This document shows positions 1-64,000 of a stretch of 64,000 nucleotides of DNA, in pieces. Source of the DNA: Apostichopus japonicus. Taxonomy: Eukaryota. The stretch is taken from NCBI RefSeq assembly GCF_037975245.1, contig NC_092565.1, positions 23,338,063-23,402,062 on the forward strand. The letters run 5' to 3'. The translations under genes were made by a program, and so were the position numbers. Position 1 is the first letter of the stretch. Every line of letters starts with the position of its first letter. Under the pieces are notes generated by a model. The model made no database searches and was not told the origin of the DNA. It was given only the letters and a program-made list of their open reading frames with translations.

Positions 1-2574
1 AGACAGCTAAAACAAAAGACAATGGCATTTCTTTTCGCTACCTTGTGAAACTATCCCGAACAAGAAAAGTCAGACTGCAATACTGTAGGTGCTGGGCTGA
101 CACAACTGATTGGCATGAAAGAGCACGAAAAAGACGACAAGAGTTGCACACCGTTTGAACCAGTCAAGCAAAGAGCAAATATAAACTGTAGACCTCCAGT
201 CTTCTATACTATACCAATCACTTTTGACAATGAAAAACCCATTTTCGAAATTGCTTACATCCTTTCAGCTGTGAAATAAAACAAAAACTGTTGCCATGGC
301 TACAAAGACATCTGTACTATGGTAATTACACCCTTTTTTGTTTACTTTCACTAGATACAAAAGTTTGAGTTATCTCAGGGAATGGTTCAAATTGGAAAAC
401 AAAAAGGTGAGTCAAACATTAATTATGAACATGCAAGGAACCATCCATTCTAATCAATAATAAACTTCAACTGCTAAGTAGTTAATGATCCAACACAGAG
501 ATGTATTTTCCTCCACAAAATAATGACAGCATTTTTCAATATCCAAAACAACTGGAAAACAAGAGAGTACCCACTTGGCAGCTATGAAATAAATCTTGAA
601 AACCTGGAGCCAAAACTACAACAAAACCAGTCGAGTATACAGAGGAAAAGGATACACCACCATGAAATACTACAACTTCAAGAATTAAAAGCTCTCTTGC
701 CTTTAAATTTACCTTTCCTTAAATTTAGAATTCATAGACACCAGGTCTGAAAATGTCCTTGTGTAAATCAAAGTTCAACCAATTTACTAAGAGACTCTTT
801 CTTGGTCTTGTTAAAAATAGTGTCTTTGATTATGATAAGATTTATATTATGCAGTACAGGTATATTCCACCTCAGTAGGTAAACATTGCCATGGATATAT
901 TTAGTACTGTTTACCAGAGATAAAAGACATGTTTAGATCAGAAAAAGTAAATCAGCCAATATGGTTTCAAATTTATCAGCTAGTACTGAACAAGCAATGT
1001 GCATATATAACAACAGACTTTGCAATAATATACCATAATGTAAACAAACTCCTTGCATTTTTCGGTATCAAGCAGGACTATTAATTCAATGATAAGATGT
1101 ATATAAGCAAGGCAAACTATGATTGTATCTGGCAAAACTATAAAAAAACAAAATTCTTCAGCTTTCACAGCTACATGCTACCGCAAATTCAATATTTAAA
1201 GTTTAAAAACACCTGCACCAGCTTCAAGTGTAGTATGTACATGCTCTCGAAAAATTTTCTCAAGTTTTTTTTTCTTCAAAATACAAATATTCTTTACGTT
1301 GGAATTGGTGTATCAAAGTTGTAAAGTTCTGAGAGGTTCAAATGAACAAAGATATTTCATTGGAAGAAATATGGAATATATCCCTTGAACTTTCTATCAT
1401 TTGTTAAGCAGACAGTTATGGGAGGCCAGGAAAACTATATAGGAAAGTGATTGGCCATAGATAAACTATTGGGTAATTTAAGCCTACTGTTACTGGATGA
1501 AATATTTACTCTCACTGATAAAAGTGTTCATGGTTAAGAGATAAATTCTAGTAACAAAAATAGACGTTGTCCTTATGATCCACTCTTAATATCATGCAGT
1601 ACTTAACGTTGTCTTACTTACCACATGGACACTAAGGTTTCTTCCTTACTAAAAACTAAATTACACTCGAAAGTCATAAAAACATTACAAATTTCCACAA
1701 ATAATTCCAGACTTGATGTACTGTACAGTATAAATGTCACCCCAAAAATTCAGCAAATTGCTGTTAAATCCAAGCTAACCTAGATGTAGTTACAGTAATG
1801 TAAAATTCCTGCTGATTTCAAGGTCCCGCCGAATCTGGATTTATGATAGTATAAAGTCTGTTATCATTACCGGTACCACTGTAATGTACTGTGTATTGAC
1901 TTCTAACTTACAAACTTGTCTCTAGTCAGTAAAGATATAGTGGATTTATAGATAAATCTACAGTATATAAGTAAGTTACACTAAAGCTACAGTAACTGGA
2001 ATTTTAAGGTACCCTTACATTTTTATTTTGAAGTCCACTTAAAACCTGTTACAGCTTCCTTCCTGGTTATCGACAAACGTGCTGGCAAGAAGCGACCATC
2101 TGCTCAGAGTAAGAGAGCTCAGAGACCAGATCATTTCAAGACATGAATAATTAACTCAGACATTTAGTTTTAGAATGGCATAATCACTTTCCATTGATCC
2201 AATGTCTTCTATAAGTTCCATAAGAGGCGTCAGCTAAAATTAGAGAGCTCTAAGTTATAACTAAGGTGCTAAACAATCCATTTTACTGCTACCGTACATG
2301 TGTACGTATGTTCACCTATTACATTTTCTAATGATGCCCATGGATACAGTAAGTGACATTTTACAAAAATAAAATTAATAATAATTTCTTGTTCCCCTTC
2401 GCCTTTCCAACTCATCCAACAATCCCTCAGTTTATTTGCTATAAATGCAGGTTAGATTAACAAGAAAATAGAAATTTCTTATAATTGGCCATAATTTCCA
2501 TTTCCTATGGTGCAGTTGATCTTCAATTACAGAGTAAGTCGGCCTACATACTCCTGTTGAAATTATTAGGTAAA

Positions 2575-2705
2575 AGTGAAAAGGGAGGGGAGGGGAGGAG
2601 ATGGGAGGATATGGGAGGAGAAGAGAGGGGAGAAGAAGGAGGGAAGGTGAGGGAAGATGAGAGGAGGTTGTAGAGAAGGAGAGGGAATGTGGTAGGAGAG
2701 TGGAA
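2575..2705. repeat. Homopurine (GGA/GAG-rich) tract of about 130 bp on the + strand
   Basis: The sequence gggaggggaggggaggagatgggaggatatgggaggagaagagaggggagaagaaggagggaaggtgagggaagatgagaggagg is almost purely purine. Mirror-repeat homopurine tracts of this kind are known to be able to form H-DNA (triplex). ORFs 2485-2673, 2544-2948 and 2566-2790 are artefacts of it. Confidence 0.8.
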
Positions 2706-5700
2706 CAGGTAGAAAGAAGCCAAAATTGTCACTGAAAACATCATAGTAGTACCACCACTGCAAGATACAACCGTGGCAAATGAAATGCAAAAGATCAAGG
2801 CTGTAAGCACAAACTTATTATAAAACTGAGAGAGCACTTTACCAGTGGAACTTGAACTTCCAAAACAAAAAATATGTAACAAAATAACTTTTACAGTATG
2901 ACTGAAGAAGATATCAACCACTTTTTCCATGACATCCACAGTACACAAAACTTTTCACAAATTATGAAAAAATATTTCTTATTACCTGTAGATTGTGAAC
3001 TACTGCATTCATCGCTTGATTTAACACACTGAACTTAAAGTTCTATTGAAAGATATATGATCACAGATATCTTTATTTCCCTGCCCACCAAAGTACAATA
3101 CTGGGGGAACAACGGTTATCCATCCGAGTCAGGAAAAGTACATTAGAAAACTATGAACGATATTGATAACCACAAATGGCAGCTTGATTTTTCCCTTCAA
3201 AAACGACTCTACTGCACTGAATCTCCTTACACTGGCCTGACTAAATATTAAGAAGCGACCAACATTTACTGATGTCTGAAGCGAACTTCTTGTAGATCTC
3301 ATCCGATGGAAGTAGCTCTCATCAGAGTCAGATTCTCTCGAGGCAGCGTCAACGACGACTTGTAAGAAACAGATGGCTACACTAGAATCGCCAGTCACAA
3401 GAAACTGTAAGTGGTTCAGATTCAAACTATAGCCAACTAGGATAAAAAACCACAAAAAAGAATGGCACATGGAGGAATATCAGAAGGTACACATGACAGT
3501 ACTGTAGATGCACACTGTATGCACATGTATACTAATACAGCCTGTCATCCAATTGACTCAGACTGTAAAAATTGATAAAACAATCAATTTAGAGAGCTCT
3601 GCTATAGATATGATGCACTGTACTGTATATATAACACTGCTAGCTAATCAAATACATAGCAATAGTGTTAGCAATGTTCTCTACAATATATATATATACA
3701 GTGACTGTGTACTTTGTATATTTACAGAGTCTATAGCATGCTAGCAGCAGTTATAGCAAGCATGAGCAGTGTAGTAGCATGGGGGAAAACAAGTTTAAGC
3801 AACAAATCAGTGAGGCTTGAGCAAATTTAGTTTTGGGATCATTAAGTAAATAAGCTGTGGGTAATGCTCAGCAGAAGAGCCAAAAAAAAATAAAAAAACA
3901 AGATTTAAAGTCCAAATTTTATCTTCAGTGACCAGTTTGCCAAAATCAGATAGAATTGATTAAGATAAGGGAGAAAATAGGACTGCAAATATACAGTAGT
4001 GGAAGGGAAAACAAGTTTCAACAGCCACAGGTTCAAAACTCACACTATACCGTAAATTAACTGTACATGTTCCCCTGTCTCTCGCCTCGTCAAACGGATG
4101 ATCGATAATGAGAACTAACTAAAATGATTTGTTTCATTTTTCGATCATCAGTTGTTACTTCAAAACTAAGTGTGTTAGAAGTTGCTAAAAGCTTTCCAAG
4201 GCATGATACTTCCGTGAAGTTTTTCACTCTCAAACTGCTTCCCGAGCAATAAGACAGGTTTAGAAATAAACGATTAAACAATTGACTTTTAATCTAGTAA
4301 TTCTATCTTTCCACGAACCACTTCTTTCAAGGATTATAAAATATAAAGGTAGTCTTAAAGTAATGCTGGTACAGAATATGCAATGACCCTGTCACCATGG
4401 ATCATAATAAATGGCAAATCCAGTACTCTGTTGCTCATCACGCCATTTGGGTTCTGTTTGCTGTTATCTACTGTACAACTTGTCATCTTTTTTTAATTAG
4501 CTTAGAACTGTAATCTCTACTGTGTCTCGGGAATATATATTTTGTTTTTTGTAGATGAAATGGGGTTTCATCCTTGAACACACCACTGTATACACATGGC
4601 TCAATGGATTCTGCCCATCTTTATTCCTTCTCCCAACTCTGACCCTTCACAATCCTCAGCAAAGGGTCAACATCCCAATATAGAATTGGATAACTTGATT
4701 GACAGAGCATTATAAGACTTTTACTGGCTCCTCCATAAAACGTTCCTAAAGGCATTCAAGACTTTGTAAGGTTATGTTACATTTTATAGCTTAGCAACCA
4801 ACAAGACAATGCAGTGTAACTATAATGCACGCTATGTGCGATGCACTGTAGTTGACATTGACACTGTGAACTGTGAAATAAAACCAGTACTGAAGTGATG
4901 TGTCGAATTTTTATACCAAATTCAACAGTCTCAATTTTCTTTACATTTACAAAAGTTCTGGTATAAAGCTCTTTTCCACACAATACAGTACTGTACATCC
5001 ATGGTCTATTTAAATACTCACTGAAATGGTGTTAGCAAATCCATTCATCAAGACAGTATCGTACCACATCAGACCACCTTATGAATATTCATTAGGCATT
5101 ATACACAGTCTTGCATCAGTCACCTCTGACTCTTTATGCCCCATACAAAATAGGATAAATGTTGGCCAACAATGTGATTGCTGCAGAACTGCACCCATCC
5201 TCAAAAATGTAGCATTGTATCTAGATACAAAAGCCAAAGCCTATCAATGCCTTCACTTACTGTAATACATTGTTCACAACAAAATATGCTGCCCTAAAAG
5301 AGATCATTGTTTGGTAATGGTCCCAAACTTTTGAAATTCGCTCCAAAAGAGCTCAAAACATTGCTCAAATTTGCTCAAAAGATTTGTTTCCAATGCACCT
5401 TCTGGAGATTCTGATTCTCGAGATTATTTTCATCCAAAGAGGAGTGTTCAGTGATATAGAATCATGTGTCTCAGTGACAAAAAACATGCAAGATTTATAC
5501 TGTATTTTGAAGTTTTGACCATGAATGACCAATATTTGACTTTCTAGCATATATTTGAAGGGGGAAGGGCCAAATACTAATGGGCCCACATAAACAATAA
5601 CATATCATTTACATTCCAGAAAAAGGTATTAAAATTGGGGGGGGGGGGGGGGGTATTGTGCTGTATAGCTGACAGTCTTACCACTACAGTGGCGACAGTT

Positions 5701-5924
5701 GAAAACATGCACTGCCCAAACTGAACAAAAGGTACAATAAGACCCTTCCCAGATCTTTACACGAAATGAAGGTTAATGAGGAAATTATTCTTTGATAATG
5801 TATGTATGTATGTATGTATGTATATGTGATCTTCCCGGAAGCAGGAACTCGCGAAAGAAGCCATGGAGGCTTGTAGACTCGCAAGCTGACCGAAGCCAAT
5901 CTCTCGGCACACATCCATTTAATC

Positions 5925-6050
5925 ATATCGGCACACATCCACGGCACATATCGGCACATATCGGCACATATCGGCACATATCGGCACACACGGCACACAT
6001 TTAATCATATCGGCACACATCGGCACACAATCAATCGGCACACATCCATA
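5925..6050. repeat. 11-12-bp tandem repeat (cggcacatat / cggcacacat) about 10 units
   Basis: It is directly visible. ORFs 5684-5998 and 5792-6004 are artefacts of it. Confidence 0.75.
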
Positions 6051-8900
6051 ATTTTAATTCCATCTTCAATACTTTATTGCCCAGACATATTTCAAACTTC
6101 TATCAATCACATATAAAAATAAAAAAATTAAAAATTGAAAAATTTCAATCTTACTGTTCATTTGGATATATTTAAAGTGAAATGATTTAGCATAATTTTT
6201 TTTTAATCAAAATCAAGTCAAATACTGTACATTAGTATATTGGTACAAACATAAATTTAGATATTAGAGTTTCAGACTTTTAGCCACTTGCTAAAAAATG
6301 AAAGTATTTAAAAATACTTTCTGGCTAAAAGTTCACATATCGGCAATTTCCTAAAATACAACAAACATCAGACTTTACTGTATGTCAGACCTAAGGGAGA
6401 AGCCCAATGATATTTCCTGATAACAAGCAGTATTACAGGTCTATGTTAGCTACAGAGAAGCAGGTGTGCCAATTTCATTAATGAAACTTGTTACCTGACT
6501 TATCATGTGTTTATGTTTCTTAATGTCCACTGGCAGAAAGATGCTAACCCCCGACCCACCCTCCCCAAAAAAAAAAAATCCTTTTTCTGGGGGGAGGGGG
6601 AATAAAAACAATTCCAGCTACGTATAGACCTCTCTTGTGATACTGATATTAAAATCTAAACTGAAACTCTTGTCAGGATGAGACAATCAAACCAAATATT
6701 CTCTTACCTTGAACATATTTTCTTTCATTAAAACCAGTATATATTACTTTTGGATTAAATTTTTTAGCATATTACTCCTCAAATTAAATCACCTTTTCCT
6801 TCATATTTACCTTTTAGGTAAAAGTGAAATGTAATATTTTATGTAGCAACTTGAATGCATGCGCTAAAAATCATAAGTTAATATAATAAGGATGAAACCA
6901 ACTGGTCATCAATAATAGCAAATTTCATCTTGCAGTATCACATAAGACCAGTATAAGTTCCTGGCATTGCTAGAGAGAATCATGCCTAACAGTTCGTAAG
7001 GAAGAATTAAATTTTCCTTGGAATATTGGAGAACGGCCCCTGAGTGGGCTTTACATAGACAGGAAGTATATGTATAGGTATTGAAAATGAAAGAGTGACC
7101 TGATTCTATTGGACTTACATGGTTTCTTGCTGGATGGACCATTTGGAAAACCTGCCGGGAGTGATCCACTGCTAGAGGCTGATGGACTTCCACTCATTTT
7201 TTGGAATGATCAATATCACATGGAATGAAGGACCTAGTGGCAGTGAAAAATGTCTCTTATGGGTAATGGGTAAAGGAACCTAAAAAGGAGAAACATGAAT
7301 GTGACAAAAATAGTTAAAATGTTCTAGGCAACATTCAGTTCCAAATCAAAATACTGATATACTTTGATTTTTTTTTTTTTCGACAAATTACTGTTCACTA
7401 ATATTTTTGATTTTTCATTCCCATGTTCTGTAGAGCATTACTTTAAGAAATAAGCTCATATTTCTTATTGAAAATTGTAAGTTCAATGTCCAACAGAGAA
7501 AACAAACAAGGATAAAATTTACAAGGTGCTTGAAATTCATGATCTATTTGCAAGATATTGTAGTTTTAATAAGATTTCATGGTGATATAACTGAGGTAGA
7601 CGTACTTCACTGAATACATTTTATGAAATTTTATATTTGAGCACATTTGCTAAAAATGACTGTGACTTTGAAGATGGCCACAAAGTCTCAACAGAAACAT
7701 ACATATTGGTGACCAGGTGTCCAATACTGTACATTTAGCGGGAAAATTTAAAGTTTAAAATACGTTGACCATATTTTATACAGGAAATCTGGTGACATGA
7801 TATTGATGTAGACCCTCCTAGTTGACATCAGGAGAATTGTTTTCATTAAATTCTGAGAGCATTTGAAAATTTTAGAGGTTAGCTCTAGATGTCTTAAGGA
7901 TAAAGGGCAAATTAAGAAAAATATTTTTATCCAAGTGAAATTCCAAAGACAAAAAACTTAAATGCAAAAGGTGATTCAAAGTCTGTCGAATTAGTCAATG
8001 ATCTAAGATGCGGTTACATGTGACTGTTTGACAATTACTACGCCTGATAGTGATCCTTGTAATAGACATAGATGCTATTTGGTACTGTTTGGTGGTAATA
8101 ATATTACTATTACTAGTATTAGTTACCACACATTGATATGACTAGGCCTAGGCTAACACTACAGTTAGGTGAGGCCTAGGCTAAAAAGTTAGTCAACCGT
8201 TGAACAACCGTAAAGAACCGGCCTTGTTTTTCATACCAACTAACCATAACTGCACATAAGTAACATGTATAAATTTACTTAATGACTTACTGAGAAACAA
8301 GATTCTTATCCGTGTTTTTGAACTTGGAAACAATTCAAAGCCTATTTACTTTGCCAACTATCACTGACTATAACTAAGTATAACTAAGCATATATAAACA
8401 ACGTACTGGACAACTGCAGTCACTCTGCACTGTGTACAGTAATGCTGGTGAATGATGTCCACCATTAGCTAGGCCCTATGCAGATTGTAATGTTGTTACA
8501 GTGTGTAGGTTATTCGACTTTTCTAAATCGTATATTGCAACAAACATAACTTAAAATCATGGCCAAAATCAAGGAATGTTGGTATCATTTTCAAATTTGT
8601 ATTTAACTTTTTGCAAGGACGTTGGGGAATATTCCATGCGGCTGTTTATCTGTGTACCGTACAGTGTGTATGATGAGAACATTTTTACCGGCATGCTCAG
8701 CAGGACAATGCTTGAATTACGCAATATCAATAAAACAACGGTTGTATCTGTTTAGCTAAACTGGACCATGTATAAATTGTTCATATATAACTATTATATA
8801 ACATTGAAATACCGCACTTTCAGTAACGTTCTTCATCAACCGGTGACTGTTCGATCCATAAAAGGACTTATTTTGTTAGCGACTAAACAAGGACTGAGAA

Positions 8901-8938
8901 TGATGTCTTTTTCATTGAGAATTCCGATGGCAGCGGCA
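8901..8938 (+). CDS. COX15: Putative COX15 exon 1 (start codon; MMSFSLRIPMAAA) ending at GTAAGT donor
   Basis: Two ATGs sit at 8901-8906. A short in-frame ORF ends exactly at a consensus GTAAGT donor (8939-8944), in phase 0. This matches the phase-0 start of the next exon at 10662. The N-terminus is basic and hydroxylated, so weakly plausible as a mitochondrial presequence. No homology support exists for this exon. Confidence 0.3.
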
Positions 8939-10661
8939 GTAAGTTGTCACCTGTGGGTTACACTCAGTACTAGTATTTATACTAGTAATTTACCTCTGGT
9001 TTCTGTAACTTACGACAGGCCTAACTTTAGATCGAGACTAGGTACATTGTTTTGGCATAATATAACTGAAGTTATGAGCATGACTTAGGTAACGTTTGGC
9101 ATATGCACCAGATAACATAAGACTTGACTTAACCTTAACATGATTCAAACAAAACATTTATATTTTGGCATAATAGCACATTTGCCCGGTGGTTGTGAGT
9201 GTGGTAGGGTACCATGAATGTGACTCTCATGTTCAGTTTTTCACTCACAGTAATTTTTCACATAATTGAAGATGAGTAGTCCAATTTCTCATATGACCTA
9301 TGATTATGAATGTGGAATTCGGAGGGCCTCTCGGTGTTTAGTGGTTTTATGTTGGAAGGTTGATTCGTAAAATGCTCAAGTTTAGAGCATCGCATTCTGA
9401 ATCTGAAGCGAGTACTGTATTTTTCCAAGATATATGTAAATTGCAATGCCAAAAAACTTGAAGTTAACTGTCAGTCTCTGTATTTATCCCTAGGTTCAAG
9501 AAGATATTTTCCATCTTAATTATAGACTTGAAGTTATGCATTGACCTCCGTGCCTTTATCTCACTTTGAGTCATTAATGAACAGTACTTTGCAGTTGTAG
9601 TCAAGCACATCTATCTTCCATTTCAGAGGAGTCTCCCAACAAAATGCTGGAACTGTAGCTCACTTCGCTCTTTTCATAATCCATCTCAAAGAAGTGTTCC
9701 GCCCAACCGTTTTCTCCAGTGGAGGAGGACCTTCCAACCAAAGGTTTGAGATAATCTTTTTCAGAGATGAAAGTGCTGCATGCACTTTTTTCGATGATTA
9801 AGTCGTGTTACCATTTGATCTACAGAAGGAGAATTCTCAAGACGACAGCATTTGTGCTCAAATTGCTTAAAAATGTTACTGGTTATGCTTGTTTTTATTT
9901 TGTTCAGTTTCAAAGATGAGGCAAGAAATTAAAATTGTTCATTTTGTACAATGATGTATCTTAAATAACTTATAGTGCTAACTGTACAAATGTAAACATA
10001 AACGAATACACAGTCCATTACATTGGTTTACTTCAAGTGACAGGGAGTCTCACCAGCCCTTTCTAAGTCCCAATCCTTCTGCTAAATAGAGTAAGCAGAG
10101 GAATTAAAGAACCTGAAAAAGTCAGGTAAAATTAAAGATGTATTAAAACCCTGCTATTCTAACAGCATAATAGATTTAAAAGTCCATCTGCAGAAAATGC
10201 ATACAGTAGTTTGTGTTAAACATCACACGTGTACTTGATAAATGGCTCCCATTTCATGACCTCAAGAGTGCATGGTTAGAGTAGTTTGTTTTACTTTGTT
10301 GGTCAGTTTGTGTCAAACCTGTACATTATTTATCAATGAAGAGATGGAGCCAAGATACATTCGCTGGGTTTTCTCAACAACTTTTGTTCATTTTAACTTT
10401 CATATAATGTTGTTATGATCACAGTTGATCACATGGAATTCATGAAGCATCAAGACTATTGCCATGTACGTATTGTCATTGCAAGGCAGTTGAGTTATTG
10501 ATGTTTTAGTAAATATGAAAGTAAAATTATTCAGCAGTTTGTCTCTGAAAAGATACTACTCGAATTGGAACATCAGGCCCTCTTACTTTTAATACGAAAA
10601 GGTAACTTGTAAAGTTTGATTGGAATGTATCTTTCATATTGATTTCCTTTTCGCTGTATAG

Positions 10662-10810
10662 GTCAATGAAATACAATGCAAGAGAGTACAACACACCATA
10701 ACAGCGCAAGCATCTCAGGGCCGTACCAGATCAGAGAAGATTGTTGGTGGGTGGCTTCTAACCTGTTGTGGCATGACGGCGGAAGCAGTGGTCCTTGGGG
10801 GTGTCACGAG
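10662..10810 (+). CDS. COX15: COX15 exon 2 (…QASQGRTRSEKIVGGWLLTCCGMTAEAVVLGGVTR)
   Basis: A polypyrimidine tract plus AG acceptor lies at 10659-61 (an alternative acceptor is at 10717-18). The donor GTAAGG is at 10811. The translation matches the human COX15 segment …[28 protein letters not shown] from memory. It ends in phase 2. Confidence 0.6.
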
Positions 10811-11321
10811 GTAAGGTGTCTCCCTAGCTTTGGCTTTGTTCTAGATCATCCCAGTGTGATGGTGTTGCCCAAAATCTCTCATAGCAGATTAAAGTTTTCA
10901 CCAACAGAGCATTGTTTACAGCAAATTTAATCTGTTAATTTTGTTACTTGCACACAGTGGTTTGTACTAATGTATATTACACGTGCTTGTGTTCATGTCA
11001 CTTGTCTTGAAACAGAACTTTGGCATATACAGTAAAGATTTGTGTTCATGAAACATCTGATGAAAGAATGGATAATAGTTGGTAAAATTGTAACCTCTTT
11101 GAGGTGTCACTTTAATTATGTTCTGTCAATGACACCTAGTGGCTTAAGGCAAAACTGAAAGCTGTTTCTCCTTCAAATGCACGGTTCTATCTCTGTAAAG
11201 ATTATTAGTTGACTTTGTCCCGTAAATTTCAGTATTCAAAGTAATGAAATAAAAGTGATAAGAAATATCACAGAATTGATATTTGTGTTTTGAAACATTG
11301 TTTTAATTGTTACTTTTAAAG

Positions 11322-11444
11322 GTTAACAGAATCTGGTCTTTCAATGACTGACTGGCACCTTGTTAAAGGTATGAAGCCTCCAAGTTCTCAGGAGGAATGG
11401 ATAGCTGAGTTTGAAAGATACAAAGAGTTCCCTGAATTCAAATA
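11322..11444 (+). CDS. COX15: COX15 exon 3 ([41 protein letters not shown])
   Basis: The acceptor is ttttaaag|G and the donor is ata|GTAAGT. Phase is continuous with exon 2 (AG+G=Arg). The translation closely matches human [41 protein letters not shown]. Confidence 0.85.
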
Positions 11445-11680
11445 GTAAGTATACAGTCGTCTGCCAAATATAAAGGGATCATACTTTTATGATAGATGGA
11501 AAATTATAACAATACCGGGTAGGTCCCAGGAATAAAAGGTAACTGCAAACAGTTTCCTAAGTTCAAATAGGAGTTTGCGGGTAAAACAGAAAGGTATTGT
11601 ACTTTAATGATAGTTCATGGAAAATTATAACAAATCTGGGTAGGTCCCAAGAAGAATAGATTACTGGATTTTTTTGCCAG
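11430..11680. repeat. Tandem duplication of the COX15 exon-3 3' end plus proximal intron (about 115-bp unit x2); the second copy has lost the GT donor
   Basis: cctgaattcaaatagtaagtat…gatagatggaaaattataacaataccgggtaggtcccaggaataaaaggtaactg versus cctaagttcaaataggagtttg…gatagttcatggaaaattataacaaatctgggtaggtcccaagaagaatagattactg. Confidence 0.6.
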
Positions 11681-12142
11681 TCAAGTTTTAATTTCAAGTT
11701 TATTTCAATCAATCAAATGGTAACAATCAGATATCACAGAGAGATAAGGTTTAAAAACCTAAGTGTGAGAACATCAACAGCGACAGAAAAAAATAAAAAC
11801 ACGTATGAAATAGATATTGAATCACAAGAGTAGAACATTCAGTGGAAAGAAAATTGATCGATTGAGGAGACTCATAAGAAAATTTAAGAAGAAAAATTGT
11901 GAAATACAAGCAGGCAACGAAAAGTGATGGAGAAAGAACAGACATACTAGACATGACAACAGACATAAACATATTATATATTATGCTGAATGATTATACT
12001 ATTTTAAACGTTATAACAATACTGGATAGGAAGTATGGATCCATGTATGTGAAAGATTCAAATGGTTTCCTGTATTCAAAAGGTGAGGACAATATTGTCA
12101 GTGCCACAGCCAATGAGTAAAGAAATGTCTGTCTTTCCTCAG

Positions 12143-12329
12143 CGTCCACAAGGATATTACACTGGAAGATTTCAAGTTTATATTCGGCATGGAGTACGCT
12201 CATCGGATGTGGGGTAGAGCAATCGGCTTAGCTTTCATCCTTCCCGGGGCCTATTTCTGGAGGAAGGGATGGATTAGTAAAGCAATGAAACCGAGGGTGC
12301 TAATATTTGGATCATTGTTGGTGTTTCAG
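12143..12329 (+). CDS. COX15: COX15 exon 4 ([63 protein letters not shown])
   Basis: The acceptor is tttcctcag|C and the donor is CAG|GTATGG. The translation matches human …LTEFKFIWYMEYSHRMWGR…YFWRKGWLSRGMKGRVL…CFQ. Phase was verified codon by codon. Confidence 0.85.
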
Positions 12330-13166
12330 GTATGGTTTGACAAGTTAAGGCAATCTGAGATTTGTTCTTATGTGGTGTATAAAATATATTATTTATTACA
12401 ATCAAATTAAAGCTAGAATTATGAATCCTTTATGGTGCCAAAGTGCAGTGTTTTGAGATGGGAGTGGGAATGAATAGTTTATTTTTTATAACTTGCTTGA
12501 AATCAGGGACTAATTTATCTGGTATCAAATCACAATTAGCTGTGCAAAATGGGCAAACTGCTATATATACATGTGCAAAGATGTTACATACAGTATTATA
12601 ACCTGACTATTTCATGTGAGGCAAACTTCATAGCCTTCAAGACTACTACATAAAATGTTAACACTAAATTTATTCCCTGTTAATATTTCATTTCTCTTAA
12701 TTTATGACGAAAGCACATCGAAAAGTTACTGTAAAGCTTTGCTCTTGATTACTGTTAATTCTTGTACAGCAAACTAACAAATTTCTATCAAAAGTAAATT
12801 TGTGTCAAGAAATAACCAAATTGACATTAAATGTCATTTGAGATTACCATCATAAATTTTGCTTTATATTTTGCATGCTAGTATGATTAGGAACATAGGG
12901 CAGGGGTTGGTGGGGGGGTTGGGAAGCAGCAGGAGAGGTCATTCTTATTATAGTTAGAAAAGTTTTTCACAGTATGTGAACATGTTCTCTTAACTTTATC
13001 TTGTAACCTGTAAATACCTCACCATGTAGAAACCTGTATACTAAACTACATTGAAGCATATAGCCGCTTGCTGTTATGTGAGTTTTTTTTTTTTATCTGG
13101 TCATGATTCCATTTAATTTTGCTTCGTTATGTGAGTAATTCAGAATATTCTTGCTCTCTTATTCAG

Positions 13167-13331
13167 GGTCTTCTGGGATGGTTTATGGTAAAGAGTGGTT
13201 TAGAAGAACCCAACCCAACAGACATTCCCAGAGTTAGTCAGTATCGGCTGGCCTCTCACCTCGGCTCCGCTTTTGTCCTTTACTCCCTCATGCTCTGGTC
13301 TGGACTCTCCCACATTTTAAAGCCGCAACAG
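13167..13331 (+). CDS. COX15: COX15 exon 5 ([40 protein letters not shown]…KPQQ)
   Basis: The acceptor is ttattcag|GGT and the donor is CAG|GTATAT. It contains the diagnostic heme A synthase motif GLLGW(Y/F)MVKSGLEE…[10 protein letters not shown](A/S)HLG. It is 55 codons long and in phase 0. Confidence 0.9.
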
Positions 13332-13907
13332 GTATATCACATTTAGCAGTATGCCAAAGAGTTTTATATAAAAATATGAAGCTAAACTTTGGAGCACTTG
13401 ATAATATGACAATATTGTTTGCTTAAGGTTAGTTTTACTGTTTGTATTGAAAAGTGAACAATAGAAAACTGACTGGAAAATTAGAAGAAAAAATATAAAT
13501 ATTGATCAAAAGAGTTTGGCTAGAGAAGTAATTTGAATCAGTGACCTGGGATTTCAGGTCCTGTGATTTACCCAATAAGCTATCCAGCACCTTATTGGCT
13601 GTGATTCCATTTTATTCCACGGTTACCAGACAACGCCACACTTCTTTATTTCTATTTTAGAAAAAGTAGAATTTTTAAAAGTGTTAAATATCTTATGAAA
13701 GAAAAGCACACACACAAAAATTGAGTGTTTTGTTTTAGTAATTTATCTACATAATAGCCAGCATGGCATCACAAACACCACTGTTGTTATTTATATTATT
13801 TTATACTACACTTTTCATAAATATAAATGCACCAATGATATATCTTCTGTTGAATTAATTATACTAAATAGTTCTTTCCAATAATCACGTTCTTCTTCTT
13901 TTGATAG

Positions 13908-13989
13908 ATTGTCAACAGCAAGAATCTTTCACTGTTAAGAAAGTGTGCACATGGTAGCATGGCTCTTATATTTACCACTGCCCTGTCAG
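13908..13989 (+). CDS. COX15: COX15 exon 6 (IVNSKNLSLLRKCAHGSMALIFTTALS-)
   Basis: The acceptor is ttttgatag|ATT and the donor is TCAG|GTAAGC (phase 1). It matches human …LRRFAHGTAGLVFLTALSG. Confidence 0.85.
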
Positions 13990-15243
13990 GTAAGCTGCTG
14001 TAAGATTTAATAAGATATTAGGACTGCTCACAAACATACAAAATTGAGATGAAATTGTCACAGAATTTGCCAGATGCTTCATTATATTTTGCATTTATGT
14101 TTCATCCAGTTATTAAAGTATAACTAGAAAATTCAAAACCTTTAAATATTAAAGCTCTTTACTGGCCTAGAATTTTCAAAACTTTACTCATTTGCTACAA
14201 AATGCCAGTAAATCTAGTGGCTATACCAAGTTCTGACTGAATTATAGTACATATTAGTTACGTACTTACGGTAGATGGAGGCATTTAAGAGCAACCCAAT
14301 GATATGTGCTGATACGAGCAGTCGTATGGGAGGCTTACATTAGGAACAGAAATCATGCCGATTCTTTGACTGGCGGTTGTTAGTTGACTTACCATGTGTT
14401 TAAGTTCTTTATGTCTACTGGCAGGAAATTAGCAGTGCCTTTGTTACCCTATTTGCAAATGGTAAAAAGGCCACAGCACTGTAGCCTGAAAATAGCCAAA
14501 ATTTCCTTTAAGTTGGTTGAAAAAGAGATAGTCAGGAATGGCAAACTAAGGTCAAATTTGGGTCTAATTAACACTGATATTTGGGCATAAAATACATAGT
14601 TTGTGCAACAGCAATCACTATAATTATGACTGGCTTTTGCTAAGCTGAAATGTGTATAGCTGGTACAATAAACCATGATTATGTTTATTGGGGAGAAGAA
14701 ATATGACGATACATGGACATGAAAATTCACATGGCAACAATCTCACTATTTTTATTGAGGTCAGGGATCTTGTTTAAGAATAATATGTATTTCCACTGAA
14801 CTGAAAGCACAAAATGAATTCAGCAAACTACTGTACCTTGGATAGTGCAGAATTTTAATGTTACATATATATTTATTTGTGACTTCAAACACAATTTGTA
14901 TACAGAAATTATCATTCAAAGGAGACATAATGAACTAATATTTGCCTTTTTTATTAACCACGCATTATCCAATATTGGTTTTGATTATACCTTTATTACA
15001 CAAACCTAGCTTTTAGTTTCCTATCATCATCAAAATCCCTTGTTTTTGCTGAAATAATTTGTTATGACTACAAAATACCATCAAGTATTAAAGGGACATA
15101 AAGTGCGGGAAAATGTGGCAGAAAACTATTTTTGGGGGAAACAGTCAATGTTGACCACTGGAATGTCCCTTTAAATTGTCAGTAGAATGACAAGTTATAT
15201 TCTCATCTATAAATTCTCCAATCTACCTTCTCTCTTCTCTCAG

Positions 15244-15398
15244 GTGCATTTGTGGCTGGTCTTGATGCCGGTCTCGTCTACAATTCATTTCCAAAAATGG
15301 CTGACAGATGGATTCCATCTGACATCATGAATTTTTCACCAAAATGGAAGAATATATTTGAAAACCCGACCACAGTGCAATTTAATCACAGAATATTG
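15244..15398 (+). CDS. COX15: COX15 exon 7 ([52 protein letters not shown])
   Basis: The acceptor is ctctcag|GT and the donor is TTG|GTAAGT. It is almost identical to human [32 protein letters not shown]…VFENPTMVQFDHRIL. Confidence 0.9.
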
Positions 15399-15699
15399 GT
15401 AAGTGTCATTGGTTCATCCTGACTTCCTGTTCACAACTTTATTGATTTTCCATCGTTTGTCTTGATTTATTCTATTTTGCTTGAGCTTTATTCCATCTGA
15501 CATCTTGAAGTTGTTTTCAATAATGGAAGCACATATCTTCAAATTCATACTGTACAGTAGTATTATTAAAGACGAACAAATGACAAGATTAACTGATCTT
15601 CTACATTATTGATTTAAAATTCATATATAATTTTCTTAATATAACTGTTCCTACAATGAAACAGATGACATTTTAGGCACCTGGTGTATCCTTTACTTT

Positions 15700-16140
15700 A
15701 TGGCCCACTTTTCAAATTCAACCACAGAATGCAGCCAACATAACTTGCTCTTTCTGGCTTTCTTCAACTTGCATTTAATAGTGATGGATGTGTTAAAACC
15801 ACTCACCTTTACCAGATATATTTCCACTTAAGTATTTCATCACCTAGACTACCATCACCTAGACTACCATCACCTAGACTACCATCACCTAGACTACCAT
15901 AGTGAAGCTTTTACAGACCAGACTGTAGCAAATTCAACCAGAGAATGCAGCCTTACATAACTAGCTCTTTCTGGCTTTCTTCAACTTGCATTGATGATGG
16001 ATGTGTTAAGATCACTCACTTTTACAAGATATATTTCCACTTAAGTATTTATCACCTAGACTACCATCACCTAGGCTACCATCACCTAGACTACCATCAC
16101 CTAGACTACCATCACCTAGGCTACCATAGCCTTAGAGCTG
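15700..16140. repeat. About 220-bp tandem duplication in COX15 intron 7; each copy ends in a 15-bp minisatellite (cacctagactaccat)4-5
   Basis: 15706-15900 matches 15931-16130 (…gaatgcagcc..acataact.gctctttctggctttcttcaacttgcatt…atcacctagactaccatcacctag…). Confidence 0.8.
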
Positions 16141-16199
16141 ATATTTTTTATTTGTCTGTCTTTGAAACTATTAACTATTACATATTCATCTTATTTCAG

Positions 16200-16313
16200 G
16201 GAGTGAGTACAGCGAGTGCAGTCACAGCATTGTGGATTCTAGCGAGGAGGGTGCCCTTACCTGCTAGAGCCAGTCTTGCCATGAACTGCATGCTGGGAAT
16301 GGTAGCAGTACAG
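16200..16313 (+). CDS. COX15: COX15 exon 8 (GVSTASAVTALWILARRVPLPARASLAMNCMLGMVAVQ)
   Basis: The acceptor is ttatttcag|GGA and the donor is CAG|GTAATT. It matches human [29 protein letters not shown]…. The ORF-track entry 15945-16490 reads through the upstream intronic minisatellite into this exon. Confidence 0.9.
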
Positions 16314-16798
16314 GTAATTAGGAGATGTTTCTTATTGCTTCTATTTTGGAATGCTTTGTTATTGAAACTTAGCTTGACATTAAAGCGTTATCCCGCACAA
16401 GTGTACCCTTTTTGTGTCTTGTTGGATATAAACAAAGGCAGCTGGATCACCCCATTAAGTTTTTCACCAATTACTTACAATCATTGTTAGACACTGCCAG
16501 TGGCACCACCTTGAAATGGAAATATAATTTAACTTACATCAATATGCTCAAGTTTTTCACAAAAACATGTTTTACATCAAATGCTAAATTCTGCATAAAT
16601 TCCCGAAAAGGCATTTTCAAAGTTTTCCCCTTTTTTGTTTAAATTCAATAGAAACTAATGACAACATTTGACCTAGCAGTACAGTCTTTGTGTCATTATT
16701 ATACAATGTCTTCGAAATTTATGATCTCGTTATTCACTGTCACAGAGTGACAGTAACCGTCGACCCTCTCTGTGAGTGTCCTAGTTGTTGCGAACCAG

Positions 16799-17076
16799 GC
16801 GCGTAGCCAGGAATTTGCCAAGGGAGGGGGGAAAATGTAGGCAAACTATCAGAGCCGCAGATACAGCATTGCAACTATCTAAGCGTAGCCCCACCATGGT
16901 TGGCGTGAAGTGTACAAGAAAATTTTGGCTGAAAATGCCTCCCAGATTGCTGGAAACAGCACTTCCCAGGCCTTGTAAGTTGCATATATATCATAAAAAC
17001 TTTAATAAATTTTTTTAAAATATGCTCAAGGGGGAGCGGCTGCCCCCTTCGCCCCCCCCCCTTGGCTACGCGCCTG
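16799..17076. mobile_element. hAT-like MITE (278 bp) in COX15 intron 8, with terminal inverted repeats CAGGCGCGTAGCC…GGCTACGCGCCTG and an 8-bp TSD ttgcgaac/ttgcaaac
   Basis: Perfect 13-bp TIRs begin with CAG and end with CTG. An imperfect 8-bp direct repeat flanks them (16791-16798 and 17077-17084). The interior is AT-rich and non-coding. It contains the motif ctatctaagcgtagccccaccatggttggcgtgaagtgtaca, which is shared with the element at 31768-32163 and with the repeats at 27100-27610. Confidence 0.6.
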
Positions 17077-17568
17077 TTGCAAACAATCGAAGGTGTTCCC
17101 ATGACCAAAGAAATATTCACCAGCTCAGGACTGATATGCTGGATGTCCCAATTTGTTATAGAGAATTCATTGTGTTATGAAGACCAAGTTCATTATCAGA
17201 ATTAGCCATTTGTACTGTTGTAGCAAGTTTATTTAACTGATATCTGGGTATTAATAGTTTATCATTTGCTGCTGAGTACCTCGCAAATTATCTGAGTTTC
17301 GGACTTTGTGGCTTTATAAAATTTAAGGTAAACAAATCAGATAAACTTCACTCTGCATATACAAGACTCATTAGCCTAGGATTCAAGCCATGCAGAAACT
17401 TATCTCAAAAGCTTAAGATTGCTGTTAGAATTCACACCATCCTGCATTTGAGATGAATCCAAGAAGCCTTCAAGAATCTTATCATGATCTTTTTTCCCCG
17501 CTAAACTAGAAGTAAACCATTTAACATATTTTATTTCCAATACTTACTTTATGAATTTTCTTAAACAG

Positions 17569-17700
17569 ATCACACTTGGCATATCAACATTGCTTCTCTA
17601 TGTACCAACCAGCTTGGCAGCAGCCCACCAGTCTGGCTCCCTCACTTTATTATCTATAGCTCTCTGGTTTGCACATGAGCTCAGGAAAATCCCAAAGTAA
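17569..17700 (+). CDS. COX15: COX15 terminal exon (ITLGISTLLLYVPTSLAAAHQSGSLTLLSIALWFAHELRKIPK*)
   Basis: The acceptor is cttaaacag|ATC and a TAA stop sits at 17698-17700. It matches human VGLGISTLLMYVPTPLAATHQSGSLALLTGALWLMNELRRVPK. Confidence 0.85.
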   Translation: MTLGISTLLLYVPTSLAAAHQSGSLTLLSIALWFAHELRKIPK

Positions 17701-17886
17701 AATAAGTCAAAACATGAAAAGAGATAGAGGGGCTTGCATGGGCGGGGGAGGGGGAAGGGGTGGCTGTTTGAGGAATCAGAAGGGGAGGACTTAATGTATA
17801 ATTCTAGAAGCTCTTAAACAGTTCACATTTTTTTCCTGTGATGAAAATGCTGTAACTTCATTAAACATGTTCCTTATTTATTATTC

Positions 17887-18260
17887 TTTTTTTTGGGGGG
17901 GGGGAGGTGCTATAATGAAAGTGTCCTGTAATCATGTTTTGTAGCATTGGTTTTGGAGATTGTTCATTCCATGATTCTTACTATGCAGGTCGGTGTTTGT
18001 AGCACAAGGGTCAAGTTATAAGAGGGCAATGGTAACAGGTTCCACTTACTTGTACGTACAGGAGGGGCAGGACAGGGGGGGGGGCTACAATGAAAGTGTC
18101 CTGTAATCATGTTATGTAGCATTGGTTTTGGAGATGGTTCATTCCATGATTCTTACTGTGCAGGTCTGTGTTTGTAGCTCAACATCAAGTTATGAGAGGG
18201 CAATGGTAACAGGTTCCACTTACTTATACGTACAGGAGGGGCAGGACGGGGTGCATGGCA
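17887..18260. repeat. About 187-bp tandem repeat x2 downstream of COX15
   Basis: …gctataatgaaagtgtcctgtaatcatgttttgtagcattggttttggagattgttcattccatgattcttact…ggaggggcaggacagggggggggg repeated at 18076 onward at about 92% identity. Confidence 0.75.
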
Positions 18261-20152
18261 TACACACCCATTATAAACCATAGACTGTTTTCTTGTTCAA
18301 AACATGTCAATTTCGAAAGTAAAATACTCAAGGTATGCAAATCATTGTAATTAATCTGGAATACAAAGATCATGTAGTTAATGTATACACAACATGCCAA
18401 AAGGAAAATTCTAGATTTTTTTTAAGGTGGTGTTCTACATTCCTTCACACTGTTTTTTGCTTAGACTACAGAAATCCTATTTTCTATTCAGCCCCCTTTT
18501 CACCCCTCTGCCTGCTCCCTCATCCCTCTCTTCTACCCTGTTACTCAAGTATTCCATGGGTGACAGGTTATTTAAAAATTGTCAAAAGTCCTCCGATCTC
18601 TTTTCACCAGATGTTAGAAGAGGGCTGAAGCAGACAATTAAGACTAGAGTAGGTGAAGCCAATAGTCTCCAGAGGTGATACAAGAGTTAAAAAGTTTGAT
18701 CATAGCTGACCAATTTTGGTCTATCTGGCGTATTTGCTATATTAGCAAAATCCTCATAGTAAATTTTTACTTTTGCTGTGTTTTCTATACTTGATAGGGA
18801 CACCCAAGTGTACAATTTTCTTTCTTTCATCAGCATGGGAAGTAGAAGTATACTGATTCTAATTTAACCTGTCTGATGTATAACAGGTTATAGAAGATAC
18901 TTCAATTGCAATGAAGGCATGTCCTCTATTTCTTGTGTCTGCATTGAGCAAGTCGGCCATTTCTCATGTCTGTTAATAACTCAAAACGTAGATGAAAACA
19001 ATGATAGACAACAAAACAGACTCTGCTATTGTTCTTTCTTTTATTTCATGTTTTTTATCATTTAAGATATTATTTCATTGCTCGATCATTTCTTAAAGAA
19101 AGAGAAGTACAAAAACAGAGACATATGAAGTATGATAATCCCATCATGAGGGTGATCGATGTACAACACAATGAGTTGAAAAAATATTAATCAAATTTAA
19201 GAATGATTGAAAGTCTTTATGGAAGACGTCCCCTGATCCAAATTAGCATATCCTCTGTCTAGTGCCTAAAATATTATAACTTTAAAAGCTGCTTTTCTTT
19301 GAATTAATATATTACATGCATAATCATAATCAATAATGAACCATCTATAAAAGGAAGCCCAATGCCCCCCCCCCCCCTTAAAAAAAAAACCATTCTTTTG
19401 TTGTTACTGGACCACTTCTGTAGCAAGAACAATTGGTAGGAAATATGGTACTAGACCACTGTAGACTCAATGCAGAAGATAGTTGTATGAGAAACACTAA
19501 ATATATAATGACTATATGTAGCTGTCACTTTCACAAACTAAGTTTAAAGAGAATATGACTTTACAGCAAAATTATGAAAACCTGTCAAATAGTTACAAAA
19601 TCTTATAAAATTTTAATGTTAACTATGGACAGTAAACTTCTAAAAGTTTTCATAGCAATATGTCCACAGGAAAAATAGTAGCTCAGACCTTTGATTGAAC
19701 TTTGATCACATCAAGTAGAAGTTACTGTATGTAAAGGTTAAGTGAAAAGATTTCCACAAAAATAAAAATTACCACGTTCTTCAACAAAACTTTGGTCCCA
19801 TCAAGCTAAAGATTCATTTAGCTTCACTGCAAACTGTACATCCCTTCAATTAAACATTTGCACACAACATAGTCATTTCAACCCCTGACAGATGAAAACT
19901 TAAAATTATCAGTTTCTGAAAATGAATACCAACATGCCAAGTACAATAAATGAGTTAAGTAATATTGATCAGTAAATCCGAGTAGCATACTGTGTAATGA
20001 GTTCAATTCTTGTTAGAAAACGTATTTTCTCAGAGATCAGACTTTATTTTCTTTTTCAAAATCTCTTCTAATCCAAACCGACAATCACTAAATTACTGTA
20101 CTATGAAGTGTGCACATCAGCACACTGCCCTCTCCCTCCTTTTCTTCCCGTA

Positions 20153-20743
20153 CTACATGGGTAATGATTGCATGAAATCCTTCACTGCATCGCCGATCTC
20201 AATTGGAGCATCCTCTTGCAGAAAGTGAAGACCTTTAACCTTGACAACTCTCTGGTATGGCCAGTCTTTTGTCTGCTTTCGCAATCCCGCACTGAAGAAA
20301 CCAGGTTGTCCATCGATAAACATTTTTGGAAAGTCCTTCGACTCGGACAACCATTTGGTATAGGCATCGACTATTTCCACCACATTCTGCGGTCCCGTAT
20401 CACGGAAGGGTATTTGGCGTGGCCATGTTAACGTGGGACGACGCGATTCCCCGACTTCTCTGAAAGGTTCAAGGTACGCATCCATTTCCACTGGATCTAA
20501 CTCTCTCAGGATTGCGTTTGGTAGAAGACGCTCCACAAAGAAGTTCTTCTTGAGGACCATTTCTTCTCCTGCTTCAGATCTCAAAGATCCAAAGATATCT
20601 CTAGAGATATCAGGAAAACTCTTTAAGCTCTTAGCAACTCCAATAACGCCCTCAAAATAGACAACACCTTCCACTTTCTGTTGGTTCTGATGAAGCCAGT
20701 GGAGACCTAAACCTGAGCCCCAATCATGACAGATTATTGTAAT
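20153..20743 (-). CDS. Renilla-luciferase-like protein, copy A, exon 2 (ITIICHDWGSGLGLHW…KGLHFLQEDAPIEIGDAVKDFMQSLPM*)
   Basis: The acceptor cag|ATT is on the minus strand (exon starts at 20743) and a TAG stop is at 20153-20155. The exon carries a catalytic-triad-equivalent Asp in HDWG, Glu in VYFEGV and His in GLHFLQEDAP. These correspond to RLuc D120/E144/H285, with Trp after the Asp. Together with exon 1 it gives a 305-aa protein (RLuc is 311 aa). Confidence 0.85.
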   Translation of the reverse strand: MTIICHDWGSGLGLHWLHQNQQKVEGVVYFEGVIGVAKSLKSFPDISRDIFGSLRSEAGEEMVLKKNFFVERLLPNAILRELDPVEMDAYLEPFREVGESRRPTLTWPRQIPFRDTGPQNVVEIVDAYTKWLSESKDFPKMFIDGQPGFFSAGLRKQTKDWPYQRVVKVKGLHFLQEDAPIEIGDAVKDFMQSLPM

Positions 20744-21537
20744 CTGAAGAAAAAAAATCAAGAAAGAAAGAAAGGTCTTTGGAAGTCTTTTCCTAAACTT
20801 GAAGGTCAGGAACCCTGATTTTGGAGGGGGGGGGGGGGGAGGAGTCAACTGATATAAACTGAGCACTGTTGAAATGGCTGCACCATGTTTGAGTGAAAAT
20901 CTTGGCTGTGAAAACTATTGGGGGGAGGGGACAGGAATAGTCCCCTGGCCACCAACATGTAAAATACTTACAATTGCATTTTGTATAAACATACATGACA
21001 GAAGTTGTGCTATCATTGTTTGAGCTACATTTCCTGGGATTATGTGGTCATTCTAGTGGTAAAGGCTTACACATTGAAATTTTCAGAAATATTGACAAAT
21101 GTCAAAGTAACACCTTAACTATCTCTGTTAAATCTTAACGGTTAACATAACTTCATGTGGCAAAATTAGAACATGAATGCAAAATAAGCCTACCTTGTTA
21201 TCATCAATTGATAAACACATGAGCTTCGAGGTAACAATTGTTAGAAAGAAACTTATCAACATCTGTGATTGTAGAAGCCTACCTGAAGTCTTCGCCTGTA
21301 AAAATTGTTTATTGCTTCTGCACAATTATAAAGTAAATTTGCTGCATAATTATTTAATGTTAATCCCAAGGGCCTTGATACAGATTGGGGGTGGGTGGCA
21401 GAAGGGGGCAGGAGACCAATGTTTAACCAGTCTAGAAAGTGCCACATATGATGGACACACAAGTCTTGTAATCATGGGACTCTAGCCTAGTACAAGCAGT
21501 TCTGTAAGGAGATATGATACCAAAAACAAGTGCATAC

Positions 21538-21864
21538 CTTATTTTTCAGGTTTAAAGATTCAAACCACTTTGAGAGGTATTTGTACTGGTCATCATAGGT
21601 GTACATCAAGTCAGGGATTTTACTCGACCTTCCCATGCCAATCAAATCAGGTGCCAAACAGCGGGCAAACCCTTCTACTCGTGGAATGATATGTCTCCAC
21701 AGATAGGACGATGTCGGATTCCCATGAAGAAATACTGCTGTTCTCGATGACTTTTCTTGTGTTGGGTCGGAGTCATAGTAGCTCATTTCGCCATCTAAGA
21801 TCTTGACCCGTTTGTGTGTTGACCACCATTGGTCTGCCGTAATCACGGGCGTAGAGGAGCTCAT
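21538..21864 (-). CDS. Renilla-luciferase-like / haloalkane dehalogenase-family protein, copy A, exon 1 (MSSSTPVITADQWWSTHKRVKILDGEMSYYDSDPTQEKSSRTAVFLHGNPTSSYLWRHIIPRVEGFARCLAPDLIGMGRSSK…LNLKNK)
   Basis: The ATG is on the minus strand at 21862-21864. A GTATGC donor follows codon 109 (minus 21537-21536). The translation aligns to the N-terminal roughly 110 aa of Renilla reniformis luciferase (…WWARCKQMNVLDSFINYYDSEKHAENAVIFLHGNAASSYLWRHVVPHIEPVARCIIPDLIGMGKSGK…). This includes the halide-stabilising Asn in the HGN motif. Confidence 0.85.
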
Positions 21865-22379
21865 GTGGTTAGCTGATACGAGGACGACATTATTTCGCAA
21901 ATGAGAGGTCAAAACGTTCAACCGAGAAACATGTTGAAGTCGTTCCATGATTCTAATCATTGTGACAAGATGGTTTCCAATGAATGGAGTAGCAATAGGT
22001 AGCAAGAAATGGTTAATCACACCAGTCTGTAAATATGGACTCGGGACTTTGACCTAGTAGTATTGCTAGTTACATGGTTCCGCACACTCCGTAACGTACC
22101 TGCGTACCCTCGAAATCCCAGTAGTAATTTCTTAATGGCTGCTAGCTTCAAGCCGGTTGACATTTTCCCAACAAAAATGAAATGTTGGTGTAACCATAAA
22201 TATAACAGGGCAAAATTCTAACTAAGAAAAAAATAAGGGCACACTTTGAGATCACAAGCATATACAGCTCTGCACAATCCCTGACCTTAGTAGGTCAACC
22301 TTTAGCTGATGTAAGTTACTGAAATAAGTAACATAAACAAAATTTAAAAATATATAATAAATTACAGCGACAATTACAG

Positions 22380-22625
22380 TTGAGTTCGTGTGCATTCCGT
22401 TTTCATTCTGTTTACGAAAAAGTAGCAACATGCAACCTTGACTGGCAGTTTTCAGCCCGCAAATATAATTACCTTATCACCTCCTTTTGCTTCGCCTCCT
22501 TTTCACCTCAAAACACGACGGTCCGGAAAAATGGGATGCGATCCAAAAGTGGGTCGTACAAAAAGTCGCTAGGTCGACGCGAGACTTTTTCAGACGTCGG
22601 AAAATTACAGCTATAGTTTACGGAG
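22380..22625. promoter_or_regulatory. CpG-dense block (many CG dinucleotides: cgacggtccgg…gggtcgtac…gtcgctaggtcgacgcgag…gacgtcgg…cgccgactcgg) in otherwise CpG-poor DNA, about 0.5 kb upstream of luciferase-like copy A
   Basis: The local CpG density is clearly higher than in the flanks. Its position is consistent with a promoter or CpG-island-like element for the minus-strand gene, but it could equally be a young repeat. This is purely compositional. Confidence 0.25.
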
Positions 22626-25600
22626 CTCGCCGACTCGGAGACTTTTTTTTTAAATTATTTTTGTAATATCAAATACATAGTCCAAGCTAGCTCACATTCA
22701 TATACTGAGCATCAATTCTGATTTGTGTGTATCTGGTATATGAAGAGTCGGATCATGGAAGATCATGTGTATACAAGTTTGCGTACCGCTGACATATTAT
22801 ATATAGGCCTATAACAACTACAATTTCAGTGGCTCGCAAATAACATTTACAGCAGATCCAGAATATATATCGTCTATTATATATAATTTACAAAGAGAAG
22901 GATTACGAAGTATTCTAAAGGCATCGGCCAGACCTTACCGTGCACGAGGCAACCGAGCATAACTCTTGACTGCCCGTACCATGTGCCTTTCTCTTTCATA
23001 AAAAAATAAATTTGTGAAAACCCTGCAAAATGAAATCGTTTTTTTGCAAAACGATGATCCAATATTCGCAAACTTTTGTAAAAAAAAAATGTAAAGAAAA
23101 ACTGCCGCACGACTGATGGTGGCCATGGGGGACATACCCCTTTCCCGAATTTCCGCACGCCATTGACAAGTTGTGTTATTTATTCATCGGACTGAGTTAT
23201 AGCTATTTGATCGAATGGAATTGTAACGGAAAGATTATGTTTCGTAATGAAACCTATAAAGCATGCAGCCACATTTCCTCTTCTTTTTATATACTATATA
23301 TGTGTTTACAAGGACACCGAATTTGAGGAATCTATTTTCTCCATGATGTTTTAGTATAAATTTTGTTCTGTTTATTCATTAAAAGGGGATGAGAAGGAGG
23401 CCCCCAATGACAGATATTTGGTTTCTACGCCCGCCCCCCCCCACCACGGACAGCTGCATCCCTCTCCTTTATGGAGAACTGCAGCTGCAAGTAATGTAGG
23501 CTATAGACGCTTATAAATTTCTGTTTATGCAAAGGAGAGCTTTATCGCAATGAAGGTTAAGCCGACTCGTAAATTAACGTAACTATAAACTTGCCTGCTT
23601 GTCAATCAGTGAAAAATCTCTCCTGTTGCTCGGATCTTAAGTACAATTTCGCTACAATCTCTGTACTCTATAACTCATATATACGAACAAATCAACTGCA
23701 TCCTGAACTCGGGATTAATTTATCTTAAAGCGATTTGATGTAGCCTACGTTTTAAACTATTTAGTTGAATTCTTTGAAGTTGTATAAGATCGAAAGAACA
23801 AACAAACAATAGGGAAGTCAATAGAAGTAGAGCCTTATGTGGTTTCTGTATCAGCTATACCAGGGACGGGATTTGTTGTCTGAAGTTGGAGTGGCAAACC
23901 CGGGGAAGAGGTTTCAGGGGAGAGGGATATATGTTTAGATTTGATTAAGCCCTAGCTTATTCCTTGTACTAGTTGTGTATTTGAAAATCGCCCGCCTCCC
24001 CCTCTGTAATCCCACCACTGGACTATGCTGTAATTCTGTGTGGCCCTCCGTATTCGATGCTTATAGCCTGTGCGAATAAAGTACGCCACTAGTGTCGTTA
24101 AAGGTAGTCAGTATAGGCCCCAAATTATAGCACGCTATATATTTGCTAGAAGTTTTCAAACAGTACTTTCCTGGAGGTCTTTACACTCCAAATTGTTCTC
24201 ATACATTTTTAAGGAACACACAAGATGACCTAGTGAGGAAAGTTTCCTCGAAGGTTGTATTAAAAAAAAGTTTGAGAATTTTGACCAAAGGTGACCATAT
24301 TCGAATATCTAGCATATTTGGGGCCAATACAGCATACCTATAAAAGCCGACGCCTCTGTAAGGTTGTCTGCGTTAAAACAGGGTGAAACCTCAAACTTCA
24401 AATGGTGCAATCCGAGGCATATTTAGACTATAAATATTGTCTATAATTAGGTCTATAAACGAAATGTTGTGCTTATACATACTTCTGAATTTTTGTGTTC
24501 AGGTGAAGGGGGGGGGGGTAGATACCCTACACCGTCCACCCCCTGTTGACGTAGATCCGCGACGTCTGCTATATATAGTAACGCAATTTATCAAACTTCG
24601 AAAACCGACTTCCACCTATAAATTGGACGGTCAAATGAGAAAGCAGTTACCATATAATAACATGCCTTGTACATGATAAAGCATCTCATGAGAAAGTTCA
24701 TGTTTGAGCGTCATGTCTGTAACATTTTGTTTATACACGAGGTCATTTTAGGGCATTCCCTTAGCAACCAGTAGTAACCTGTCAAGGAGACAACTTACAA
24801 TACCGATATAGTCTATAATAACACTACTCGTTCTGTACCTCTGTATAACTGTCATGTAACCTTTTATATCTGCATCTACAAATCACCTTAATAAACTTAT
24901 ATTATAGACTATTCTGTTATCTCTCGACACCTGGCAACATTTCGAGGCATTGGAGACTATATAGGAAAGTGTAACTGTATGTGGCACGTACATAACAATA
25001 TTTTGTTTTATAGAGGGAGGGTGGGTGGGTTGGGGTGGGAGGGTGGGTGGAGGACACACATAAGGCCTTTATCATCTTTAAAGGAAAGATCCCTTGAATA
25101 ATCAATTTTGACGATATCGTTCGATGAATTAATTCCATCCTTTATTTTGCCAAATCTTATTACTAAAGTATAGATTTCGGATCATCTCACTCCAAAATCT
25201 CAAAGTAAGTAATCTCTAATTTGCGAAAACTGGGGCATATGAAATTCCTGTGGCGAGAGGCGCGGGGGGGGGGGGGGGGGCAGCCGGCTATTCATCGGGT
25301 ACCTGTCATGCCCAAGGCGGATGATGGGTATCTGTAGATCCATCTCCGTGGTTTGATCATGGTAGTTTACCCCCGCATTCTACCTCAACAGGAAAACAGA
25401 CGACCACAGTACCCCAAACTCCATCACCCCCCCCCCCCAACCCTCACCGAAAACAGTAACAACAGCTTGGTATACGGTAGTTATACGCAATTGCACTCCA
25501 CCAATAGAGTATAGGCTATATAGCAAAACTTTGAAGCACGACTTTCATCGATACTACCATGGGCGGGATTACGGGGGGGCAAGAGGGGGCACCCCCCCAC

Positions 25601-27094
25601 TTTTTCCCAGACCTTAGTTCACTTTTTTGTCGTTTTTGCAGACAAATGTGCACAACCCTAATCGAAATGATTCCCCCACAACAGCTCTATCAAATAAGCC
25701 TATTTGTTTCGATTGTAAGTCGAATTTGTGTTTAACATCGTAACATGTAGCATGCAGAATAACTGGAGCTGGAGCTAGCCACATGGTTCATAGCACAGGT
25801 TACGAATCCTGGAGCTAACACACTAGCGATTCAATTCTGCATGTGATGAATCCGCGGCATGTGCTACAGTGCTAGCTCCAGAAATGTCTCTCTGATTTTC
25901 AACGTTGCTGCTCTACTGAATGCGTTGAATAACTAAATCCAGAGAAACGATTTACGAAAGCCAGATTTGCATATTGGGTATATCAATAATTAAATTCAAC
26001 ACACTGACACATGACACCCCCCCCCCCCCCGTGTCATTCAACAATATGCAATGGCAATGCCGATGTAATTTCTTTACTGCTCGAAATCCTGGAAGGATGC
26101 ATGCAAATCGAATAATGTAAATTACAAATTGGCACTAACACAGTAACACATTAAATCCATTGTTACAGTATACAGCACTCGGCAGTTTCGGTATGGCCGA
26201 TAAAATAATGTGTGGCTTTGAGTTCCTTTTTCGGATCTATTCTCGATGATGAATGGAAACACTTACGTTTGGTCTTGAACTGAATATGGATTGTGTTCAG
26301 AAGCTGTCACGGCTGAGATGAACATGTTTAATCGAATCTACGCTGCAACTTATCCTACCATGGAAAGCTGTTTCCAAAAGCGCTTAGATTTCTTCCAGAC
26401 ACAAAACCTTAGTCAGAGTATGAGCAATGTTGCATTTCGATTTCGCCTCTTTATGACAACTTGATGAATTCGGCTATACATGCGAAAGGAGCTTCTCCTG
26501 CCTTCGCAGATTAAAAACCTACTTGCGAAACACCACAGGTCAAGAACGACTAAATAGCTTAGCTGTGTTGAACATTGAAAGAACCATCGACGAAGACATC
26601 CATAAAGTCGTTAGTCGATTCGCCACACATGAAAGTGTCAGCGGACGTCGTCTAGCCCTCCATTAACAGTAACATTCAAGTATTTATTATGCATTTCTAT
26701 GTTGCCTGATAATCTGGCAATAGTTCAAACATAATGCTGGTACTGCCAGGTAATAATTTTATTTTCAAAATCTCAGCCAGTACTATGAAATGACCCGTAA
26801 ATATTGCTCCATGTTGCACCTAGTCGCATTGTAAAATCAAAAAAGTCACCCGCCTCGACTTCAGTGGCGACGGAACCGGTGGATTTGAGGGGCTTATTCC
26901 CCATGAAAAAAAATGGGGGGTAAATGTATGTTCAGCCCCCAATATTTGCCAAGTGCTCCAAGAAGTGGGGACCGCGGGGAGAATTTCGAAGTGGGTGCTG
27001 AACATATTCTTGATCGGTCCAATGCACAATATAGTAATAATTTTAGGGGGAAAGAACTGTCTAGATGCGATTTATTGTTACCAGAGGTGTCATT

Positions 27095-27700
27095 TTTGCT
27101 GATCTAGGATTTCCTTTTTGCTTAAATTTCGACGCGCCGCGCCAACTTATGATGGTGCACCGCCTAAATAGTGACGTATAAGCTTCAGTTGTACATCACC
27201 ATATAAGTTCTTCTATCCGTCCTCCCTAAATTTACACACGTTCATTACTTGTTTAGATGCAATTTAAAGACTATATGGGTGTTAATTTTACCGATCTAAG
27301 GGTACCTTTCATCGAAAATTTCGACGCTCCTTACCAACCGGAGATGGCCCTCCGCTTAGATAGTGACGTATAACAAAAGTTGTACATCACCATCTGACCA
27401 TATGTTCTACTATCAATCCTCTTCAAATTTTTAAACGATAATTAACTATCTATACAATTGCAGACATGAGATCCATATTTCAAGGATGGGTACATGCAGA
27501 GCACTCGGGAAGTGCCGTTTCCGGCCATCTCGAGGGTTTGTAAAGCCAAAAAAAATTTCTTGTACGCTCCGTGCCAACCGATGGTGGCGCTCCGCTTAGA
27601 TAGTCTTGCTGCCAGGTTTGTCCCACCCCCCCCCCACTTTCACAACGCAAATCCCGCCCCTGGATACTGCTATGGGTCGGTTACATGATAAAGCCTTGCA
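27095..27700. repeat. About 200-bp tandem repeat (about 2.5 units), 360-960 bp upstream of luciferase-like copy B; the units contain the MITE-family internal motif in reverse orientation
   Basis: The units start near 27101, 27301 and 27520. Each contains …ttcgacgc(g/t)cc…ccaac(c/t)(g/t)a(t/g)(a/g)tgg(t/c)(g/c)c(a/t)c(c/t)gc(c/t)taaatagtgacgtata…, the reverse complement of ctatctaagcggagcgccacca..ggttggcgcggagcgt found inside both MITEs. Confidence 0.7.
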
Positions 27701-27974
27701 GCAATTTTACCTAGCTCCTTTAACGTACGGGTACTGTAAAGTTCACGTCGAGGGTGAACTCAACCATTAAGATGTGATATTAAGCCATCTGGATTTTATT
27801 GTAAACAGATAAAGTAGCTTGTGATAAAGTTCATGTTTGCGTGCCATTTATGTCATATTGTATTTATGTATATTTTCATTTTAGGTATAGGTTATCGCTA
27901 AGACGATCGCTTGCTATTTTACGTGATCCGCCACCATCAATCGGCTGTATATCATTATGGCAGTGGCCTGTCAA

Positions 27975-27995
27975 ATAGACAACTAATATATATAT
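27975..27995 (+). promoter_or_regulatory. (TA)n / TATA-like element about 75 bp upstream of the copy B ATG
   Basis: The sequence taatatatatatatatc is at 27977-27993, and tataag is at 28034-28039. There is no transcript evidence. Confidence 0.25.
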
Positions 27996-28061
27996 ATATC
28001 GCCACCTAAGACGACTACCAGTTCTGGGGTTGCTGCTATAAGATCTACATTCGGATAAAAC

Positions 28062-28388
28062 ATGAGTTCTTCTTTGCCGATAATTACTGCAGACCAATGG
28101 TGGTCAACACACAAACGGGTCAAGATCTTAGATGGCGAAATGAGCTACTATGACTCCGATCCAACACAAGAAAAGTCATCGAGAACAGCAGTATTTCTTC
28201 ATGGGAATCCGACATCGTCCTATCTGTGGAGACATATCATTCCACGAGTAGAAGGGTTTGCCCGCTGTTTGGCACCTGATTTGATTGGCATGGGAAGGTC
28301 GAGTAAAATCCCTGACTTGATGTACACCTATGATGACCAGTACAAATACCTCTCAAAGTGGTTTGAATCTTTAAACCTGAAAAACAAG
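28062..28388 (+). CDS. Renilla-luciferase-like protein, copy B, exon 1 (MSSSLPIITADQWWSTHKRVKILDGEMSYYDSDPTQEKSSRTAVFLHGNPTSSYLWRH…LNLKNK)
   Basis: The ATG is at 28062 and the donor AAG|GTAAGT is at 28389. From codon 10 onward the sequence is nucleotide-identical to copy A exon 1 except 2 synonymous positions. The first roughly 27 nt differ (MSSSLPIIT versus MSSSTPVIT). Confidence 0.85.
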
Positions 28389-29370
28389 GTAAGTCAATTT
28401 ATTTTTCTCACGCATGATATCACTTTATCAATATTGAATGTATTAAATATAAATTCTAACAGGTGTACAGAAAATGCTTTCTCTTGAACTATAAGATGCA
28501 CGGAGTAAACATTTACACACACACTAACACACTTGAAATGGACGGTGTTATCAACTAATTTTCGTACATGTTAGTCCATCATTTTATTGACCTATCTTAT
28601 ATAAAAACTTGACCGAAAAAAGTTATCTAAACTGCATGTGAACCACAAGAGCTTCTCGAAGGATGAAATCTAATCAAAATTTTCCTTCATGAAATGTTAA
28701 TTTTCTATAAATAGCCAATGTTATAGAATAGGGGCAACAGGTAAAATACTTTGTGGTGTAACTCCTTGTCATTTAGTGATGTAATTTTATATTCTGCAAA
28801 TATAGTCCAGCCATTTGACTGTCAAGTGTCCGCTTGGGGAAGGGGAGGGAGGGGGAGGGGTTGGAATGTACACCATCCCTCTTTTTTAACCCAACACCAT
28901 AACTAAAAGTAGCTATTAACACAACCTTGCCAGTTAGTCCTAATTTATAACCTAAACATGTTTTGTTTTTTCGAGGATGGTATTTATGGGCACAACATTG
29001 CGTTAAGACGTAAGTTACAGTCTAAATATGTCTCAGAACAGCAGAATATACCATCTAACGCATAAATGCCTTACTTGGAAACCCGATACTCCTAATATGG
29101 GAATCGGCATTACATATTATAAAATATTCCCAATTCTAACTATAAAATGTCGATTATAACCCGTATATTTCCCTTGTGCATTTATAGAGTAATTAACCAT
29201 TGAGTCTGATATGAAAACTTGGTTAACAATTTCAACTCAAAAGTGCATCATGAACAGGTGTTTCTCGCTTTCAATTGTCAAAAATATGGTTTGTTTTTCA
29301 AGATTCTAATGTCCGTATCGTGATCCTCTTCATGAATATTCATATCTGTTATTTCTTTAATTTTATGCAG

Positions 29371-29961
29371 ATTACCATCATTTGCCAAGATTGGGGATCT
29401 GGTCTGGGTTTAAACTGGCTCTATCAGAATCAGGATAAAGTTGAAGCATTGGTCTATTTTGAAGCCATTATTGGGGTTCATAAAAGCCTAGATGATTTCC
29501 CAGTTCTAGCTAGGAGCGCCTTTCAGGGTCTTCGCTCCGATGCTGGGGAAGAAATGGTGTTAAAGAATAACATGTTTGTTGAACAACTACTCCCGATGGG
29601 CGTGGCGCGTAAATTGGACCCGATTGAAATGGAGGCGTACCGAGAACCATACAAGAAGGAAGGTGAGTCTCGACGCCCTACCCTCACTTGGCCACGTGAG
29701 ATACCATTTAGAGACACCGGTCCAAAGAATGTTGTGGATATCGTGGATACGTACGCTAAATGGTTGTCTCAATCAAAGGATTTGCCAAAGTTATTCGTAG
29801 ACAGTGAACCAGGTTTCTTCAGTGCCGAATTGCGGAAAATCAACAAGGATTGGCCGAATCAGAAATCTATGACAGTTAAAGGGATACATTTCCTTCAAGA
29901 GGATGCACCAGTAGAAATCGGTGATGCTGTTAAAGAGCTCATGGCCTCTATCTCCAATTAA
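29371..29961 (+). CDS. Renilla-luciferase-like protein, copy B, exon 2 (ITIICQDWGSGLGLNW…KGIHFLQEDAPVEIGDAVKELMASISN*)
   Basis: The acceptor is ttttatgcag|ATT and a TAA stop is at 29959-29961. The exon is the same length (591 nt) as copy A exon 2 but only about 70% aa identical to it. The catalytic Asp (QDWG), Glu (YFEA) and His (GIHFLQEDAP) are retained. Confidence 0.85.
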   Translation: MTIICQDWGSGLGLNWLYQNQDKVEALVYFEAIIGVHKSLDDFPVLARSAFQGLRSDAGEEMVLKNNMFVEQLLPMGVARKLDPIEMEAYREPYKKEGESRRPTLTWPREIPFRDTGPKNVVDIVDTYAKWLSQSKDLPKLFVDSEPGFFSAELRKINKDWPNQKSMTVKGIHFLQEDAPVEIGDAVKELMASISN

Positions 29962-30989
29962 GAAGAAATCAACGTGTTTCCGCCATTTTGATATTACTGA
30001 ACTTTAATCAGCATTCATTAAATGTATGACCTGTTCGAAATTAAACCAAGAGTACTGCTATGACGTCATCTCCGCGCGATACCTTCAAACAGGGCCCGAG
30101 TTGTAACAGGATAGCAAGCTTAATCGGGACACACATCTATTTAAACGAATGTTTAATTTCGAAGGCAACGGTTGTCGACACACACAGCGTACACAAAAGT
30201 ATTACAATGCGAGAATTTGACAATCTCAGTTTCGTAATATCATATTCAGAGTTCTTAACTTTTTAATATATTGATTCTTGACGATGATATCATACTTTTG
30301 CTAGATGTAATTACTCCACTTCTTCATTAATAGATAACATTAAGAGATCTGTGATATTTATCGTACCTTTAAATTCCCGAACAACTTTACTCTGAAGTTG
30401 CAAAAAAACGCCAATTCGCTAAAAAACCAACATAAGACATATTTTAGCATATGTAAAATGCGTAAGCTTTTAATGTCTTTGTTAATGTGCTCTGAATCGC
30501 AATTGGAAGTTATAAATGTCTCAAAAAGTGGTTGAAATACCTATTTTTATGTTTATTTCTGTTGGCAACGTATACTTATGATTCGGCAACTTAGCTGAAA
30601 AAACTCAAAAGACACAAACAGACACCGTGACGACTAAACATTACTGTGCAAATTATGGACATAGCACAGTGAACCTAAAGTGCCAGTTTCATTTTAGTTA
30701 TTTTAAGCTCAAATTCTATGAATTCAAGTTCGTGTCGGGAGGGAAACAATTATGAGTAGATGCTAAAATCATACTTTTTTGTAAAGTAGAACAGAGCTTG
30801 TGATAAACGTCATGTATGCGTAACATCCGTCACTTTATGTGCACTTACATCGTGGGAGTTTGGACATGATCTACCACTATGATCGGATTTATATAGACCA
30901 ATAACTTTATAGACAATTTCAAGTCAAAGAGATAAATATAGGTCTGGCGGGGGGGGGGGGGGGCTTCTGGCTTGTTTAGATTTACAGGT

Positions 30990-31140
30990 TGCCGGCGGTT
31001 AATAAAGACGAATGGTGTTCTGCACACAAACGAGTCATTGATCTATATGGCGGAATGAACTGCTATGACTTCGATCCAGTCTTACACGATAAAAATCACT
31101 CCAGAACAGTCCGGTTATATTTCCATGAAATCCCGAAATA
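30990..31140 (+). pseudogene. Decayed third copy of luciferase-like exon 1 (…WCSAHKRVIDLYGGMNCYDFDPVLHDKNHSRTVRLYFHEIPK*)
   Basis: The nucleotide stretch aatggtgttctgcacacaaacgagtcattgatctatatggcggaatgaactgctatgacttcgatcc… is clearly homologous to the exon-1 sequence aatggtggtcaacacacaaacgggtcaagatcttagatggcgaaatgagctactatgactccgatcc…. It carries an in-frame stop and lacks the HGN motif. About 250 bp upstream (30760-30850) lies the same promoter-proximal module that is found upstream of copy B. Confidence 0.5.
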
Positions 31141-31767
31141 GATCTACATCTTTCTGAAGAGACTATCATTTTCAGAAAATCGCATCATTAGTTCACAGCA
31201 AGGCGATTTGTACCGTTCTCTGAGAAGGGATAGACTTTCTTATTTTCGTCTCTTACCCATACGTAATTGAAACCGTTTTTTGGACGTTAACAATGAAACG
31301 CCCAAACAAAGGCGGTGGGCCCTAGTACGTATCAGTGTCGGGTTTGATGATTCTGATTCTGACAATGGCTATGGTTATGACTAGGACTACCGGTATATCA
31401 TGACTATGACCACGACCACGGCCACGACCACGACTATGAGTATGACTATGATTATGACTGAAAATATACCAAAACAATCACTCTCTTAGGTCATTTTAGG
31501 TATTCTGTTTTTTTTTTCACGACAATGGTTAACCTTTCGAGAGGATATACTATAATTGTGGTATATCTGGCCACCATATTGCAATTCCTTTACAAATCAA
31601 AACTTTACTACTTCATCGGAGAAATTAGCCATGTGCAATTTGTTATTTCACGCTTCGAAAAGCAACTGGAGGGATTAACCGAAAGCTGCGGCTGGCTGTT
31701 TCAATGTTTAATTAGGGGTTTTGATTCTCTGGAAAGAGTAAAATCTCTAATTATGTGTGTACAAATA

Positions 31768-32163
31768 CAGTGGCGGAGCTAGGGGTATTGGTCAGAGGGG
31801 GCGAGAATTGTCTATAGGGGCGCTTTTGACACTATCTAAGCGGAGCGCCACCACAGGTTGGCGCGGAGCGTACAGAATTTTTTTGAGTAAAGATACTCCC
31901 TAGATCGCCGAAAATGACCCTTTCCGGGCCTTGCTAGTTTGCAGATAAACGAAGAATAAATAGCCGTTAGAGCATTTTGTCAGAAAATTACAGCAAGAAA
32001 ATGTGACAAATGTCAATATTTTTATGAGGAGCGCAATAAAAAAGTCAATAATCGCGAATAAGTAAAAAGTCGTAAAAAGCTGAAAAGGGCGCCAGCAATA
32101 CATTTGAGTCCGTCGGGGGGCATTCGCCCCCCCCCCCCTGACTATATGGACGCTCCGCCACTG
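31768..32163. mobile_element. hAT-like MITE (396 bp), same family, with TIR CAGTGGCGGAGC…GCTCCGCCACTG and a perfect 8-bp TSD tacaaata
   Basis: The TSD tacaaata is at 31760-31767 and again at 32164-32171. There are 12-bp perfect TIRs. The internal sequence ctatctaagcggagcgccaccacaggttggcgcggagcgtacagaattttttt is homologous to the interior of the 16799-17076 element. The ORF-track entries 31525-31782 and 31900-32187 overlap it and are spurious. Confidence 0.65.
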
Positions 32164-33970
32164 TACAAATATTGAAAATCTGAACATGGAGTTATAGCTG
32201 CTGTTGAATCAATAAAAATCAATAAATATATAATTATAAATAAAATTCACATAAACTTTATATAAAATAAAACTTTTTGTTTACTATTGAGAACAAATAG
32301 CTTTAGTCCCAAATTTTGGAAGTTTTTAAAATTATTTTTATTCTTTATTATATAAAATAGACACAAAACGTTGTTTGCATTATATTCTGTACTAGAATCT
32401 CTCCTTTATGCCAGATTGGGTGAAACATGAAGAAAGTTTGAGGCTTGATTTACACACTTGCCAATGTAATTGAATTGCTCTGCTGTTCCACCCCCCCCCC
32501 CCCCGGGCTCTGCCCGGCCCTTCTCTTCCGCCCCCACCTTTTGATAGCTTATTATACCTACCCCATTGCCGCTGGCGCTTAGTGTTCTTTTGACTTCAAA
32601 GAGGGCAAGGTTCGAGAAATCTGGGTCTCATATCCCAACCCCCCCCCCCCCACTTCAAAATGTACTCCGCCTTCAGTGTGACTTACTTTTTCTTGTATAA
32701 GGATTAATTATTGAATTTTAAAGGCAAAATGTACTGCTCAATTGTCATGATGATATCATTCACTCTGCATTCCGAACCATCACCAAATTTCCAAAAAAAT
32801 AATGTCTTGGCCAACAAAAGTCCATGAGGATGTTGCTATGACCTAAGATACAGAGAATGTGTAACAATTTTGTCCAGCTATAAACTTCAGCCACTATATA
32901 GAATATCCAGAAGTTTTGGCTTATCCGACTCGAGTCGAACTTACGCAAATCTGTTCGTCAGCTAAGATATTTGCACCTGCAAAGCGCAGTGCTGCTGAAA
33001 TTGTATGCTTCCTTCAAACCGGTTGAAGGTGCCTTGCTTTGTACCAAAGTACTAATACAACAACAGACAGGATATGCGTAAAGGTTACACAGGCTAGTAC
33101 TAGTATACAGTATCAATTGTTTCATATACCATACCAATTACGATGACACAAAACAAGACTACACTGATATTTTTTGCTCAGATAGTATCAAATCCCCTCA
33201 TATAATTTGAAGTCTGATGCCCAACGTTATTCGGCCTTCCATTGAGTCGAAGAGTAAGAAAGGGTGATCATCTCGTTCGGGAACTTACTTAAACCCAACG
33301 TTAATTAGGCCTATACTTATGCCTACCTCAGTCTGGGTAGGCCTAGTGCTAATTAGTATGACCCTAAGTCACCCTAGTCTAACTTACTAATAATACTAGA
33401 TCTAGCTTAGGCTTGAATTAAGCCGAGCACTTAACGCAGTTCTTTGGCCCAGGCGGAACTTGTAACATTAGGCATTTCAAAGCTAGATAGTATATTTGAA
33501 TGTATGCGTAAAGATGTGAAAACTTTTCCTTGCTTCAACTTCTAAGTTCTAGTTCTTCTGTAGAACTGTTATAATTGAAAACCTTTAGAAGTGTAACTGT
33601 AAATCTATCTCATCCTGGTTGAAGGATAAAACGAAGTCATATAGCAGATGAAAATGTAGTCATCACCTTTGACTCTTAAAAGGGCTTTTGTTCACATTGC
33701 TATATACAGTGTCATTAGAGATCGACAAAATTAGAGCTTGTAAAATTAATGATTGTATACAAACTGTAGAAGATTCTGACTAATGGCCATGCACCTAAAT
33801 CTTAAAATAAAAACTTGTTATTAAAATAATTTCAATATCACATGTAAACCCATAAATTGCAGAACCACTTGTGATCGAATTGGAATCAACTTTTTGATTA
33901 AAAATTACAACAAAGAAAAAAGAGAATGACTTGTAATACAATTTTTGTCCTTCAAATCCTACAGGTTAAA

Positions 33971-34150
33971 ATGAAACTGGCAAGACTGAATTCATCGGTG
34001 CTCCGGAGCCTCCTCGAACATTGCCGAATGGCTTCCTTTGCTTTGAGGTCTATAACTTACAATTCCTTCACAAATAAATCTGCTATGGTAGATGTTGCAG
34101 TAGAGCCTCTGTTATGGATGGTGGAAAAAATAACCAAATACCTCGGACCA
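33971..34150 (+). CDS. ZDHHC16: ZDHHC16-like palmitoyltransferase exon 1 (MKLARLNSSVLRSLLEHCRMASFALRSITYNSFTNKSAMVDVAVEPLLWMVEKITKYLGP)
   Basis: The ATG is at 33971 (an alternative in-frame ATG is at 33926; a possible acceptor ctacag at 33964 may mean a further 5' exon). The donor is CCA|GTGAGT. It matches human ZDHHC16 …KVCLRSLLYNSFGGSDTAVDAAFEPVYWLVDNVIRWFG. Confidence 0.65.
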
Positions 34151-34287
34151 GTGAGTGAATTTACATATTGCATCACCTCGTAGCAGCATGTACTAAGATA
34201 TAATGTTGCAATGACTTAAGATAAAAATGTTGTTCTTATATTTTCTTTTGAAAGCATTTCCATTTTAGTAAGCAATGCTTTCAAATG

Positions 34288-34680
34288 GCTTCAAATTATT
34301 ATGATTATTATTATTAATTACCCCGTTATTTATAAAGCGCATAATCCTAAAGTTCTATGCCCTTTACTTAACCCTGGTCATTGGTAACTTGTCACACCTA
34401 CACACCAAAGTGTGCACAATTCAAACAATCTCTCCTGGGGCACCACAGTGCACTACAGCCATGTGTCCCCTGGGGGACTTCCCATACTGTAGGGTGCAGC
34501 CACAAACCGGCGCACGCAACTATATTTACAAGTCACCTGGTAAGTCCCCATTTATACACCTGGGTGAAGAGAGGCAATGGAGATAAAGTGCCTTGCCCAA
34601 GGACACAACACAATGATCTGGCCAGGCTCGAACCAGTAATCCTTAGATCACAAGTCCACCACAAATACAACTATAATTGA
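34288..34680 (-). mobile_element. tRNA-derived SINE (minus orientation) in ZDHHC16 intron 1
   Basis: The minus-strand reading gives …cttgtgatctaaggattactGGTTCGAGCCtggccagatcattgtgttgtgtccttgggcaaggcactttatctccattgcctc…cacccaggtgtataaatgggg…. It has a B-box-like GGTTCGAGCC and the tgtccttgggcaag core typical of tRNA-derived SINEs. It ends in a (TAA/TTA)n tail at 34290-34320. ORFs 34381-34680 and 34389-34586 are artefacts of it. Confidence 0.55.
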
Positions 34681-35133
34681 TCTTGGGATCTGTACAATAA
34701 ACTGTCTACTTTAAATTTGTAGAAAAGTGAATAAGAATTCTTTCTATTAAAGTCTTGGATATTTCTAATATTGAAAACTTTTTGGGCAAAGGAGAAAGAC
34801 CTTTTTATTGACTAGGCAAAGATATCCTATATTGTATCATGGTTTATCTGAAATTGTTCTTTGAAGTGTTAAATTTCTCAGTTTGCTGTTCTAACATTAG
34901 TTCTCACCCATCAACACAGGTCTTCTTGTTAATCTCAGCCTCTTTTTTTTCCTTTCCAAAGAAAGATTCTTAATAAGTTTATAGCTAATTTTTGTTAAAA
35001 CTCAATTTTTTGATGGGTTTCATATCCTTGTAGAGAACAGTAAATGTCTAAGGCTTCCCTAGGAATTAATGTTTAAATGATTTTACTACTGTACCTGAGA
35101 TAAACACCATTTGGTGTTTTGTTTCATTTTCAG

Positions 35134-35328
35134 ATTATGGTCGTTATGGTGATTATTCTCTGTTCGTTGATCCTGGTCATTCTGTACGTATTCGGTGCTC
35201 CTTTCGTTCTCAGTGAGCAAGGATGGTTTCCTTTCATATTTCATATCGTCTTTGGTCATTGGCTGTTTCTCAACACACTGTTCAATTACTACAAAGGGGT
35301 TACAACGCCACCTGGATACCCACCAGCT
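35134..35328 (+). CDS. ZDHHC16: ZDHHC16-like exon 2 (IMVVMVIILCSLILVILYVFGAPFVLSEQGWFPFIFHIVFGHWLFLNTLFNYYKGVTTPPGYPPA)
   Basis: The acceptor is ttcattttcag|ATT and the donor is GCT|GTGAGT. It encodes a transmembrane segment followed by the conserved …YQAITTPPGYPP motif of ZDHHC16. The ORF-track start at 35119 is a TTG, not an ATG. Confidence 0.85.
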
Positions 35329-36589
35329 GTGAGTAGCCAAATCATTCATCGTTCATGATTCAAAATTTACTGATACAGGGAATATATGAGTGTGCTTATT
35401 TTGCATTGCAAATTTGAGTCATTTTTTCAAGTTTTTTTCAATTTAACATTCAAAATAGTAAATCTTTGCATTTGAACAGTAACTTTAGCCATTCTGAAAG
35501 GCATTTTTAAATCATTCATGAGAAATGATTAATACCCAGCTATAGGATTCCCTATGGTACAAATATATGATATAAAATGCCTTACCCATGGATATTTTGC
35601 ACAATATTATTTTTCTCTTTCATCAAAATAATGAAGGATATAACTTTCTAGGATATGGTCAGTTGGCTGTAGAGTATAGAAACTTTCAACTTGTTCAATT
35701 CTATGATAAGAGTTTCTCTCTTGACCCTTTGAAGATAGCAAAACTGGACATTTGTCAGGCCTCCAATTGTCAACTTTACTTTTTATGCAGTATTACAATA
35801 GTGTATAAGAAGAAATTCTGTGCTGAATAAAGTTGTACGTTTTAAGCTACCATACTGTAGCTTCTGTTAGTTATATGCACTGATTGCGATCATTGAGGAC
35901 TGCCATGTTGTTTTATGCATCAATATCACCTTTTTATGAAAATGGTACAGTACTTTGGTTCCTTTGTATCTATTCTTTACACGCATTATATTACATTTTT
36001 CATTTATAATCTTTGCCCTTTGACATTAATTTTTTTTTTTGTGCTAAAAATTTATTTTATTTTATTTGAAAGACTTCATTGCCAAGATACCAGTCTTCAT
36101 AAGTAATAACTGTTTATACATTACTATATATAGTTGCACTTTTGTTGCAGGTCTTTATTACATGGAAGCATGCCTAGGGTTGATTTGGAATAAATGTTTG
36201 AGGTTGCTTTTTTGGGTAAAAGCAACCTGGAACTAAGATAATTATCTGAATTACAAAATTAGGTCGTCCAGTGTGCTTGATGGTTATATGCCAAAGGGTT
36301 TGGATTCTTTGGAATTTGTTGTTTGTACACTGTGCAATTGTTGTCCTCTGGTTTACTCTAATAAGTTGTTGTGTAACATGCTATTAAAGGTCATTACACC
36401 CTCTCCCTCCTCTTCCACACCATCATTCCAAACGTGGTACATGCTTAAACTGCAAACAAATTTCAAAAAGTAATTGTTCTGGACATTTTTACCCAAACTA
36501 TTCCTACACATTTGAGGTATGAGATTGAGGTAAGTTAAATATATCAGTGAATAGAATTATTGGATATATATTATTTAGAGGCAAGACTT

Positions 36590-36950
36590 TTTATCTTAAG
36601 GATGACCCGTTGAGTGATCAGACTACCTGTAAATATTATCCCTGTGCGTTACCATGGTAATATGTATTAATTAACATATGCAGTATCATACTTGTTTGTG
36701 GATGATCACTTACAGACACTCAATGGTAGATGGTCTGTTTGCTTCAAGGTATTTTGGTTACAAGTACTTTTTTCCATTTGTCAACCTCTTGGGTGATCAG
36801 ACTACCTGTAAATATTATCCCAGTGCGTTACCATGGTAATATTTCTTAATTAACGTATGCAGTATAATATTTGTTTGTGCATGATCACTTACAGACACCA
36901 GGTGGTAGATGTTCTGTTTGCTTCAAGGTATTTTTGTTTTACTCTTACCA
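36590..36950. repeat. About 185-bp tandem duplication in ZDHHC16 intron 2
   Basis: 36603-36770 matches 36787-36950 (…tgatcagactacctgtaaatattatccc.gtgcgttaccatggtaatat…gatcacttacagacac…ggtagatg.tctgtttgcttcaaggtatttt). Confidence 0.7.
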
Positions 36951-39335
36951 AGAAAACATTTCATCATCATTAATCAGTTTTGTTTCCCATCATCATTATC
37001 ACAACTAATTATATGACTCTCTTTCAGATATTATTACCACAATATTTCCTTTTGCTAAGCTATTAACGGAATGAAATTGCACGATCTTACTAATATATTG
37101 GTAGGTACCACTAAGTTAGTTGAAACATCTATTTGTGGTCATTGGTATTGATCACCCGAATAGGTTTCAGGATTCAAGCTGGAGAAGCACAAACATTCAG
37201 GGGAGAAGTGGGATATATCGGAAGGGAAAATCACACAAAGAAGTTTATTTGCTTTCTTTTATTAATTTTTGTTACTTTTGTATAATTAGTTTTTCAACAA
37301 AGAGGTACTTTTTAAATAACAAAAGGACACATCTTAATTATAAAAAGGAGAAAAAGGTTACATTGTAATTATCCAAAGGAGCACTCTTGACCTTTTTTTC
37401 AAAAGACTGGGAGGGTACATGCCCCTATTCACACCTAGAGTGCCCCCCCCCCCCATGTTAGATATATACCTATATATATATATATAGGTTGGTTACGTTT
37501 GCTGTATGGTTACAGTACATCGTTCATTCATGATTTAAAATGCTTTGTTAACTTGGATGGCCCTTCATGGGGTAACACCTTAATATTTTTGTGATCTCAT
37601 CTCCCCTTACAAGCCAACTCGTTCTCTCCGCTCTCAGCATGCTAATCTCCTTATTGAGCCTCGCTTCAAGTTCAATGGATACGGTGGTCGTGCATTTTCT
37701 AGAATTGTCCCTCGTTTATGGAATTCCATGCCACATGTACTCAGACATTGCCACTCACTGAACTGTTTTAAGAAACAGCTCTAATGAAACCTTTCTCCTT
37801 CAAGTCGCTTTTGAAGTGTTCCACGATATCAGCGCTTTATAAATACTGATTGATGATGATTTCGATAAGGTCATGTCGTGTGGTTCTTCACTACAGTGTA
37901 CAACATTGTACAGATAGTTTATCATCTTGCATATTAACCGTCATTAACTTTGAATTTCTTGGTTTGGTGAAGTTTAATATCACCTGTCGCCTGTTATGAT
38001 TTGTTTTTTCTTTTGCTGTGAGCCTATTCCTAACAGGTGCAAATTGCTTAAAAGTCATTCACTTAAAATAATTTTGACTTCTAAGTCTTCTTTCTCTGCA
38101 ATAGGAAAGAATTTTTCATTTTCAGCATACCATGTTTTTGTTTTATCGTTCAGGTTAAGTTAACACAGTTTGGGTGGAGATTAGCTTTAATATTATATAA
38201 AGTCAAGGTTTAGAAACATTTATAAATTAACTTGGACTTGACACCCCCCACCCCCCCCCCCCTTAAAAAGAAATAGCCAGTAGGGATTTGCACCTACTAA
38301 CAGTTGAATAGCTAAATTTAGGCTGAGTGCAAGGTTTGTAGTATAAACCCTGGATCTGCTAAGAATCCTCTTCTAGGTGCTTCTATAAATGCAACCGTTC
38401 TAATTTCTGCATTGGAATAGCAGTTGCAGAATTAGCCTGTAGTAACATTGTTGTAGGCAAACAGCTCTATACTTCAGTGGAAGTAGTTCCCCTGCCACTG
38501 GTGTATATAATGTATGAAGCCATTTTAAGTTTTTCATTAACAGTTCACATCTTTACATGGCGTTACTTTAAAGATACAGTTTGTTTTTGCTGGGAGATGT
38601 AGTTAGTCTGTTAGAGTTAGATCATGTTCAAAAAATTCATTTAGGTGGCTGCATGACTAGTATTAAGCTTTTAGTTAGCTTAGAAGATGTTAGGAAGCAA
38701 TTTGGTCTCTTCAAATTCATTGCCTGTAAGCTAAGATGAGGACCAGTTTGTATCAAACTGCCTGTCTTTTGTTAGCACTGAAAGAATACGTCTGGAGGCC
38801 CCAATAAGATGAAAGGTCCTTAACCTTGGGGGTAGTGATGGGGGTGTTTCAAAATGTGTTTGTATGGCCTACTCTTGGATGAGATGTGCTTGAACAAATA
38901 TAAACAACGTCAGTGTAAATTTATGGACTTCTAAAGCTCCTACTTGAACGGCTGAGAGGCCATGGTCTGCCCATACACCAGTCACAACATTAGCTTTCCC
39001 TCTTGTGTTAGAAAATATCCCCAACGACCATATAACAAGTAAATAGTGTTACAGTGAAAGATCATTTTGTGAAGACAGTATTGTGATCCCCTTGGTGTAT
39101 GTCTAGCCTAAAATTGAATCTCTATCAGATAATTCAACCAATGCATTGGAATTTACAGTTGCTAGGGCCATCTTTCTCTTTCAAAGCCATGAACCAAGTA
39201 TAAATCAATGGGCTTAACAATCATATAAACAGTTACCAAGTATTGGGCTATGTTTTAGAATGATGCATTTAATTTTGGACTTTCCATGGTTAAAAATAAT
39301 CACACCAAATCAACCTTGTTTTGTCTTCCTTACAG

Positions 39336-39453
39336 GTACTTTCCGATACTAGTGTTGCGACGATATGCAAGAAATGCATCGCTCCTAAGCCACCAAGAAC
39401 TCACCACTGTAGCTTGTGCAATAAATGTGTCCTGAAAATGGATCACCATTGTC
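39336..39453 (+). CDS. ZDHHC16: ZDHHC16-like exon 3 ([39 protein letters not shown])
   Basis: The acceptor is ttccttacag|GTA and the donor is TGTC|GTATCC (phase 1). It is the DHHC cysteine-rich domain and is near-identical to human [34 protein letters not shown]. Confidence 0.9.
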
Positions 39454-39544
39454 GTATCCTTTTAGTTTATATACCATCTGTTGAATAGACAGTGGCTCTT
39501 TGTGAGGTTTTCATTATTGTGAATGTGTTGGCCTACAGTGAACA

Positions 39545-40110
39545 CTCCAAAGCCTACCACCCCCAAAGCCTACCACCCCCAAAGCCTACCACTCCCAAAG
39601 CCTACAACCCCCAAAGCCTACCACCCCCAAAGCCTACCACCCCCAAAGCCTACCACCCCCAAAACCTACCACCCCCAAAGCCTACCACCCCCAAAGCCTA
39701 CCACCCCAAACCTACCACCCCCAAAGCCTACGACCCCCAAAGCCTACCACCCCCAAAGCCTACCACCCCCAAAGCCTACCACCCCCAAAGCCTACCACTC
39801 CCAAAGCCTACAACCCCCAAAGCCTACCACCCCCAAAGCCTACCACCCCCAAAGCCTACCACCCCCAAAACCTACCACCCCCAAAGCCTACCACCCCCAA
39901 AGCCTACCACCCCAAACCTACCACCCCCAAAGCCTACGACCCCCAAAGCCTACCACCCCCAAAGCCTACCACCCCCAAAGCCTACCACCCTCAAAGCCTA
40001 CCACCCCCAAACCCTACCACTCTCAAAGCCTACCACCCCCAAAGCCTACCACCCCCAAAGCCTACCACACCCAAAGCCTACCACTCCCAAACCTACCACC
40101 TCAGTGTTTT
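39545..40110. repeat. 16-bp minisatellite (ccaaagcctaccaccc)n, about 35 units, in ZDHHC16 intron 3
   Basis: It is directly visible. The period is not a multiple of 3, so the three frames give the same 16-aa Pro-rich period (PKPTTPKAYHPQSLPP). This explains ORFs 39492-40121 and 39523-40173. Confidence 0.9.
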
Positions 40111-40649
40111 CATCTAGATGATGTTGTTCATCCAATCCCAATTCTCTGGATTATTTCTTCTCTGCTAAGATAAGGTATTGTTATTGGTCAATTGATCTGA
40201 TTACTTTAGCCTGTCATGTTATACAATGAAAGTTAGGCCAGCCATACTATAGAAACATCTGTAGAAACAGTAGTAATAGTATGTTAGAGATAACTCTATA
40301 CTTTGTGCTAATGTATTTGTAATTGCAGGGTTTTCTTTTGTCTGGATATTCCATGGCTGACTTTTTCTAACTTACAAGAGTATTCAGGTGGATTCACATA
40401 CAGTATTTAATAGAAATTTGCGGATATTTAGGTAGTTTCCGACAAAGTTGTAATAATTAGCGGGCAAAAACTTTCTTGACAATGATTGACTATTTTACTC
40501 TGACTTATGGAATATATGGTGCATGTGTGCTAGAGTGAGCCATTTATATTTAAAATCTGGTAATATTTCCACAAAGTTACCAGGCACTATTCAAAATCAT
40601 ATTTTCCTACTAAACAGAAGGGGAACCACGACTGAGACCACACCCGTAG

Positions 40650-41155
40650 GCTCTATGTATTGCTTTGTGGAGATATAACCTATCTAACACCCGTAGGCTC
40701 TATGTATTGCTTTGTGGAGATATTACCTATCTAACACCCGTAGGCTCAATGTATTGCTTTGTGGAGATACAACCTAACACCCGTAGGCTCTATGTATTGC
40801 TTTGTGGAGATATTACCTATCTAACACCCGTAGGCTCAATGTATTGCTTTGTGGAGATATTACCTATCTTACACCTGTAGGCTGTATCTATTGCTTTGTT
40901 GAGATATTACCTATCTAACACCCGTAGGCTCTTTGTATTGCTTTGTGGAGATATTACCTATCTAACACCTGTAGTCTCTTTGTATTGCTTTGTGGAGATA
41001 TTACCTATCTAACACCTGTAGGCTCTATGTATTGCTTTGTGGAGATATTACCTATCTAACACCCGTAGGCTCTATGTATTGCTTTGTGGAGATATTACCT
41101 ATCTAACACCCGTAGGCTTTATGTATTGCTTTGTGGAGATATTACCTATCGAACA
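40650..41155. repeat. 47-bp minisatellite (tatctaacacccgtaggctctatgtattgctttgtggagatattacc)n, about 11 units, in ZDHHC16 intron 3
   Basis: It is directly visible and explains ORFs 40665-40880 and 41084-41326. Confidence 0.9.
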
Positions 41156-41440
41156 CAACCAGCTCTGTTAATAAAGGTTTTGTTGCTTTCACCTGATAAA
41201 CAACAATCACAGAATATTTGGGGCACAATCGCATCCACACATGTGTGTGATTTCCAGACTCTTGTGATGCTAGCACTGTTACCGTTTGCACTTTCTAAAG
41301 TATATTTGTTATATGAACTAAGTTGAGTATCTTAGACACCCATCTGAAGGATATTCTAGGTATTTCTATGTTTTTTCTACATCAAACTATTCTGGGTTCT
41401 AATCTCATTTGAATTATCTCCTTAATCCTACTTCTTACAG

Positions 41441-41574
41441 CCTGGCTGAACAACTGTGTCGGTCATTTCAACCACCGTTACTTCATATCTTTCTGTATAT
41501 ATATGACTCTTGGTACAGCGTACATTAGCATTTTTATCTGGCCTCTTTTTGCCCGAGAATTTTTTGATGCCAAG
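41441..41574 (+). CDS. ZDHHC16: ZDHHC16-like exon 4 (PWLNNCVGHFNHRYFISFCIYMTLGTAYISIFIWPLFAREFFDAK)
   Basis: The acceptor is cttcttacag|CC and the donor is AAG|GTAGGT. It continues the DHHC domain and matches human PWLNNCVGHYNHRYFFSFCFFMTLGCVYCSYGSWDLFREAY. Confidence 0.9.
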
Positions 41575-42866
41575 GTAGGTTGTTCAATTTAGAAACATGT
41601 ATCTACTGTCTTTCAATGTTCTGGTTAAAATGAATTATTTAGTTACTAATTCTATAAACTTTCTTACTTCAGAAACAACAAGTGCACACAGTGTATTGTA
41701 TCATTGAAAAGAACCTGTAACAAATGTAATTATACTAATAATAATAATTTTTTTTTTAAATTTCCAATTTCCCCAAAGGGTAACATATTTCGCATACCCC
41801 TTTCAAAGAACATTATCTTTCTATAGATGTCTGCATACATTTGATATCATTTCCAATAACTAGTGAAATTTGTCACTTAAGCTCACATTGTGTTTCTCTT
41901 GTATGTCTTAACATAAGATTCAGCTTATAATACAAATTGACAGTTGAATTTTGCTATGTATCATAAACTGAGAGTGACTGTGTAACAATACAGTCATGTA
42001 CTCACACCCGTACCACACTTCACATATCAACACGCAAAATATCTTGCATAGCAGTTTCAGAATGTTATAGCTTGAAATAGATGCAGGCATATAATTGATA
42101 TCACTTTCATGCCATCGACTTGGGAAATCTTCCTCAAGTAAACTCATATGAGGTTAGTCTTGTTCAAATGTTGTTGTGCAATATTTCGATTACAATACAA
42201 AGTGTAATACATTAGTGTTATAAGAATACTTGTATCAACAACCATCTCTGATCTGCATCGATAGTCGAATGGTGCAATAATTGGATAACACATGCATAGG
42301 CGTAGGCGGCTGGGGGGGGGGGGGCTGCAGCCCCCCCCAACCAAAAAATTTTGGGAAAATTCGGGCAATATGCTGAGAATTTTTCGGGCACTTACTCAAA
42401 GAAAAATAATTTGCAATGTGTTTTTCAATGGTTAAACTGATATTATTATGAACATTTTTATTGTACAACTTCCCCAATAATTATAACCAATAGGGATGGG
42501 TAATAACACGGACAATGATTGTATGTTATTGGCATGTGATGTAGTAACCGATTAATGCCTATATGATATGCACATTAACATGTTGGACCCGCACGGAGTG
42601 CGCGAAAATTTTGGGTATATTTTTCGGGCAAGCCGTTACAGCCACCCCAAATCAAATTGGGCTCCTACGCCTATGAACACATGTGATCTTAGCTCACCAT
42701 AAGCAGTAAAAACTCACCACGGAAGAAGGTATCCTTACTACTTAGAAGAATTTTTCATATTGTTATTAATTATTACAACCACTCAGACAAATTAATTGCA
42801 AACCTTCCCTCCCAACTGTTTTCTAAACATTTATTGATCTCTCGTTTTGTTCCTTTGGTTTTGCAG

Positions 42867-42941
42867 AAAACATTCAAAAGCCTTCTTCAAGGGTCGCTGC
42901 TGTTTTATTTCTTGAAATATAACGTCAAAGAACCTGAGTTG
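42867..42941 (+). CDS. ZDHHC16: ZDHHC16-like exon 5 (KTFKSLLQGSLLFYFLKYNVKEPEL), 25 codons, possibly lineage-specific or alternative
   Basis: There is a strong polypyrimidine acceptor ttggttttgcag|AAA and a donor TTG|GTGAGT. Both ends are in phase 0, so the frame is kept between exons 4 and 6. There is no clear counterpart in human ZDHHC16 (TYHQTPPPTFSFRERMTHK region), so the call rests on splice signals and phase only. Confidence 0.5.
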
Positions 42942-43940
42942 GTGAGTTCTCGTTAATATCAAGATTCTATAAAGCAGCTATCTGCTGCTGGCTTAATGAA
43001 CATTTTACCAATCCTACCAAGTTTGCTCCAAGATTACCATTAATGAATTGATTGGTACCTAGCATGTATGTTAAACGGTTATTTTCGATTCCAAACCATT
43101 CATTGTAGATACTGTTGCATGCCATGCAGCAGTTTTAATCACATACAAATGCAAAAGCACTAATCTTAATTTGTTTTAGCGTGTTCTTCCTTTGTGGAAA
43201 TGAAACATGGCTAGTCCAGCTAGTGACCTGAGCTTACGTGGTCATGGCATTTTAGTATCAAATGAGGTCAAATTGACCAAAATCAATGCTAAAAGCTGTC
43301 TTACAGCTATGAGGAGTGGGTCCCTGTCTTCACACAGCCTACTGAGACATTCTATGATGCAAATAGGAGCAATCATCTAGGGTTCAAAAAATACCCAGAA
43401 AGGTTGTTCAGGCTGCAATCCCTTTTTCTGTATAAAGACGTGATTTTGTATAGGTTTGATTTTAATATGGCTATCAGTATCAAGATATGAGAGTTGATAA
43501 GTTTGACAAAGTAAAACGTCTGACTATCCATATTTATGGAGACACTCTGATACATATAATGTAACACAGCATTCTGTCAACTCTATACTACAAGAATCTT
43601 TCTAACACAATGATTGCAACATATTGTGATTTCATTATGAAAGAGTAAAACAATGGTCACTGGATCAAAATAAATAATGTGTACAATAATATGGTTTTAT
43701 TAATTAAAAATAAAACATTTTAGAAAGGTGACTCTGTTTTTTTCAAAATTTTGTAACTTTCATTACAGATTTTCTTGTCAGTGTTCAGGATATAAAGCAG
43801 AATTTATCAGTTTCCATTGAATTAAACTAGATTAATTCCTTGCTCAAGCATCTTTACATTCAGTATAAATACAAATAAAATGAATCATTTGAATCAATTT
43901 GGCCTGATTCTCTCACATAATAGCAAATTTGTATTTTCAG

Positions 43941-44162
43941 GAAGAGAATGTCCCAAGCGGTCACACCCACACCGGTTCATGGACAGACTACGACAGCGTC
44001 CAACACAAAGCCGTCACGTTCCTGTTCTTCCTAACGTTCAGTGTTGTATTGGCTCTAGGAATGTTGACCATGTGGCATGCACGACTGATTAGTAAAGGAG
44101 AGACGAGTATAGAGAAGAATATAAATAACAAAGAGAGAAGACGACTAAAACAGTTAAATGTG
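43941..44162 (+). CDS. ZDHHC16: ZDHHC16-like exon 6 (EENVPSGHTHTGSWTDYDSVQHKAVTFLFFLTFSVVLALGMLTMWHARLISKGETSIEKNINNKERRRLKQLNV)
   Basis: The acceptor is tattttcag|GAA and the donor is GTG|GTGAGT. It matches human …LVYLWFLCSSVALALGALTVWHAVLISRGETSIERHINKKERRRLQAKGRV. Confidence 0.85.
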
Positions 44163-45205
44163 GTGAGTCAATGCTAGACTTTTCAGAATATGGAATTTAA
44201 AATTCTAATATTTTGTTATTATGGATTTTCTTTGTTTCACATATATTTGTAAGCACTTTATTAATACACTACCTGATCAAGTTCTCAAGATAGAGCAAGT
44301 GATCAACAAAAACGAATCACAAGTAATCAACAAAAACGAATCACTAAAATAAATTTTAAATTTTATAAGGTAATTAATTAGTGAAGTAAATGTTGCAATA
44401 AAATTTTCAGAAATGGAATTTTTGATATTTGATGAATGGTTTCTTGACCATCACCAGATAAAAGCTTGGATTTTGTCTGAGTTCAAGCGTCTGTTATCAT
44501 ATTTTAATCAAAGACAGGTATGGACAGCCTGTTAGCAAAGAAATGCGACTTAAAAAGTGTAAGGAATCTTCAACAGTTGGGTATTAACATTTAATGCAGT
44601 ATAATAAGGATTTTGTAGAGGACGAGGCAAGCTATCTCTAATTAGGGCAGACAGTTAAATAATGACTTTAGGTGCAAAATTGATATTGATATGTTGTAAG
44701 TATTGAGAAATCACTCTTTCAACAGATGAGGTTCATCCATTAAAGTGACTGGATGATGCAGTCTAGTACACAGATCATTAGGGACAGTTCCTCAGATGCA
44801 ACACAAACTGCAATGGCAAAACGAGATACTTTGATGGCCTCAAATGACATGTTTACAAATGGCGTCAACGTCATAATCAACTTAGCCTCAAAGTTCTCAT
44901 CATTCCAGAGATTTATCAAACTTTAAAGATGAATATTTTGAAAATGGGAATAGCTAGTTTGAAACATTGATGGCACTCAAATTTATTTATCTTCTTTTGT
45001 GGACTATGACATATCAATACTAAATTGCTATATTCCTTTCACCTGAGATGACTAATAATCTTGCCAGCAAAACCTAGGTTGCAACTGTTTGACCTACACC
45101 AATGTCATTCAGTTTCATGACAAAGAATTGCATATTATGATCAGTTTCATTGGTGGAAATTGATTTGCAATGTCAAGAGTTCTTTCCTTTATTCTTATTT
45201 TACAG

Positions 45206-45276
45206 GAATATAAAAACCCTTATGATTTTGGTTTTAGGCAGAATTGGAGGGACTTACTTGGATTGTCAGAAAAACG
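45206..45276 (+). CDS. ZDHHC16: ZDHHC16-like exon 7 (EYKNPYDFGFRQNWRDLLGLSEKR-)
   Basis: The acceptor is ttattttacag|GAA and the donor is ACG|GTAAGT (phase 2). It matches human FRNPYNYGCLDNWKVFLGVDTGR. Confidence 0.75.
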
Positions 45277-46514
45277 GTAAGTCACATCTATAGTAATAAT
45301 GATAATGATCGTTATCGTCGTAGTTGTTGTCATCAATCATAGTAATACTAATGATCATTTTAAATAGTCCAGCACCTTGCCAGTATAAAGCATCAGATAT
45401 TTATCATTGCTTGAGTAATGACTTGTCTAAAGAAATCAAAAGTTGTGTCAGTTTTAGAGAGATATAAGAAATTTCCAAAAAGTGCTTTTGATACATTCGT
45501 TTTTAAGTTGTTGTGCAGTCTTAATTTGAAAACATAAAGGTTCAGTTTATTTCAATGTAGTTATTTACTCTATAAAATATATGTAAATACCTAGTCATTA
45601 GTAGGCTCGTATAATGTGACAAAATCAAATCGACAGTTTTTAAAAATTTCATTGAATGGAAGCGATCAAGAAGTGAAAAAGTAGAAAAGTGAAAACTCTG
45701 CACTTAGTTTGTAAGGTATGCCTCGGCAGTCGATATTTTAGAACATTTTGAAGGTTTTCATCTTGTTTTTTCATGGTGTAAATGTGATTTAAGACTTTGG
45801 ATGAGTATTTATCTTTAGATATGAATACTCTAAAGACAGCATTATCAGACATTTATGTGTTATTGAAGGGATTCCAGGAATGTTTGCAGAATTCACTCTT
45901 CGCCCTTGTTTCTGCAATGGGTGGGACACTCTGTCCATTCTGGTTTAATATTGATACATTATGAAGAAAAGAAACAAATTCATCAACTTTTCCTTGGTAA
46001 AGTACTAGATCTTCAAAGATGAATACTTTATGAGCTGATTTAATTGTAAACCCAACAAGTTTAAAATTCAAAATAAACAAAAACTATTAGCAAACTGCAT
46101 ATCCACTAGAGAGCCTGTGTAAGAGAATGCGTAAAAGTAAGTGGGCCTGACGATTCAATCCTAGCAGGATGATCTTCTTCAGAGGCTGAGTGACAACTTG
46201 TCATTCAGTCTATGAAGAAGATCCTGCTAGGATCGAAACGTCAGGCCCACTTAATTTTACACAAGGTTTAATTTCTTGAGATTTCTGTATTTGAATAATT
46301 CCATGTTTCAAATGCTACGTCCTAGACTCATGACCCAACTGAATGAACTTATGTACAAATGGTTTGGCTATTTTAACCTCCAATAAATTTCAAAAAGTAA
46401 GAATATCATATCGGAAGAGTCAGAAATGCAGTTTGCCGAAGGAGAGTTTGTTCCTGTTGTTAAGGAAATTCACGTCAAAATTGAATGGGTTTTTGATTTC
46501 GTCAATATTTGTAG

Positions 46515-46638
46515 GACCTTCTGGAGACATATACTTTTTCCTTCATCTCATCCGCCGAACGGAGACGGCATTCACTGGAAAAGAATCCCAACCCCAGGAT
46601 TTGTCACCAAAAATGGAAATTCTTTCCACTCCTGTTGA
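46515..46638 (+). CDS. ZDHHC16: ZDHHC16-like terminal exon (-TFWRHILFPSSHPPNGDGIHWKRIPTPGFVTKNGNSFHSC*)
   Basis: The acceptor is atatttgtag|G, which completes the Arg codon. A TGA stop is at 46636-46638. It matches human HWLTRVLLPSSHLPHGNGMSWEPPPW. The last roughly 65 nt plus the stop are tandemly duplicated immediately downstream (46690-46756). Confidence 0.75.
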
Positions 46639-46760
46639 CGAACAGGTTGTGGGGTTCCATCATCTCATGTGCCAAATGAAGACTGAACTCACTGGAAAAA
46701 GAATCCCAATGCCAGGATTCGTCACAAAGAATGGGAATGCTTTCCACTCCTGTTGACGTA
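46575..46760. repeat. About 115-bp tandem duplication covering the last codons and stop of ZDHHC16
   Basis: cactggaaaagaatcccaaccccaggatttgtcaccaaaaatggaaattctttccactcctgttgacgaacaggttgtg is repeated at 46684-46760 with about 88% identity. ORF 46343-46756 reads the second copy. Confidence 0.7.
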
Positions 46761-48055
46761 CAGGTTGTGTGTGTGAGTTTGAATCAAACCATATGCAGCC
46801 CAAGCATAAGGCAACATTCAGGAGTTGAGTCATAGTGAAGCAGTAACATGGCAGTTTGTAATATGCAGTATTCATTAGATCTAGCATACTTAACAGAAGT
46901 AAGGTCTGTGCATTTCATCTCAAATGGTGTCATTTGTCTGAATACCGAGGAAATGAAATACAGATTAAAATAGCAAGTTAAGGGAAGCGAATATCCCGAT
47001 GTAGTTTGATATCGGGTTGTATAGGATGAGCAGAGATGTGATACCTTGTTATGTGCTATGACAGTATCTGAAGGATCCTGACTGCCCACCCTGGTGATGA
47101 GATGCAGATGCCTAACAACTAACAATTTGATAGCTCAGTTCTGTACAGTCCCATCACATCTCTGCTGATCCTATACAACCTAATTATCAAAGTAGATTAT
47201 GTACAGGAATCCTCTCAAAGGTCACACCGAGCTTTTGGCTACGAGAGGTGGACTGTTTTTATTTTGATGCTTGGAGTTGGATCCAACACCTAGTGAACCA
47301 TTTAGTATTCGGTTTGCTCCACGAGTATGAAATTCCGTCGAGATGGCACAGATAAACTATGCAGCAAGATTGAACCAAAGTATTTGATGACCCTGAATTT
47401 ATTAATCAATTTTATTAAATTAAATAATCAATGATGACAAGAATGGATCGAGAGACTAGAATGGGGTGGTTGTTCTTTATCAGAGAAGAATTTTTTTTAT
47501 AATTGAACTGAATCCATCTGCAAGCAGTACTTTGAACCATTTTAAATGTTATTTCTATATTTCTCAATCATGATGCACACAGTTTAATCACTTCATTCTG
47601 TGCAATTTTTTTGTACCCAGAGTCATTTCAAAATATTTTGCTAATTCCCTCTGTTGGAAGAATACTTGAAACTTCTTCAGGATTATGATATATGAGGATG
47701 GGTGGGGGGGGGGTGGGGAAGTTAGGGGATTAATGCCAATCAGGATGCTTAAGTTTTTCGTGATTTACAGTGAAATAAGTGTCAAAGTAAGAATGTAGAA
47801 TTGCAAATTATGTTGCTTGGATGTTTTCTTAATGTGAAAGAAACAGCAGGACAGCAGCGACCAATAAAAAGTTGGCCTTAAACGGCAAATAAATTTACTT
47901 TGAGTTCCTTGTCGCACAAAGTGAAAACATTCCATTTATTATAAAGCAGTTACTTTATTAATAATTTTGTTGTACAGTTCTTAACGATGTTCCTCCATTT
48001 TCTGCCACACACATTCAAACCAATGTCGAAATGTTCTCTCTAAATTCTATGCAGT

Positions 48056-51000
48056 TATTCAACAGTAAAAAGGTGCATTATGTCTGTTTTGACATGGAAA
48101 CAGTGAATTGATGATGACAACATCTACAGCCCCAATTCTTATATTAAGAGAAGGCCCGGCTTTATAGGTCTCTTACAAATTTTAATTGTGGTTATTGTTT
48201 TTCAGCTAAGTGTAATGCATTTTTGTTTCCAGGGTAACAGACTTACTCTGGTAACTAACAAGTATGTTCATTTTCGAAAACATTTCTTGGCGACAAATAG
48301 TATGCCGAGCAAGCAACAGGCAGATTTAAATAGCTTTAGCGTATTGGGATATTGTACCAGCAAATAATCCAGGGGGCAAATAGTTGTTGGAAAAGTAGGT
48401 AAAAAAAAAATACTCGGAGCTCTGGCTATGAAGAGTATTTGTGTAGTTTTATTGTTCCATTCTTGTGAAGTCTAATATTAGTGTTTGATATAAAATTCAT
48501 TTTCAGATGTCTTGTTGCTCAATATGAATAAGCCTGTGACAGATTCACAGTAATGTATGTATCTTGCAGGAAATAGCAGTTTCTAGGACACCTGTTAGGT
48601 TTACAAACTTTGTTTAGCATTAAATAAAGAAATTGATAAGGATCTATGCTCAAAGACCTTACCAATTTTGTCATCTTGCAAAGCCCTTTGAAACACGAAC
48701 CAGGTAAATTGTTACACATTTTCATCTCGGTTTATTCATTCCAAATTTTGATACAAAGTATAAAAAAAACTGCAGTTTTTTCGGTTGGGTGGGGGGGGGG
48801 CAGTCTAAAACCCCTTGGATCAAATTGATGACTAATATGAGTATCAAAGTTGTGATCTGTAAGAGACTACAATGCATCACTAATTGATAATGCTACCTAC
48901 TGACTTGTGCTCAGTATAATGTTCTTCTTGATAAATCCTTGAAACCGGGTAAATTTGGAATGTTTGCTCAGCTGTCAATGTTTTTTGTATTTATGAGATT
49001 TATCAAAATGCATCTTTTGTAGAAATATTCTTTTCCTGTAACGATAAATTTATTGTAATATTATTAAGAAATACAAAGACATTTTCAGCTGAAGTGCCGT
49101 GATGGCATCAGTCATTCTGCTGTGGCCAGATACATTAAGCAAATATCACAAACTTTGTATACAATTCAGATCTTCTTGATTCAAAATGCTATTAGGATGA
49201 GGTTTTTTGTCGTATTAAAGGTGCCAACATTTTCAACAATCATGCTAACCAATCAACTGCAGCCACCAGAAATTCTTTTTAATTATTAGTTTGTTAGAAA
49301 ATAATATACATTACATATGGATTTTAAATCTGGTGTTAAATTGTGAAACAGACGGCAATCTGAAGATAAGTTAAATGAATAAACTAAAAGTGATAGTTTT
49401 TGGATCTGTCATGTTTCCCTGCCATGTTTTTTTATTTGTGATTTGATTATAGAAATGTTTTTAGCCAGAAAGTTAGTTTTGGTGTATCACTGTCTAGCAA
49501 AGACACAAATTATGTTAGAAGATTATGTTGTGAAGTTTTCTGCACCATACTTGGGAGTGAATGTGCTGGTCTCATCATTTCTGTCTCTGTGTGTGAACAG
49601 ACAGCTCTCAGTGTCTAAATTGCAGCTCCCTGGTATAAAGAAGTCAATTTATTGTGCATCTATTATTGGCTTTGGTGCTATATCATACACTGATGGTTGC
49701 GGTCTTCAATGTCCCATAATGCAACAGTCCGCAGATTATTTTCAGTAGGTCACAAGACTTTTCAAGAATGTCAGAAAGTTATCTAGTTTTCAGAACTTGT
49801 GATAGATTAGGTTACTTGATTTAACAACCAGTCCACAATCTAAGCTAGTTTTCATGCATTGTGAGCATTAATTCTCAAAGTGGCTGGTCCGTGGCTCGTT
49901 CCGGATGGAATATCCTGGGTCATGGGACTAAAAGTTTGCCGCCTGCTATTGTAAGGTATCTGTATTAATTTGTGCTTTAATCCATTCTTTCATTCAACTT
50001 TTTTTTGTGATTTGCCAAATTACTTTCAGTTGCAAAAAAGTTAACATAAAGTGGAATGTGAAAAGGTTGATTCATTTATTTATTTTAATGTGGGCACAAT
50101 GACTGAACAGACTTGATTACTTTGTAGTGGTAACAAAGGGGGGAGGGGAAGGCGTCAATATGGTTTGATCGCTGAAAAAGGTGCAATGTACATTGATAAA
50201 TAATCTAAGAAATTGAAGGGCAGTGTAATTTAAAAAAAAAAAATGATGTATTGTTTAGCTGAATCAGATTATTGATTTTAATATGCTGTTAAAGCAGTAA
50301 AATAGATTTTGATCAGTAGATTTTATTACTTTCTTGCCAATTATTAAGGTCTTTATGTAACTTGGTTTGTTTTAACGACTATGTTTATAAAGACAGGGTC
50401 TTGCTCTTCCTGGAATTGTCTCCAGAAATCATGTACCCTCCTAGGACTGTCCTGGAAATAAGGGTATAAAGATCTTTGTATAATTTCAGTGTGTAAATGC
50501 ACATTTTTAATCATCTTTCTTCATGAACTGCAGTTTCCCCAGTTTAAAGGTACTGTGTTCATTTGGGGGAAGTATCAAAAAGATCAATCGATTTATGGAA
50601 TTGATTACTGCCACCACCAAAGCATTAAGATCCCTGCTGAGACATTTCTCTTATCCAAAATCCTAAATGAATTTGACGGTTGGAATTTCCAGAAATGGAC
50701 ATTTGAAATGCTTTCAGATATACTTTTTATGATGGTAATTTTTGGTAATTTAGTGCCAATAGTAAAGACTGTCAAAATCCTGCTCATTTGATATTTAACG
50801 TCCATGTGAGATGTAAAAATGTATTGAAGTGTCTAGAAGCACTAAACAGCTCTCACTAAAATGACATTTGATTTCTTTATGGAAGGTAACCCACAAAGTA
50901 CAAAACAACAACTGACCAAAGAGGATACTTTTCACGTTTTTCTTTTCAAATTGTAAATTTCAACAGCACAAGCTCTTGATTTGGTGCGTAGCGTTAATTG

Positions 51001-54000
51001 TAAACAATGTAGAGAGGAACGTACTGCTTTCTGATTCTTTAGGAATTTGACTTATATTAGAGATCAAGATTATCGCCATCAATACTGTGGTGTCACAATA
51101 AGGAATGGACCGGGGGCGTTTGCGGGGGAGAGGGACCGGAGGAGGGTATTCTTGTACTCATGTATAATGGTGTTTCAAATCATGTGCTTGATTTTCTTTT
51201 GTATGCTATCCGGAATCAGCTGTATAATTTGTTTGCATAACCTTTTATGCTCAAATGACAAAATACTTGAGTATAATTTGTATTTGTATTAAATCTGTAT
51301 AATTGAGTACAAGGAAAAATCTTGTTTTTATTTCCCCGTGTCTGAAAAACTACTGCCATTCCAGTTTTTTGCAGCTTAATGTTTAAACAGAAATACGAAG
51401 TAACTGACATTTAAACCCATTTGTATTCATTGTTCATTATTTAAATTGGTATGTTATATGAAGGTTTGGTTTTTAATCCCCTGCTGAAATCCCTGTTTCT
51501 CCTCGTGTTAAAAAAAAGTCTGAGATAGCCACTTGACATAAGTACAGTTCTCACTAATCCTGACAGCAAAGTCAGCAAGAAAGCAAAATGTCTGTATCAT
51601 TAATGATTACAAAACAGTCAATTAAGGACAGACGATGAGAATCATATGTTACAAACATTTATTCTATCAAGTTTGAATTTCTGAAAGTGAAAAATATTAC
51701 AAAGGGAAAGGTTTGCAAAATATGATTAAAAGACTGTACATTTTCATTGACGAAAATGGGTAAATTACAGAATAGAAAAGGTAGTGAGAAATACTGTTTC
51801 ATCAAATTATCTATTAGTAACATGAGTTATGGGTGACAAAGGCCTAATTAGAGAGGGAGGGGCTTTCAGCCCCTGGGCCTGATGTCAATCTGGTGAAATA
51901 TGGGGAAATAAAAGTATGTATGTATTTCTCATTTTCAAGATAATGATGAATACAGGAACTACATGAGAAAAAAAAAAGTAATTTCTCACAGCGTCAAACC
52001 AGTATTGACAATTTGACGATACAACGTAATGGCATTTATACTGTGCCTCCAGTCACCACTGTGGCGCCCAAATATTCAAGAAAAGTCAAAATTACAGTGA
52101 TAAGTATTCAAACTTTAAAGAAGCGTTATGGCCACTCTCTAATGCATTTTAGCTTGCTTAGAATCTTTTCCTCCTACTAATTTAAGTCTTCTTTGATGTT
52201 TTAGGAACAACTTAACAGATTTAATACAATCTCTTTTGAGCAATCTCTGTCTTGCTAAAATTTAGAAAGGGAAATAGTTCTGTGGATGCTCTCATATAAA
52301 TCCTTAAGGAAAAGCATTACTTTTGTTAAGTCACCAAGACACTAAATGTATCACTGAATATTAAATACATCTTGATAGTAATCAGATAAATCATAACCGG
52401 CTATTCTGCACACCTATCAAAAACATGCAAGATATTCAAATTTGATTATAAATATGCATATTTGTTCTCAGTTCAAAAGCAGCCATTGTAATAATCAGTT
52501 AGTACACAAACCTATTATAAATAGAAGTTCTCAAACAACTGATACACAAACAACACAAGCCCACTGCTTCAAGGTACTTATATTAAGACAAGTCTTTCTA
52601 TTCTTTTAAATAAATGAATGAATTTTTTTTCTGAGTTCTCATATGTAAATTAATTAACTCTTGTTAAAGAACAACAAAAAAACTGGAGACAGTCATTATG
52701 AGAGTACTTCAAAAGAAGTATTTTGTAAATTAGAAAGAATTTCATCACGGGATAGTGATATACTGTACATTCTGATTCAAACTATGGAAGATGTGATCCT
52801 TGTAACTACCTAGCCGACCGCAAACCTCAAATTTGTGGGAGGAATTTCGGGAAGTTTATTAGTCTGCATGGATAATTTTGTCTGTGTAAAAAAGGGTATT
52901 TTCTGATGAACCAGAGCTTACTTGCAAATTTACTTAAACATCGATTTACAAAAAAACACTCTTATTATACAAAACAAAAAAAGCTTGAAAGTAAATTAAC
53001 TATGCTTTGGTAACAAGTAATGGTCTACTGTATGAAAGATAATGTTATTTGAATATTTACATGAATGTAGTGAATAGTATTTGAAGTAACTTCAACAGGT
53101 AGTCCCACATCTCTCACTAAATGTTGAACATTCTTCTCCAGTTTTAAAAGGGCCATAGAGAAACATTTGTTGTGCAAATTGCAAGACAGATTAAAAAACC
53201 TCAGCAAACCTAGATTGACAAATTTACATGCTAGGCCAATAGGGCGACTCAACCCCCAGATCTTGCAGGCCTGCACAATGGATTTTTCGCAGGATTGTGG
53301 GTCATTTTCCCCCCTCCATTTTGGAGGGTGGGGAGGCAGGCAGACCAAGATTGAAAACTCACAGATTTGACCCGTGATGTGCATTGAATACAAATCAAGT
53401 TGAGGAGAACTGCACATTTGTAGGAGAGAGTTCATAGTTTAGCACTTTGATTTGCTTTATTTAAGACTACTGCTACATAAATACAAAACCATGTTCAATT
53501 CTAATCTGCCACAAAATGTTGCAGCTTTGAGCAAAATATAAAGATACCTGATTTAATCAAGACAACCGCCATCTTGCAACCCCCTCCTAGTTCCCTATCA
53601 ATTTCAATCTCCAATTGCAATCGATTGCTATCAAACATTTTAAGTTTAAAAATCTAGTGGTAGAAGACCAAGGTGATTAAATCAACATTTTAATGAATTA
53701 TTCAGTGAATTCTATTACTAACATTTTTTTTTTCTACTTTGCTAATTTCTTTATTTAATCAATTATTAAAAGGAATCATTTTAGAATTTCAGACAGAAAA
53801 TGTTCCAAACTTGAGGAATGGTATACTGACAATTAACAAGTCAAGTGGGCATTGTTAGTTTTACATAAATATCATTAACTAAAGAATGTAGCTATGGTTA
53901 TGAAAGAGAAGAGCTGCATTATTTTCATTACCCATACAGAAAATGGAACAGCCTGATGGAATTCAAATGTATCATTTTTGGTTTTCCTTAATGTTAACGA

Positions 54001-54652
54001 GTTTATGCTTCATGAGTGAATAACCAGATCTAAGTTGAAAATTTAGTAGTAATTCTTAATTTTTTATGATATCCACCCACATCTTAGTTGCTAGGAATTA
54101 CAAGATGACCATGACAGCTTAGAATAAAGAAGGCAGCCTTTCACTGTGTTAGTAGAACCAATGGATGCTTCTTCATGTTCACTGTATGAAGTTCAGTTTA
54201 AGCTTTTAATATAAAATACTACCTTGTTGAGGTAATCACATTCCAAATTTGAGTCTGTTAAATAACAAAGCTTTTTTTGTGTTGCGTTTGCCAACATTCT
54301 GGTTGTCAGACACATTAACCTTGAAAGGACATATCAAAGTACAGAACATTATAAGACTATTAATTATGTTACTTTGGTCAACCAAACTTGCACCAAGAGT
54401 GACAAAATTAGCCTGCACTCCAATTAACATCCCTTAACATCCAACACCCCTTGAACGTTCTGAACTGTTTCATACTGTAATGAAACAGTTTACAACATTA
54501 AAGAAATACTTCATTGGCTGAAGTTGCTTGTTAATAAAAAAGTGTCCAATATTTTCTGCATCAATTTGTCAAAACAACATCCTCATAGCATTTTGTATGA
54601 CAAAGATGTGAATTTTTCAAATTTGGTAATATTTTGTGAAATGAATCCTATT
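48056..54652. repeat. Tandem segmental duplication, copy 1 (about 6.6 kb)
   Basis: It is colinear with 54653-61573. Long stretches were compared by eye: 48058-48700 versus 54653-55290 are about 97% identical, 50490-51500 versus 57540-58500 about 90%, and 52000-54440 versus 58960-61400 about 96%. The junction is …gtgaaatgaatc|ctattcaacagtaaaaagg. Confidence 0.85.
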
Positions 54653-57600
54653 CAACAGTAAAAAGGTGCATTATGTCTGTTTTGACATGGAAACAGTGAA
54701 TTGACAATGACAACATTTACAGCCCCAATTCTTATATTAAGAGAAGGCCTGGCTTTATAGGTCTCTTACAAATTTAATTGTGGTTATTGTTTTTCAGCTA
54801 AGTGTAATGCATTTTTGTTTCCAGGGTAACAGACTTACTCTGGTAACTAACAAGTATGTTCATTTTCGAAAACATTTCTTGGCGACAAGTAGTATGCCGA
54901 GCAAGCAACAGGCAGATTTAAATAGCTTTAGCGTATTGGGATATTGTACCAGCAAATATTCCAGGGGGCAAATAATTGTTGGAAAAGTAGGTAAAAAAAA
55001 ATACTCGGAGCTCTGGCTATGAAGAGTATTTGTGTAGATTTATTGTTCCATTCTTGTGAAGTCTAATATTAGTGTTTGATATAAAATTCATTTCCAGATG
55101 TCTTGTTGCTCAAAATGAATAAGCCTGTGACAGATTCACAGTAATGTATGTATCTTGCAAGAAATAGCATAGTTCTAGGACACCTTTTAGGTTTACAAAC
55201 TTTGTTTAGCATTAAATAAAGAAAGGATTTATGCTCAAAGACCTTACCAATTTTGTCATCTTGCAAAGCCGTTTGAAACACGAACCAGGTAAATTGTTAC
55301 ACATTTTCATCTCGGTTTATTCATTCCAAATTTTGATACAAAGTAAAAAAAAAACTGCAGATTTTTCGGTGGGGTGGGGGGGGGGCAGTCTAAAACCCCT
55401 TGGATCAAATTGATGACTAATATGAGTATCAAAGTTGTGGTCTGTAAGAGACTACAATGCATCACTAATTGATAATGGTACCTACTGACTTATGCTCAGT
55501 ATAATGTTCTTCTTGATAAATCCTTGAAACTGAGTAAATTTGGGATGTTTGCTCAGCTGTCAATGTTTTTTGTATTTAAGAAATTCATCAAAATGCATCT
55601 TTTTGTAGAAATATTCTTTTCCTGTAAGGATAAATTTATTGTCATATTATTAAGAAATACAAAGTCATTTTCAGCTGAAGTGCCGTGATGGCATCAGTCA
55701 TTCCGCTATGGCCAGATGCATTAAGCAAATATCACCAAATTTGTAAACAATTCAGATCTTCTTGATTCAAACTGCTATTAGGATGAGGTTTTTTGTCGTA
55801 AGGTGCCAACATTTTCAACAATCATGCTAACCGATCAACTTCAGCCACCAGAAATTCTTTTTAATTATTAGTTTGTTAGAAAATAATATACATTACATAT
55901 GGATTTAATAATATACATTACATATGGATTTTAAATCTGGTGTTAAATTGTGAAACAGATAGCAATCTGAAGATAAGTTAAATGAATAAACTAAAATTGA
56001 CTTGTGTTTGGAACAGTCATGTTTCCCTGCCATGTTTTTTGATTTGTGAATTGATTAAAGACATGATTTAAGCCAGAAAGTTAGTTTTGGTGTGTCACTG
56101 TCTAGCTAAGACACAAATTATGTTAGAAGGTTATGTTCTGAAGTTTTCTGCACCATACTCGGGAGTGAATGTACTGGTCTCATCATTTCTGTCTCTGTGT
56201 GTGAACAGAGAGCTGTCAGTGTCTAAATTGCAGCTCCCTGGTATAAATAAGTCTTAAAGTCAATTTATTGTTCATCTATTGGCTTTGGTGCTATATCATA
56301 CACTGATGGTTGTTGTCTTCATTAATCCCGTAAGGCAACAGTCCACAGACTACTTTCAGTAGGTCACGAGACTTTTCAAGAATGTCAGGAATTCATCTAG
56401 TTTTCAGAACTTATAGATTAGGTTACTTGAGTTAACATCCAGTCCACAATCTAAGCTAGATCACTTCTCAGACTTTTGGCTAAGATTATGTGTAATATCT
56501 GTTCCCTTTCAAGGGGAATGGTGATGCACACCCGACGATGATCACACACTCACAGTCCCGATGCAAGGGGACTGGGGTTGAGAGCGGATCAGTCGTTTGC
56601 TAGTTTGATTTTTCGTGCCCTTGGGGTCTTTCCTGGGTGACTATTCTTAAAAAGTATCTAAGCTAGTTTTCCTGCATTCTGAGCATTCATTCTCAAAGTG
56701 TTGGGTCGTGGCTCGTTCCAGACTCAGTATCCTGGGTCATGGGACTAAAAGTTTGCTGCCTGCTATTGTAAGGTATATGTATTAATTTGTGCTTTAATCC
56801 ATTCTTTCATCTAACTTTTTTTGTAATTTGCCATATTACTTTCAGTTGCAAAAAAGTTAACACAAAGTGGAATGTGAAAAGGTTGATTTATTTATTTATT
56901 GTAATGAGGGCACAATGACTGTACAGACTTGATTACTTTGTAGATTGGTATTATAAGTAGCATATTTTGTTGAGGGGGTTGTGACAGGAGAGCGGTAACA
57001 AAGGGCGAAGGGTAAGGGGGGGGGGCATCAATATGGTTTGATCGCTGAAAAAGGTGCAATGTACATTGATTAATATTCTAAGAAATTAAAGGGCAGTGTA
57101 ATTTTAAAAAAAAATCATGTATTGTTTAGCTGAATCAGATTATTGATGTTAATATGCTGTTAAAGCAGTAAATCAGTTTTTGATCAGTAGATTTTATTAC
57201 TTTCTTGCCAATTATTAAGGTCTTCATGTAACTTGGTTTGTTTTAGGAAGTTGCTTATAAAGACAGGGTCTTGCTCGTCCTGGAATAGTCACCGGAATGC
57301 ATGTACCCTCCCAGGACTGTCCTGGAACTTGTCAAAACATAATGAATAATTTATATTTTACCTTCGAATAATTTCAATTATATTTAAACTATTATTTGGA
57401 AAGATCACTTGATGGTAATCAGTTATTATTTACTACTACAATGTTCATAAGTTCATCCACACTTGCAGATAACAGAATAAAGATCTTTGTATAACTTCAC
57501 TGTGTAATTCACATTTTAATCATCTTTGTGAATTGGCTGAAGTTTCCCCAGTTAAAACGTAGTGTGTTCATTTGCAGGGAAATGTCAAAATGATCAATGG

Positions 57601-60600
57601 ATTTATGGAATCCATTACTGCCACCACCAATGCAGTTATATTATCCAAAATCCTAAATAAATTGGACAGTTGGAATTTCCAGAAAAGTACATTTGAAAAG
57701 CTTTCAGATTTACTTATTATTATGGTAAAATTTAGTGCCAATAGTGAAGACTTTGTCAAAATCCTGCTCATTTAATATAAAAGTCCATGTGCAATGTGAA
57801 TGGTAATGTACTGTCTAGAAGCACTATACAGTTCTCACTAAAATGAAATTTGATTTCTTTATGGAAGGTAACCCACAAAGTACAAAACAACAACTGACCA
57901 GAGGATTTTCACGTTTTTCTTTTCAAATTGTAAATTCCAACAGCACAAGCTCTTGATTTGGTGCGTAGCATTAATTGTAAACAATGTAGAGAGGAACATA
58001 CTCCTGTATATTTCTTTAGGATTTTGACTTGTACAAGAGATCAAGATTATTGCCATTAATACTGTGGTGTCACAATAAGGAATGGACCAGGGGGGGGGGG
58101 GGAGGGAGCGGAGGAGGGTATTCTTGTACTCATGTATAATGGTGTTTCAAATCATGTGCTTGATTTTCTTTTGTATGCTATCCGGAATCAGCTGTATAAT
58201 TTGTTTGCATAACCTTTTATGCTCAAATGACAAAATACTTTGTATAATTTGTATTTGTATTAAATCTGTATAATTGAGTACAAGGAAAAATCTTGTTTTT
58301 ATTTCCCCGTGTCTGAAAAACTACTGCCATTCCAGTTTTTTGCAGCTTAATGTTTAAACAGAAATACGAAGTAACTGACATTTAAACCCATTTGTATTCA
58401 TTGTTCATTATTTAAATTGGTATGTTATATGAAGGTTTGGTATTTACTCCCCTGCTGAAATCCCTGTTTCTCCTTGTGTTAAAAAAAAGTCTGAGATAGC
58501 CACTTGACATAAGTACAGTTCTCACTAATCCTGACAGCAAAGTCAGCAAGAAAGCAAAATGTCTGTATCATTAATGATTACAAAACAGTCAATTAAGGAC
58601 AGACGATGAGAATCATATGTTACAAACATTTATTCTATCAAGTTTGAATTTCTGAAAGTGAAAAATATTACAAAGGGAAAGGTTTGCAAAATATAATTAA
58701 AAGACTGTACATTTTCATTGACAAAAATGGGTAAATTACAGAATAGAAAAGGTAGTGAGAAATACTGTTTCATCAAATTATCTATTAGTAACATGAGTTA
58801 TGGGTGACAAAGGCCTAATTAGAGAGGGAGGGGCTTTCAGCCCCTGGGCCTAATGTCAATCTGGTGAAATATGGGGAAAATAAAAGAATGTATGTATTTC
58901 TCATTTTCAAGATAATGATGAATACAGGAACTACATGAGAAAAAGAAATTAATTTCTCACAGCTTCAAACCAGTATTGACAATTTGACGATACAACGTAA
59001 TGGCATTTATACTGTGCCTCCAGTCACCACTGTGGCGCCCAAATATTCAAGAAAAGTCAAAATTAGTGATAAGTATTCAAACTTTAAAGAAGCATTTTAC
59101 GGCCACCCTCCAATGCATTTTAGGTGCTTTCCTCCTACTAATTTAAGTTTACTTTGATGGTTTAGGAATAACTTAGCAGATTTAATACAATTGCTCTTCT
59201 TGCCAAAATTTGGTGGAAAGGGTAATAGTTCTGTGGATGCTCTTTATGCATAAATCCTCAAGGAAAAGCATTACTTTTGTTAAATCACCAAGACACTAAA
59301 TGTATCACTGAATATTAAATATATCTTGATATTTAATCAGATAAATCATAACCGGCTATTCTGCACACCTATCAAAAACATGCAAGATATGCGTATTCAA
59401 ATTTGATTGTAAATATGCATATTTGTTCCCATTTTAAAAGCAGCCATTGTAATAATCAGTTACACAAACCTATTATAAATAGAAGTTCTCAAACAGCTGA
59501 TACACAAACAACACAAGCCCACTGCTTCAAGGTACTTATATTAAGACGAGTCTTTCTATTCTTTTAAATAAATGAATGAATTTTTTCTGAGTTCGCATAT
59601 GTAAATTAATTAACTCATGTTAAAGAACAGAAAAAAAAAAAAAATAACTGGAGACAGTCATTATGAGAGTACTTCAAAAGAGGTATTTTGTAAATTAGAA
59701 AGAATTCCATTACGGGATAGTGATATACTGTACATTCTGATTCAAACTAAGGAAGATAATGTGATCCTTGTAACTACCTAGCCGAACGAGAACCTCAAAT
59801 TTGTGGGAGGAATTTCGGGAAGTTTATTAGTCTGCGTGGATAAGTTTGTCTGTGTAAAAAAGGGTATTTTCTGATGAACCAGAGCTTACTTGCAAATTTA
59901 CTTAAACATCGATGTACAAAAAAACACTCTTATTATACAAAACAAAACAAGCTTGAAAGTAAATTAACTATGCTTTGGTAACAAGTAATGGTCTACTGTA
60001 TGAAAGATAATGTTATTTGAATATTTACATGAATGTAGTGAATAGTATTTGAAGTAACTTCAACGGGTAGTCCCACATCTCTCACAAAATGTCTAACATT
60101 CTTCTCCAGTTTTAAAAGGGCCATAGAGAAACATTTGTTGGTGCTAATTGCAAGACAGATTAAAAAATCAGCAAACCTAGATTGACAAATTTACATGCTA
60201 GGCCAATAGGGCGACTCAACCCCCAGATCTTGCAGGCCTGCACAATGGATTTTTTTCCGCAGGATTGTGGGTCATTTTCCCCCTCCATTTTGGAGGGTGG
60301 GGAGGCAGGCAGGCCAAGATTAAAAACTCACAGATTTGGGCCGTGATGTGCATTGAATACAAATCAAGTTGAGGAGAACTGCACATTTGTGGGAGAGAGT
60401 TAATAGTTTAGCACTTTGATTTGCTTTATTTAAAAGACTACTGCTACATAAATACAAAACAATGTAAAAGTCTAATCTGTCACAAACTGTCGCAGCTTTG
60501 AGCAGAATATAAAGATACCCGATTTAATCAAGACAACCGCCATCTTGCAACCCCCTCCCTAGTTCCCTATCAATTTCAATCTCCAATTGCAATTGATTGC

Positions 60601-61573
60601 TATCAAACATTTTAAGTTTAAAGATCTAGTTGTAGAAGACCAAGGTGATTAAATATACATTTTAATGAATTATTCACTGAATTCTATTACCAACATTTTT
60701 CTTTTCTACTTTGCTAATTTCTTTATTTAATCGATTATTAAAAGGAATCATTTTAGAATTTCAGACAGAAAATGTTCAAAACTTGAGGAATGGTATACTG
60801 ACAATTAACAAGTCAAGTGGGCATTGTTAGTTTTACATAAATATCATTAACTAAAGAATGTAGCTATGATTATGAGAGAGAAGAGCTGCATTATTTTCAT
60901 TACCCATACAGAAATTGGAACAGCCTGATGGAATTCAAATGTAACTTTTTTGGGTCTCCTTAATGTTAATGATTTTATGCTTCATAAGTGAATAACCAGA
61001 TCTAAGTTGAAAATTTAGTAGTAATTCTTAATTTTTTATGATATCCACCCACATCTTAATTGCTAGGAATTACAAGATGACCATGACAGCTTATGCTAAA
61101 GAAGGCAGCCTTTCACTGTGTTAGTAGAACCAATTGATGCTTCTGCATGTTCAATGTTTGAAGTTCAGTTTAAGCTTTTAATATAAAATACTACCTTGTT
61201 GAGGTAATCACATTCCAAATTTGAGTCTGTTAAATAACGAAGCTTTTTTGTGTTGCGTTTGCCAACATTCTGGTTGTCAGACACATTAACCTTTAAAGGA
61301 CATATCAAAGTACAGAACATTATAAGACTATTAATTATGTTACTTTGGTCAACCAAACTTGCACCAAGAGTGACAAAATTAGCCTGCACTCCAATTAACA
61401 TCCCTTAACATCCAACACCCCTTGAACGTTCTGAACTGTTTCATACTTTTGCTTTTTAATAAAAAAGTGTCCAATATTTTCTGCATCAATTTGTCAAAAC
61501 AACATCCTCATAGCATTTTGTATGACAAAGATGTGAATTTTTCAAATTTGGTAATATTTTGTGAAATGAATCT
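54653..61573. repeat. Tandem segmental duplication, copy 2 (about 6.9 kb; carries extra insertions at 56460-56655 and about 57300-57480)
   Basis: As for copy 1. It ends at …ttgtgaaatgaatc|tggcaacagcag, where homology to the unit start is lost. Confidence 0.85.
56460..56655 (+). mobile_element. 196-bp retroposon whose first 46 nt are U2-snRNA-like (ATCACTTCTCAGACTTTTGGCTAAGATTATGTGTAATATCTGTTC), flanked by an 11-bp TSD atctaagctag; present only in copy 2 of the 6.6-kb tandem duplication
   Basis: It matches the U2 snRNA 5' end (ATCGCTTCTCGGCCTTTTGGCTAAGATCAAGTGTAGTATCTGTTC) at about 38/46 positions, starting exactly at nt 1. The remainder is not U2. It has a short A-rich 3' end (ttcttaaaaagt). 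The target site atctaagctag is duplicated (56449-56459 and 56656-56666). The paralogous site in copy 1 (about 49838-49848) is unoccupied. Confidence 0.55.
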
Positions 61574-62198
61574 GGCAACAGCAGAGTGAGTGATGTCATC
61601 CAGCACTTCAGTTGTAAATGTATTTGTTCATCTTTATAATAATTTAACTCATTCACAGAGGAATATCATATATAACATTTCTACAAAAAAGTTTGATGAA
61701 ATTATCAATAAAGAGGAAAATTGAAAGAGAAGATTACAGAAGCGTAAGTAAAATTTTGAAGAGCATTTGTGATCCATTCCCTGAAAAGGATCAAGCCATT
61801 CAATCAACCATAGGTTGAGTTGACACAAGATATTGAGATATCTCAACTAGCAGTGAGGAATATTTTTTTCCTTTTCCATGAAAGTGTCACAATATCTGCC
61901 ACTGGAATATCTGTTGCCACAAAACGTGGCAGTCCCTGCCACAAAATTTTGCAGTCAAATGGTTAACCACATAGACCTGCTAAGTAGTTTAATTAGGTCC
62001 GCCCAAACACAAAATACAGCTTTGTTTAACTTGACTTCCTGAAAGCATTGGAAACTAGGTCACTCCCTCTCAATTTCTTGTGCTATGGTACTTACATGAC
62101 GCTCGCTTTGCTGTTTTAATATATATATAAATTCATATAAAAGTCAACAAAGCTGTAATATTTACATCGTCACTGATGCTGATAAGGTTTTAACCTTT

Positions 62199-62751
62199 CT
62201 AATTCCAGCATTCCTCTAAATCTTTCATATCTTCGTCCTTGCTCACGTTGACGTTGCTTGTTACATCCGAGGACGACATCTCGGAAAATTTATTAACCAG
62301 GCTTTTCCTGTTGTTCTTTGCTTTATTGTTCAATTCAGAAGTGGAAATCCCTACTCTTTGAAGGGCTTCTAATAATTCTGTCGGGTTGAATGGGGGAGGG
62401 GACATTTGTGGGTCCAGGGTAACTTCATCCTCGGCAGGGGTACCGGTGGGGGTCTTTGGATTATTCAGAGGTATGCGTACGGCGAGAGAAGACTTTCCCG
62501 GAGTGAACTTAGCTGCAATGCTGGCGTACGATGGAGGGGCATTGTTATTAAGCGGTTGGATTGCACAGGGTACCTTGCTGTTGTCCTCTTGTCCAACTGT
62601 GAGCGGTGAAGCAGATCTACTGCCCTCGTGACTGGCAGTCAAACCGGAACTGACCGATGAGGTTACTGAGGTGTCCAGAGAGGACACCTCCTGGTCCATT
62701 GGGTGGTCATTCTCAGAGGAGATATCAGACCCGGTATCACTACTCAGCAGT
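62199..62751 (-). CDS. 3'-terminal exon of an unidentified Ser/Thr-rich protein with a PPxY motif (…LLSSDTGSDISSENDHPMDQEVSSLD…NAPPSYASIAAK…TELLEALQRVGISTSELNNKAK…DLEECWN*)
   Basis: A long ORF lies on the minus strand with a TAG stop at 62199-62201. A candidate acceptor ttctttttcctag|A sits at 62751. The frame is continuous with the candidate upstream exon at 63497-63637 (AG+A=Arg). I do not recognise the family. Confidence 0.5.
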
Positions 62752-62959
62752 CTAGGAAAAAGAACAAAGACATTCTCTTACTAATAATTCCATAATAATC
62801 ATAACAATAATTAATAATGGTGATTTATAACATGTGCATATCCACCCTGTAAGGTGCTCAAGGGGCGAGAGAGAAAGAAAGGAAAGAAAGCAACTGAACA
62901 ATTGTATAAAACATGTTCAAGATTCTTTTCACTACTCTCTCAGTAAGTTTCTCTACAAA

Positions 62960-63075
62960 GCATCAAAGCAAAGTCCAACAGCTGTGGTTAGGATAACTAG
63001 TTTGTGTCAAAAAACTACCAGCCTAACAACAGCTGTGGTTAGGAAAACAAGTTTGTGTCATAAAACTACCAGCCT
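62960..63075. repeat. About 54-bp direct repeat x2 (acagctgtggttagga.aac.agtttgtgtca.aaaactaccagcctaaca)
   Basis: It is directly visible and lies in the intron between the two minus-strand exons. It explains ORF 62834-63136. Confidence 0.7.
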
Positions 63076-63334
63076 AACAACCACTGAATTTGAAAAGGAT
63101 ACTTATGCAGAACATCGAGAAGGGGAAGGAAAATGAAGATCCTGACAAATACTGGTAAAAAAAAACGATCGCCAATGATAACGTAGATGCAAACATGGGA
63201 AGAAACATGCGTAGATTAAAACACTCCTTTGAATGGTAGATTCAGAAGAAAGTGAGGGCGCAGTGCTAAACATTCCAATCATGTTTGTTTAGGTAGATAG
63301 AAAATTACACTAGTTGATTGGAAGACAGTTAAGA

Positions 63335-63490
63335 GAGGAGCTAGGTAAATTATATGTTATTTCCTACATTGGTGGTACGTACACAGGTCTAGCACACATA
63401 CCAATTATATGTTATTTCCTACCGTGGTGGAGCACACATACCAATTATATGTTATTTCCTACCATGGAGGTACGTACAAAGGTGGAACAT
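63335..63490. repeat. About 45-bp direct repeat x3 (ataccaattatatgttatttcctac..tggtgg.acgtacacaggt)
   Basis: It is directly visible. Confidence 0.65.
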
Positions 63491-63496
63491 ACATAC

Positions 63497-63637
63497 CTTT
63501 TTGTTTGTCCTTTACCGTTGGGATCCCACTGGTGTAGATTTCTCCTCCAGATTCGGACTTGACTGTCCCACGACCTACGACTGCAGACCTGGAATTTGTT
63601 TGGTGACGATGGATGCTGCCCTCGCTTTCTCATTTTC
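63497..63637 (-). CDS. Candidate internal exon of the same minus-strand gene (…KMRKRGQHPSSPNKFQVCSRRSWDSQVRIWRRNLHQWDPNGKGQTK-)
   Basis: It is flanked on the minus strand by the acceptor catgttttcag|G and the donor AAAAAG|GTATGT. Only one frame is open. The phase agrees with the downstream exon. The composition is basic and RS-like, and there is no homology support. Confidence 0.35.
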
Positions 63638-64000
63638 CTGAAAACATGAATGCGAGTAATCCCATGATAAGAAAGCATTTCATTTCATAGAATTCTTTAA
63701 ATGGCCATTTTATTCATATGAGATGACTAAAACATCTTGTCCAACCATCAAACTACCCTTTAGGGGTTGCACTACTACAGATAACCAGCTCTTAGGTTTC
63801 TGTAAAAATGCAACTCGATTTGACAATTGTTTACTTGAGACTGGAAAGAATATTATAAAAGGAACATTTTATCAATTGAATTAGGCAAAAAGTAATAGCT
63901 GTTTTAAACATGGCAAATTGGTTACACTCTGCGAAGCAAAGAGAGGGATACAATCATTAATGAAAAACATTAATGGCTTGATATTAATTAATCTAATCAT

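Follow-up and report, generated by a model that had tools for sequence, protein, structure and literature searches.

A 64,000-nucleotide stretch of the Apostichopus japonicus genome (contig NC_092565.1, positions 23,338,063–23,402,062; hereafter the window) carries two divergently oriented genes, A and B, for α/β-hydrolases that resemble Renilla luciferase (RLuc). The locus raises the question of whether these are luciferases, dehalogenases or enzymes with another role. We conclude that A and B are probably two functional paralogous metazoan HLD-II genes, most likely encoding dehalogenases, in a presumably non-luminous animal.

Gene Structures and Genomic Context

Both genes are intact, with two exons each, and are flanked by COX15 and a ZDHHC16-like gene, as an earlier reading made without database searches (the sequence-only reading) had proposed. 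Gene A, on the minus strand, comprises an exon 1 core at 21538–21864 (109 codons, MSSSTPVITADQWW...LNLKNK, containing N49), a 794 bp intron at 20744–21537 (donor AAG/gtatgc, acceptor ttcttcag/ATT) and exon 2 at 20153–20743 (196 codons plus stop, ITIICHDWG...QSLPM, containing D116, W117, E140 and H282). Gene B, on the plus strand, comprises exon 1 at 28062–28388 (109 codons, MSSSLPIITADQWW...LNLKNK, with a TAA two codons 5′ of the ATG), a 982 bp intron at 28389–29370 (donor AAG/gtaagt, acceptor ttatgcag/ATT) and exon 2 at 29371–29961 (196 codons plus stop, ITIICQDWG...ASISN). Both introns are phase 0 and GT..AG. The predicted exon 1/exon 2 junction is borne out in transcript data (SRR27871393) of a further species, presumably a holothurian, whose spliced messages have uninterrupted open reading frames across it.

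A length of 305 aa had been proposed for each product. This holds for B, which is 100% identical to the 305 aa entry PIK55482.1/XP_071828611.1 (P0001). The core of gene A also gives a conceptual product of 305 aa (tblastn, 99.5%–100%; database proteins P0002/P0121), but the database entries for this gene (PIK55481.1, XP_071828607.1) start 28–32 codons upstream. A probable 5′ coding extension at 21865–21960 (minus strand) contains in-frame ATGs at 21960 (MIRIMERLQ..., the 337 aa RefSeq model) and 21948 (MERLQ..., the 333 aa GenBank model), and includes an “RLQ..H” motif that sea urchin, brittle star and sea star homologs also have in their N-terminal extensions. The true start of gene A is therefore very probably one of these two ATGs, and A is not simply a 305 aa protein.

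The 3′ part of COX15 (10087–17710, plus strand; end approximate, mapped from locus L002) lies tail-to-tail with gene A. Its exons are recognizable at about 12189–12410 and 13119–13346, its annotated product carries Pfam PF02628 (COX15-CtaA family) and its homologs bear the names COX15 or heme a synthase. The ZDHHC16-like palmitoyltransferase gene (33965–44177, plus strand, oriented as gene B; start approximate, extending past the last exon checked) has a DHHC exon at about 39321–39430 and Pfam PF01529 on its annotated product. Exon peptides of both genes agree with human COX15 and ZDHHC16, and the ZDHHC16 assignment is made from the human sequence; the neighbor identities given by the sequence-only reading stand. 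Its further statement that the pair was “inserted between conserved neighbors” is unsupported: the sequence within 10 kb of the related genes has no COX15 or ZDHHC16 exon in sea urchins, in a sea star or in an acorn worm.

The pair is real but not new. Both genes are already annotated as “coelenterazine h 2-monooxygenase-like,” RLuc-like genes of non-luminous echinoderms have been described (PMC5413902, PMC12059646), and a luciferase-like phylogeny that includes the A. japonicus copies has been published (PMC11310086, Extended Data Fig. 5B, Supplementary Note S2). Duplications are on record in every echinoderm class but sea stars (PMC11310086). Three small extras are a gene-conversion tract in exon 1, a relic of a third exon 1, and an intron position and head-to-head layout in common with sea urchins.

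Fold and Catalytic Residues

A phmmer search of the PDB places both products in the proposed family, with E values of 6.8e-127 for AncHLD-RLuc, about 1e-94 for RLuc8 (over residues 7–300) and about 1e-74 for LinB. The AF2 model of B (pLDDT 93.8) superposes in Foldseek with TM scores of 0.95 on AncHLD-RLuc (6g75), 0.92 on RLuc8 and 0.88–0.90 on LinB structures. Identity is 46%–47% to RLuc8 and 57% to AncHLD-RLuc; both align over nearly their full length and share the N-terminal “xWW...YYDS.” The products have the α/β-hydrolase core and helical cap, and Pfam Abhydrolase_1/6 is recorded on them. A and B are HLD-II family members with the canonical core-plus-cap fold.

As had been claimed, all five catalytic residues are retained on alignment: N49, D116, W117, E140 and H282 in both proteins correspond to RLuc N53, D120, W121, E144 and H285. 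D116 (nucleophile), H282 (base) and E140 (acid after β6) form the HLD-II triad and are invariant columns in a 45-sequence alignment, and N49 (HGN) and W117 (DWG) supply the halide-stabilizing Asn and Trp. The same triad and halide site occur in the bacterial enzymes LinB, DhaA and DmbA. On the curated NCBIfam haloalkane-dehalogenase equivalog NF002938, A and B reach 321 and 329 bits against a cut-off of 241; RLuc itself reaches 305 bits, so these scores show family membership rather than activity, in agreement with the earlier caution that sequence alone cannot part luciferase from dehalogenase. Identity to the closest environmental bacterial homologs is about 50%–53%. In contrast to bacterial HLD-II enzymes, the animal proteins have an ∼35-residue N-terminal extension, their genes contain spliceosomal introns, and F261-F262 takes the place of I-L.

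Selection and Probable Origin of the Pair

Both genes are under purifying selection, with exon 2 pN/pS of 0.117/0.88 between A and its A-like counterpart and 0.174/0.90 between B and its B-like counterpart. The intron falls between ...NLKNK and ITIIC(H/Q)DWG in A. japonicus and between ...NLPEK and VSIVCHDWG in Lytechinus; in sea urchins, as here, it is phase 0 and lies just 5′ of “xIxCHDWG.” Small clusters of local duplicates are also common to both groups, with sea-urchin head-to-head pairs at two loci (L004, L010). The sea cucumber genes differ in their genomic neighborhood and in lacking the second sea-urchin intron. Because they share intron position and head-to-head layout, the pair and the sea-urchin clusters probably come from one lineage, and we infer, rather than show, the ancestry of the head-to-head arrangement. 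An inverted duplication would have produced A and B before the split from the second, presumably holothurian, species.

In a neighbor-joining tree the holothurian clade falls outside all other animal homologs. This position is at odds with simple orthology to the sea-urchin genes. We attribute it to a long branch, since the holothurian proteins are 54%–58% identical to other ambulacrarian homologs, which are 65%–68% identical among themselves.

B appears to be the more altered copy. A retains the N-terminal extension of the family, which is missing in B and in sea-urchin XP_794218. The residue before the nucleophile in B is Gln (H115Q), a state seen in 2 of 38 sequences and in one catalytically dead paralog, His being otherwise near-invariant. 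Together with D162S (RLuc numbering), these lineage-specific changes suggest that A and B may have subfunctionalized.

Active-Site Residues and Probable Chemistry

Residue criteria for luciferase activity are available from one preprint with a small enzyme set (bioRxiv 10.1101/2025.09.13.676034). Luciferase-active enzymes there have H142, S145, small residues (Val-Val) at 146–147, aromatic W153/W156, F261-F262 and no bulky Phe after D162, such a Phe being typical of poor luciferases; W153 is important for RLuc8. At the corresponding RLuc positions A and B have Y142, G/A145, VI/II146–147, L153 and F156, and both keep the bulky Phe, following D162 in A and Ser in B. Neither protein thus has the feature set of Renilla-type luciferases, and the differences from RLuc (H142Y, S145G/A, W153L, W156F, and an extra residue and Phe after D162) fall among the L9-loop/α4 residues that tune luciferase activity. 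Y142 and A145 are the exact states of bacterial HLD-II enzymes. Among luciferase-associated features, the F261-F262 dyad, F181 and P220 are still present in both proteins. The V146-V147 rule is broken by AfLuc itself.

Echinoderm relatives provide the closest functional comparisons. DspA of Strongylocentrotus purpuratus (Fortova et al., 2013, cited in PMC5413902) and the S. purpuratus and Lytechinus genes are, like A and B, echinozoan HLD-II genes of non-luminous hosts with an intact pentad. DspA is a dehalogenase without light emission, and a sea-star extract is negative (PMC5413902). Gly145 is common to A, DspA and XP_794218; identity to the sea-urchin proteins is only 52%–55%, however, and the sea cucumber Y142/L153 contrast with His and Trp in sea urchins. 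The brittle-star proteins AfLuc and DafA are likewise echinoderm paralogs that arose by local duplication. AfLuc is a true luciferase of a luminous host, and DafA is a dehalogenase with light output about 10^4-fold below that of AfLuc (PMC12059646). Unlike A and B, both carry H142 and S145, and the Amphiura proteins examined, at about 52% identity, have H142, S145 and W153.

The dehalogenase-like residue replacements, considered together with the lack of light emission from tested homologs of non-luminous echinoderms (PMC5413902), make hydrolytic dehalogenation the likeliest activity of A and B, a chemistry assigned here by family. In an SN2 step Asp116 would attack the carbon that bears the halogen and yield an alkyl-enzyme ester, with the leaving halide held by Asn49 and Trp117. 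A water molecule activated by His282, itself polarized by Glu140, would then hydrolyze the ester. Coelenterazine oxidation would be a trace side activity at most, and the predicted phenotype is that of DafA, a dehalogenase with trace luciferase activity. The best structural match to the model, AncHLD-RLuc, is an ancestral-like bifunctional enzyme and counts against a purely dehalogenase reading. Enzymatic activity, substrates and localization of both products are as we infer them.

A less likely account, which we nonetheless take seriously, is that the holothurian pair has moved to a non-haloalkane substrate or role on the HLD scaffold, with B diverged from A and with a physiological reaction other than classical dehalogenation or luminescence. 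The ambulacrarian homologs diverge most in the holothurian clade, the pocket changes Y142, G/A145 and L153 are clade specific, the B lineage has acquired Gln before the nucleophile and lost the N-terminal extension, and animal HLDs have no known natural substrate (PMC11310086, Note S2). Against this, purifying selection has kept the whole halide-binding and catalytic pentad in place, and the bacterial-type Y142/A145 argue for ordinary dehalogenase chemistry.

It is very unlikely that A, B or both are efficient coelenterazine luciferases, and the label “candidate bioluminescence genes” is not sustained. Identity and fold similarity to RLuc8, the intact RLuc pentad, the conservation of F261-F262 and P220 in both proteins and of D162 in A, and the independent origin of a luciferase from the same family in brittle stars (PMC12059646) are outweighed by the replacement of H142, S145, W153 and V146-V147 and by the bulky Phe. 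The tested homologs of non-luminous echinoderms are dark (PMC5413902), and only one of six tested A. filiformis paralogs is an efficient luciferase. The literature searched yielded no paper calling A. japonicus luminous. We take it to be a shallow-water, non-luminous species, which weighs in the same direction. Some holothurians are luminous and no luciferase is known for them, so members of the HLD-II family may serve as luciferases in some species of the class.

Exon 1 Gene Conversion, Spacer and a Third-Copy Relic

The spacer between the divergent genes (21961–28061) contains dispersed repeat copies at 27086–27604 and no open reading frame longer than 93 aa. Its length between the starts is ∼6.1 kb in the window, against the 6.2 kb described earlier; in assembly MRZV01000214.1 it is ∼11.3 kb, because of a 5.2 kb insertion there (site 27016–27023 in the window). 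Co-regulation of A and B through the common region is a conjecture, unsupported by a spacer that is long, repeat-rich and different in length by 5.2 kb between assemblies.

A decayed third exon 1 lies ∼1 kb 3′ of B in the same orientation (30989–31153, plus strand), with a tblastn E of 5e-6 in a search of the window. Its identity to residues 5–56 is 40%, the HGNP motif is gone, and a stop comes after the relic, for which no remnant of an exon 2 was found. A third copy was thus probably once present.

About 300 bp of exon 1 has been homogenized between A and B by gene conversion. The tract spans 21542–21837 (minus strand) in A, nucleotides 28–323 of the coding sequence in 305 aa numbering, and 28089–28384 (plus strand) in B. 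It has one mismatch in 296 nt (99.7% identity), compared with 67% identity in exon 2, and the chance of at least 295 matches in 296 at the exon 2 level is ∼2e-50. Outside the tract, the first 27 nt differ at eight sites, and the flanking sequences do not align. Conversion is probably ongoing. That the pair or its near-identical exon 1 is an artifact (bacterial contamination, assembly duplication or pseudogenes) has a negligible chance of being correct: the family is thought to have reached animals by horizontal transfer from bacteria, and a short-read contig (P0122) is chimeric, joining the A 5′ end to the B intron, so the exon 1 repeat does confuse assemblers, but A and B alike have GT..AG introns in the position used in sea urchins, open reading frames with low pN/pS, animal genes on both sides and the N-terminal “ADxWW...YYDS” typical of animal members and missing in most bacterial ones, and the same exon 1 pattern is present in two independent assemblies that are 98%–99% identical to each other.

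Two divergent genes of the haloalkane dehalogenase family

The locus holds two head-to-head, two-exon genes for α/β-hydrolases of haloalkane dehalogenase (HLD) class II, here called A (minus strand) and B (plus strand). Listing the ORFs and reading both strands directly places the exons of B at 28062–28388 and 29371–29961 and those of A at 21864–21538 and 20743–20153, confirming the divergent pair proposed by the sequence-only reading. By direct reading, each gene has a single phase 0 intron, running from AAG/gtaagt to ttatgcag/ATT in B and from AAG/gtatgc to ttcttcag/ATT in A. The spliced products are 305 amino acids apiece and share 80% identity over their full length.

Both genes are already annotated. 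Against a collection of 5.8 billion proteins, B returns a 100% match of 305 amino acids, named [quoted passage not shown] and cluster look-up gives accessions PIK55482.1 and XP_071828611.1 for B, and PIK55481.1 (333 amino acids) and XP_071828607.1 (337 amino acids, “coelenterazine h 2-monooxygenase-like”) for A. The pair is also present in another A. japonicus assembly (GCA_002754855.1, on MRZV01000214.1) and on a chromosome-scale record of 24.5 Mb. Identity between the window and MRZV01000214.1 is 98%–99%, with numerous small indels, and the two thus represent different assemblies or haplotypes.

Renilla luciferase (RLuc)-like genes have been described in non-luminous echinoderms, with dehalogenase function proposed as retained (PMC5413902). 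The Amphiura filiformis enzymes AfLuc and DafA have been characterized and the patchy distribution of the family mapped (PMC12059646). A published luciferase-like phylogeny takes in A. japonicus (PMC11310086, Extended Data Fig. 5B, Note S2), and the same work reports duplication of these genes in every echinoderm lineage but sea stars. Literature searches for work devoted to the sea cucumber genes, or to the biochemistry of holothurian luciferase, turned up nothing beyond citations of a book chapter from 2024. The pair is therefore a correct re-discovery, with novelty not supported, and since GenBank/RefSeq and the literature already cover genes, family, and echinoderm-wide duplication, it has little importance beyond bookkeeping. 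The field-wide question is the in vivo role of animal HLDs; the sea cucumber pair is compact and differs in its active-site residues, and it could conveniently join the enzyme panels under way for brittle-star and sea-urchin proteins.

Fold, catalytic residues, and constraint

The assignment to the RLuc/HLD-II family is right. In phmmer searches of all PDB chains, hits include AncHLD-RLuc (6.8e-127) and RLuc8 (∼1e-94, query residues 7–300), with LinB and other HLD-II enzymes at ∼1e-74. The AF2 model of B, computed from an alignment of 45 sequences (pLDDT 93.8), superposes with TM scores of 0.95 on 6g75, 0.92 on RLuc8, and 0.88–0.90 on LinB. The NCBIfam haloalkane dehalogenase equivalog NF002938 (cut-off 241 bits) scores A at 321 and B at 329 bits; this is a statement of family membership and does not distinguish activity, because RLuc itself, used as a control, passes at 305 bits.

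The catalytic pentad is complete in both proteins. N49, D116, W117, E140, and H282 (numbered on the 305-residue form) align with N53, D120, W121, E144, and H285 of RLuc, so all five residues named in the sequence-only reading are in place. The wild-type RLuc sequence used differs from RLuc8 at the eight known RLuc8 substitutions only.

A and B are functional animal genes. Comparison of exon 2 with two transcripts from run SRR27871393, presumably from a second holothurian species, gives pN/pS of 0.117/0.88 for A against the A-like transcript and 0.174/0.90 for B against the B-like transcript, low ratios that indicate purifying selection on exon 2 of both genes. These transcripts, from a single sequencing run, have uninterrupted ORFs and UTRs, and they supply the sole transcript support for the exon 1/exon 2 junction. 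Four members of the Logan cluster (P0005 and P0122–P0124) all contain intron sequence and are thus genomic or unspliced.

The start of A

The predicted length of 305 residues holds for B, which has an exact database match, but probably not for A, where database models begin at in-frame ATGs farther upstream (21960 or 21948, minus strand), adding 32 or 28 codons. The extension (21865–21960; MIRIMERLQHVSRLNVLTSHL...) carries an “RLQ..H” motif that recurs where homologs from sea urchins, brittle stars, sea stars, and amphioxus are extended at the N terminus, and an extension with this motif is common to most echinoderm homologs. This conservation suggests that the longer form of A is likely to be the real one; the extension may be a targeting peptide. 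B has no extension, with a TAA two codons 5′ of its ATG, and S. purpuratus XP_794218 likewise lacks one.

Active-site residues point to probable dehalogenation

Mechanistic papers, including bioRxiv 10.1101/2025.09.13.676034, separate luciferase-active members from ordinary HLDs at H142, S145, the V146-V147 dyad, the aromatic pair W153 and W156, D162, and the F261-F262 dyad, and by the lack of a bulky Phe directly after D162 (RLuc numbering). In our alignment, H142, S145, and W153 are found in nearly all other deuterostome homologs, whereas A, B, and their two SRR27871393 relatives differ. In A and B, position 142 is Tyr, as in bacterial HLD-II enzymes; S145 is Gly in A, as reported for the S. 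purpuratus enzyme DspA, and Ala in B, as in LinB; the V146-V147 dyad is Val-Ile in A and Ile-Ile in B; W153 is Leu and W156 is Phe in both. D162 is kept in A and is Ser in B. The Phe after position 162 is kept in both proteins, as are F261-F262, F181, and P220.

Published biochemistry runs in the same direction. DspA is a dehalogenase without light emission, and sea-star extract gives no light (PMC5413902), while DafA is a dehalogenase whose light is ∼10^4-fold weaker than that of AfLuc (PMC12059646). Considered with the residue states, these data make hydrolytic dehalogenation the most probable predicted activity of A and B, with luciferase activity expected to be trace at most. The suggestion that the pair are candidate bioluminescence genes is accordingly not supported, given the changes at H142, S145, V146-V147, and W153 and the dark DspA and sea-star preparations; the caution on function that went with it was appropriate.

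The residue before the nucleophile also varies. Of 38 aligned family members, 35 have His here (HDWG), and Gln occurs in the B-type paralogs of both holothurian-type species (the B protein and its second-species counterpart, P0003).

Origin of the sea cucumber genes

In a neighbor-joining tree (289 columns, 200 bootstraps), the four holothurian-type sequences group with 100% support outside all other animal homologs. This basal position hints at an independent bacterial transfer into holothurians, which we reject: the intron position is that of sea urchins, the N-terminal segment is of animal type, and identity to bacterial HLDs (50%–53%) is no higher than that of other animal proteins. The holothurian-type sequences are 54%–58% identical to other ambulacrarian homologs, which are 65%–68% identical among themselves. 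We read this pattern, together with the shared intron position, as suggesting a fast-evolving echinozoan branch rather than a separate bacterial acquisition. The A. japonicus intron coincides with the first intron of Lytechinus, between ...NLPEK and VSIVCHDWG; the HLD genes of Patiria and Ptychodera have no introns.

Gene conversion within exon 1

A single long inverted repeat occurs in the region, pairing 21535–21866 with 28060–28391 at 97% identity. Within exon 1, 21542–21837 (minus) and 28089–28384 (plus), CDS nucleotides 28–323, differ at 1 of 296 positions. The first 27 nucleotides of exon 1 hold eight differences, the flanks are unalignable, and identity in exon 2 is 66.8%, where synonymous sites are saturated (pS 0.84, versus a dS of ∼0.10 for exon 1). 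At exon 2 identity, the probability of at least 295 matches in 296 is ∼2e-50, and the other A. japonicus assembly has the same pattern of near-identical exon 1 and diverged exon 2. The ∼300-bp tract is a recent gene conversion between inverted paralogs.

An inverted repeat bounded by the exon limits, which would hint at an RNA-mediated event, was rejected: the near-perfect stretch falls within exon 1 (nucleotides 28–323), and the first 27 nucleotides are ordinarily diverged.

The duplication itself is older than the split between A. japonicus and the second species, because by exon 2 distance A pairs with the A-like transcript, and B shares the QDWG, YFEA, and NMFVEQ states with the B-like transcript. 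Conversion is a tidy textbook example here and a caution for short-read assembly and for family phylogenies, as concerted evolution can mimic lineage-specific duplication. One 1810-bp Logan short-read contig, P0122, joins the 5′ extension and exon 1 of A to the intron of B and is evidently an assembly chimera through the identical tract.

A broader scenario, which we think improbable, is that the sea cucumber lineage would keep only a fast-evolving HLD branch with a remodeled active site (Y142, G/A145, L153), in which the roles of A (with N-terminal extension) and B (without it, and with Gln before the nucleophile) are split while conversion restricted to exon 1, as observed in A. japonicus, ties their N-terminal halves together. 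If true, the branch could be specific for new substrates, or it could be the luciferase source of luminous deep-sea holothurians.

Neighboring genes and the spacer

A plus-strand COX15-CtaA gene lies tail-to-tail with A, its end near 17.7 kb, and a DHHC palmitoyltransferase gene (plus strand) starts near 33.97 kb. Searches with a 101-residue COX15 peptide returned short fragments only, and confirmed the COX15 family; the exon peptides of the ZDHHC16-like DHHC gene match human ZDHHC16. COX15 and ZDHHC16 exons are absent within 10 kb of the HLD genes of Patiria, Lytechinus (two loci), S. purpuratus, and Ptychodera, so the position is not common to these species. An “insertion” of the pair between COX15 and ZDHHC16, as the sequence-only reading had it, is not supported.

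Two large tandem arrays, at 39547–40100 (16 nt × 35) and 40640–41156 (47 nt × 11), follow directly after the DHHC exon of this gene and are apparently intronic. The first gives rise to spurious Pro/Thr/Lys-rich ORFs of 209–216 residues and a strong local dip in GC skew.

The spacer between A and B measures 6.1 kb in the window versus ∼11.3 kb in MRZV01000214.1, nearly doubled there by a 5.2-kb insertion (locus L001, 3750–8976) absent from the window at 27016–27023. The insertion has no Ns and several ORFs of 80–178 residues, features suggesting that it is probably a transposable element. Co-regulation through a shared 6.2-kb upstream region finds no sequence support in the form of a shared promoter, and the spacer bears repeats and varies in length between assemblies. 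A dispersed repeat of ∼50–96 nt, probably a small mobile element, occurs in several copies at 27086–27604, 5′ of B.

On the plus strand 1 kb 3′ of B, at 30989–31153, lies a third HLD exon 1 that survives as a relic (40% identity to residues 5–56, E = 5e-6). It is decayed, its HGNP motif is gone, and it terminates at a stop codon; no trace of an accompanying exon 2 was found. An inverted copy of the dispersed repeat, 87% complementary, lies 3′ of the relic at 31831–31884.

Related loci in other species

Two loci in Lytechinus variegatus and one in S. purpuratus hold HLD/luciferase-like clusters of at least three genes, head-to-head pairs included. The Lytechinus genes have three exons, in contrast to two in sea cucumber, their first intron sharing the position of the single sea cucumber intron. 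More speculatively, sea urchins and sea cucumbers could have inherited the head-to-head layout from a common ancestor, gene conversion having since obscured orthology. In Ptychodera flava, an intron-less paralog (P0043; locus L005, 14181–15245) lies tail-to-tail with an intact one. Its nucleophile Asp is replaced by Ala and its catalytic His by Leu, substitutions that would make it probably a catalytically dead family member.

Follow-up and report, generated by a model that had tools for sequence, protein, structure and literature searches.

Exon-limited interlocus gene conversion is well known, with classic cases in the primate gamma-globin genes, RHD/RHCE and the red/green opsins. Conversion between inverted repeats is known from the arms of Y-chromosome palindromes and from the inverted Hsp70 pair of Drosophila; intrachromosomal non-crossover repair homogenises inverted arms, whereas crossing over between them would flip the spacer. 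Here we describe two paralogous genes, A and B, of Apostichopus japonicus in a 64,000-nucleotide stretch of contig NC_092565.1 (the window), in which about 300 bp of exon 1 has very probably undergone recent interlocus gene conversion between old inverted copies. As in the classic cases, A and B share a short near-identical tract, synonymous sites included, that ends where homology ends. Their age sets them apart: beyond the tract, the sequence is either saturated or no longer alignable, which makes the contrast unusually sharp. Like the Y palindromes and the Hsp70 pair, they are inverted, head-to-head and on one chromosome, but their arm is only about 300 bp long and lies inside a coding exon, not spanning whole genes or long arms. 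A literature search returned no report of conversion in these holothurian genes of the haloalkane dehalogenase/Renilla luciferase (HLD/RLuc) type.

Genes A and B lie 6.2 kb apart, in the inverted orientation that had been proposed for them. The features are as follows, with coordinates in the window.

20153..20743, minus strand: gene A exon 2, 591 nt including the stop codon
20744..21537, minus strand: gene A intron, 794 nt, without homology to the gene B intron
21538..21864, minus strand: gene A exon 1, 327 nt, codons 1-109 from the MSSS start, with a phase-0 GT donor at 21537
21538..21837, minus strand: putative converted tract, gene A arm, exon-1 nt 28-327; identity continues past the donor GTA to 21535
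21865..21948, minus strand: N-terminal extension of gene A, MERLQHVSRLNVLTSHLRNNVVLVSANH, 28 codons, in frame, annotated in P0001
21865..28061, no strand: spacer between the divergent genes, holding both 5' regions, polymorphic in length
28062..28388, plus strand: gene B exon 1, 327 nt, translation identical to P0003
28089..28388, plus strand: putative converted tract, gene B arm, exon-1 nt 28-327; identity continues past GTA to 28391
28389..29370, plus strand: gene B intron, 982 nt
29371..29961, plus strand: gene B exon 2, 591 nt including the stop codon, with the nucleophile elbow CQDWGS
30989..31153, plus strand: decayed exon-1-like relic about 1 kb downstream of gene B (tblastn E = 5e-6)

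The translation of gene A exon 1 is identical to P0001, an A. japonicus 'putative renilla-luciferin 2-monooxygenase', and the exon junction (KNK/ITI) is uninterrupted in the ortholog mRNAs L001 and L007. Exon 2 of gene A codes for the nucleophile elbow CHDWGS, the cap domain and the C-terminal core. The N-terminal extension of gene A falls outside the tract and is also kept in the ortholog P0171/L007 of another holothurian; in gene B, which has no such extension, an in-frame TAA precedes the ATG by two codons. No ORF of at least 100 aa was found in the spacer except the one containing gene A exon 1. The relic downstream of gene B retains 38-40% amino acid identity to residues 5-56, has lost the HGNP motif and contains an in-frame stop.

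As judged from sequence, A and B are alpha/beta-hydrolases of the haloalkane dehalogenase subfamily II/RLuc type. Both matched NCBIfam NF002938 (haloalkane dehalogenase equivalog; 320.7 and 329.4 bits, cut-off 241) and Pfam Abhydrolase_1, and the best PDB matches were AncHLD-RLuc and RLuc (6g75, E = 5e-134; RLuc 2psd, 1.6e-98). The motifs HGNP, DWG, YFE and HFLQED were found in both translations, and a predicted Asp-Glu-His triad with Asn/Trp halide-stabilising residues was assigned by motif correspondence with RLuc, not by structural superposition: HGN(49)P, D116-W117 in (H/Q)DWGS, E140 in YFE and H281 in HFLQED. We take their RLuc counterparts to be N53, D120, W121, E144 and H285. The residue before the nucleophile Asp is Gln in gene B and its likely ortholog, in place of His. 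A. japonicus is not known to be luminous. Other echinoderm members of the family include S. purpuratus DspA and the Amphiura filiformis luciferase (PMC5413902, PMC12059646); A and B share the family's profile score and motifs and may have dehalogenase or luciferase (coelenterazine-oxidising) activity.

The two exon-1 copies form an inverted repeat with arms at 21535-21866 and 28060-28391 (332 nt, 97% complementary, also recovered by self-blastn), separated by 6193 nt in the window. Exon 1 had been predicted to differ at only two synonymous sites from codon 10 to the donor, and this was confirmed: nt 28-327 showed 2 differences in 300 nt, both synonymous (GAC in A and GAT in B at nt 99; AAT and AAC at nt 324), giving pS = 0.032 and pN = 0 over codons 10-109. 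Contrary to the claim of a perfect 300-bp repeat, the longest perfect blocks were 224 nt and 71 nt; the claimed distance of 6.5 kb holds from start to start, but the spacer itself measures 6.2 kb (11.4 kb in another haplotype). By contrast, 8 differences were counted in nt 1-27, so that the 5' end of the tract lies within coding sequence (nt 27/28) and its 3' end at the exon/intron junction. With exon 1 of equal length in both genes, the replacement is in register and in frame, and neither junction indels nor duplicated flanks were found. Codon bias was absent (GC3 0.41-0.54). The probability of 2 or fewer differences in 300 nt was 4e-49 at the rate of exon-2 divergence (binomial) and 9e-20 at 15.7% divergence, the value for exon 1 of another holothurian's paralogs; for 62 synonymous sites and pS = 0.6, at most 2 differences had a probability of 9e-22.

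Outside the tract, divergence was far higher, as the original prediction had stated for the first 27 nt, 5' flanks and introns. No homology was detected between the introns, the 5' flanks or the 3' flanks, either by sensitive blastn or by global alignment against shuffles (z = 1.5, 0.05 and -2.1). In exon 2, 196 of the 591 nt differed; the amino acid identity of 68.9% agrees with the predicted value of about 70%, whereas the nucleotide identity of 66.8% falls short of the predicted 75%. Synonymous sites of exon 2 were saturated (pS = 0.84-0.85, pN = 0.19). The sliding-window comparison that had been suggested revealed a step at the exon 1/exon 2 junction, where identity fell from 98-100% to 55-75%.

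Transcripts of two other holothurians (RNA-seq runs SRR27871393 and SRR32120647) served as outgroups. The A. japonicus paralogs were far closer to each other in exon 1 (99.3% nt identity, pS 0.03) than to their orthologs (75-80%, pS 0.73-0.83), the outcome that conversion had been expected to give; for the gene A ortholog Sp3A, exon-1 identity to gene A was 0.803 with pS 0.74, compared with 0.993 and 0.03 between A and B. In exon 2, dN was 0.069 between gene A and Sp3A and 0.214 between A and B, showing that gene A groups with its ortholog and not with gene B. With the paralog pair X/Y of the second holothurian, quartet site patterns in exon 1 were 42:1:0, the first count uniting A with B and X with Y; in exon 2 they were 28:26:8 for nucleotides and 8:13:0 for amino acids. 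These comparisons indicate that the exon 1 and exon 2 trees are incongruent, paralogs grouping within species in the tract and by orthology outside it, which supports recent interlocus conversion. At least one other holothurian lineage is judged to have split off after the A/B duplication. A gene B ortholog from a close relative was not found. Both outgroups are distant with dS saturated, so fine dating of the event is not possible.

A recent tract was absent from the X-Y pair: exons 1 and 2 alike had a pS of about 0.6, and identical runs did not exceed 23 nt. Exon 1 of X and Y was 84% identical (pS 0.60, longest identical run 23 nt), and dN was 0.04 in exon 1 versus 0.19 in exon 2. The X-Y pS below between-species values, together with the mosaic quartet patterns, may reflect earlier conversion or a less simple history. 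A third, diverged paralog C lies on another A. japonicus scaffold, with 70% amino acid identity to gene A in exon 1 and 57% in exon 2. It was considered as a hidden donor and rejected, its exon 1 being only about 76% identical in nucleotides.

The independent A. japonicus assembly GCA_002754855.1 (2017) was 97.9-99.0% identical to the window, with indels. It contained the same A/B structure, the same tract boundaries and the same copy-specific bases at nt 99 and 324, and each copy kept its own 5' 27 nt, flanks and intron in both assemblies. Its spacer was 11.4 kb long, versus 6.2 kb in the window, owing to a 5227-bp insertion at about 27016-27023. The original prediction had regarded the repeat as a possible substrate for inversion. 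No inversion of the spacer was seen in the two haplotypes examined; orientation was equal and the same 5' 27 nt stood on the same exon 2 in both assemblies. The inference of conversion covers two full haplotypes. Logan short-read contigs from two more individuals (SRR23999949 and SRR23999932) terminated at exon-1 nt 294 (= 324 - 30) and nt 28, the k=31 graph branch points expected with a shared tract; one of these contigs, L012, began exactly at 28089. In L012, nt 99 is C, as in gene A, whereas the attached intron is that of gene B. A polymorphic tract was considered for this contig and rejected, as a de Bruijn assembler may pop the bubble or switch copies in the 224-nt shared block. Exact look-up of exon-1 read-through ORFs in the sequence collection gave no population samples, and querying by homology with the exon-1 ORF of gene B retrieved three proteins only, with no allelic series of exon 1, but brought the third paralog to light.

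An assembler pasting or collapsing one copy's exon 1 onto the other is a conceivable source of such identity, since repeats of about 300 bp are prone to mis-joining in short-read assemblies. However, two assemblies of different haplotypes (about 1-2% apart, with the 5.2-kb spacer indel) contain the same two copies with copy-specific features, independent short-read contigs (L011 and L012) connect the tract to copy-specific introns, and the contig breaks in two individuals fit; we regard an artefact, which the original prediction had named as a way to be wrong, as excluded for practical purposes. Nucleotide-level purifying selection, in which an overlapping element (antisense RNA, regulatory element or RNA structure) would freeze the synonymous sites of exon 1, is highly improbable. 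The exon 1 protein is indeed somewhat more conserved than that of exon 2, both between paralog C and gene A and between X and Y. Yet synonymous sites of the same exon are saturated between A. japonicus and three sequences from other holothurians, the true gene A ortholog included (pS 0.73-0.99), and the X-Y paralogs differ at pS 0.60, in line with the earlier argument that selection does not account for the synonymous identity.

The same end product would result from exon replacement or partial duplication that did not depend on homology, by template switching or some similar route. Such a route would also suit a low prior identity: before the event, exon 1 of A and B may have been only about 80-85% identical, which is low for starting homologous repair unless homogenisation was recurrent, and this counts against conversion. 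However, the in-register, in-frame, equal-length replacement, whose junctions carry no indels and whose flanks are not duplicated, bears the mark of guidance by homology, and we consider a non-homologous route very unlikely. Slightly more weight, though still little, goes to RNA-templated conversion, in which a spliced transcript or cDNA of one paralog would have repaired a break in exon 1 of the other. Such a tract would stop at the exon/intron junction because the template has exon 2 there instead of the intron; that an RNA- or cDNA-templated event would also end exactly at the splice donor was counted against DNA-templated conversion. Identity does end within 3-6 nt of the donor and the introns share no homology, but DNA-templated conversion predicts the same boundary, with homology ending at the intron. 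No sequence feature requires RNA, the 5' boundary at nt 27/28 is intra-exonic and not a transcript landmark, and RNA-templated repair is rare relative to ectopic DNA conversion. We likewise give only a slim chance to the exon-1 repeat being a maintained recombination module, in which recurrent conversion keeps the N-terminal core and crossovers in the 300-bp arms flip the 6-11 kb spacer, or alternatively to its having arisen by RNA-templated repair. If the module were real, crossovers would put each of the two exon-2 modules, which differ catalytically, behind the other's promoter, and the presequence-like N-terminal extension would change partner too. Selection, on this view, would hold the cap/nucleophile half specific to each paralog, and recurrent conversion would show in exon 1 grouping by species in two holothurian lineages.

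Recent interlocus gene conversion therefore remains the preferred explanation, and an exchange limited to exon 1, as originally proposed, is supported by the identity step, the ortholog comparison and the second assembly. In the history that we propose, exon 2, introns and flanks of old head-to-head duplicates would have diverged to saturation, and lately one copy would have had about 300 bp of its exon 1 overwritten with the other copy as template, in one event or the latest of a series. By 'recent' we mean that, within the tract, the difference between A and B is similar in magnitude to that between alleles. Repair was presumably intrachromosomal, homology-directed and non-crossover, acting between the inverted repeats. 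The 3' end of the tract would lie at the exon/intron junction because homology stops there, and exon 2, in which A and B share no identical run of at least 20 nt, would no longer be convertible. Because donor and recipient are not distinguishable, we can only infer that the transfer was non-reciprocal. The exon-1 dN to Sp3A (0.055) fits gene A as donor and also continuous homogenisation, the outgroups being saturated at synonymous sites. The likely outcome is a common N-terminal core, with the cap-domain/nucleophile half staying paralog-specific.

The A/B tract adds a clear-cut but unremarkable instance of gene conversion to those already known; it is neither a new mechanism nor an answer to a long-standing question. 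It offers a well-bounded natural example, from an echinoderm, of conversion acting on inverted duplicates of great age, indicating that a single exon can stay open to conversion when the remainder of the gene no longer is. A and B will be confused over 300 bp in short-read assemblies and in RNA-seq quantification, and HLD/RLuc-like phylogenies, which are used in tracing the origin of luciferases in echinoderms and cnidarians, will be misled by exon 1 of these genes.

Genes A and B were two-exon genes in divergent (head-to-head) arrangement, with phase 0 introns ending in GT..AG and coding sequences of equal length (918 nt, 305 aa). Their exon junction was borne out by mRNAs of two other holothurians, and a COX15-like gene and a DHHC gene adjoined the pair in the 2017 annotation.

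Gene A, minus strand: exon 1 at 21864-21538, intron of 794 nt, exon 2 at 20743-20153
Gene B, plus strand: exon 1 at 28062-28388, intron of 982 nt, exon 2 at 29371-29961

The predicted proteins, which match without difference two A. japonicus entries annotated as 'putative renilla-luciferin 2-monooxygenase' (P0001 for gene A, with an extra 28-aa N-terminal extension; P0003 for gene B), are members of the haloalkane dehalogenase II/Renilla luciferase family. They scored 321 and 329 bits against NCBIfam NF002938 (cut-off 241 bits), the closest solved structures were AncHLD-RLuc (E = 5e-134) and RLuc (1.6e-98), and the HGNP, DWG, YFE and HFLQED motifs were whole in both. The residue preceding the nucleophile Asp was His in gene A (CHDWGS, 20723-20728, minus strand), as in most HLD/RLuc proteins, and Gln in gene B (CQDWGS, 29386-29391, plus strand) and in P0004, a B-like transcript of another holothurian; this Gln, adjoining the active site, is a shared derived change of the B lineage. 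The extension of gene A (28 in-frame codons, MERLQHVSRLNVLTSHLRNNVVLVSANH, 21865-21948, minus strand) was kept in its ortholog from another holothurian (MERLQAVSRLKVVSSHLGSHGCRVSANN, L007 270-353) and resembles a targeting presequence. No such extension occurred in gene B, where an in-frame TAA sat two codons 5' of the ATG, so localisation may not be the same for the two paralogs.

Base-by-base comparison of exon-1 nt 28-327 (the tract; 21538-21837 in gene A, 28089-28388 in gene B) found two differing positions, nt 99 (C/T, GAC/GAT) and nt 324 (T/C, AAT/AAC), both synonymous, in agreement with the original prediction of two synonymous differences from codon 10 to the splice donor. The first 27 nt held 8 differing positions, being far more diverged than the tract as predicted, and the tract began just 3' of the point where the two N-termini differ. 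Identity ran past the exon into the donor-site GTA and then ended abruptly; neither sensitive blastn nor global alignments scored against shuffles detected homology between the introns, 5' flanks or 3' flanks, confirming the expected divergence of introns and 5' flanks and the break right after the donor. Sliding-window identity (60 nt), which had been proposed as a check, fell in a sharp step from 98-100% to 55-75% over the exon junction. Exon 2 had been put at about 75% nt and 70% aa identity; the aa value stood, and the nt value was lower, at about 67%.

Divergence between genes A and B
Exon 1, codons 10-109: nt identity 99.3%, aa identity 100%, pS 0.032, pN 0
Exon 2: nt identity 66.8%, aa identity 68.9%, pS 0.84-0.85 (saturated), pN 0.19

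The probability of so few tract differences was 4e-49 at the exon-2 rate and 9e-20 at the 15.7% by which exon 1 differed between another holothurian's paralogs; counting synonymous sites only, it was 9e-22. A repeat search of the window returned an inverted repeat of 332 nt (97%) with arms at 21535-21866 and 28060-28391 and 6193 nt between them. Its longest perfect blocks were 224 and 71 nt, so that, contrary to the original claim, the 300-bp repeat was not perfect.

Comparison transcripts came from two other holothurians (SRR27871393 for the A-like X, L001, and B-like Y, L003; SRR32120647 for the gene A ortholog, L007/P0171). Against each of these three, the A. japonicus exon 1 showed saturated synonymous sites (pS 0.73-0.83; nt identity 75-80%), pS among the outgroups reached 0.99, and no codon bias was found (GC3 0.41-0.54). 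Nucleotide-level constraint on exon 1 was therefore excluded. An assembly artefact, by collapse or duplication of the exon, was countered by the independent 2017 assembly (GCA_002754855.1), whose sequence MRZV01000214.1 was 97.9-99.0% identical to the window with many indels. It held both copies, and in each of them the copy-specific first 27 nt, the beginning of the intron and the nt 99 and nt 324 bases agreed with the window, the sole addition being a private SNP at gene B nt 51. Logan contigs of other individuals fitted as well: L011 (SRR23999949, gene A) stopped at exon-1 nt 294, 30 nt short of the nt 324 difference, and L012 (SRR23999932, gene B) stopped at nt 28, the first base past the nt 27 difference. 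Judging from assembler behaviour, a shared tract would force a k=31 graph to branch at just these positions.

A third A. japonicus paralog on a separate scaffold (P0174; L013 8085-9487, MRZV01002779.1 of GCA_002754855.1) was rejected as a hidden donor, since its exon 1 was only about 76% identical in nt (70% aa). Spliced RNA in place of DNA as the conversion template, which predicts an identical 3' boundary, is less likely. The third paralog shared the intron position and exon split of A and B, had 70% (exon 1) and 57% (exon 2) aa identity to gene A, and gives a picture of an old exon 1 left unconverted. The annotated P0174 protein was truncated or mis-spliced (232 aa), and the paralog lay on two scaffolds (L013, L014), possibly haplotigs. 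A decayed exon-1-like relic (LPAVNKDEWCSAHKRVIDLYGGMNCYDFDP...; 30989-31153, plus strand, about 1 kb 3' of gene B) had 38-40% aa identity, a lost HGNP motif and an internal stop; no exon 2 matching it was found, and the relic is a sign that the locus underwent another duplication whose product is now dead.

Exon 2 of gene A was nearer its ortholog (dN 0.069, 78.8% nt) than gene B (dN 0.214, 67.2% nt), indicating that the genes duplicated before the two species separated. The exon-1 sequences of A and B were 99.3% identical and equally far (80.3%) from the A ortholog, so the paralogs were nearer each other than orthologs are, as conversion had been predicted to leave them. Quartet site patterns were computed on A, B, X and Y.

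Quartet sites (A+B and X+Y; A+X and B+Y; A+Y and B+X)
Exon 1, nt: 42; 1; 0
Exon 2, nt: 28; 26; 8
Exon 2, aa: 8; 13; 0

Exon-2 residues supporting orthology lay mostly in the cap-domain region (residues 141-203). X and Y had no recent tract; their pS was about 0.6 over the whole CDS, under every between-species value, and sites grouping them by species clustered at the start of exon 2 and in its C-terminal third. Older, mosaic conversion that left the cap domain untouched is thus suggested for the second holothurian lineage too.

Other repeats occurred in the window. A roughly 6-kb segmental duplication in direct orientation (48056-54476 vs 54649-61447, about 91-93% identity, several blocks including 48056-49848/54649-56459 and 50466-54476/57477-61447) has no relation to the tract. 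A tandem array at 40640-41156 (period about 47 nt; self-match offsets 47, 94, 141 ...; about 92% identity) sat in strong negative GC skew (-0.24 at 38-40 kb). A diverged unit of about 96 nt recurred in direct orientation upstream of gene B (27086-27604, spacings 192 and 240 nt), with an inverted copy 3' of the gene (31831-31884; 56 nt, 91%), and is probably a dispersed short repeat element. The 2017 assembly carried a 5227-bp insertion without Ns in the A-B spacer (window about 27016-27023; L004 3750-8976), which held broken ORFs (120-173 aa) and resembles a mobile element in decay; the inverted-arm distance is thus polymorphic (6.2 vs 11.4 kb).

Recent interlocus gene conversion between the inverted exon-1 copies is, in our assessment, very probable. 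Homology-directed, non-crossover repair on the same chromosome would have copied about 300 bp from one exon 1 into the other, in either direction. The 3' limit falls at the exon end, presumably because the homology runs out at that point, and the unalignable intron offers no means of resolving a tract; the nt 324 difference may itself be the tract end, in which case splice-site constraint would account for the leftover AAG/GTA. The 5' limit lies within the CDS, between nt 27 and 28, which fits a stochastic tract end and not an exon swap. Tract divergence (0.67% overall) was of the same order as mismatch divergence between the window and the 2017 assembly (0.3-1.1%), indicating that the conversion, or the latest one if there were several, was very recent relative to the saturated divergence from other holothurians. 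Exon 2 had no identical run of at least 20 nt between A and B and has therefore probably escaped conversion for good.

The tract displayed the signs of conversion, namely excess identity, synonymous identity without cross-species conservation, tree incongruence and reproducibility, and behaved as in classical interlocus gene conversion of duplicated genes. No published report of conversion in these genes was found in a literature search; the tract is a fresh example of a known process, not a new kind. Spacer inversion was not seen, the orientation being the same in both assemblies (two haplotypes); if the inverted arms were to flip the spacer, the promoters and the gene A extension would be traded between the two exon-2 modules. 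The chief practical value of the finding is as a warning for HLD/RLuc family phylogenies and for read mapping at the locus.

Follow-up and report, generated by a model that had tools for sequence, protein, structure and literature searches.

Probable relics of local 5′-end duplication beside a luciferase-like gene in the sea cucumber Apostichopus japonicus

In the 64 kb stretch of Apostichopus japonicus DNA analyzed here (the window), two intact Renilla-luciferase/haloalkane-dehalogenase-like genes, A and B, lie head-to-head, and sequence resembling the upstream region of gene B recurs on either side of that gene, once upstream (psi0) and once downstream (psi1). The question raised by this locus is whether these recurrences are remnants of an array of complete genes, short copies of a single gene end, pieces of a dispersed repeat, or elements that have been kept for a regulatory role. 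An earlier note on this DNA had read them as the outcome of repeated tandem duplication of a promoter-plus-gene unit, followed by decay and by an inversion (or inverted duplication) that produced gene A. The evidence assembled below points to a more limited history, in which psi0 and psi1 are likely to be short, dead, same-strand copies of a B-type 5′ end flanking the intact gene B, that is, unprocessed relics of local duplication that would be neutral and functionless. The features of the locus are listed in Table 1.

Table 1. Coordinates of the two intact genes, the relics and the gene-conversion tract, counted from the first letter of the window.
Feature	Position	Strand	Remarks
Gene A	21948-20153	minus	Intact
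Gene A exon 1	21538-21948	minus	Includes N-terminal extension (21948-21865); upstream flank unrelated to the module
Gene A exon 2	20153-20743	minus	Stop codon included
psi0	24667-24835	plus	Upstream-region relic, no exon after it; weak extension possibly to 24583
Gene B upstream region	27739-28061	plus	Parent-like copy of the module; presumed promoter-proximal, from position only
Gene B	28062-29961	plus	Intact
Gene B exon 1	28062-28388	plus	109 codons
Gene-conversion tract	28089-28384	plus	Common with A 21837-21542; 1 difference in 296 nt (99.7%)
Gene B exon 2	29371-29961	plus	Stop codon included
psi1, whole	30726-31170	plus	Collinear with B 27739-28241; upstream region and 5′ 55% of exon 1
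psi1 upstream-region relic	30726-30988	plus	Core 30726-30821 corresponds to B 27739-27842; then patchy collinear similarity up to the exon relic
psi1 pseudo-exon	30989-31170	plus	Corresponds to B exon 1 nt 13-180 (28074-28241)

The parent genes belong to the alpha/beta-hydrolase fold family (Pfam Abhydrolase_1, E=1e-19), with AncHLD-RLuc (E=7e-127) and RLuc (E~1e-94) as best PDB matches, and the spliced product of gene B is identical (100%) to an annotated A. japonicus protein, P0001. Among the residues expected of HLD-II/RLuc-like enzymes (a catalytic Asp-Glu-His set and a halide-stabilising Asn/Trp pair), N49, W117 and E140 (B numbering) are invariant in an alignment of 26 sequences, and D116 and H282 are nearly so; N49, D116, W117, E140 and H282 presumably correspond to RLuc N53, D120, W121, E144 and H285. 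To our knowledge, A. japonicus is not bioluminescent, and the enzymes encoded by A and B are probably dehalogenase-like, or else have some other role. A neighboring DHHC gene begins near 33.96 kb, the interval as a whole comprising COX15, A, B and DHHC.

Lying 0.77 kb downstream of the gene B stop codon, psi1 comprises approximately 260 bp of upstream region followed by the first 55% of exon 1, and its homology ends abruptly at 31170. A single collinear local alignment joins all of it to gene B, with 69.5% identity over the 105 columns of the core, patchy similarity between core and exon, and 71% identity over the 184 columns of the pseudo-exon (E=3e-18 against the whole window), or 79% when the 166 ungapped positions are counted; the alignment of the pseudo-exon with gene A exon 1 is equally good (70%). 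At the protein level, the pseudo-exon is recovered by tblastn (40% over 55 aa, E=5e-6) and weakly detected in six-frame translation by a family HMM of 26 sequences. Its description as a decayed exon 1 homolog with an in-frame stop, made in the earlier note, is borne out: the frame is interrupted by a TAG at 31139-31141 and broken by nine indels (1, 1, 5, 1, 2, 1, 1, 5, and 1 nt), none of which is a multiple of three, and the ATG is absent, the counterpart of B 28055-28073 having been deleted. Mismatches per codon position (9/55, 16/55, and 10/56) are evenly spread in this small sample, with no third-position excess, and psi1 thus shows no sign of past coding constraint. No poly(A) tract was seen in the window sequence at the 3′ end of the psi1 homology. 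Exon homology, disabling lesions, a co-duplicated flank, and a neutral substitution pattern place psi1 among unprocessed duplicated pseudogene fragments, the flank setting it apart from a retro-copy. The collinearity of its module with exon 1, in unchanged order and orientation and at similar spacing, indicates that the two were copied together with the gene.

Situated 3.1 kb upstream of gene B, psi0 consists of two collinear blocks. The first (24667-24752) matches B 27799-27885 with 72% identity over 87 columns (E=2e-8), and the second (24773-24835) matches B 27962-28026 with 69% identity; in the divergence calculation, identities are 73% and 71%, and the Jukes-Cantor divergence (JC K) is 0.33-0.36. 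The homology ends abruptly at B 28026, within 36 bp of the ATG, and no exon follows, in agreement with what had been proposed for the copy near 24650.

Because the sequence is AT-rich and the alignments are short, with identities of just 69-73%, resemblance by chance or by base composition has to be considered. This reading is refuted by a shuffle test in which 400-bp upstream windows were compared with 500 dinucleotide shuffles. The B upstream window scores 30 against that of psi1 (shuffle mean 10.9, sd 1.3, z=15) and 37 against that of psi0 (z=18), with none of the 500 shuffles coming near either score. Furthermore, in a scan of the same 400 bp across all 400-bp windows of the 64 kb in either orientation, psi0 and psi1 alone stood out, the next best score being 19, and these matches line up collinearly with the homology of the exon. 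The observation of recurring modules made in the earlier note is confirmed. The upstream flank of gene A, which had been said to share none of the module, indeed scores 11 against B, equal to the shuffle mean. The recurrence of the module upstream of the pseudo-exon and near 24650 likewise stands, but not as the clean 250-bp unit originally envisaged, since the well-aligned part amounts to a core of about 90-150 bp plus patches. Both relics are far closer to B than to one another: compared directly, psi0 and psi1 show marginal similarity (score 16, z=3, reached by 5 of 500 shuffles). All three elements are found in an older assembly as well (GCA_002754855.1), scaffold MRZV01000214.1 is 98-99% identical to the window, and psi1 is present up to 30956 in an independent Logan unitig.

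The divergence from gene B is 0.25 (JC K) for the psi1 exon and 0.32-0.36 for both modules, and these similar values suggest that psi0 and psi1 are of similar age. In a four-way alignment of exon 1, psi1 agrees with A. japonicus exon 1 and not with the two transcripts of another holothurian at 16 sites, the reverse pattern being seen at 6 sites, and it carries 35 private changes. The proposed sequence of events would involve local, DNA-level, direct-orientation duplication of the gene B 5′ end within the A. japonicus lineage, once this had separated from the holothurian that is the source of transcripts L003 and L004, with the relics presumably drifting neutrally, without function, from then on.

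The reading closest to the earlier proposal is that there were once at least three full tandem units, each some 3 kb long and made up of module, exon 1, intron, exon 2, and 3′ flank, the outer ones having later been reduced to their 5′ ends by deletion and transposon turnover. The three modules are paralogous and do lie on one strand at nearly equal, array-like spacing, with offsets of 3132 and 2987 bp, and such arrangements most often arise by unequal crossing-over, which yields whole units. The spacing, however, carries little weight and may be coincidental, because the DNA between psi0 and B includes dispersed repeats along with a weak hAT remnant, and in the other assembly this interval is extended by 5.2 kb. 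The remainder of the gene is absent: neither relic unit yielded a match to the last 45% of exon 1, to the intron, to exon 2 or to the 3′ flank of B (blastn with word size 7, tblastn with E up to 10), even though an exon 1 fragment of the same age remains detectable at about 70% identity, and no further exon relic was found anywhere in the window by tblastn or by the family HMM run in six frames with all filters off. Two collinear plus-strand HMM matches 3′ of psi1 (31355-31411, E=77; 31480-31701, E=12) were rejected as noise. Reduction from whole units would also call for two additional deletions, independent of each other and both leaving just the 5′ end, and would have to accommodate a psi1 devoid of signs of coding constraint. 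An array of complete units is thus possible but somewhat doubtful. What is supported in the original scenario is local direct duplication of the gene B 5′ end followed by decay, the step to entire promoter-plus-gene units being the doubtful part, for no collinear match is seen beyond B 28241 in psi1 or B 28026 in psi0. The duplicated pieces may have been 5′ fragments of just 0.2-0.5 kb, or complete gene units cut back later by deletion. The absence of an exon next to psi0 could instead signal that the module, or psi0 at least, is a fragment of a dispersed repeat or transposon that also contributed the upstream region of gene B, in a stretch where other dispersed repeats and remains of transposons abound and where one insertion is polymorphic between assemblies. 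Such an origin is unlikely on the evidence of this locus, if less so for psi0: neither the other ~57 kb of the window nor the 5.2-kb insertion contains another copy, neither terminal inverted repeats nor target-site duplications were found around the copies, the psi1 module is collinear with exon 1, and the two psi0 blocks span the B upstream region in collinear fashion almost to the start codon. The module is also unlike the dispersed repeat family that recurs locally (27089-27604, 31826-31960, and 16869-16988); membership in this family had been suggested by a 17-nt inverted match, but direct alignment shows no similarity. The open reading frames of the polymorphic insertion belong to a transposon protein family that is widespread in marine invertebrates, with no near-identical A. 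japonicus protein among the matches.

If the relics are instead short local duplicates, it may still be asked whether their modules have been kept because they are functional, as shadow enhancers or as decoy or alternative promoters for gene B or for its neighbors, including the DHHC gene. The same ~90-bp core is best preserved in both relics and harbors GATA-like and forkhead-like motifs (in B at 27807-27829 and 27835-27842, respectively), and of the 13 GATAAAG sites in the window, four fall within or next to the modules. Yet the modules are roughly as far from B as the dead pseudo-exon is, each relic has lost one or more of the motifs still present in B, and the relics are barely alike; constraint on the B copy alone explains the entire pattern, which makes functional relics very unlikely. 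A specific version, in which the B core (27739-27885, ~90-150 bp) would be a selectively maintained module with paired GATA-type sites and one forkhead-type site, and the relics, still recognized by the same factors, would serve as shadow or decoy elements tuning B or the DHHC gene, is distinctly unlikely as well. A structured RNA gene was also considered and rejected: Rfam returned no match at the gathering threshold and a single one under relaxed settings (E=0.95), a tRNA scan found none, and the folding z-score was -0.27.

The relics are recognizable only where gene B itself appears constrained, in exon 1 and in the ~90-150 bp core, which suggests that this core, best conserved at 27799-27885, is probably a genuine cis-regulatory element or promoter element belonging to gene B. 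The divergence of the modules (~0.33) falls well short of the roughly 0.5 expected had both copies drifted at the rate of psi1, and the three-way alignment of the core assigns 5 private changes to B, 12 to psi0, and 17 to psi1, small counts taken from a B-centered alignment that may bias them. The B upstream region carries AGATAAAG, TGATAAAG, and ATGTTTGC, together with a (TA)n TATA-like tract near 27977-27992. The module was also considered as a 5′ UTR: the 5′ ends of the other-holothurian transcripts L003 and L004 do not align to this region or to the modules, but at a coding identity of about 73% between the species non-coding homology would be undetectable in any case, which makes this comparison uninformative. 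As a short and probably constrained segment, the core offers an inexpensive target for dissecting promoter or enhancer function.

The arrangement has parallels in known systems. Like the unprocessed pseudogene fragments and gene relics that accompany tandem families under birth-and-death evolution, psi0 and psi1 appear to be DNA-level copies that include non-transcribed upstream sequence and stand in direct orientation beside their parent, and psi1 is truncated, frameshifted, and interrupted by a stop, with substitutions even over codon positions; unlike in those cases, nothing but the 5′ end is left of either copy. [quoted passage not shown] The A. japonicus locus resembles such clusters in comprising several linked copies of the same family, with conserved catalytic-type residues in B, but it differs in having only two intact genes, placed head-to-head, and two fragments; it is not mentioned in the papers checked. 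The relics are ordinary products of birth-and-death evolution in a gene family and leave current understanding unchallenged. Their value is modest: these unannotated relics provide a date for an episode of rapid local duplication in a sea cucumber luciferase-like locus.

The origin of gene A is a separate matter, and its derivation from the array by inversion, as put forward in the earlier note, is not supported. A and B each have an ortholog-like transcript in another holothurian. Exon 2 of A is 78% identical to one of these transcripts (P0004) versus 69% to B, whose exon 2 is in turn closest, if narrowly, to a different transcript (P0003; 72% versus 68-69%). Gene A also keeps an N-terminal extension of the RLxxLxxHL type that is seen across deuterostome homologs, whereas B lacks it. 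Given these exon 2 relationships and the retained extension, gene A is an old paralog that retains the ancestral 5′ end and not a derivative of the relic array, and it is the B-type gene that acquired a new 5′ end without the extension. The natural impression that A and B are recent duplicates stems from exon 1, where their products share 98% of amino acids. This near-identity reflects a recent gene-conversion tract of ~300 bp, whereas the flanks and exon 2 are about 68% identical. The tract is similar to those left by interlocus gene conversion between inverted paralogs, in that exon 1 is nearly identical while flanks and exon 2 are not, and it differs from the rest of the history traced here in that it concerns the intact genes A and B and not the relics, psi1 having been left out of the conversion.

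Copy B is one of two intact Renilla-luciferase/haloalkane-dehalogenase-like genes at this locus. Its product is 100% identical to the NCBI entry 'putative renilla-luciferin 2-monooxygenase [Apostichopus japonicus]', belongs to the alpha/beta hydrolases (Pfam Abhydrolase_1, E=1e-19) and keeps the catalytic-type residues of the HLD/RLuc family; among solved structures it is nearest to the reconstructed HLD/RLuc ancestor (E=7e-127), followed by Renilla luciferase (E~1e-94). Copies A and B lie head to head, 6.2 kb apart, and have as annotated neighbours a COX15-like gene, ending near 17.7 kb, and, from near 33.96 kb onwards, a DHHC gene (converted coordinates). Just 3' of the COX15-like gene, a ~175-bp unit is tandemly duplicated (17900-18264, 90% identical). 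With 98-99% identity to scaffold MRZV01000214.1 (GCA_002754855.1), the window stems from a different assembly or haplotype of this sea cucumber.

Coordinates of the genes, relics and repeats discussed in the text
Feature	Position	Strand	Remarks
Copy B exons	28062-28388 and 29371-29961	+	two-exon gene, product 305 aa
Copy A	exon 1 21948-21538, exon 2 20743-20153	-	second gene
A N-terminal, presequence-like extension (MERLQHVSRLNVLTSHLRNNVVLVSANH)	21948-21865	-	conserved with other holothurian's A-type transcript
Conversion tract, ~300 bp	28089-28384 (+) and 21837-21542 (-)		exon 1 of inverted paralogs A and B
psi1 exon relic	30989-31170 vs B exon 1 28074-28241		71% over 184 columns, E=3e-18
psi1 module	30726-30821 vs B 27739-27842		69.5% over 105 columns
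psi0 block 1	24667-24752 vs B 27799-27885		72% over 87 columns, E=2e-8
psi0 block 2, collinear	24773-24835 vs B 27962-28026		69%, pairwise search
Dispersed repeat, ~100-130 bp, five copies	27089-27173, 27241-27365, 27506-27604 (+); 31826-31960, 16869-16988 (-)		contains ...CCAACCGATGGTGGCGCTCCGCTTAGATAG...

Two previously unannotated relics, psi0 and psi1, flank copy B, and they are of a familiar type, since truncated, unprocessed pseudogene fragments next to their parent genes are textbook products of birth-and-death evolution. A self-comparison, in which 17-34 kb were aligned against the whole window, returned three relevant matches. The decayed exon-1 homolog with an in-frame stop that the note had placed at about 30990-31140 was confirmed (E=3e-18 to B exon 1); this part of psi1 matches exon 1 of A and that of B equally well, and it carries a TAG stop at 31139-31141 besides nine indels, each of which shifts the frame. 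For upstream windows of 400 bp, dinucleotide shuffling gave z=18 for B against psi0 and z=15 for B against psi1, but only 3 for psi0 against psi1, while B against the upstream flank of A scored exactly at the shuffle mean. The three proposed copies of B's upstream region (the module) are hence real and about where they had been located, and A indeed lacks the module, but its clean part spans ~90-150 bp rather than 250 bp, the remainder being patchy. The psi0 and psi1 sites alone stand out in a scan of the whole window on both strands; the older assembly GCA_002754855.1 also has all elements, and an independent Logan unitig contains psi1 as far as 30956.

The comparisons support a local duplication of the 5' end of B in direct orientation and its later decay. 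The earlier interpretation is supported only in part, for neither relic shows a whole promoter-plus-gene unit: homology ends in psi1 at B 28241, after 55% of exon 1, and in psi0 at B 28026, 36 bp short of the ATG of B, whose surroundings (28055-28073) are also deleted from psi1. Searching the sequence 3' of each relic with the remaining B unit gave no match (blastn, word size 7), and neither tblastn at E up to 10 nor an unfiltered search of all six reading frames with a 26-sequence HMM found a further match to the gene family in the window. Module spacing (3132 and 2987 bp) is weak evidence for a regular array, because the psi0-to-B interval holds three copies of a ~100-130 bp dispersed repeat, a weak hAT dimerisation-domain remnant and, in the older assembly, a 5.2-kb insertion.

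It is possible, mainly for psi0, that the module is itself a copy of a dispersed repeat. Nevertheless, the window holds no other module copies, the module is unlike the local repeat family and its copies lack bracketing terminal repeats; most weightily, the module of psi1 is collinear with exon 1, B 27739-28241 and 30726-31170 forming a single local alignment. The relics are unlikely to have kept a regulatory role, given their divergence and their loss of motifs. The core of the upstream region of B contains AGATAAAG, TGATAAAG and ATGTTTGC, which we take to be GATA-type and forkhead-type motifs, and each relic lacks at least one of these, a pattern that fits decay rather than kept function. 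As far as Rfam, a tRNA scan and folding reach, the relics are excluded as an RNA gene.

In psi1, 35 of 166 aligned sites differ from B exon 1, distributed over codon positions 1/2/3 as 9/16/10, and the lack of a third-position excess indicates that coding constraint acted at most briefly. In a four-way exon 1 alignment with L003 and L004, two transcripts of another holothurian, psi1 and the A. japonicus exon 1 share 16 states against both transcripts, with the reverse pattern at only 6 sites, and psi1 has 35 private changes; we infer that psi1 arose in the A. japonicus lineage after the split from the other holothurian, but long ago. The Jukes-Cantor distance is 0.25 in the exon, compared with 0.32-0.36 in the two modules, which suggests that psi0 and psi1 are similar in age. 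Drift of both copies at the rate of psi1 would predict a module distance of ~0.5, and the observed value is well below this; in a three-way alignment of the core B has 5 private changes, psi0 12 and psi1 17. Together these values, with small counts and an alignment centred on B, are only suggestive of partial constraint on the B copy of the core, which would then probably be a genuine regulatory element of that gene.

The origin of copy A is a separate matter. The portion of A encoded by exon 2 shares 78% identity with P0004, a protein of the other holothurian, but only 69% with B, which is slightly closer to P0003 (72%), indicating that the A/B duplication is older than the split between the species. 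Furthermore, A has an N-terminal extension (MERLQHVSRLNVLTSHL...) that aligns with the L004 transcript at the DNA level and bears an RLxxLxxHL-type motif present across deuterostome homologs, whereas B has no such extension and shows a TAA stop 6 nt 5' of its ATG (compared region 28000-28061, +). A hence keeps the ancestral 5' end and the B-type 5' end, with the module, is derived, so that the proposed derivation of A from the array by inversion is not supported. The two products may differ in subcellular targeting.

Exon 1 has followed a different course, consistent with the exon-scale gene conversion among paralogs that is textbook concerted evolution. Across CDS nt 28-323, A and B show 1 difference in 296 nt (98% amino-acid identity over exon 1), as against 8 differences in the first 27 CDS nt, an intron diverged within ~15 bp and exon 2 identities of 68% (nucleotide) and 69% (amino acid). 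On these sequence comparisons, the exon 1 identity is a recent conversion tract; an independent de Bruijn unitig (Logan L006) begins exactly at its boundary, 28089.

Several other elements occur in the region. The ~100-130 bp dispersed repeat, possibly a SINE or MITE, has no relation to the promoter module, and its family includes a ~190-bp local tandem duplication (27058-27264 and 27250-27459). The transposon-like 5.2-kb insertion of GCA_002754855.1 (L001 3750-8976), missing from the window (site ~27020-27023), carries three adjacent broken ORFs; the unnamed protein family to which they belong lacks a Pfam domain and occurs widely among marine invertebrates (Mytilus, Holothuria leucospilota, Exaiptasia, Pinctada); a search with the insertion protein returned no A. 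japonicus loci, and the insertion is probably a recently mobile element. Between A and B, a decayed ORF fragment (…LRRLKTYLRNTTGQERLNSLAVLNIERT…, ~26370-26660, +) shows weak similarity to the hAT C-terminal dimerisation domain (E=5.5e-4, narrowly missing the Pfam threshold) and is probably a transposon remnant. Two overlapping long ORFs of proline-rich repeats (PKPTTPKAYHPQSLPPPK) at 39492-40173 (+), with raised GC content and strongly negative GC skew (-0.24), may form a repetitive coding exon, or the segment may be a minisatellite. A further dispersed repeat family occurs on both strands at 61-70% identity (32688-32894; 54515-54630; 55617-55848; 61463-61619). Homopolymer runs of G or C, 10-20 nt long, are common in intergenic DNA (24508, 25262-25281, 25427-25437, 26015-26027, 27626-27635, 30947-30964 and others) and coincide with short-read unitig ends, as at the G run at 30947 where L006 ends.

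Follow-up and report, generated by a model that had tools for sequence, protein, structure and literature searches.

Here we describe a 196-bp insertion in the genome of the holothurian Apostichopus japonicus that, judged from its sequence, appears to represent a small family of U2 snRNA-headed retroposons of the SINEU type, with three copies identified, two from A. japonicus and one from a Logan contig. The insertion occupies positions 56460-56655 of the window, the whole 64-kb stretch of DNA that was analyzed. With a probability of roughly 0.85, it is a copy of a short, non-coding, non-autonomous A. japonicus retroposon family that carries nucleotides 1-45 of U2 snRNA as its head and was moved by LINE machinery.

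The insertion is located in the second of two tandemly duplicated segments and is bounded by direct repeats, with the corresponding site of the first segment empty:

48056-54647, unstranded: first copy of the tandemly duplicated segment (unit 1), lacking the element (self-BLAST and global alignment)
54649-61572, unstranded: second copy of the tandemly duplicated segment (unit 2), in which the element is located (self-BLAST and global alignment)
49838-49848, unstranded: empty site as before integration, in unit 1, where ATCTAAGCTAG occurs once (11-mer search and alignment)
56449-56459, unstranded: left target-site duplication (TSD), ATCTAAGCTAG (perfect 11-mer, read directly)
56656-56666, unstranded: right TSD, ATCTAAGCTAG (sequence and alignment of copy 1 with copy 2)

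The two units are ~92-93% identical by BLAST and 95.2% identical at the aligned sites of the global alignment. Alignment of copy 1 (49600-50100) with copy 2 (56210-56910) reproduced the insertion and the empty site reported in the first-pass annotation as a single clean gap of 207 columns, that is, the 196 bp plus one 11-mer; in the global alignment, this gap is the largest indel between the two 6.6-kb units. The flanking 11-bp repeats, described there as identical, are perfect at both ends, and ATCTAAGCTAG occurs in the 64-kb window exactly 3 times compared to 0.02 occurrences expected by chance. The TSDs around the element, taken with the undisturbed empty site of the paralogous unit, date its arrival to after the 6.6-kb tandem duplication, in agreement with the relative age originally proposed.

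Unit 2 is intergenic: on one side is the ZDHHC16 gene on the + strand, which ends at 46638, and on the other a gene similar to SLBP on the - strand, the last exon of which spans 62199-62699. Splicing ZDHHC16 by hand from the window yields a protein of 372 aa, equal to the annotated length, and the Renilla-luciferase-like protein encoded in the window is 100% identical to an A. japonicus protein at NCBI. Between the window and the MRZV assembly, which represents a second haplotype of A. japonicus, the difference is 1-2%, and the insertion locus (56400-56720) corresponds to an estimated position of ~756 kb on MRZV01000214.1.

The insertion consists of two parts:

56460-56504, + strand: head, U2 snRNA nucleotides 1-45 (Rfam RF00004 and ungapped comparison)
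56505-56655, + strand: body and tail, without detectable U2, tRNA, 5S or 7SL similarity, with two related hairpin modules and no poly(A) end

The insertion begins exactly at U2 nt 1, and the head includes stem-loop I, GCUAAGAU, and the branch-site-pairing region, in which GUAGUA is mutated to GUAAUA. The ~38 of 46 matches to the U2 5' end counted previously became 39/46 in our ungapped comparison with U2 nt 1-46. The next-best 46-mer on either strand of the window matches at 25/46 positions, and the mean is 11.9 (sd 2.9), so that the similarity of the head to U2 is far greater than random. In a scan of 501 bp, the Rfam U2 model (RF00004) scored the window copy at 35.1 bits (E=1.8e-5), with model positions 1-45 alone truly aligned. 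The Rfam gathering score for U2 is 46, and a scan of the whole window at the gathering threshold detected no U2.

Two additional copies were found at unrelated loci. The six-frame translation of the insertion matched the C-terminus of the A. japonicus protein P0121, which identified a full-length copy with the same ends at positions 11277-11468 of the A. japonicus contig MRZV01000209.1 (L001). This copy is identical to the window copy at 177/195 positions (91%) and has a 13-bp TSD of its own, ATTCTA[T/A]ATGCAC, with one mismatch. A HMMER scan of protein representatives identified the third copy through the Logan ORF P0197, at positions ~745-931 of contig L004 from Logan run SRR32534852; it is 77-79% identical to the element, differs at the 3' end (GACTTGTCGG...) and has no clear TSD. 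All three copies start at U2 nt 1-2, switch from U2 to the body at the same junction after U2 nt 45 and share the non-canonical A30T, and their flanks are unrelated, with no repeat in common. BLAST and nhmmer detected no further or truncated copies in the other ~60 kb of the window or in ~25-30 kb of non-overlapping DNA including contigs L001-L003. Exact k-mer or junction patterns were not found in metagenome contigs, viral contigs, or bacterial and archaeal genomes, as expected for an animal repeat. Some ORFs of the window, L001 and contig L002 resemble pieces of one repeat, and a chimeric protein query including these repeat-like ORFs returned no A. japonicus repeat proteins.

Because the same 5' start, junction and A30T recur at unrelated loci, the insertion is best interpreted as a member of a SINE-like family rather than as a one-off chimera, and the mobile unit, therefore, is the whole chimera. 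The first-pass annotation had called for a search for other copies, to be read as a SINE if the sequence was multicopy and as a chimeric retropseudogene if it was unique; the two additional loci, one with its own TSD, speak for the former, and the junction shared by three copies removes the latter. As in SINEU, the family seems to have been amplified as a unit, on the evidence of n=3 copies in unrelated loci, and all copies appear to descend from one founding fusion of U2 with the body.

The contrary reading, that these loci are chimeric retropseudogenes formed independently from the same two abundant RNAs, with no transposing family, or that the window copy is a unique chimera, appears very improbable. 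Chimeras of this kind, in which U6, U2 or U1 is fused to L1, Alu or mRNA, are known (Buzdin 2002 and Garcia-Perez 2007, as summarized in PMC4494074), with snRNA/L1 and snRNA/Alu chimeras in mammals, and the copies of the element found so far number three. Such chimeras resemble our element in joining a 5' snRNA segment to unrelated sequence, in being flanked by TSDs and in being produced by a LINE reverse transcriptase, but they are one-off products with individual breakpoints and poly(A), whereas the element has an identical junction at at least three loci and no poly(A). The U2 nt 45/body breakpoint, the body start and A30T are the same in 3/3 copies, and the end is the same in two, where separate events would differ; the divergence, from 9% to 23%, is what would be expected of a family with a history. 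A one-off template-switch chimera was accordingly rejected on the identical junction in three copies and the lack of poly(A).

The head is better preserved in L001, where 43/46 positions match U2 nt 1-46 and the Rfam score is 50.9 bits (E=2.5e-9), above the gathering score, so that annotation pipelines would label this copy U2. To that extent, the score favors a U2 gene, variant gene or pseudogene dispersed as DNA, or a DNA transposon (MITE), over a retroposon. We give this reading almost no credence, however. A bona fide U2 gene would span ~188 nt with stem-loops IIa-IV and an Sm site, but U2 nt 1-45 alone are present and aligned, none of these downstream elements is found, and the score of the window copy, 35.1, is below 46. 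The flanks of the copies are unrelated, no terminal inverted repeats bound the whole element, and the TSDs are long and variable in length (11 and 13 bp), which argues against a MITE. Derivation of the body from the 3' half of U2 was likewise rejected: there is no Sm site and no stem-loop III/IV, and beyond nt 45 the alignment to the Rfam model breaks down.

Five of the differences between the window copy and L001 are changes from CpG to CpA/TpG on the window copy, which has lost 5/11 of its CpGs. The non-CpG differences between the two, roughly 10 substitutions and an indel-rich stretch, are shared between the two lineages and are compatible with an age of the window copy below the duplication divergence of 4.8% in total.

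The element as a whole, at 196 bp, is non-coding, with stops in all six frames and no ORF. The body and tail have a GC content of 46% compared to 34% in the flanks and contain an internal 26-nt direct repeat (56501-56526/56555-56580). Several hairpins are predicted, and the last of these forms the 3' end:

56501-56519, + strand: hairpin 1 (GTTCCC-TTTCA-AGGGGAAT), across the U2/body junction (folds of both copies and consensus structure of 3 sequences)
56553-56574, + strand: hairpin 2 (CAGTCCC-GATGCAAG-GGGACTG) (predicted folds and consensus structure)
56615-56641, + strand: 3' hairpin, GCCCAGG-TTCTTT-CCTGGGC in the better-preserved L001, with a 3-4 nt bulge in the window copy
56640-56655, + strand: terminal inverted repeat ACTATTCTTAAAAAGT, the true 3' end, without poly(A) (ACTTTT-CTTA-AAAAGT in L001)
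3' tail stretch for comparison with LINE ends: GTGCCCAGGTTCTTTCCTGGGCGACTTTTCTTAAAAAGT

Across the 3 sequences, hairpin 1 combines an invariant stem with a variable loop, and hairpin 2 shows one compensatory change, C-G to U-A, in the L004 copy (columns 99/110); altogether, structural covariation amounts to 3 compensatory pairs, from three sequences. The predicted fold of the L001 copy is stable (-74.7 kcal/mol, z=-3.57), whereas that of the window copy is not significantly better than those of shuffled sequences (z=-1.58). In the Rfam scan of the window and L001 copies, there was no match other than U2 with an E-value below 0.8 and no tRNA, 5S or 7SL at E<=10, and a tRNA search with ARAGORN returned nothing. 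On these results, a body of tRNA, 5S or 7SL origin was rejected, as was one that contains a ribozyme or a member of some other Rfam family.

The end of the element had been described as a short A-rich tail. It is not the remnant of a poly(A): TTCTTAAAAAGT is kept base-for-base in the second copy, where it forms the 3' arm and loop of the terminal hairpin ACTTTT-CTTA-AAAAGT, with the A5 run inside the 3' arm. The last 12 nt are the same in the window and L001 copies, each abutting its own TSD directly, and the 3' end in these 2 copies is a conserved pair of hairpins ending in ACTTTTCTTAAAAAGT. Mobilization of the L1 type, which depends on poly(A), was rejected because the element has a different, conserved 3' end. 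The 3' hairpin we infer to be a candidate recognition element of the reverse transcriptase of a partner LINE.

Under the mechanism that we favor, an RNA extending from the U2 transcription start to ...ACUUUUCUUAAAAAGU would undergo target-primed reverse transcription, in which the endonuclease/reverse transcriptase of a LINE makes a staggered nick in the chromosome and copies the RNA there. The enzyme would recognize the paired 3' hairpins rather than poly(A), in a 'stringent' LINE-SINE partnership. The variation in TSD length (11 and 13 bp) fits staggered nicks of the LINE type. Stringent tRNA-derived SINEs, for example those with CR1, L2 or RTE partners, have LINE-derived stem-loop tails, no poly(A) and variable TSDs. 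The element resembles them in the lack of poly(A), the conserved 3' stem-loop, the short defined end, the variable TSD length and the presumed recognition by a partner reverse transcriptase, but differs in that it has a U2 head and no A/B boxes and is unlikely to be transcribed by pol III.

The element contains T runs at 56474-56477 and 56609-56613 (T4-T5). Because of these internal runs and the lack of a head of the tRNA, 5S or 7SL type, a pol III product seems unlikely, and a canonical pol III SINE was rejected on the same runs together with the negative ARAGORN and Rfam results. We therefore prefer, as the source of the RNA, a single master copy or a few of them, each with a promoter upstream that would be used by pol II. 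The most economical candidate for a master would be a U2 gene with an interruption directly downstream of nt 45-52, which would account for the start precisely at +1 and for the lack of polyadenylation; a master copy driven by the U2 promoter is something that we purely infer. Dispersed copies such as that in the window would be devoid of this promoter and were probably dead on arrival.

The closest described counterparts are the SINEU families, which combine U1/U2 heads, TSDs of ~10 bp and internal oligo-T runs that exclude pol III (Kojima 2015, PMC4494074). The earlier remark that U2-derived SINEs are rare agrees with the literature: among the papers that could be searched, SINEU have been reported from crocodilians only, and Kojima detected none elsewhere (PMC4494074). 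The element conforms to the SINEU-1J type in being a short non-coding retroposon with a U2-derived 5' end, an unrelated body and a fixed junction, and its plan of a U2 head joined to such a body is that of the simplest crocodilian SINEU. Its 5' head, U2 nt 1-45 as aligned in the window and L001 copies, corresponds to the U1 or U2 snRNA head of SINEU. Likewise, the perfect 11-bp TSD with its empty site and the 13-bp TSD of L001 are consistent with integration by LINE machinery at TSDs of ~10 bp, and there is internal oligo-T without a recognizable pol III promoter. No LINE with the 3' end of the element was found, and for SINEU-1, too, no partner LINE with a matching tail has been identified (PMC4494074).

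The differences are also substantial. The host is an echinoderm rather than a crocodilian. All SINEU groups have a 3' poly(A), whereas the window and L001 copies end in ...TTCTTAAAAAGT right at the TSD, so that 2/3 copies terminate in the conserved double hairpin. There is no sign of mobilization by Tx1-Mar or of a preferred target repeat such as Mariner-N4, as known for crocodilian SINEU; the flanks of the three copies have no repeat in common, and there are no stacked U1/U2 additions. The element probably originated independently of crocodilian SINEU.

As to how the head was acquired, one possibility, to which we attach limited weight, is the model that Kojima proposed for SINEU-1J: a single template switch of a LINE reverse transcriptase from a LINE- or SINE-derived RNA onto U2, followed by amplification, with the chimera landing by chance under a flanking promoter and thereby becoming the master copy. 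This is the published explanation of crocodilian SINEU heads (PMC4494074), and it agrees with microhomology at the junction: the second body module, GTCCC..., resembles the U2-derived module GTTCCC... (the 26-nt direct repeat), a likeness that could have guided a switch or recombination. However, known snRNA chimeras, as summarized in PMC4494074, usually start at the snRNA 3' end or have variable breakpoints and poly(A), and the model requires that the enzyme entered U2 internally, at nt 45, and leaves transcription from exactly U2 nt 1 unexplained.

Another possibility, which we likewise advance only tentatively, concerns origin and transcription within the retroposon family reading and traces the family to a non-autonomous derivative of a U2-gene-targeting LINE, similar to Utopia or Keno. 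The ancestor would have inserted at the canonical site in a U2 gene, the head would represent the target half on the upstream side together with the TSD, transcription would have read through from the external U2 pol II promoter, and the partner enzyme would now act with relaxed specificity outside U2 genes. Utopia is documented in echinoderms, namely, two sea urchins and one starfish (PMC4640811), and some families of U2-targeting LINEs insert at U2-like sites outside U2 genes. These LINEs involve the same stretch of U2, with the nick at nt 39/40 inside GUAGUAUCUGUUCU, and the upstream junctions of their insertions carry U2 5' sequence, as the head of the element does. The 3' flank of echinoderm Utopia begins with CTGTTCTTTTACG, that is, at U2 nt 40 (PMC4640811, text and S1 Fig), and the head extends to U2 nt 45, or possibly to ~nt 52 when compared with an echinoderm-type U2 (CTGTTCCCTTTCG against CTGTTCTTTTACG), with 6-13 nt between the nick and the end of the head, a distance that matches the TSD lengths of the element (11 and 13 bp). 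Furthermore, the Tx1-Mar elements that mobilize crocodilian SINEU cluster with the U2-targeting Keno; the exact +1 start without poly(A) fits a pol II transcript of the snRNA type; and the sequence at each of the two well-preserved 3' junctions is AGTAT(T)CT, similar to AGUAUCU at U2 nt 35-41.

On the other side, U2-targeting LINEs are autonomous, several kb long and protein-coding. Of the copies of the element, 0/3 are in a U2 gene. The tails of echinoderm Utopia in S1 Fig (...AATAAA and ...AATAAACCAC) are unlike ...TTCTTAAAAAGT, and 11-13-bp TSDs at non-target sites are rare for elements with a restriction-like endonuclease. The similarity to U2 over nt 46-52 is just 4/7, and the junction motif comes from two copies and is absent in the third. 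The relationship of the element to U2-targeting LINEs is, accordingly, hypothetical.

In its most far-reaching form, the proposal is that no family of snRNA-headed SINEs was known outside crocodilians before this one, and that its head, rather than arising from a random template switch, corresponds to the upstream part of the target in a master copy that resides in a U2 gene at the Utopia/Keno site and is transcribed from the external U2 pol II promoter. We regard this as unlikely, but, if it is true, a U2-resident master would provide a concrete answer to the question of how SINEU-type elements are transcribed, and would establish 'promoter-hitchhiking' pol II SINEs, descended from site-specific LINEs, as a class. 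More generally, snRNA-headed SINEs break the rule that SINE heads contain an internal pol III promoter, and the transcription of the crocodilian SINEU, the only such families described in the literature searched, is still an open question. An independent U2-headed family in an echinoderm would imply that this architecture arises repeatedly. The family combines precise starts at +1, the lack of poly(A) and a cleanly delimited, dated insertion for which the empty site survives, and it offers a second system in which to look for a master copy and a partner LINE.

Copies with a better-preserved sequence score above the Rfam threshold for U2 and will inflate snRNA gene counts. The presence or absence of the insertion could also serve as a marker in this commercially farmed species. 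Finally, in a GPCR gene model, one copy of the element has been annotated as the exon that codes for the C-terminus.

Self-comparison of the window resolves a tandem duplication, the second unit of which carries a 196-bp element inserted in intergenic DNA, between ZDHHC16 and an SLBP-like gene:

33971-46638, + strand, ZDHHC16, eight exons
48056-54647, unit 1 of the tandem duplication, without the element
54649-61572, unit 2 of the tandem duplication, with the element
62199-62699, - strand, last exon of the SLBP-like gene

Where the two units align, their identity is 95.2%, and the largest indel between them is a gap of 207 bp. The segment 56449-56666 consists of ATCTAAGCTAG, 196 bp and ATCTAAGCTAG again; this 11-mer occurs three times in the 64-kb window (in both flanks and at 49838-49848), against 0.02 occurrences expected by chance, and a 38-nt probe with the 11-mer at its end has its paralogue at 49811-49848. 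When these two regions are aligned, unit 1 shows one clean gap, of 196 + 11 columns, so that an intact empty site exists. Thus, the perfect 11-bp direct repeat and the preserved empty site reported in the first-pass annotation both hold, and the element sits between the two halves of a staggered-cut duplication. Insertion later than the segmental duplication, as also proposed there, is the parsimonious reading because retroposons do not excise. A second indel between the units (141 bp, AT-rich, 57328-57468 versus 50457/50458), about 670 bp downstream of the element, has no recognisable target-site duplication (TSD); between the element and this indel the duplication is at its most diverged (83.6%, BLAST).

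The insertion starts exactly at U2 nt 1, and the element has the following parts:

Head, U2 nt 1-45, with stem-loop I, GCUAAGAU and GUAGUA, which pairs with the branch site
Body, about 150 nt, GC content 46% versus 34% in the flanks
56501-56526 and 56555-56580, direct repeat D1, two related hairpin modules in the body
3' hairpin, GCCCAGG-TTCTTT-CCTGGGC in the L001 copy, predicted fold
Terminal hairpin, ACTTTT-CTTA-AAAAGT, after the 3' hairpin, predicted fold

At 56460, 39 of 46 positions match U2 nt 1-46 without gaps, close to the 38/46 estimated at first, compared with 25/46 for the next-best 46-mer in the window, both strands considered (mean 11.9, sd 2.9). An Rfam scan of the whole window at gathering thresholds was empty; a permissive scan of 56300-56800 detected U2 (RF00004, E=1.8e-5) with 35.1 bits, which falls short of the gathering score, 46, and the true alignment is limited to model positions 1-45. 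In the second copy (L001, contig MRZV01000209.1), the head matches U2 at 43/46 positions, and GUAGUA, which reads GUAAUA in the window copy, is intact. [quoted passage not shown]

No second copy of the element was found elsewhere in the 64-kb window. Further copies were sought through protein collections. The 196 bp translated in six frames gave a single match, to the C-terminal 55 residues of an A. japonicus 'gastrin/CCK-B receptor-like' protein (P0121), and a 37-aa open antisense frame, run with HMMER against all 1.84 billion protein representatives, matched a Logan ORF (P0197). These matches correspond to two copies:

L001 11277-11468 (MRZV01000209.1), antisense, second copy, full-length, 177/195 identical to the window copy
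L004, a 1.3-kb contig (SRR32534852), third copy, 77-79% identical

The window and L001 copies have a common 5' start, TCGCTTCTCGG, and a common last 12 nt, TTCTTAAAAAGT, and the L001 copy has a TSD of its own, ATTCTA[T/A]ATGCAC. The L004 copy shares the start TCGCTT, the A-to-T change at U2 nt 30 (A30T) and the junction GTTCC|C with the other two; its 3' end differs from theirs, and it has no clear TSD. The three copies have mutually unrelated flanks. Because three independent insertions share breakpoints and a diagnostic substitution, the unit that was copied is the whole U2-body chimera, and the element is a retroposon family with fixed ends. The same observations decide against a one-off template-switch product, and the choice between a SINE and a unique chimera, which had been made to depend on further copies, is settled for the family; the U2-headed retroposon initially proposed is borne out.

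The last ~55 codons and the stop codon of the 'gastrin/CCK-B receptor-like' gene model come from the antisense strand of the element (L001 11277-11443), and the 7tm_1 match of P0121 (PIK55588.1; residues 46-229) ends at profile position 189 of 260. Hence the model is a GPCR that has been truncated or mis-annotated, or else it reflects SINE exonisation.

The body resembles neither the remainder of U2 nor tRNA, 5S, 7SL or any other Rfam family, and the element contains no terminal inverted repeats and no ORF. The D1 modules (26 nt, 73% identical, spaced by 54 nt) are each predicted to form a GTYCCC...GGGGA hairpin; the first module reaches into the final bases of the U2 head, an overlap that may mark microhomology used in joining head and body. 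The L001 copy folds far better than shuffled sequences (-74.7 kcal/mol, z=-3.57), and the decayed window copy not much better (z=-1.58); three compensatory pairs in the consensus structure of the three sequences are suggestive only. The 'short A-rich tail' of the first-pass annotation does not stand: given the terminal hairpin, it is half of a conserved inverted repeat, and there is no poly(A).

An RNA extending from U2 +1 to ...AAAAAGU would have been integrated by a LINE enzyme via target-primed reverse transcription. The lack of poly(A) and the conserved terminal double hairpin suggest that this enzyme probably recognises the 3' structure, in a stringent-type partnership. Transcription by pol III is unlikely because no pol III-type head is present and the element includes two T runs, one of T4 (within the U2 part) and one of T5. 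As the promoters of U2 genes are external and depend on pol II, dispersed copies would lack one; we prefer a model in which an upstream promoter drives a single master copy or a few of them. The argument against pol III was also made by Kojima for SINEU, the crocodilian SINEs with U1 or U2 snRNA heads (PMC4494074).

The LINEs Utopia and Keno insert in U2 genes within GUAGUAU|CUGUUCU, and Utopia is known from sea urchins and a starfish, the printed echinoderm copies having a 3' flank that begins with CTGTTCTTTTACG, that is, at U2 nt 40 (PMC4640811). The head of the A. japonicus element ends at U2 nt 45 or, compared with echinoderm-type U2, possibly near nt 52, which is 6-13 nt past the Utopia/Keno nick and agrees with the TSDs of the family (11 and 13 bp). 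A master copy created by a Utopia/Keno-type insertion, with the layout U2 promoter, U2(1-~50), body, U2(40-188), would account for the exact +1 start and the absent polyadenylation. However, none of the three copies lies inside a U2 gene, published echinoderm Utopia tails are unlike the family tail (PMC4640811), similarity over nt 46-52 is only 4/7, and AGTAT(T)CT, present at two 3' junctions, is absent from the third copy, so that we consider this origin tentatively, as rather doubtful. Kojima's model, in which one ancestral template switch preceded amplification, stands on an equal footing and is likewise a possibility of low probability.

The window copy holds the changes that are derived relative to both U2 and the L001 copy. 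Five differences between these two copies are CpG to CpA/TpG changes (6 CpGs in the window copy versus 11 in L001); the others, roughly 10 substitutions and a stretch rich in indels close to the 3' hairpin, are split over two lineages. With the duplicated units differing by 4.8%, this non-CpG divergence is compatible with an insertion that followed the duplication. The spread of 9-23% among copies indicates a long family history if L004 comes from the same species.

The closest described elements are SINEU, especially SINEU-1J (Kojima 2015, PMC4494074). In both, a short U2 head is joined to an unrelated body, the TSDs are about 10 bp long, oligo-T occurs internally, transcription is unexplained and no partner LINE has a matching tail. 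In contrast to SINEU, the A. japonicus family is hosted by an echinoderm, ends in a hairpin, lacks the poly(A) present in all SINEU groups, and shows no sign that Tx1-Mar is involved or that a particular repeat is favoured as target. Thus, it fits the structural definition of SINEU except for the tail and, by analogy, works like SINEU; it almost certainly originated independently and is not a relative by descent. Kojima 2015 found no SINEU outside crocodilians (PMC4494074), and the literature searched describes no snRNA-headed SINEs outside this group, consistent with the rarity of U2-derived SINEs noted at first; a Repbase or Dfam entry for A. japonicus may exist, and unclassified repeats make up 18.9% of the genome according to the genome paper. 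As a clean and dated example, the family adds a new phylum to a rare but already known kind of SINE, and its features make the question of SINEU-type transcription testable.

The published MRZV assembly also covers this region, with 98-99% identity and numerous indels, so that the window represents another assembly or haplotype of A. japonicus. The MRZV haplotype contains an extra ~5.2 kb (L002 3749-8977, missing from the window at ~27016-27023) with several adjacent same-strand ORFs of 120-173 aa without a Pfam match, probably a polymorphic transposable-element insertion upstream of a luciferase-like gene. A ZDHHC16 intron holds two tandem-repeat arrays (39492-40173 and 40640-41156), the first with long + strand open frames of PKPTTPKAYHPQSLPP-like repeats and a strong negative GC skew (-0.24). 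Proline/glycine-rich stretches (PPHPPKWRG, PPVPTPL) are common to ORFs at 53025-53435, 60216-60386, L001 7676-8221 and L002 3498-3920, which, read by eye, look like one unclassified interspersed repeat; if so, it occupies three independent loci in ~110 kb. Two of these ORFs were scanned without a Pfam match, and a chimeric protein query including three of them matched nothing for them. The window ORFs 28062-28487 and 29275-29961, when joined, yield a Renilla-luciferase-like protein identical (100% over 305 aa) to an NCBI A. japonicus protein. Such genes (haloalkane-dehalogenase fold) form an inverted pair, 20153-22020 (-) and 28062-29961 (+), in which exon 1 is 97% identical in DNA (21535-21866 versus 28060-28391) but exon 2 only 69%, a contrast that points to gene conversion, or to a recent partial duplication, limited to exon 1.
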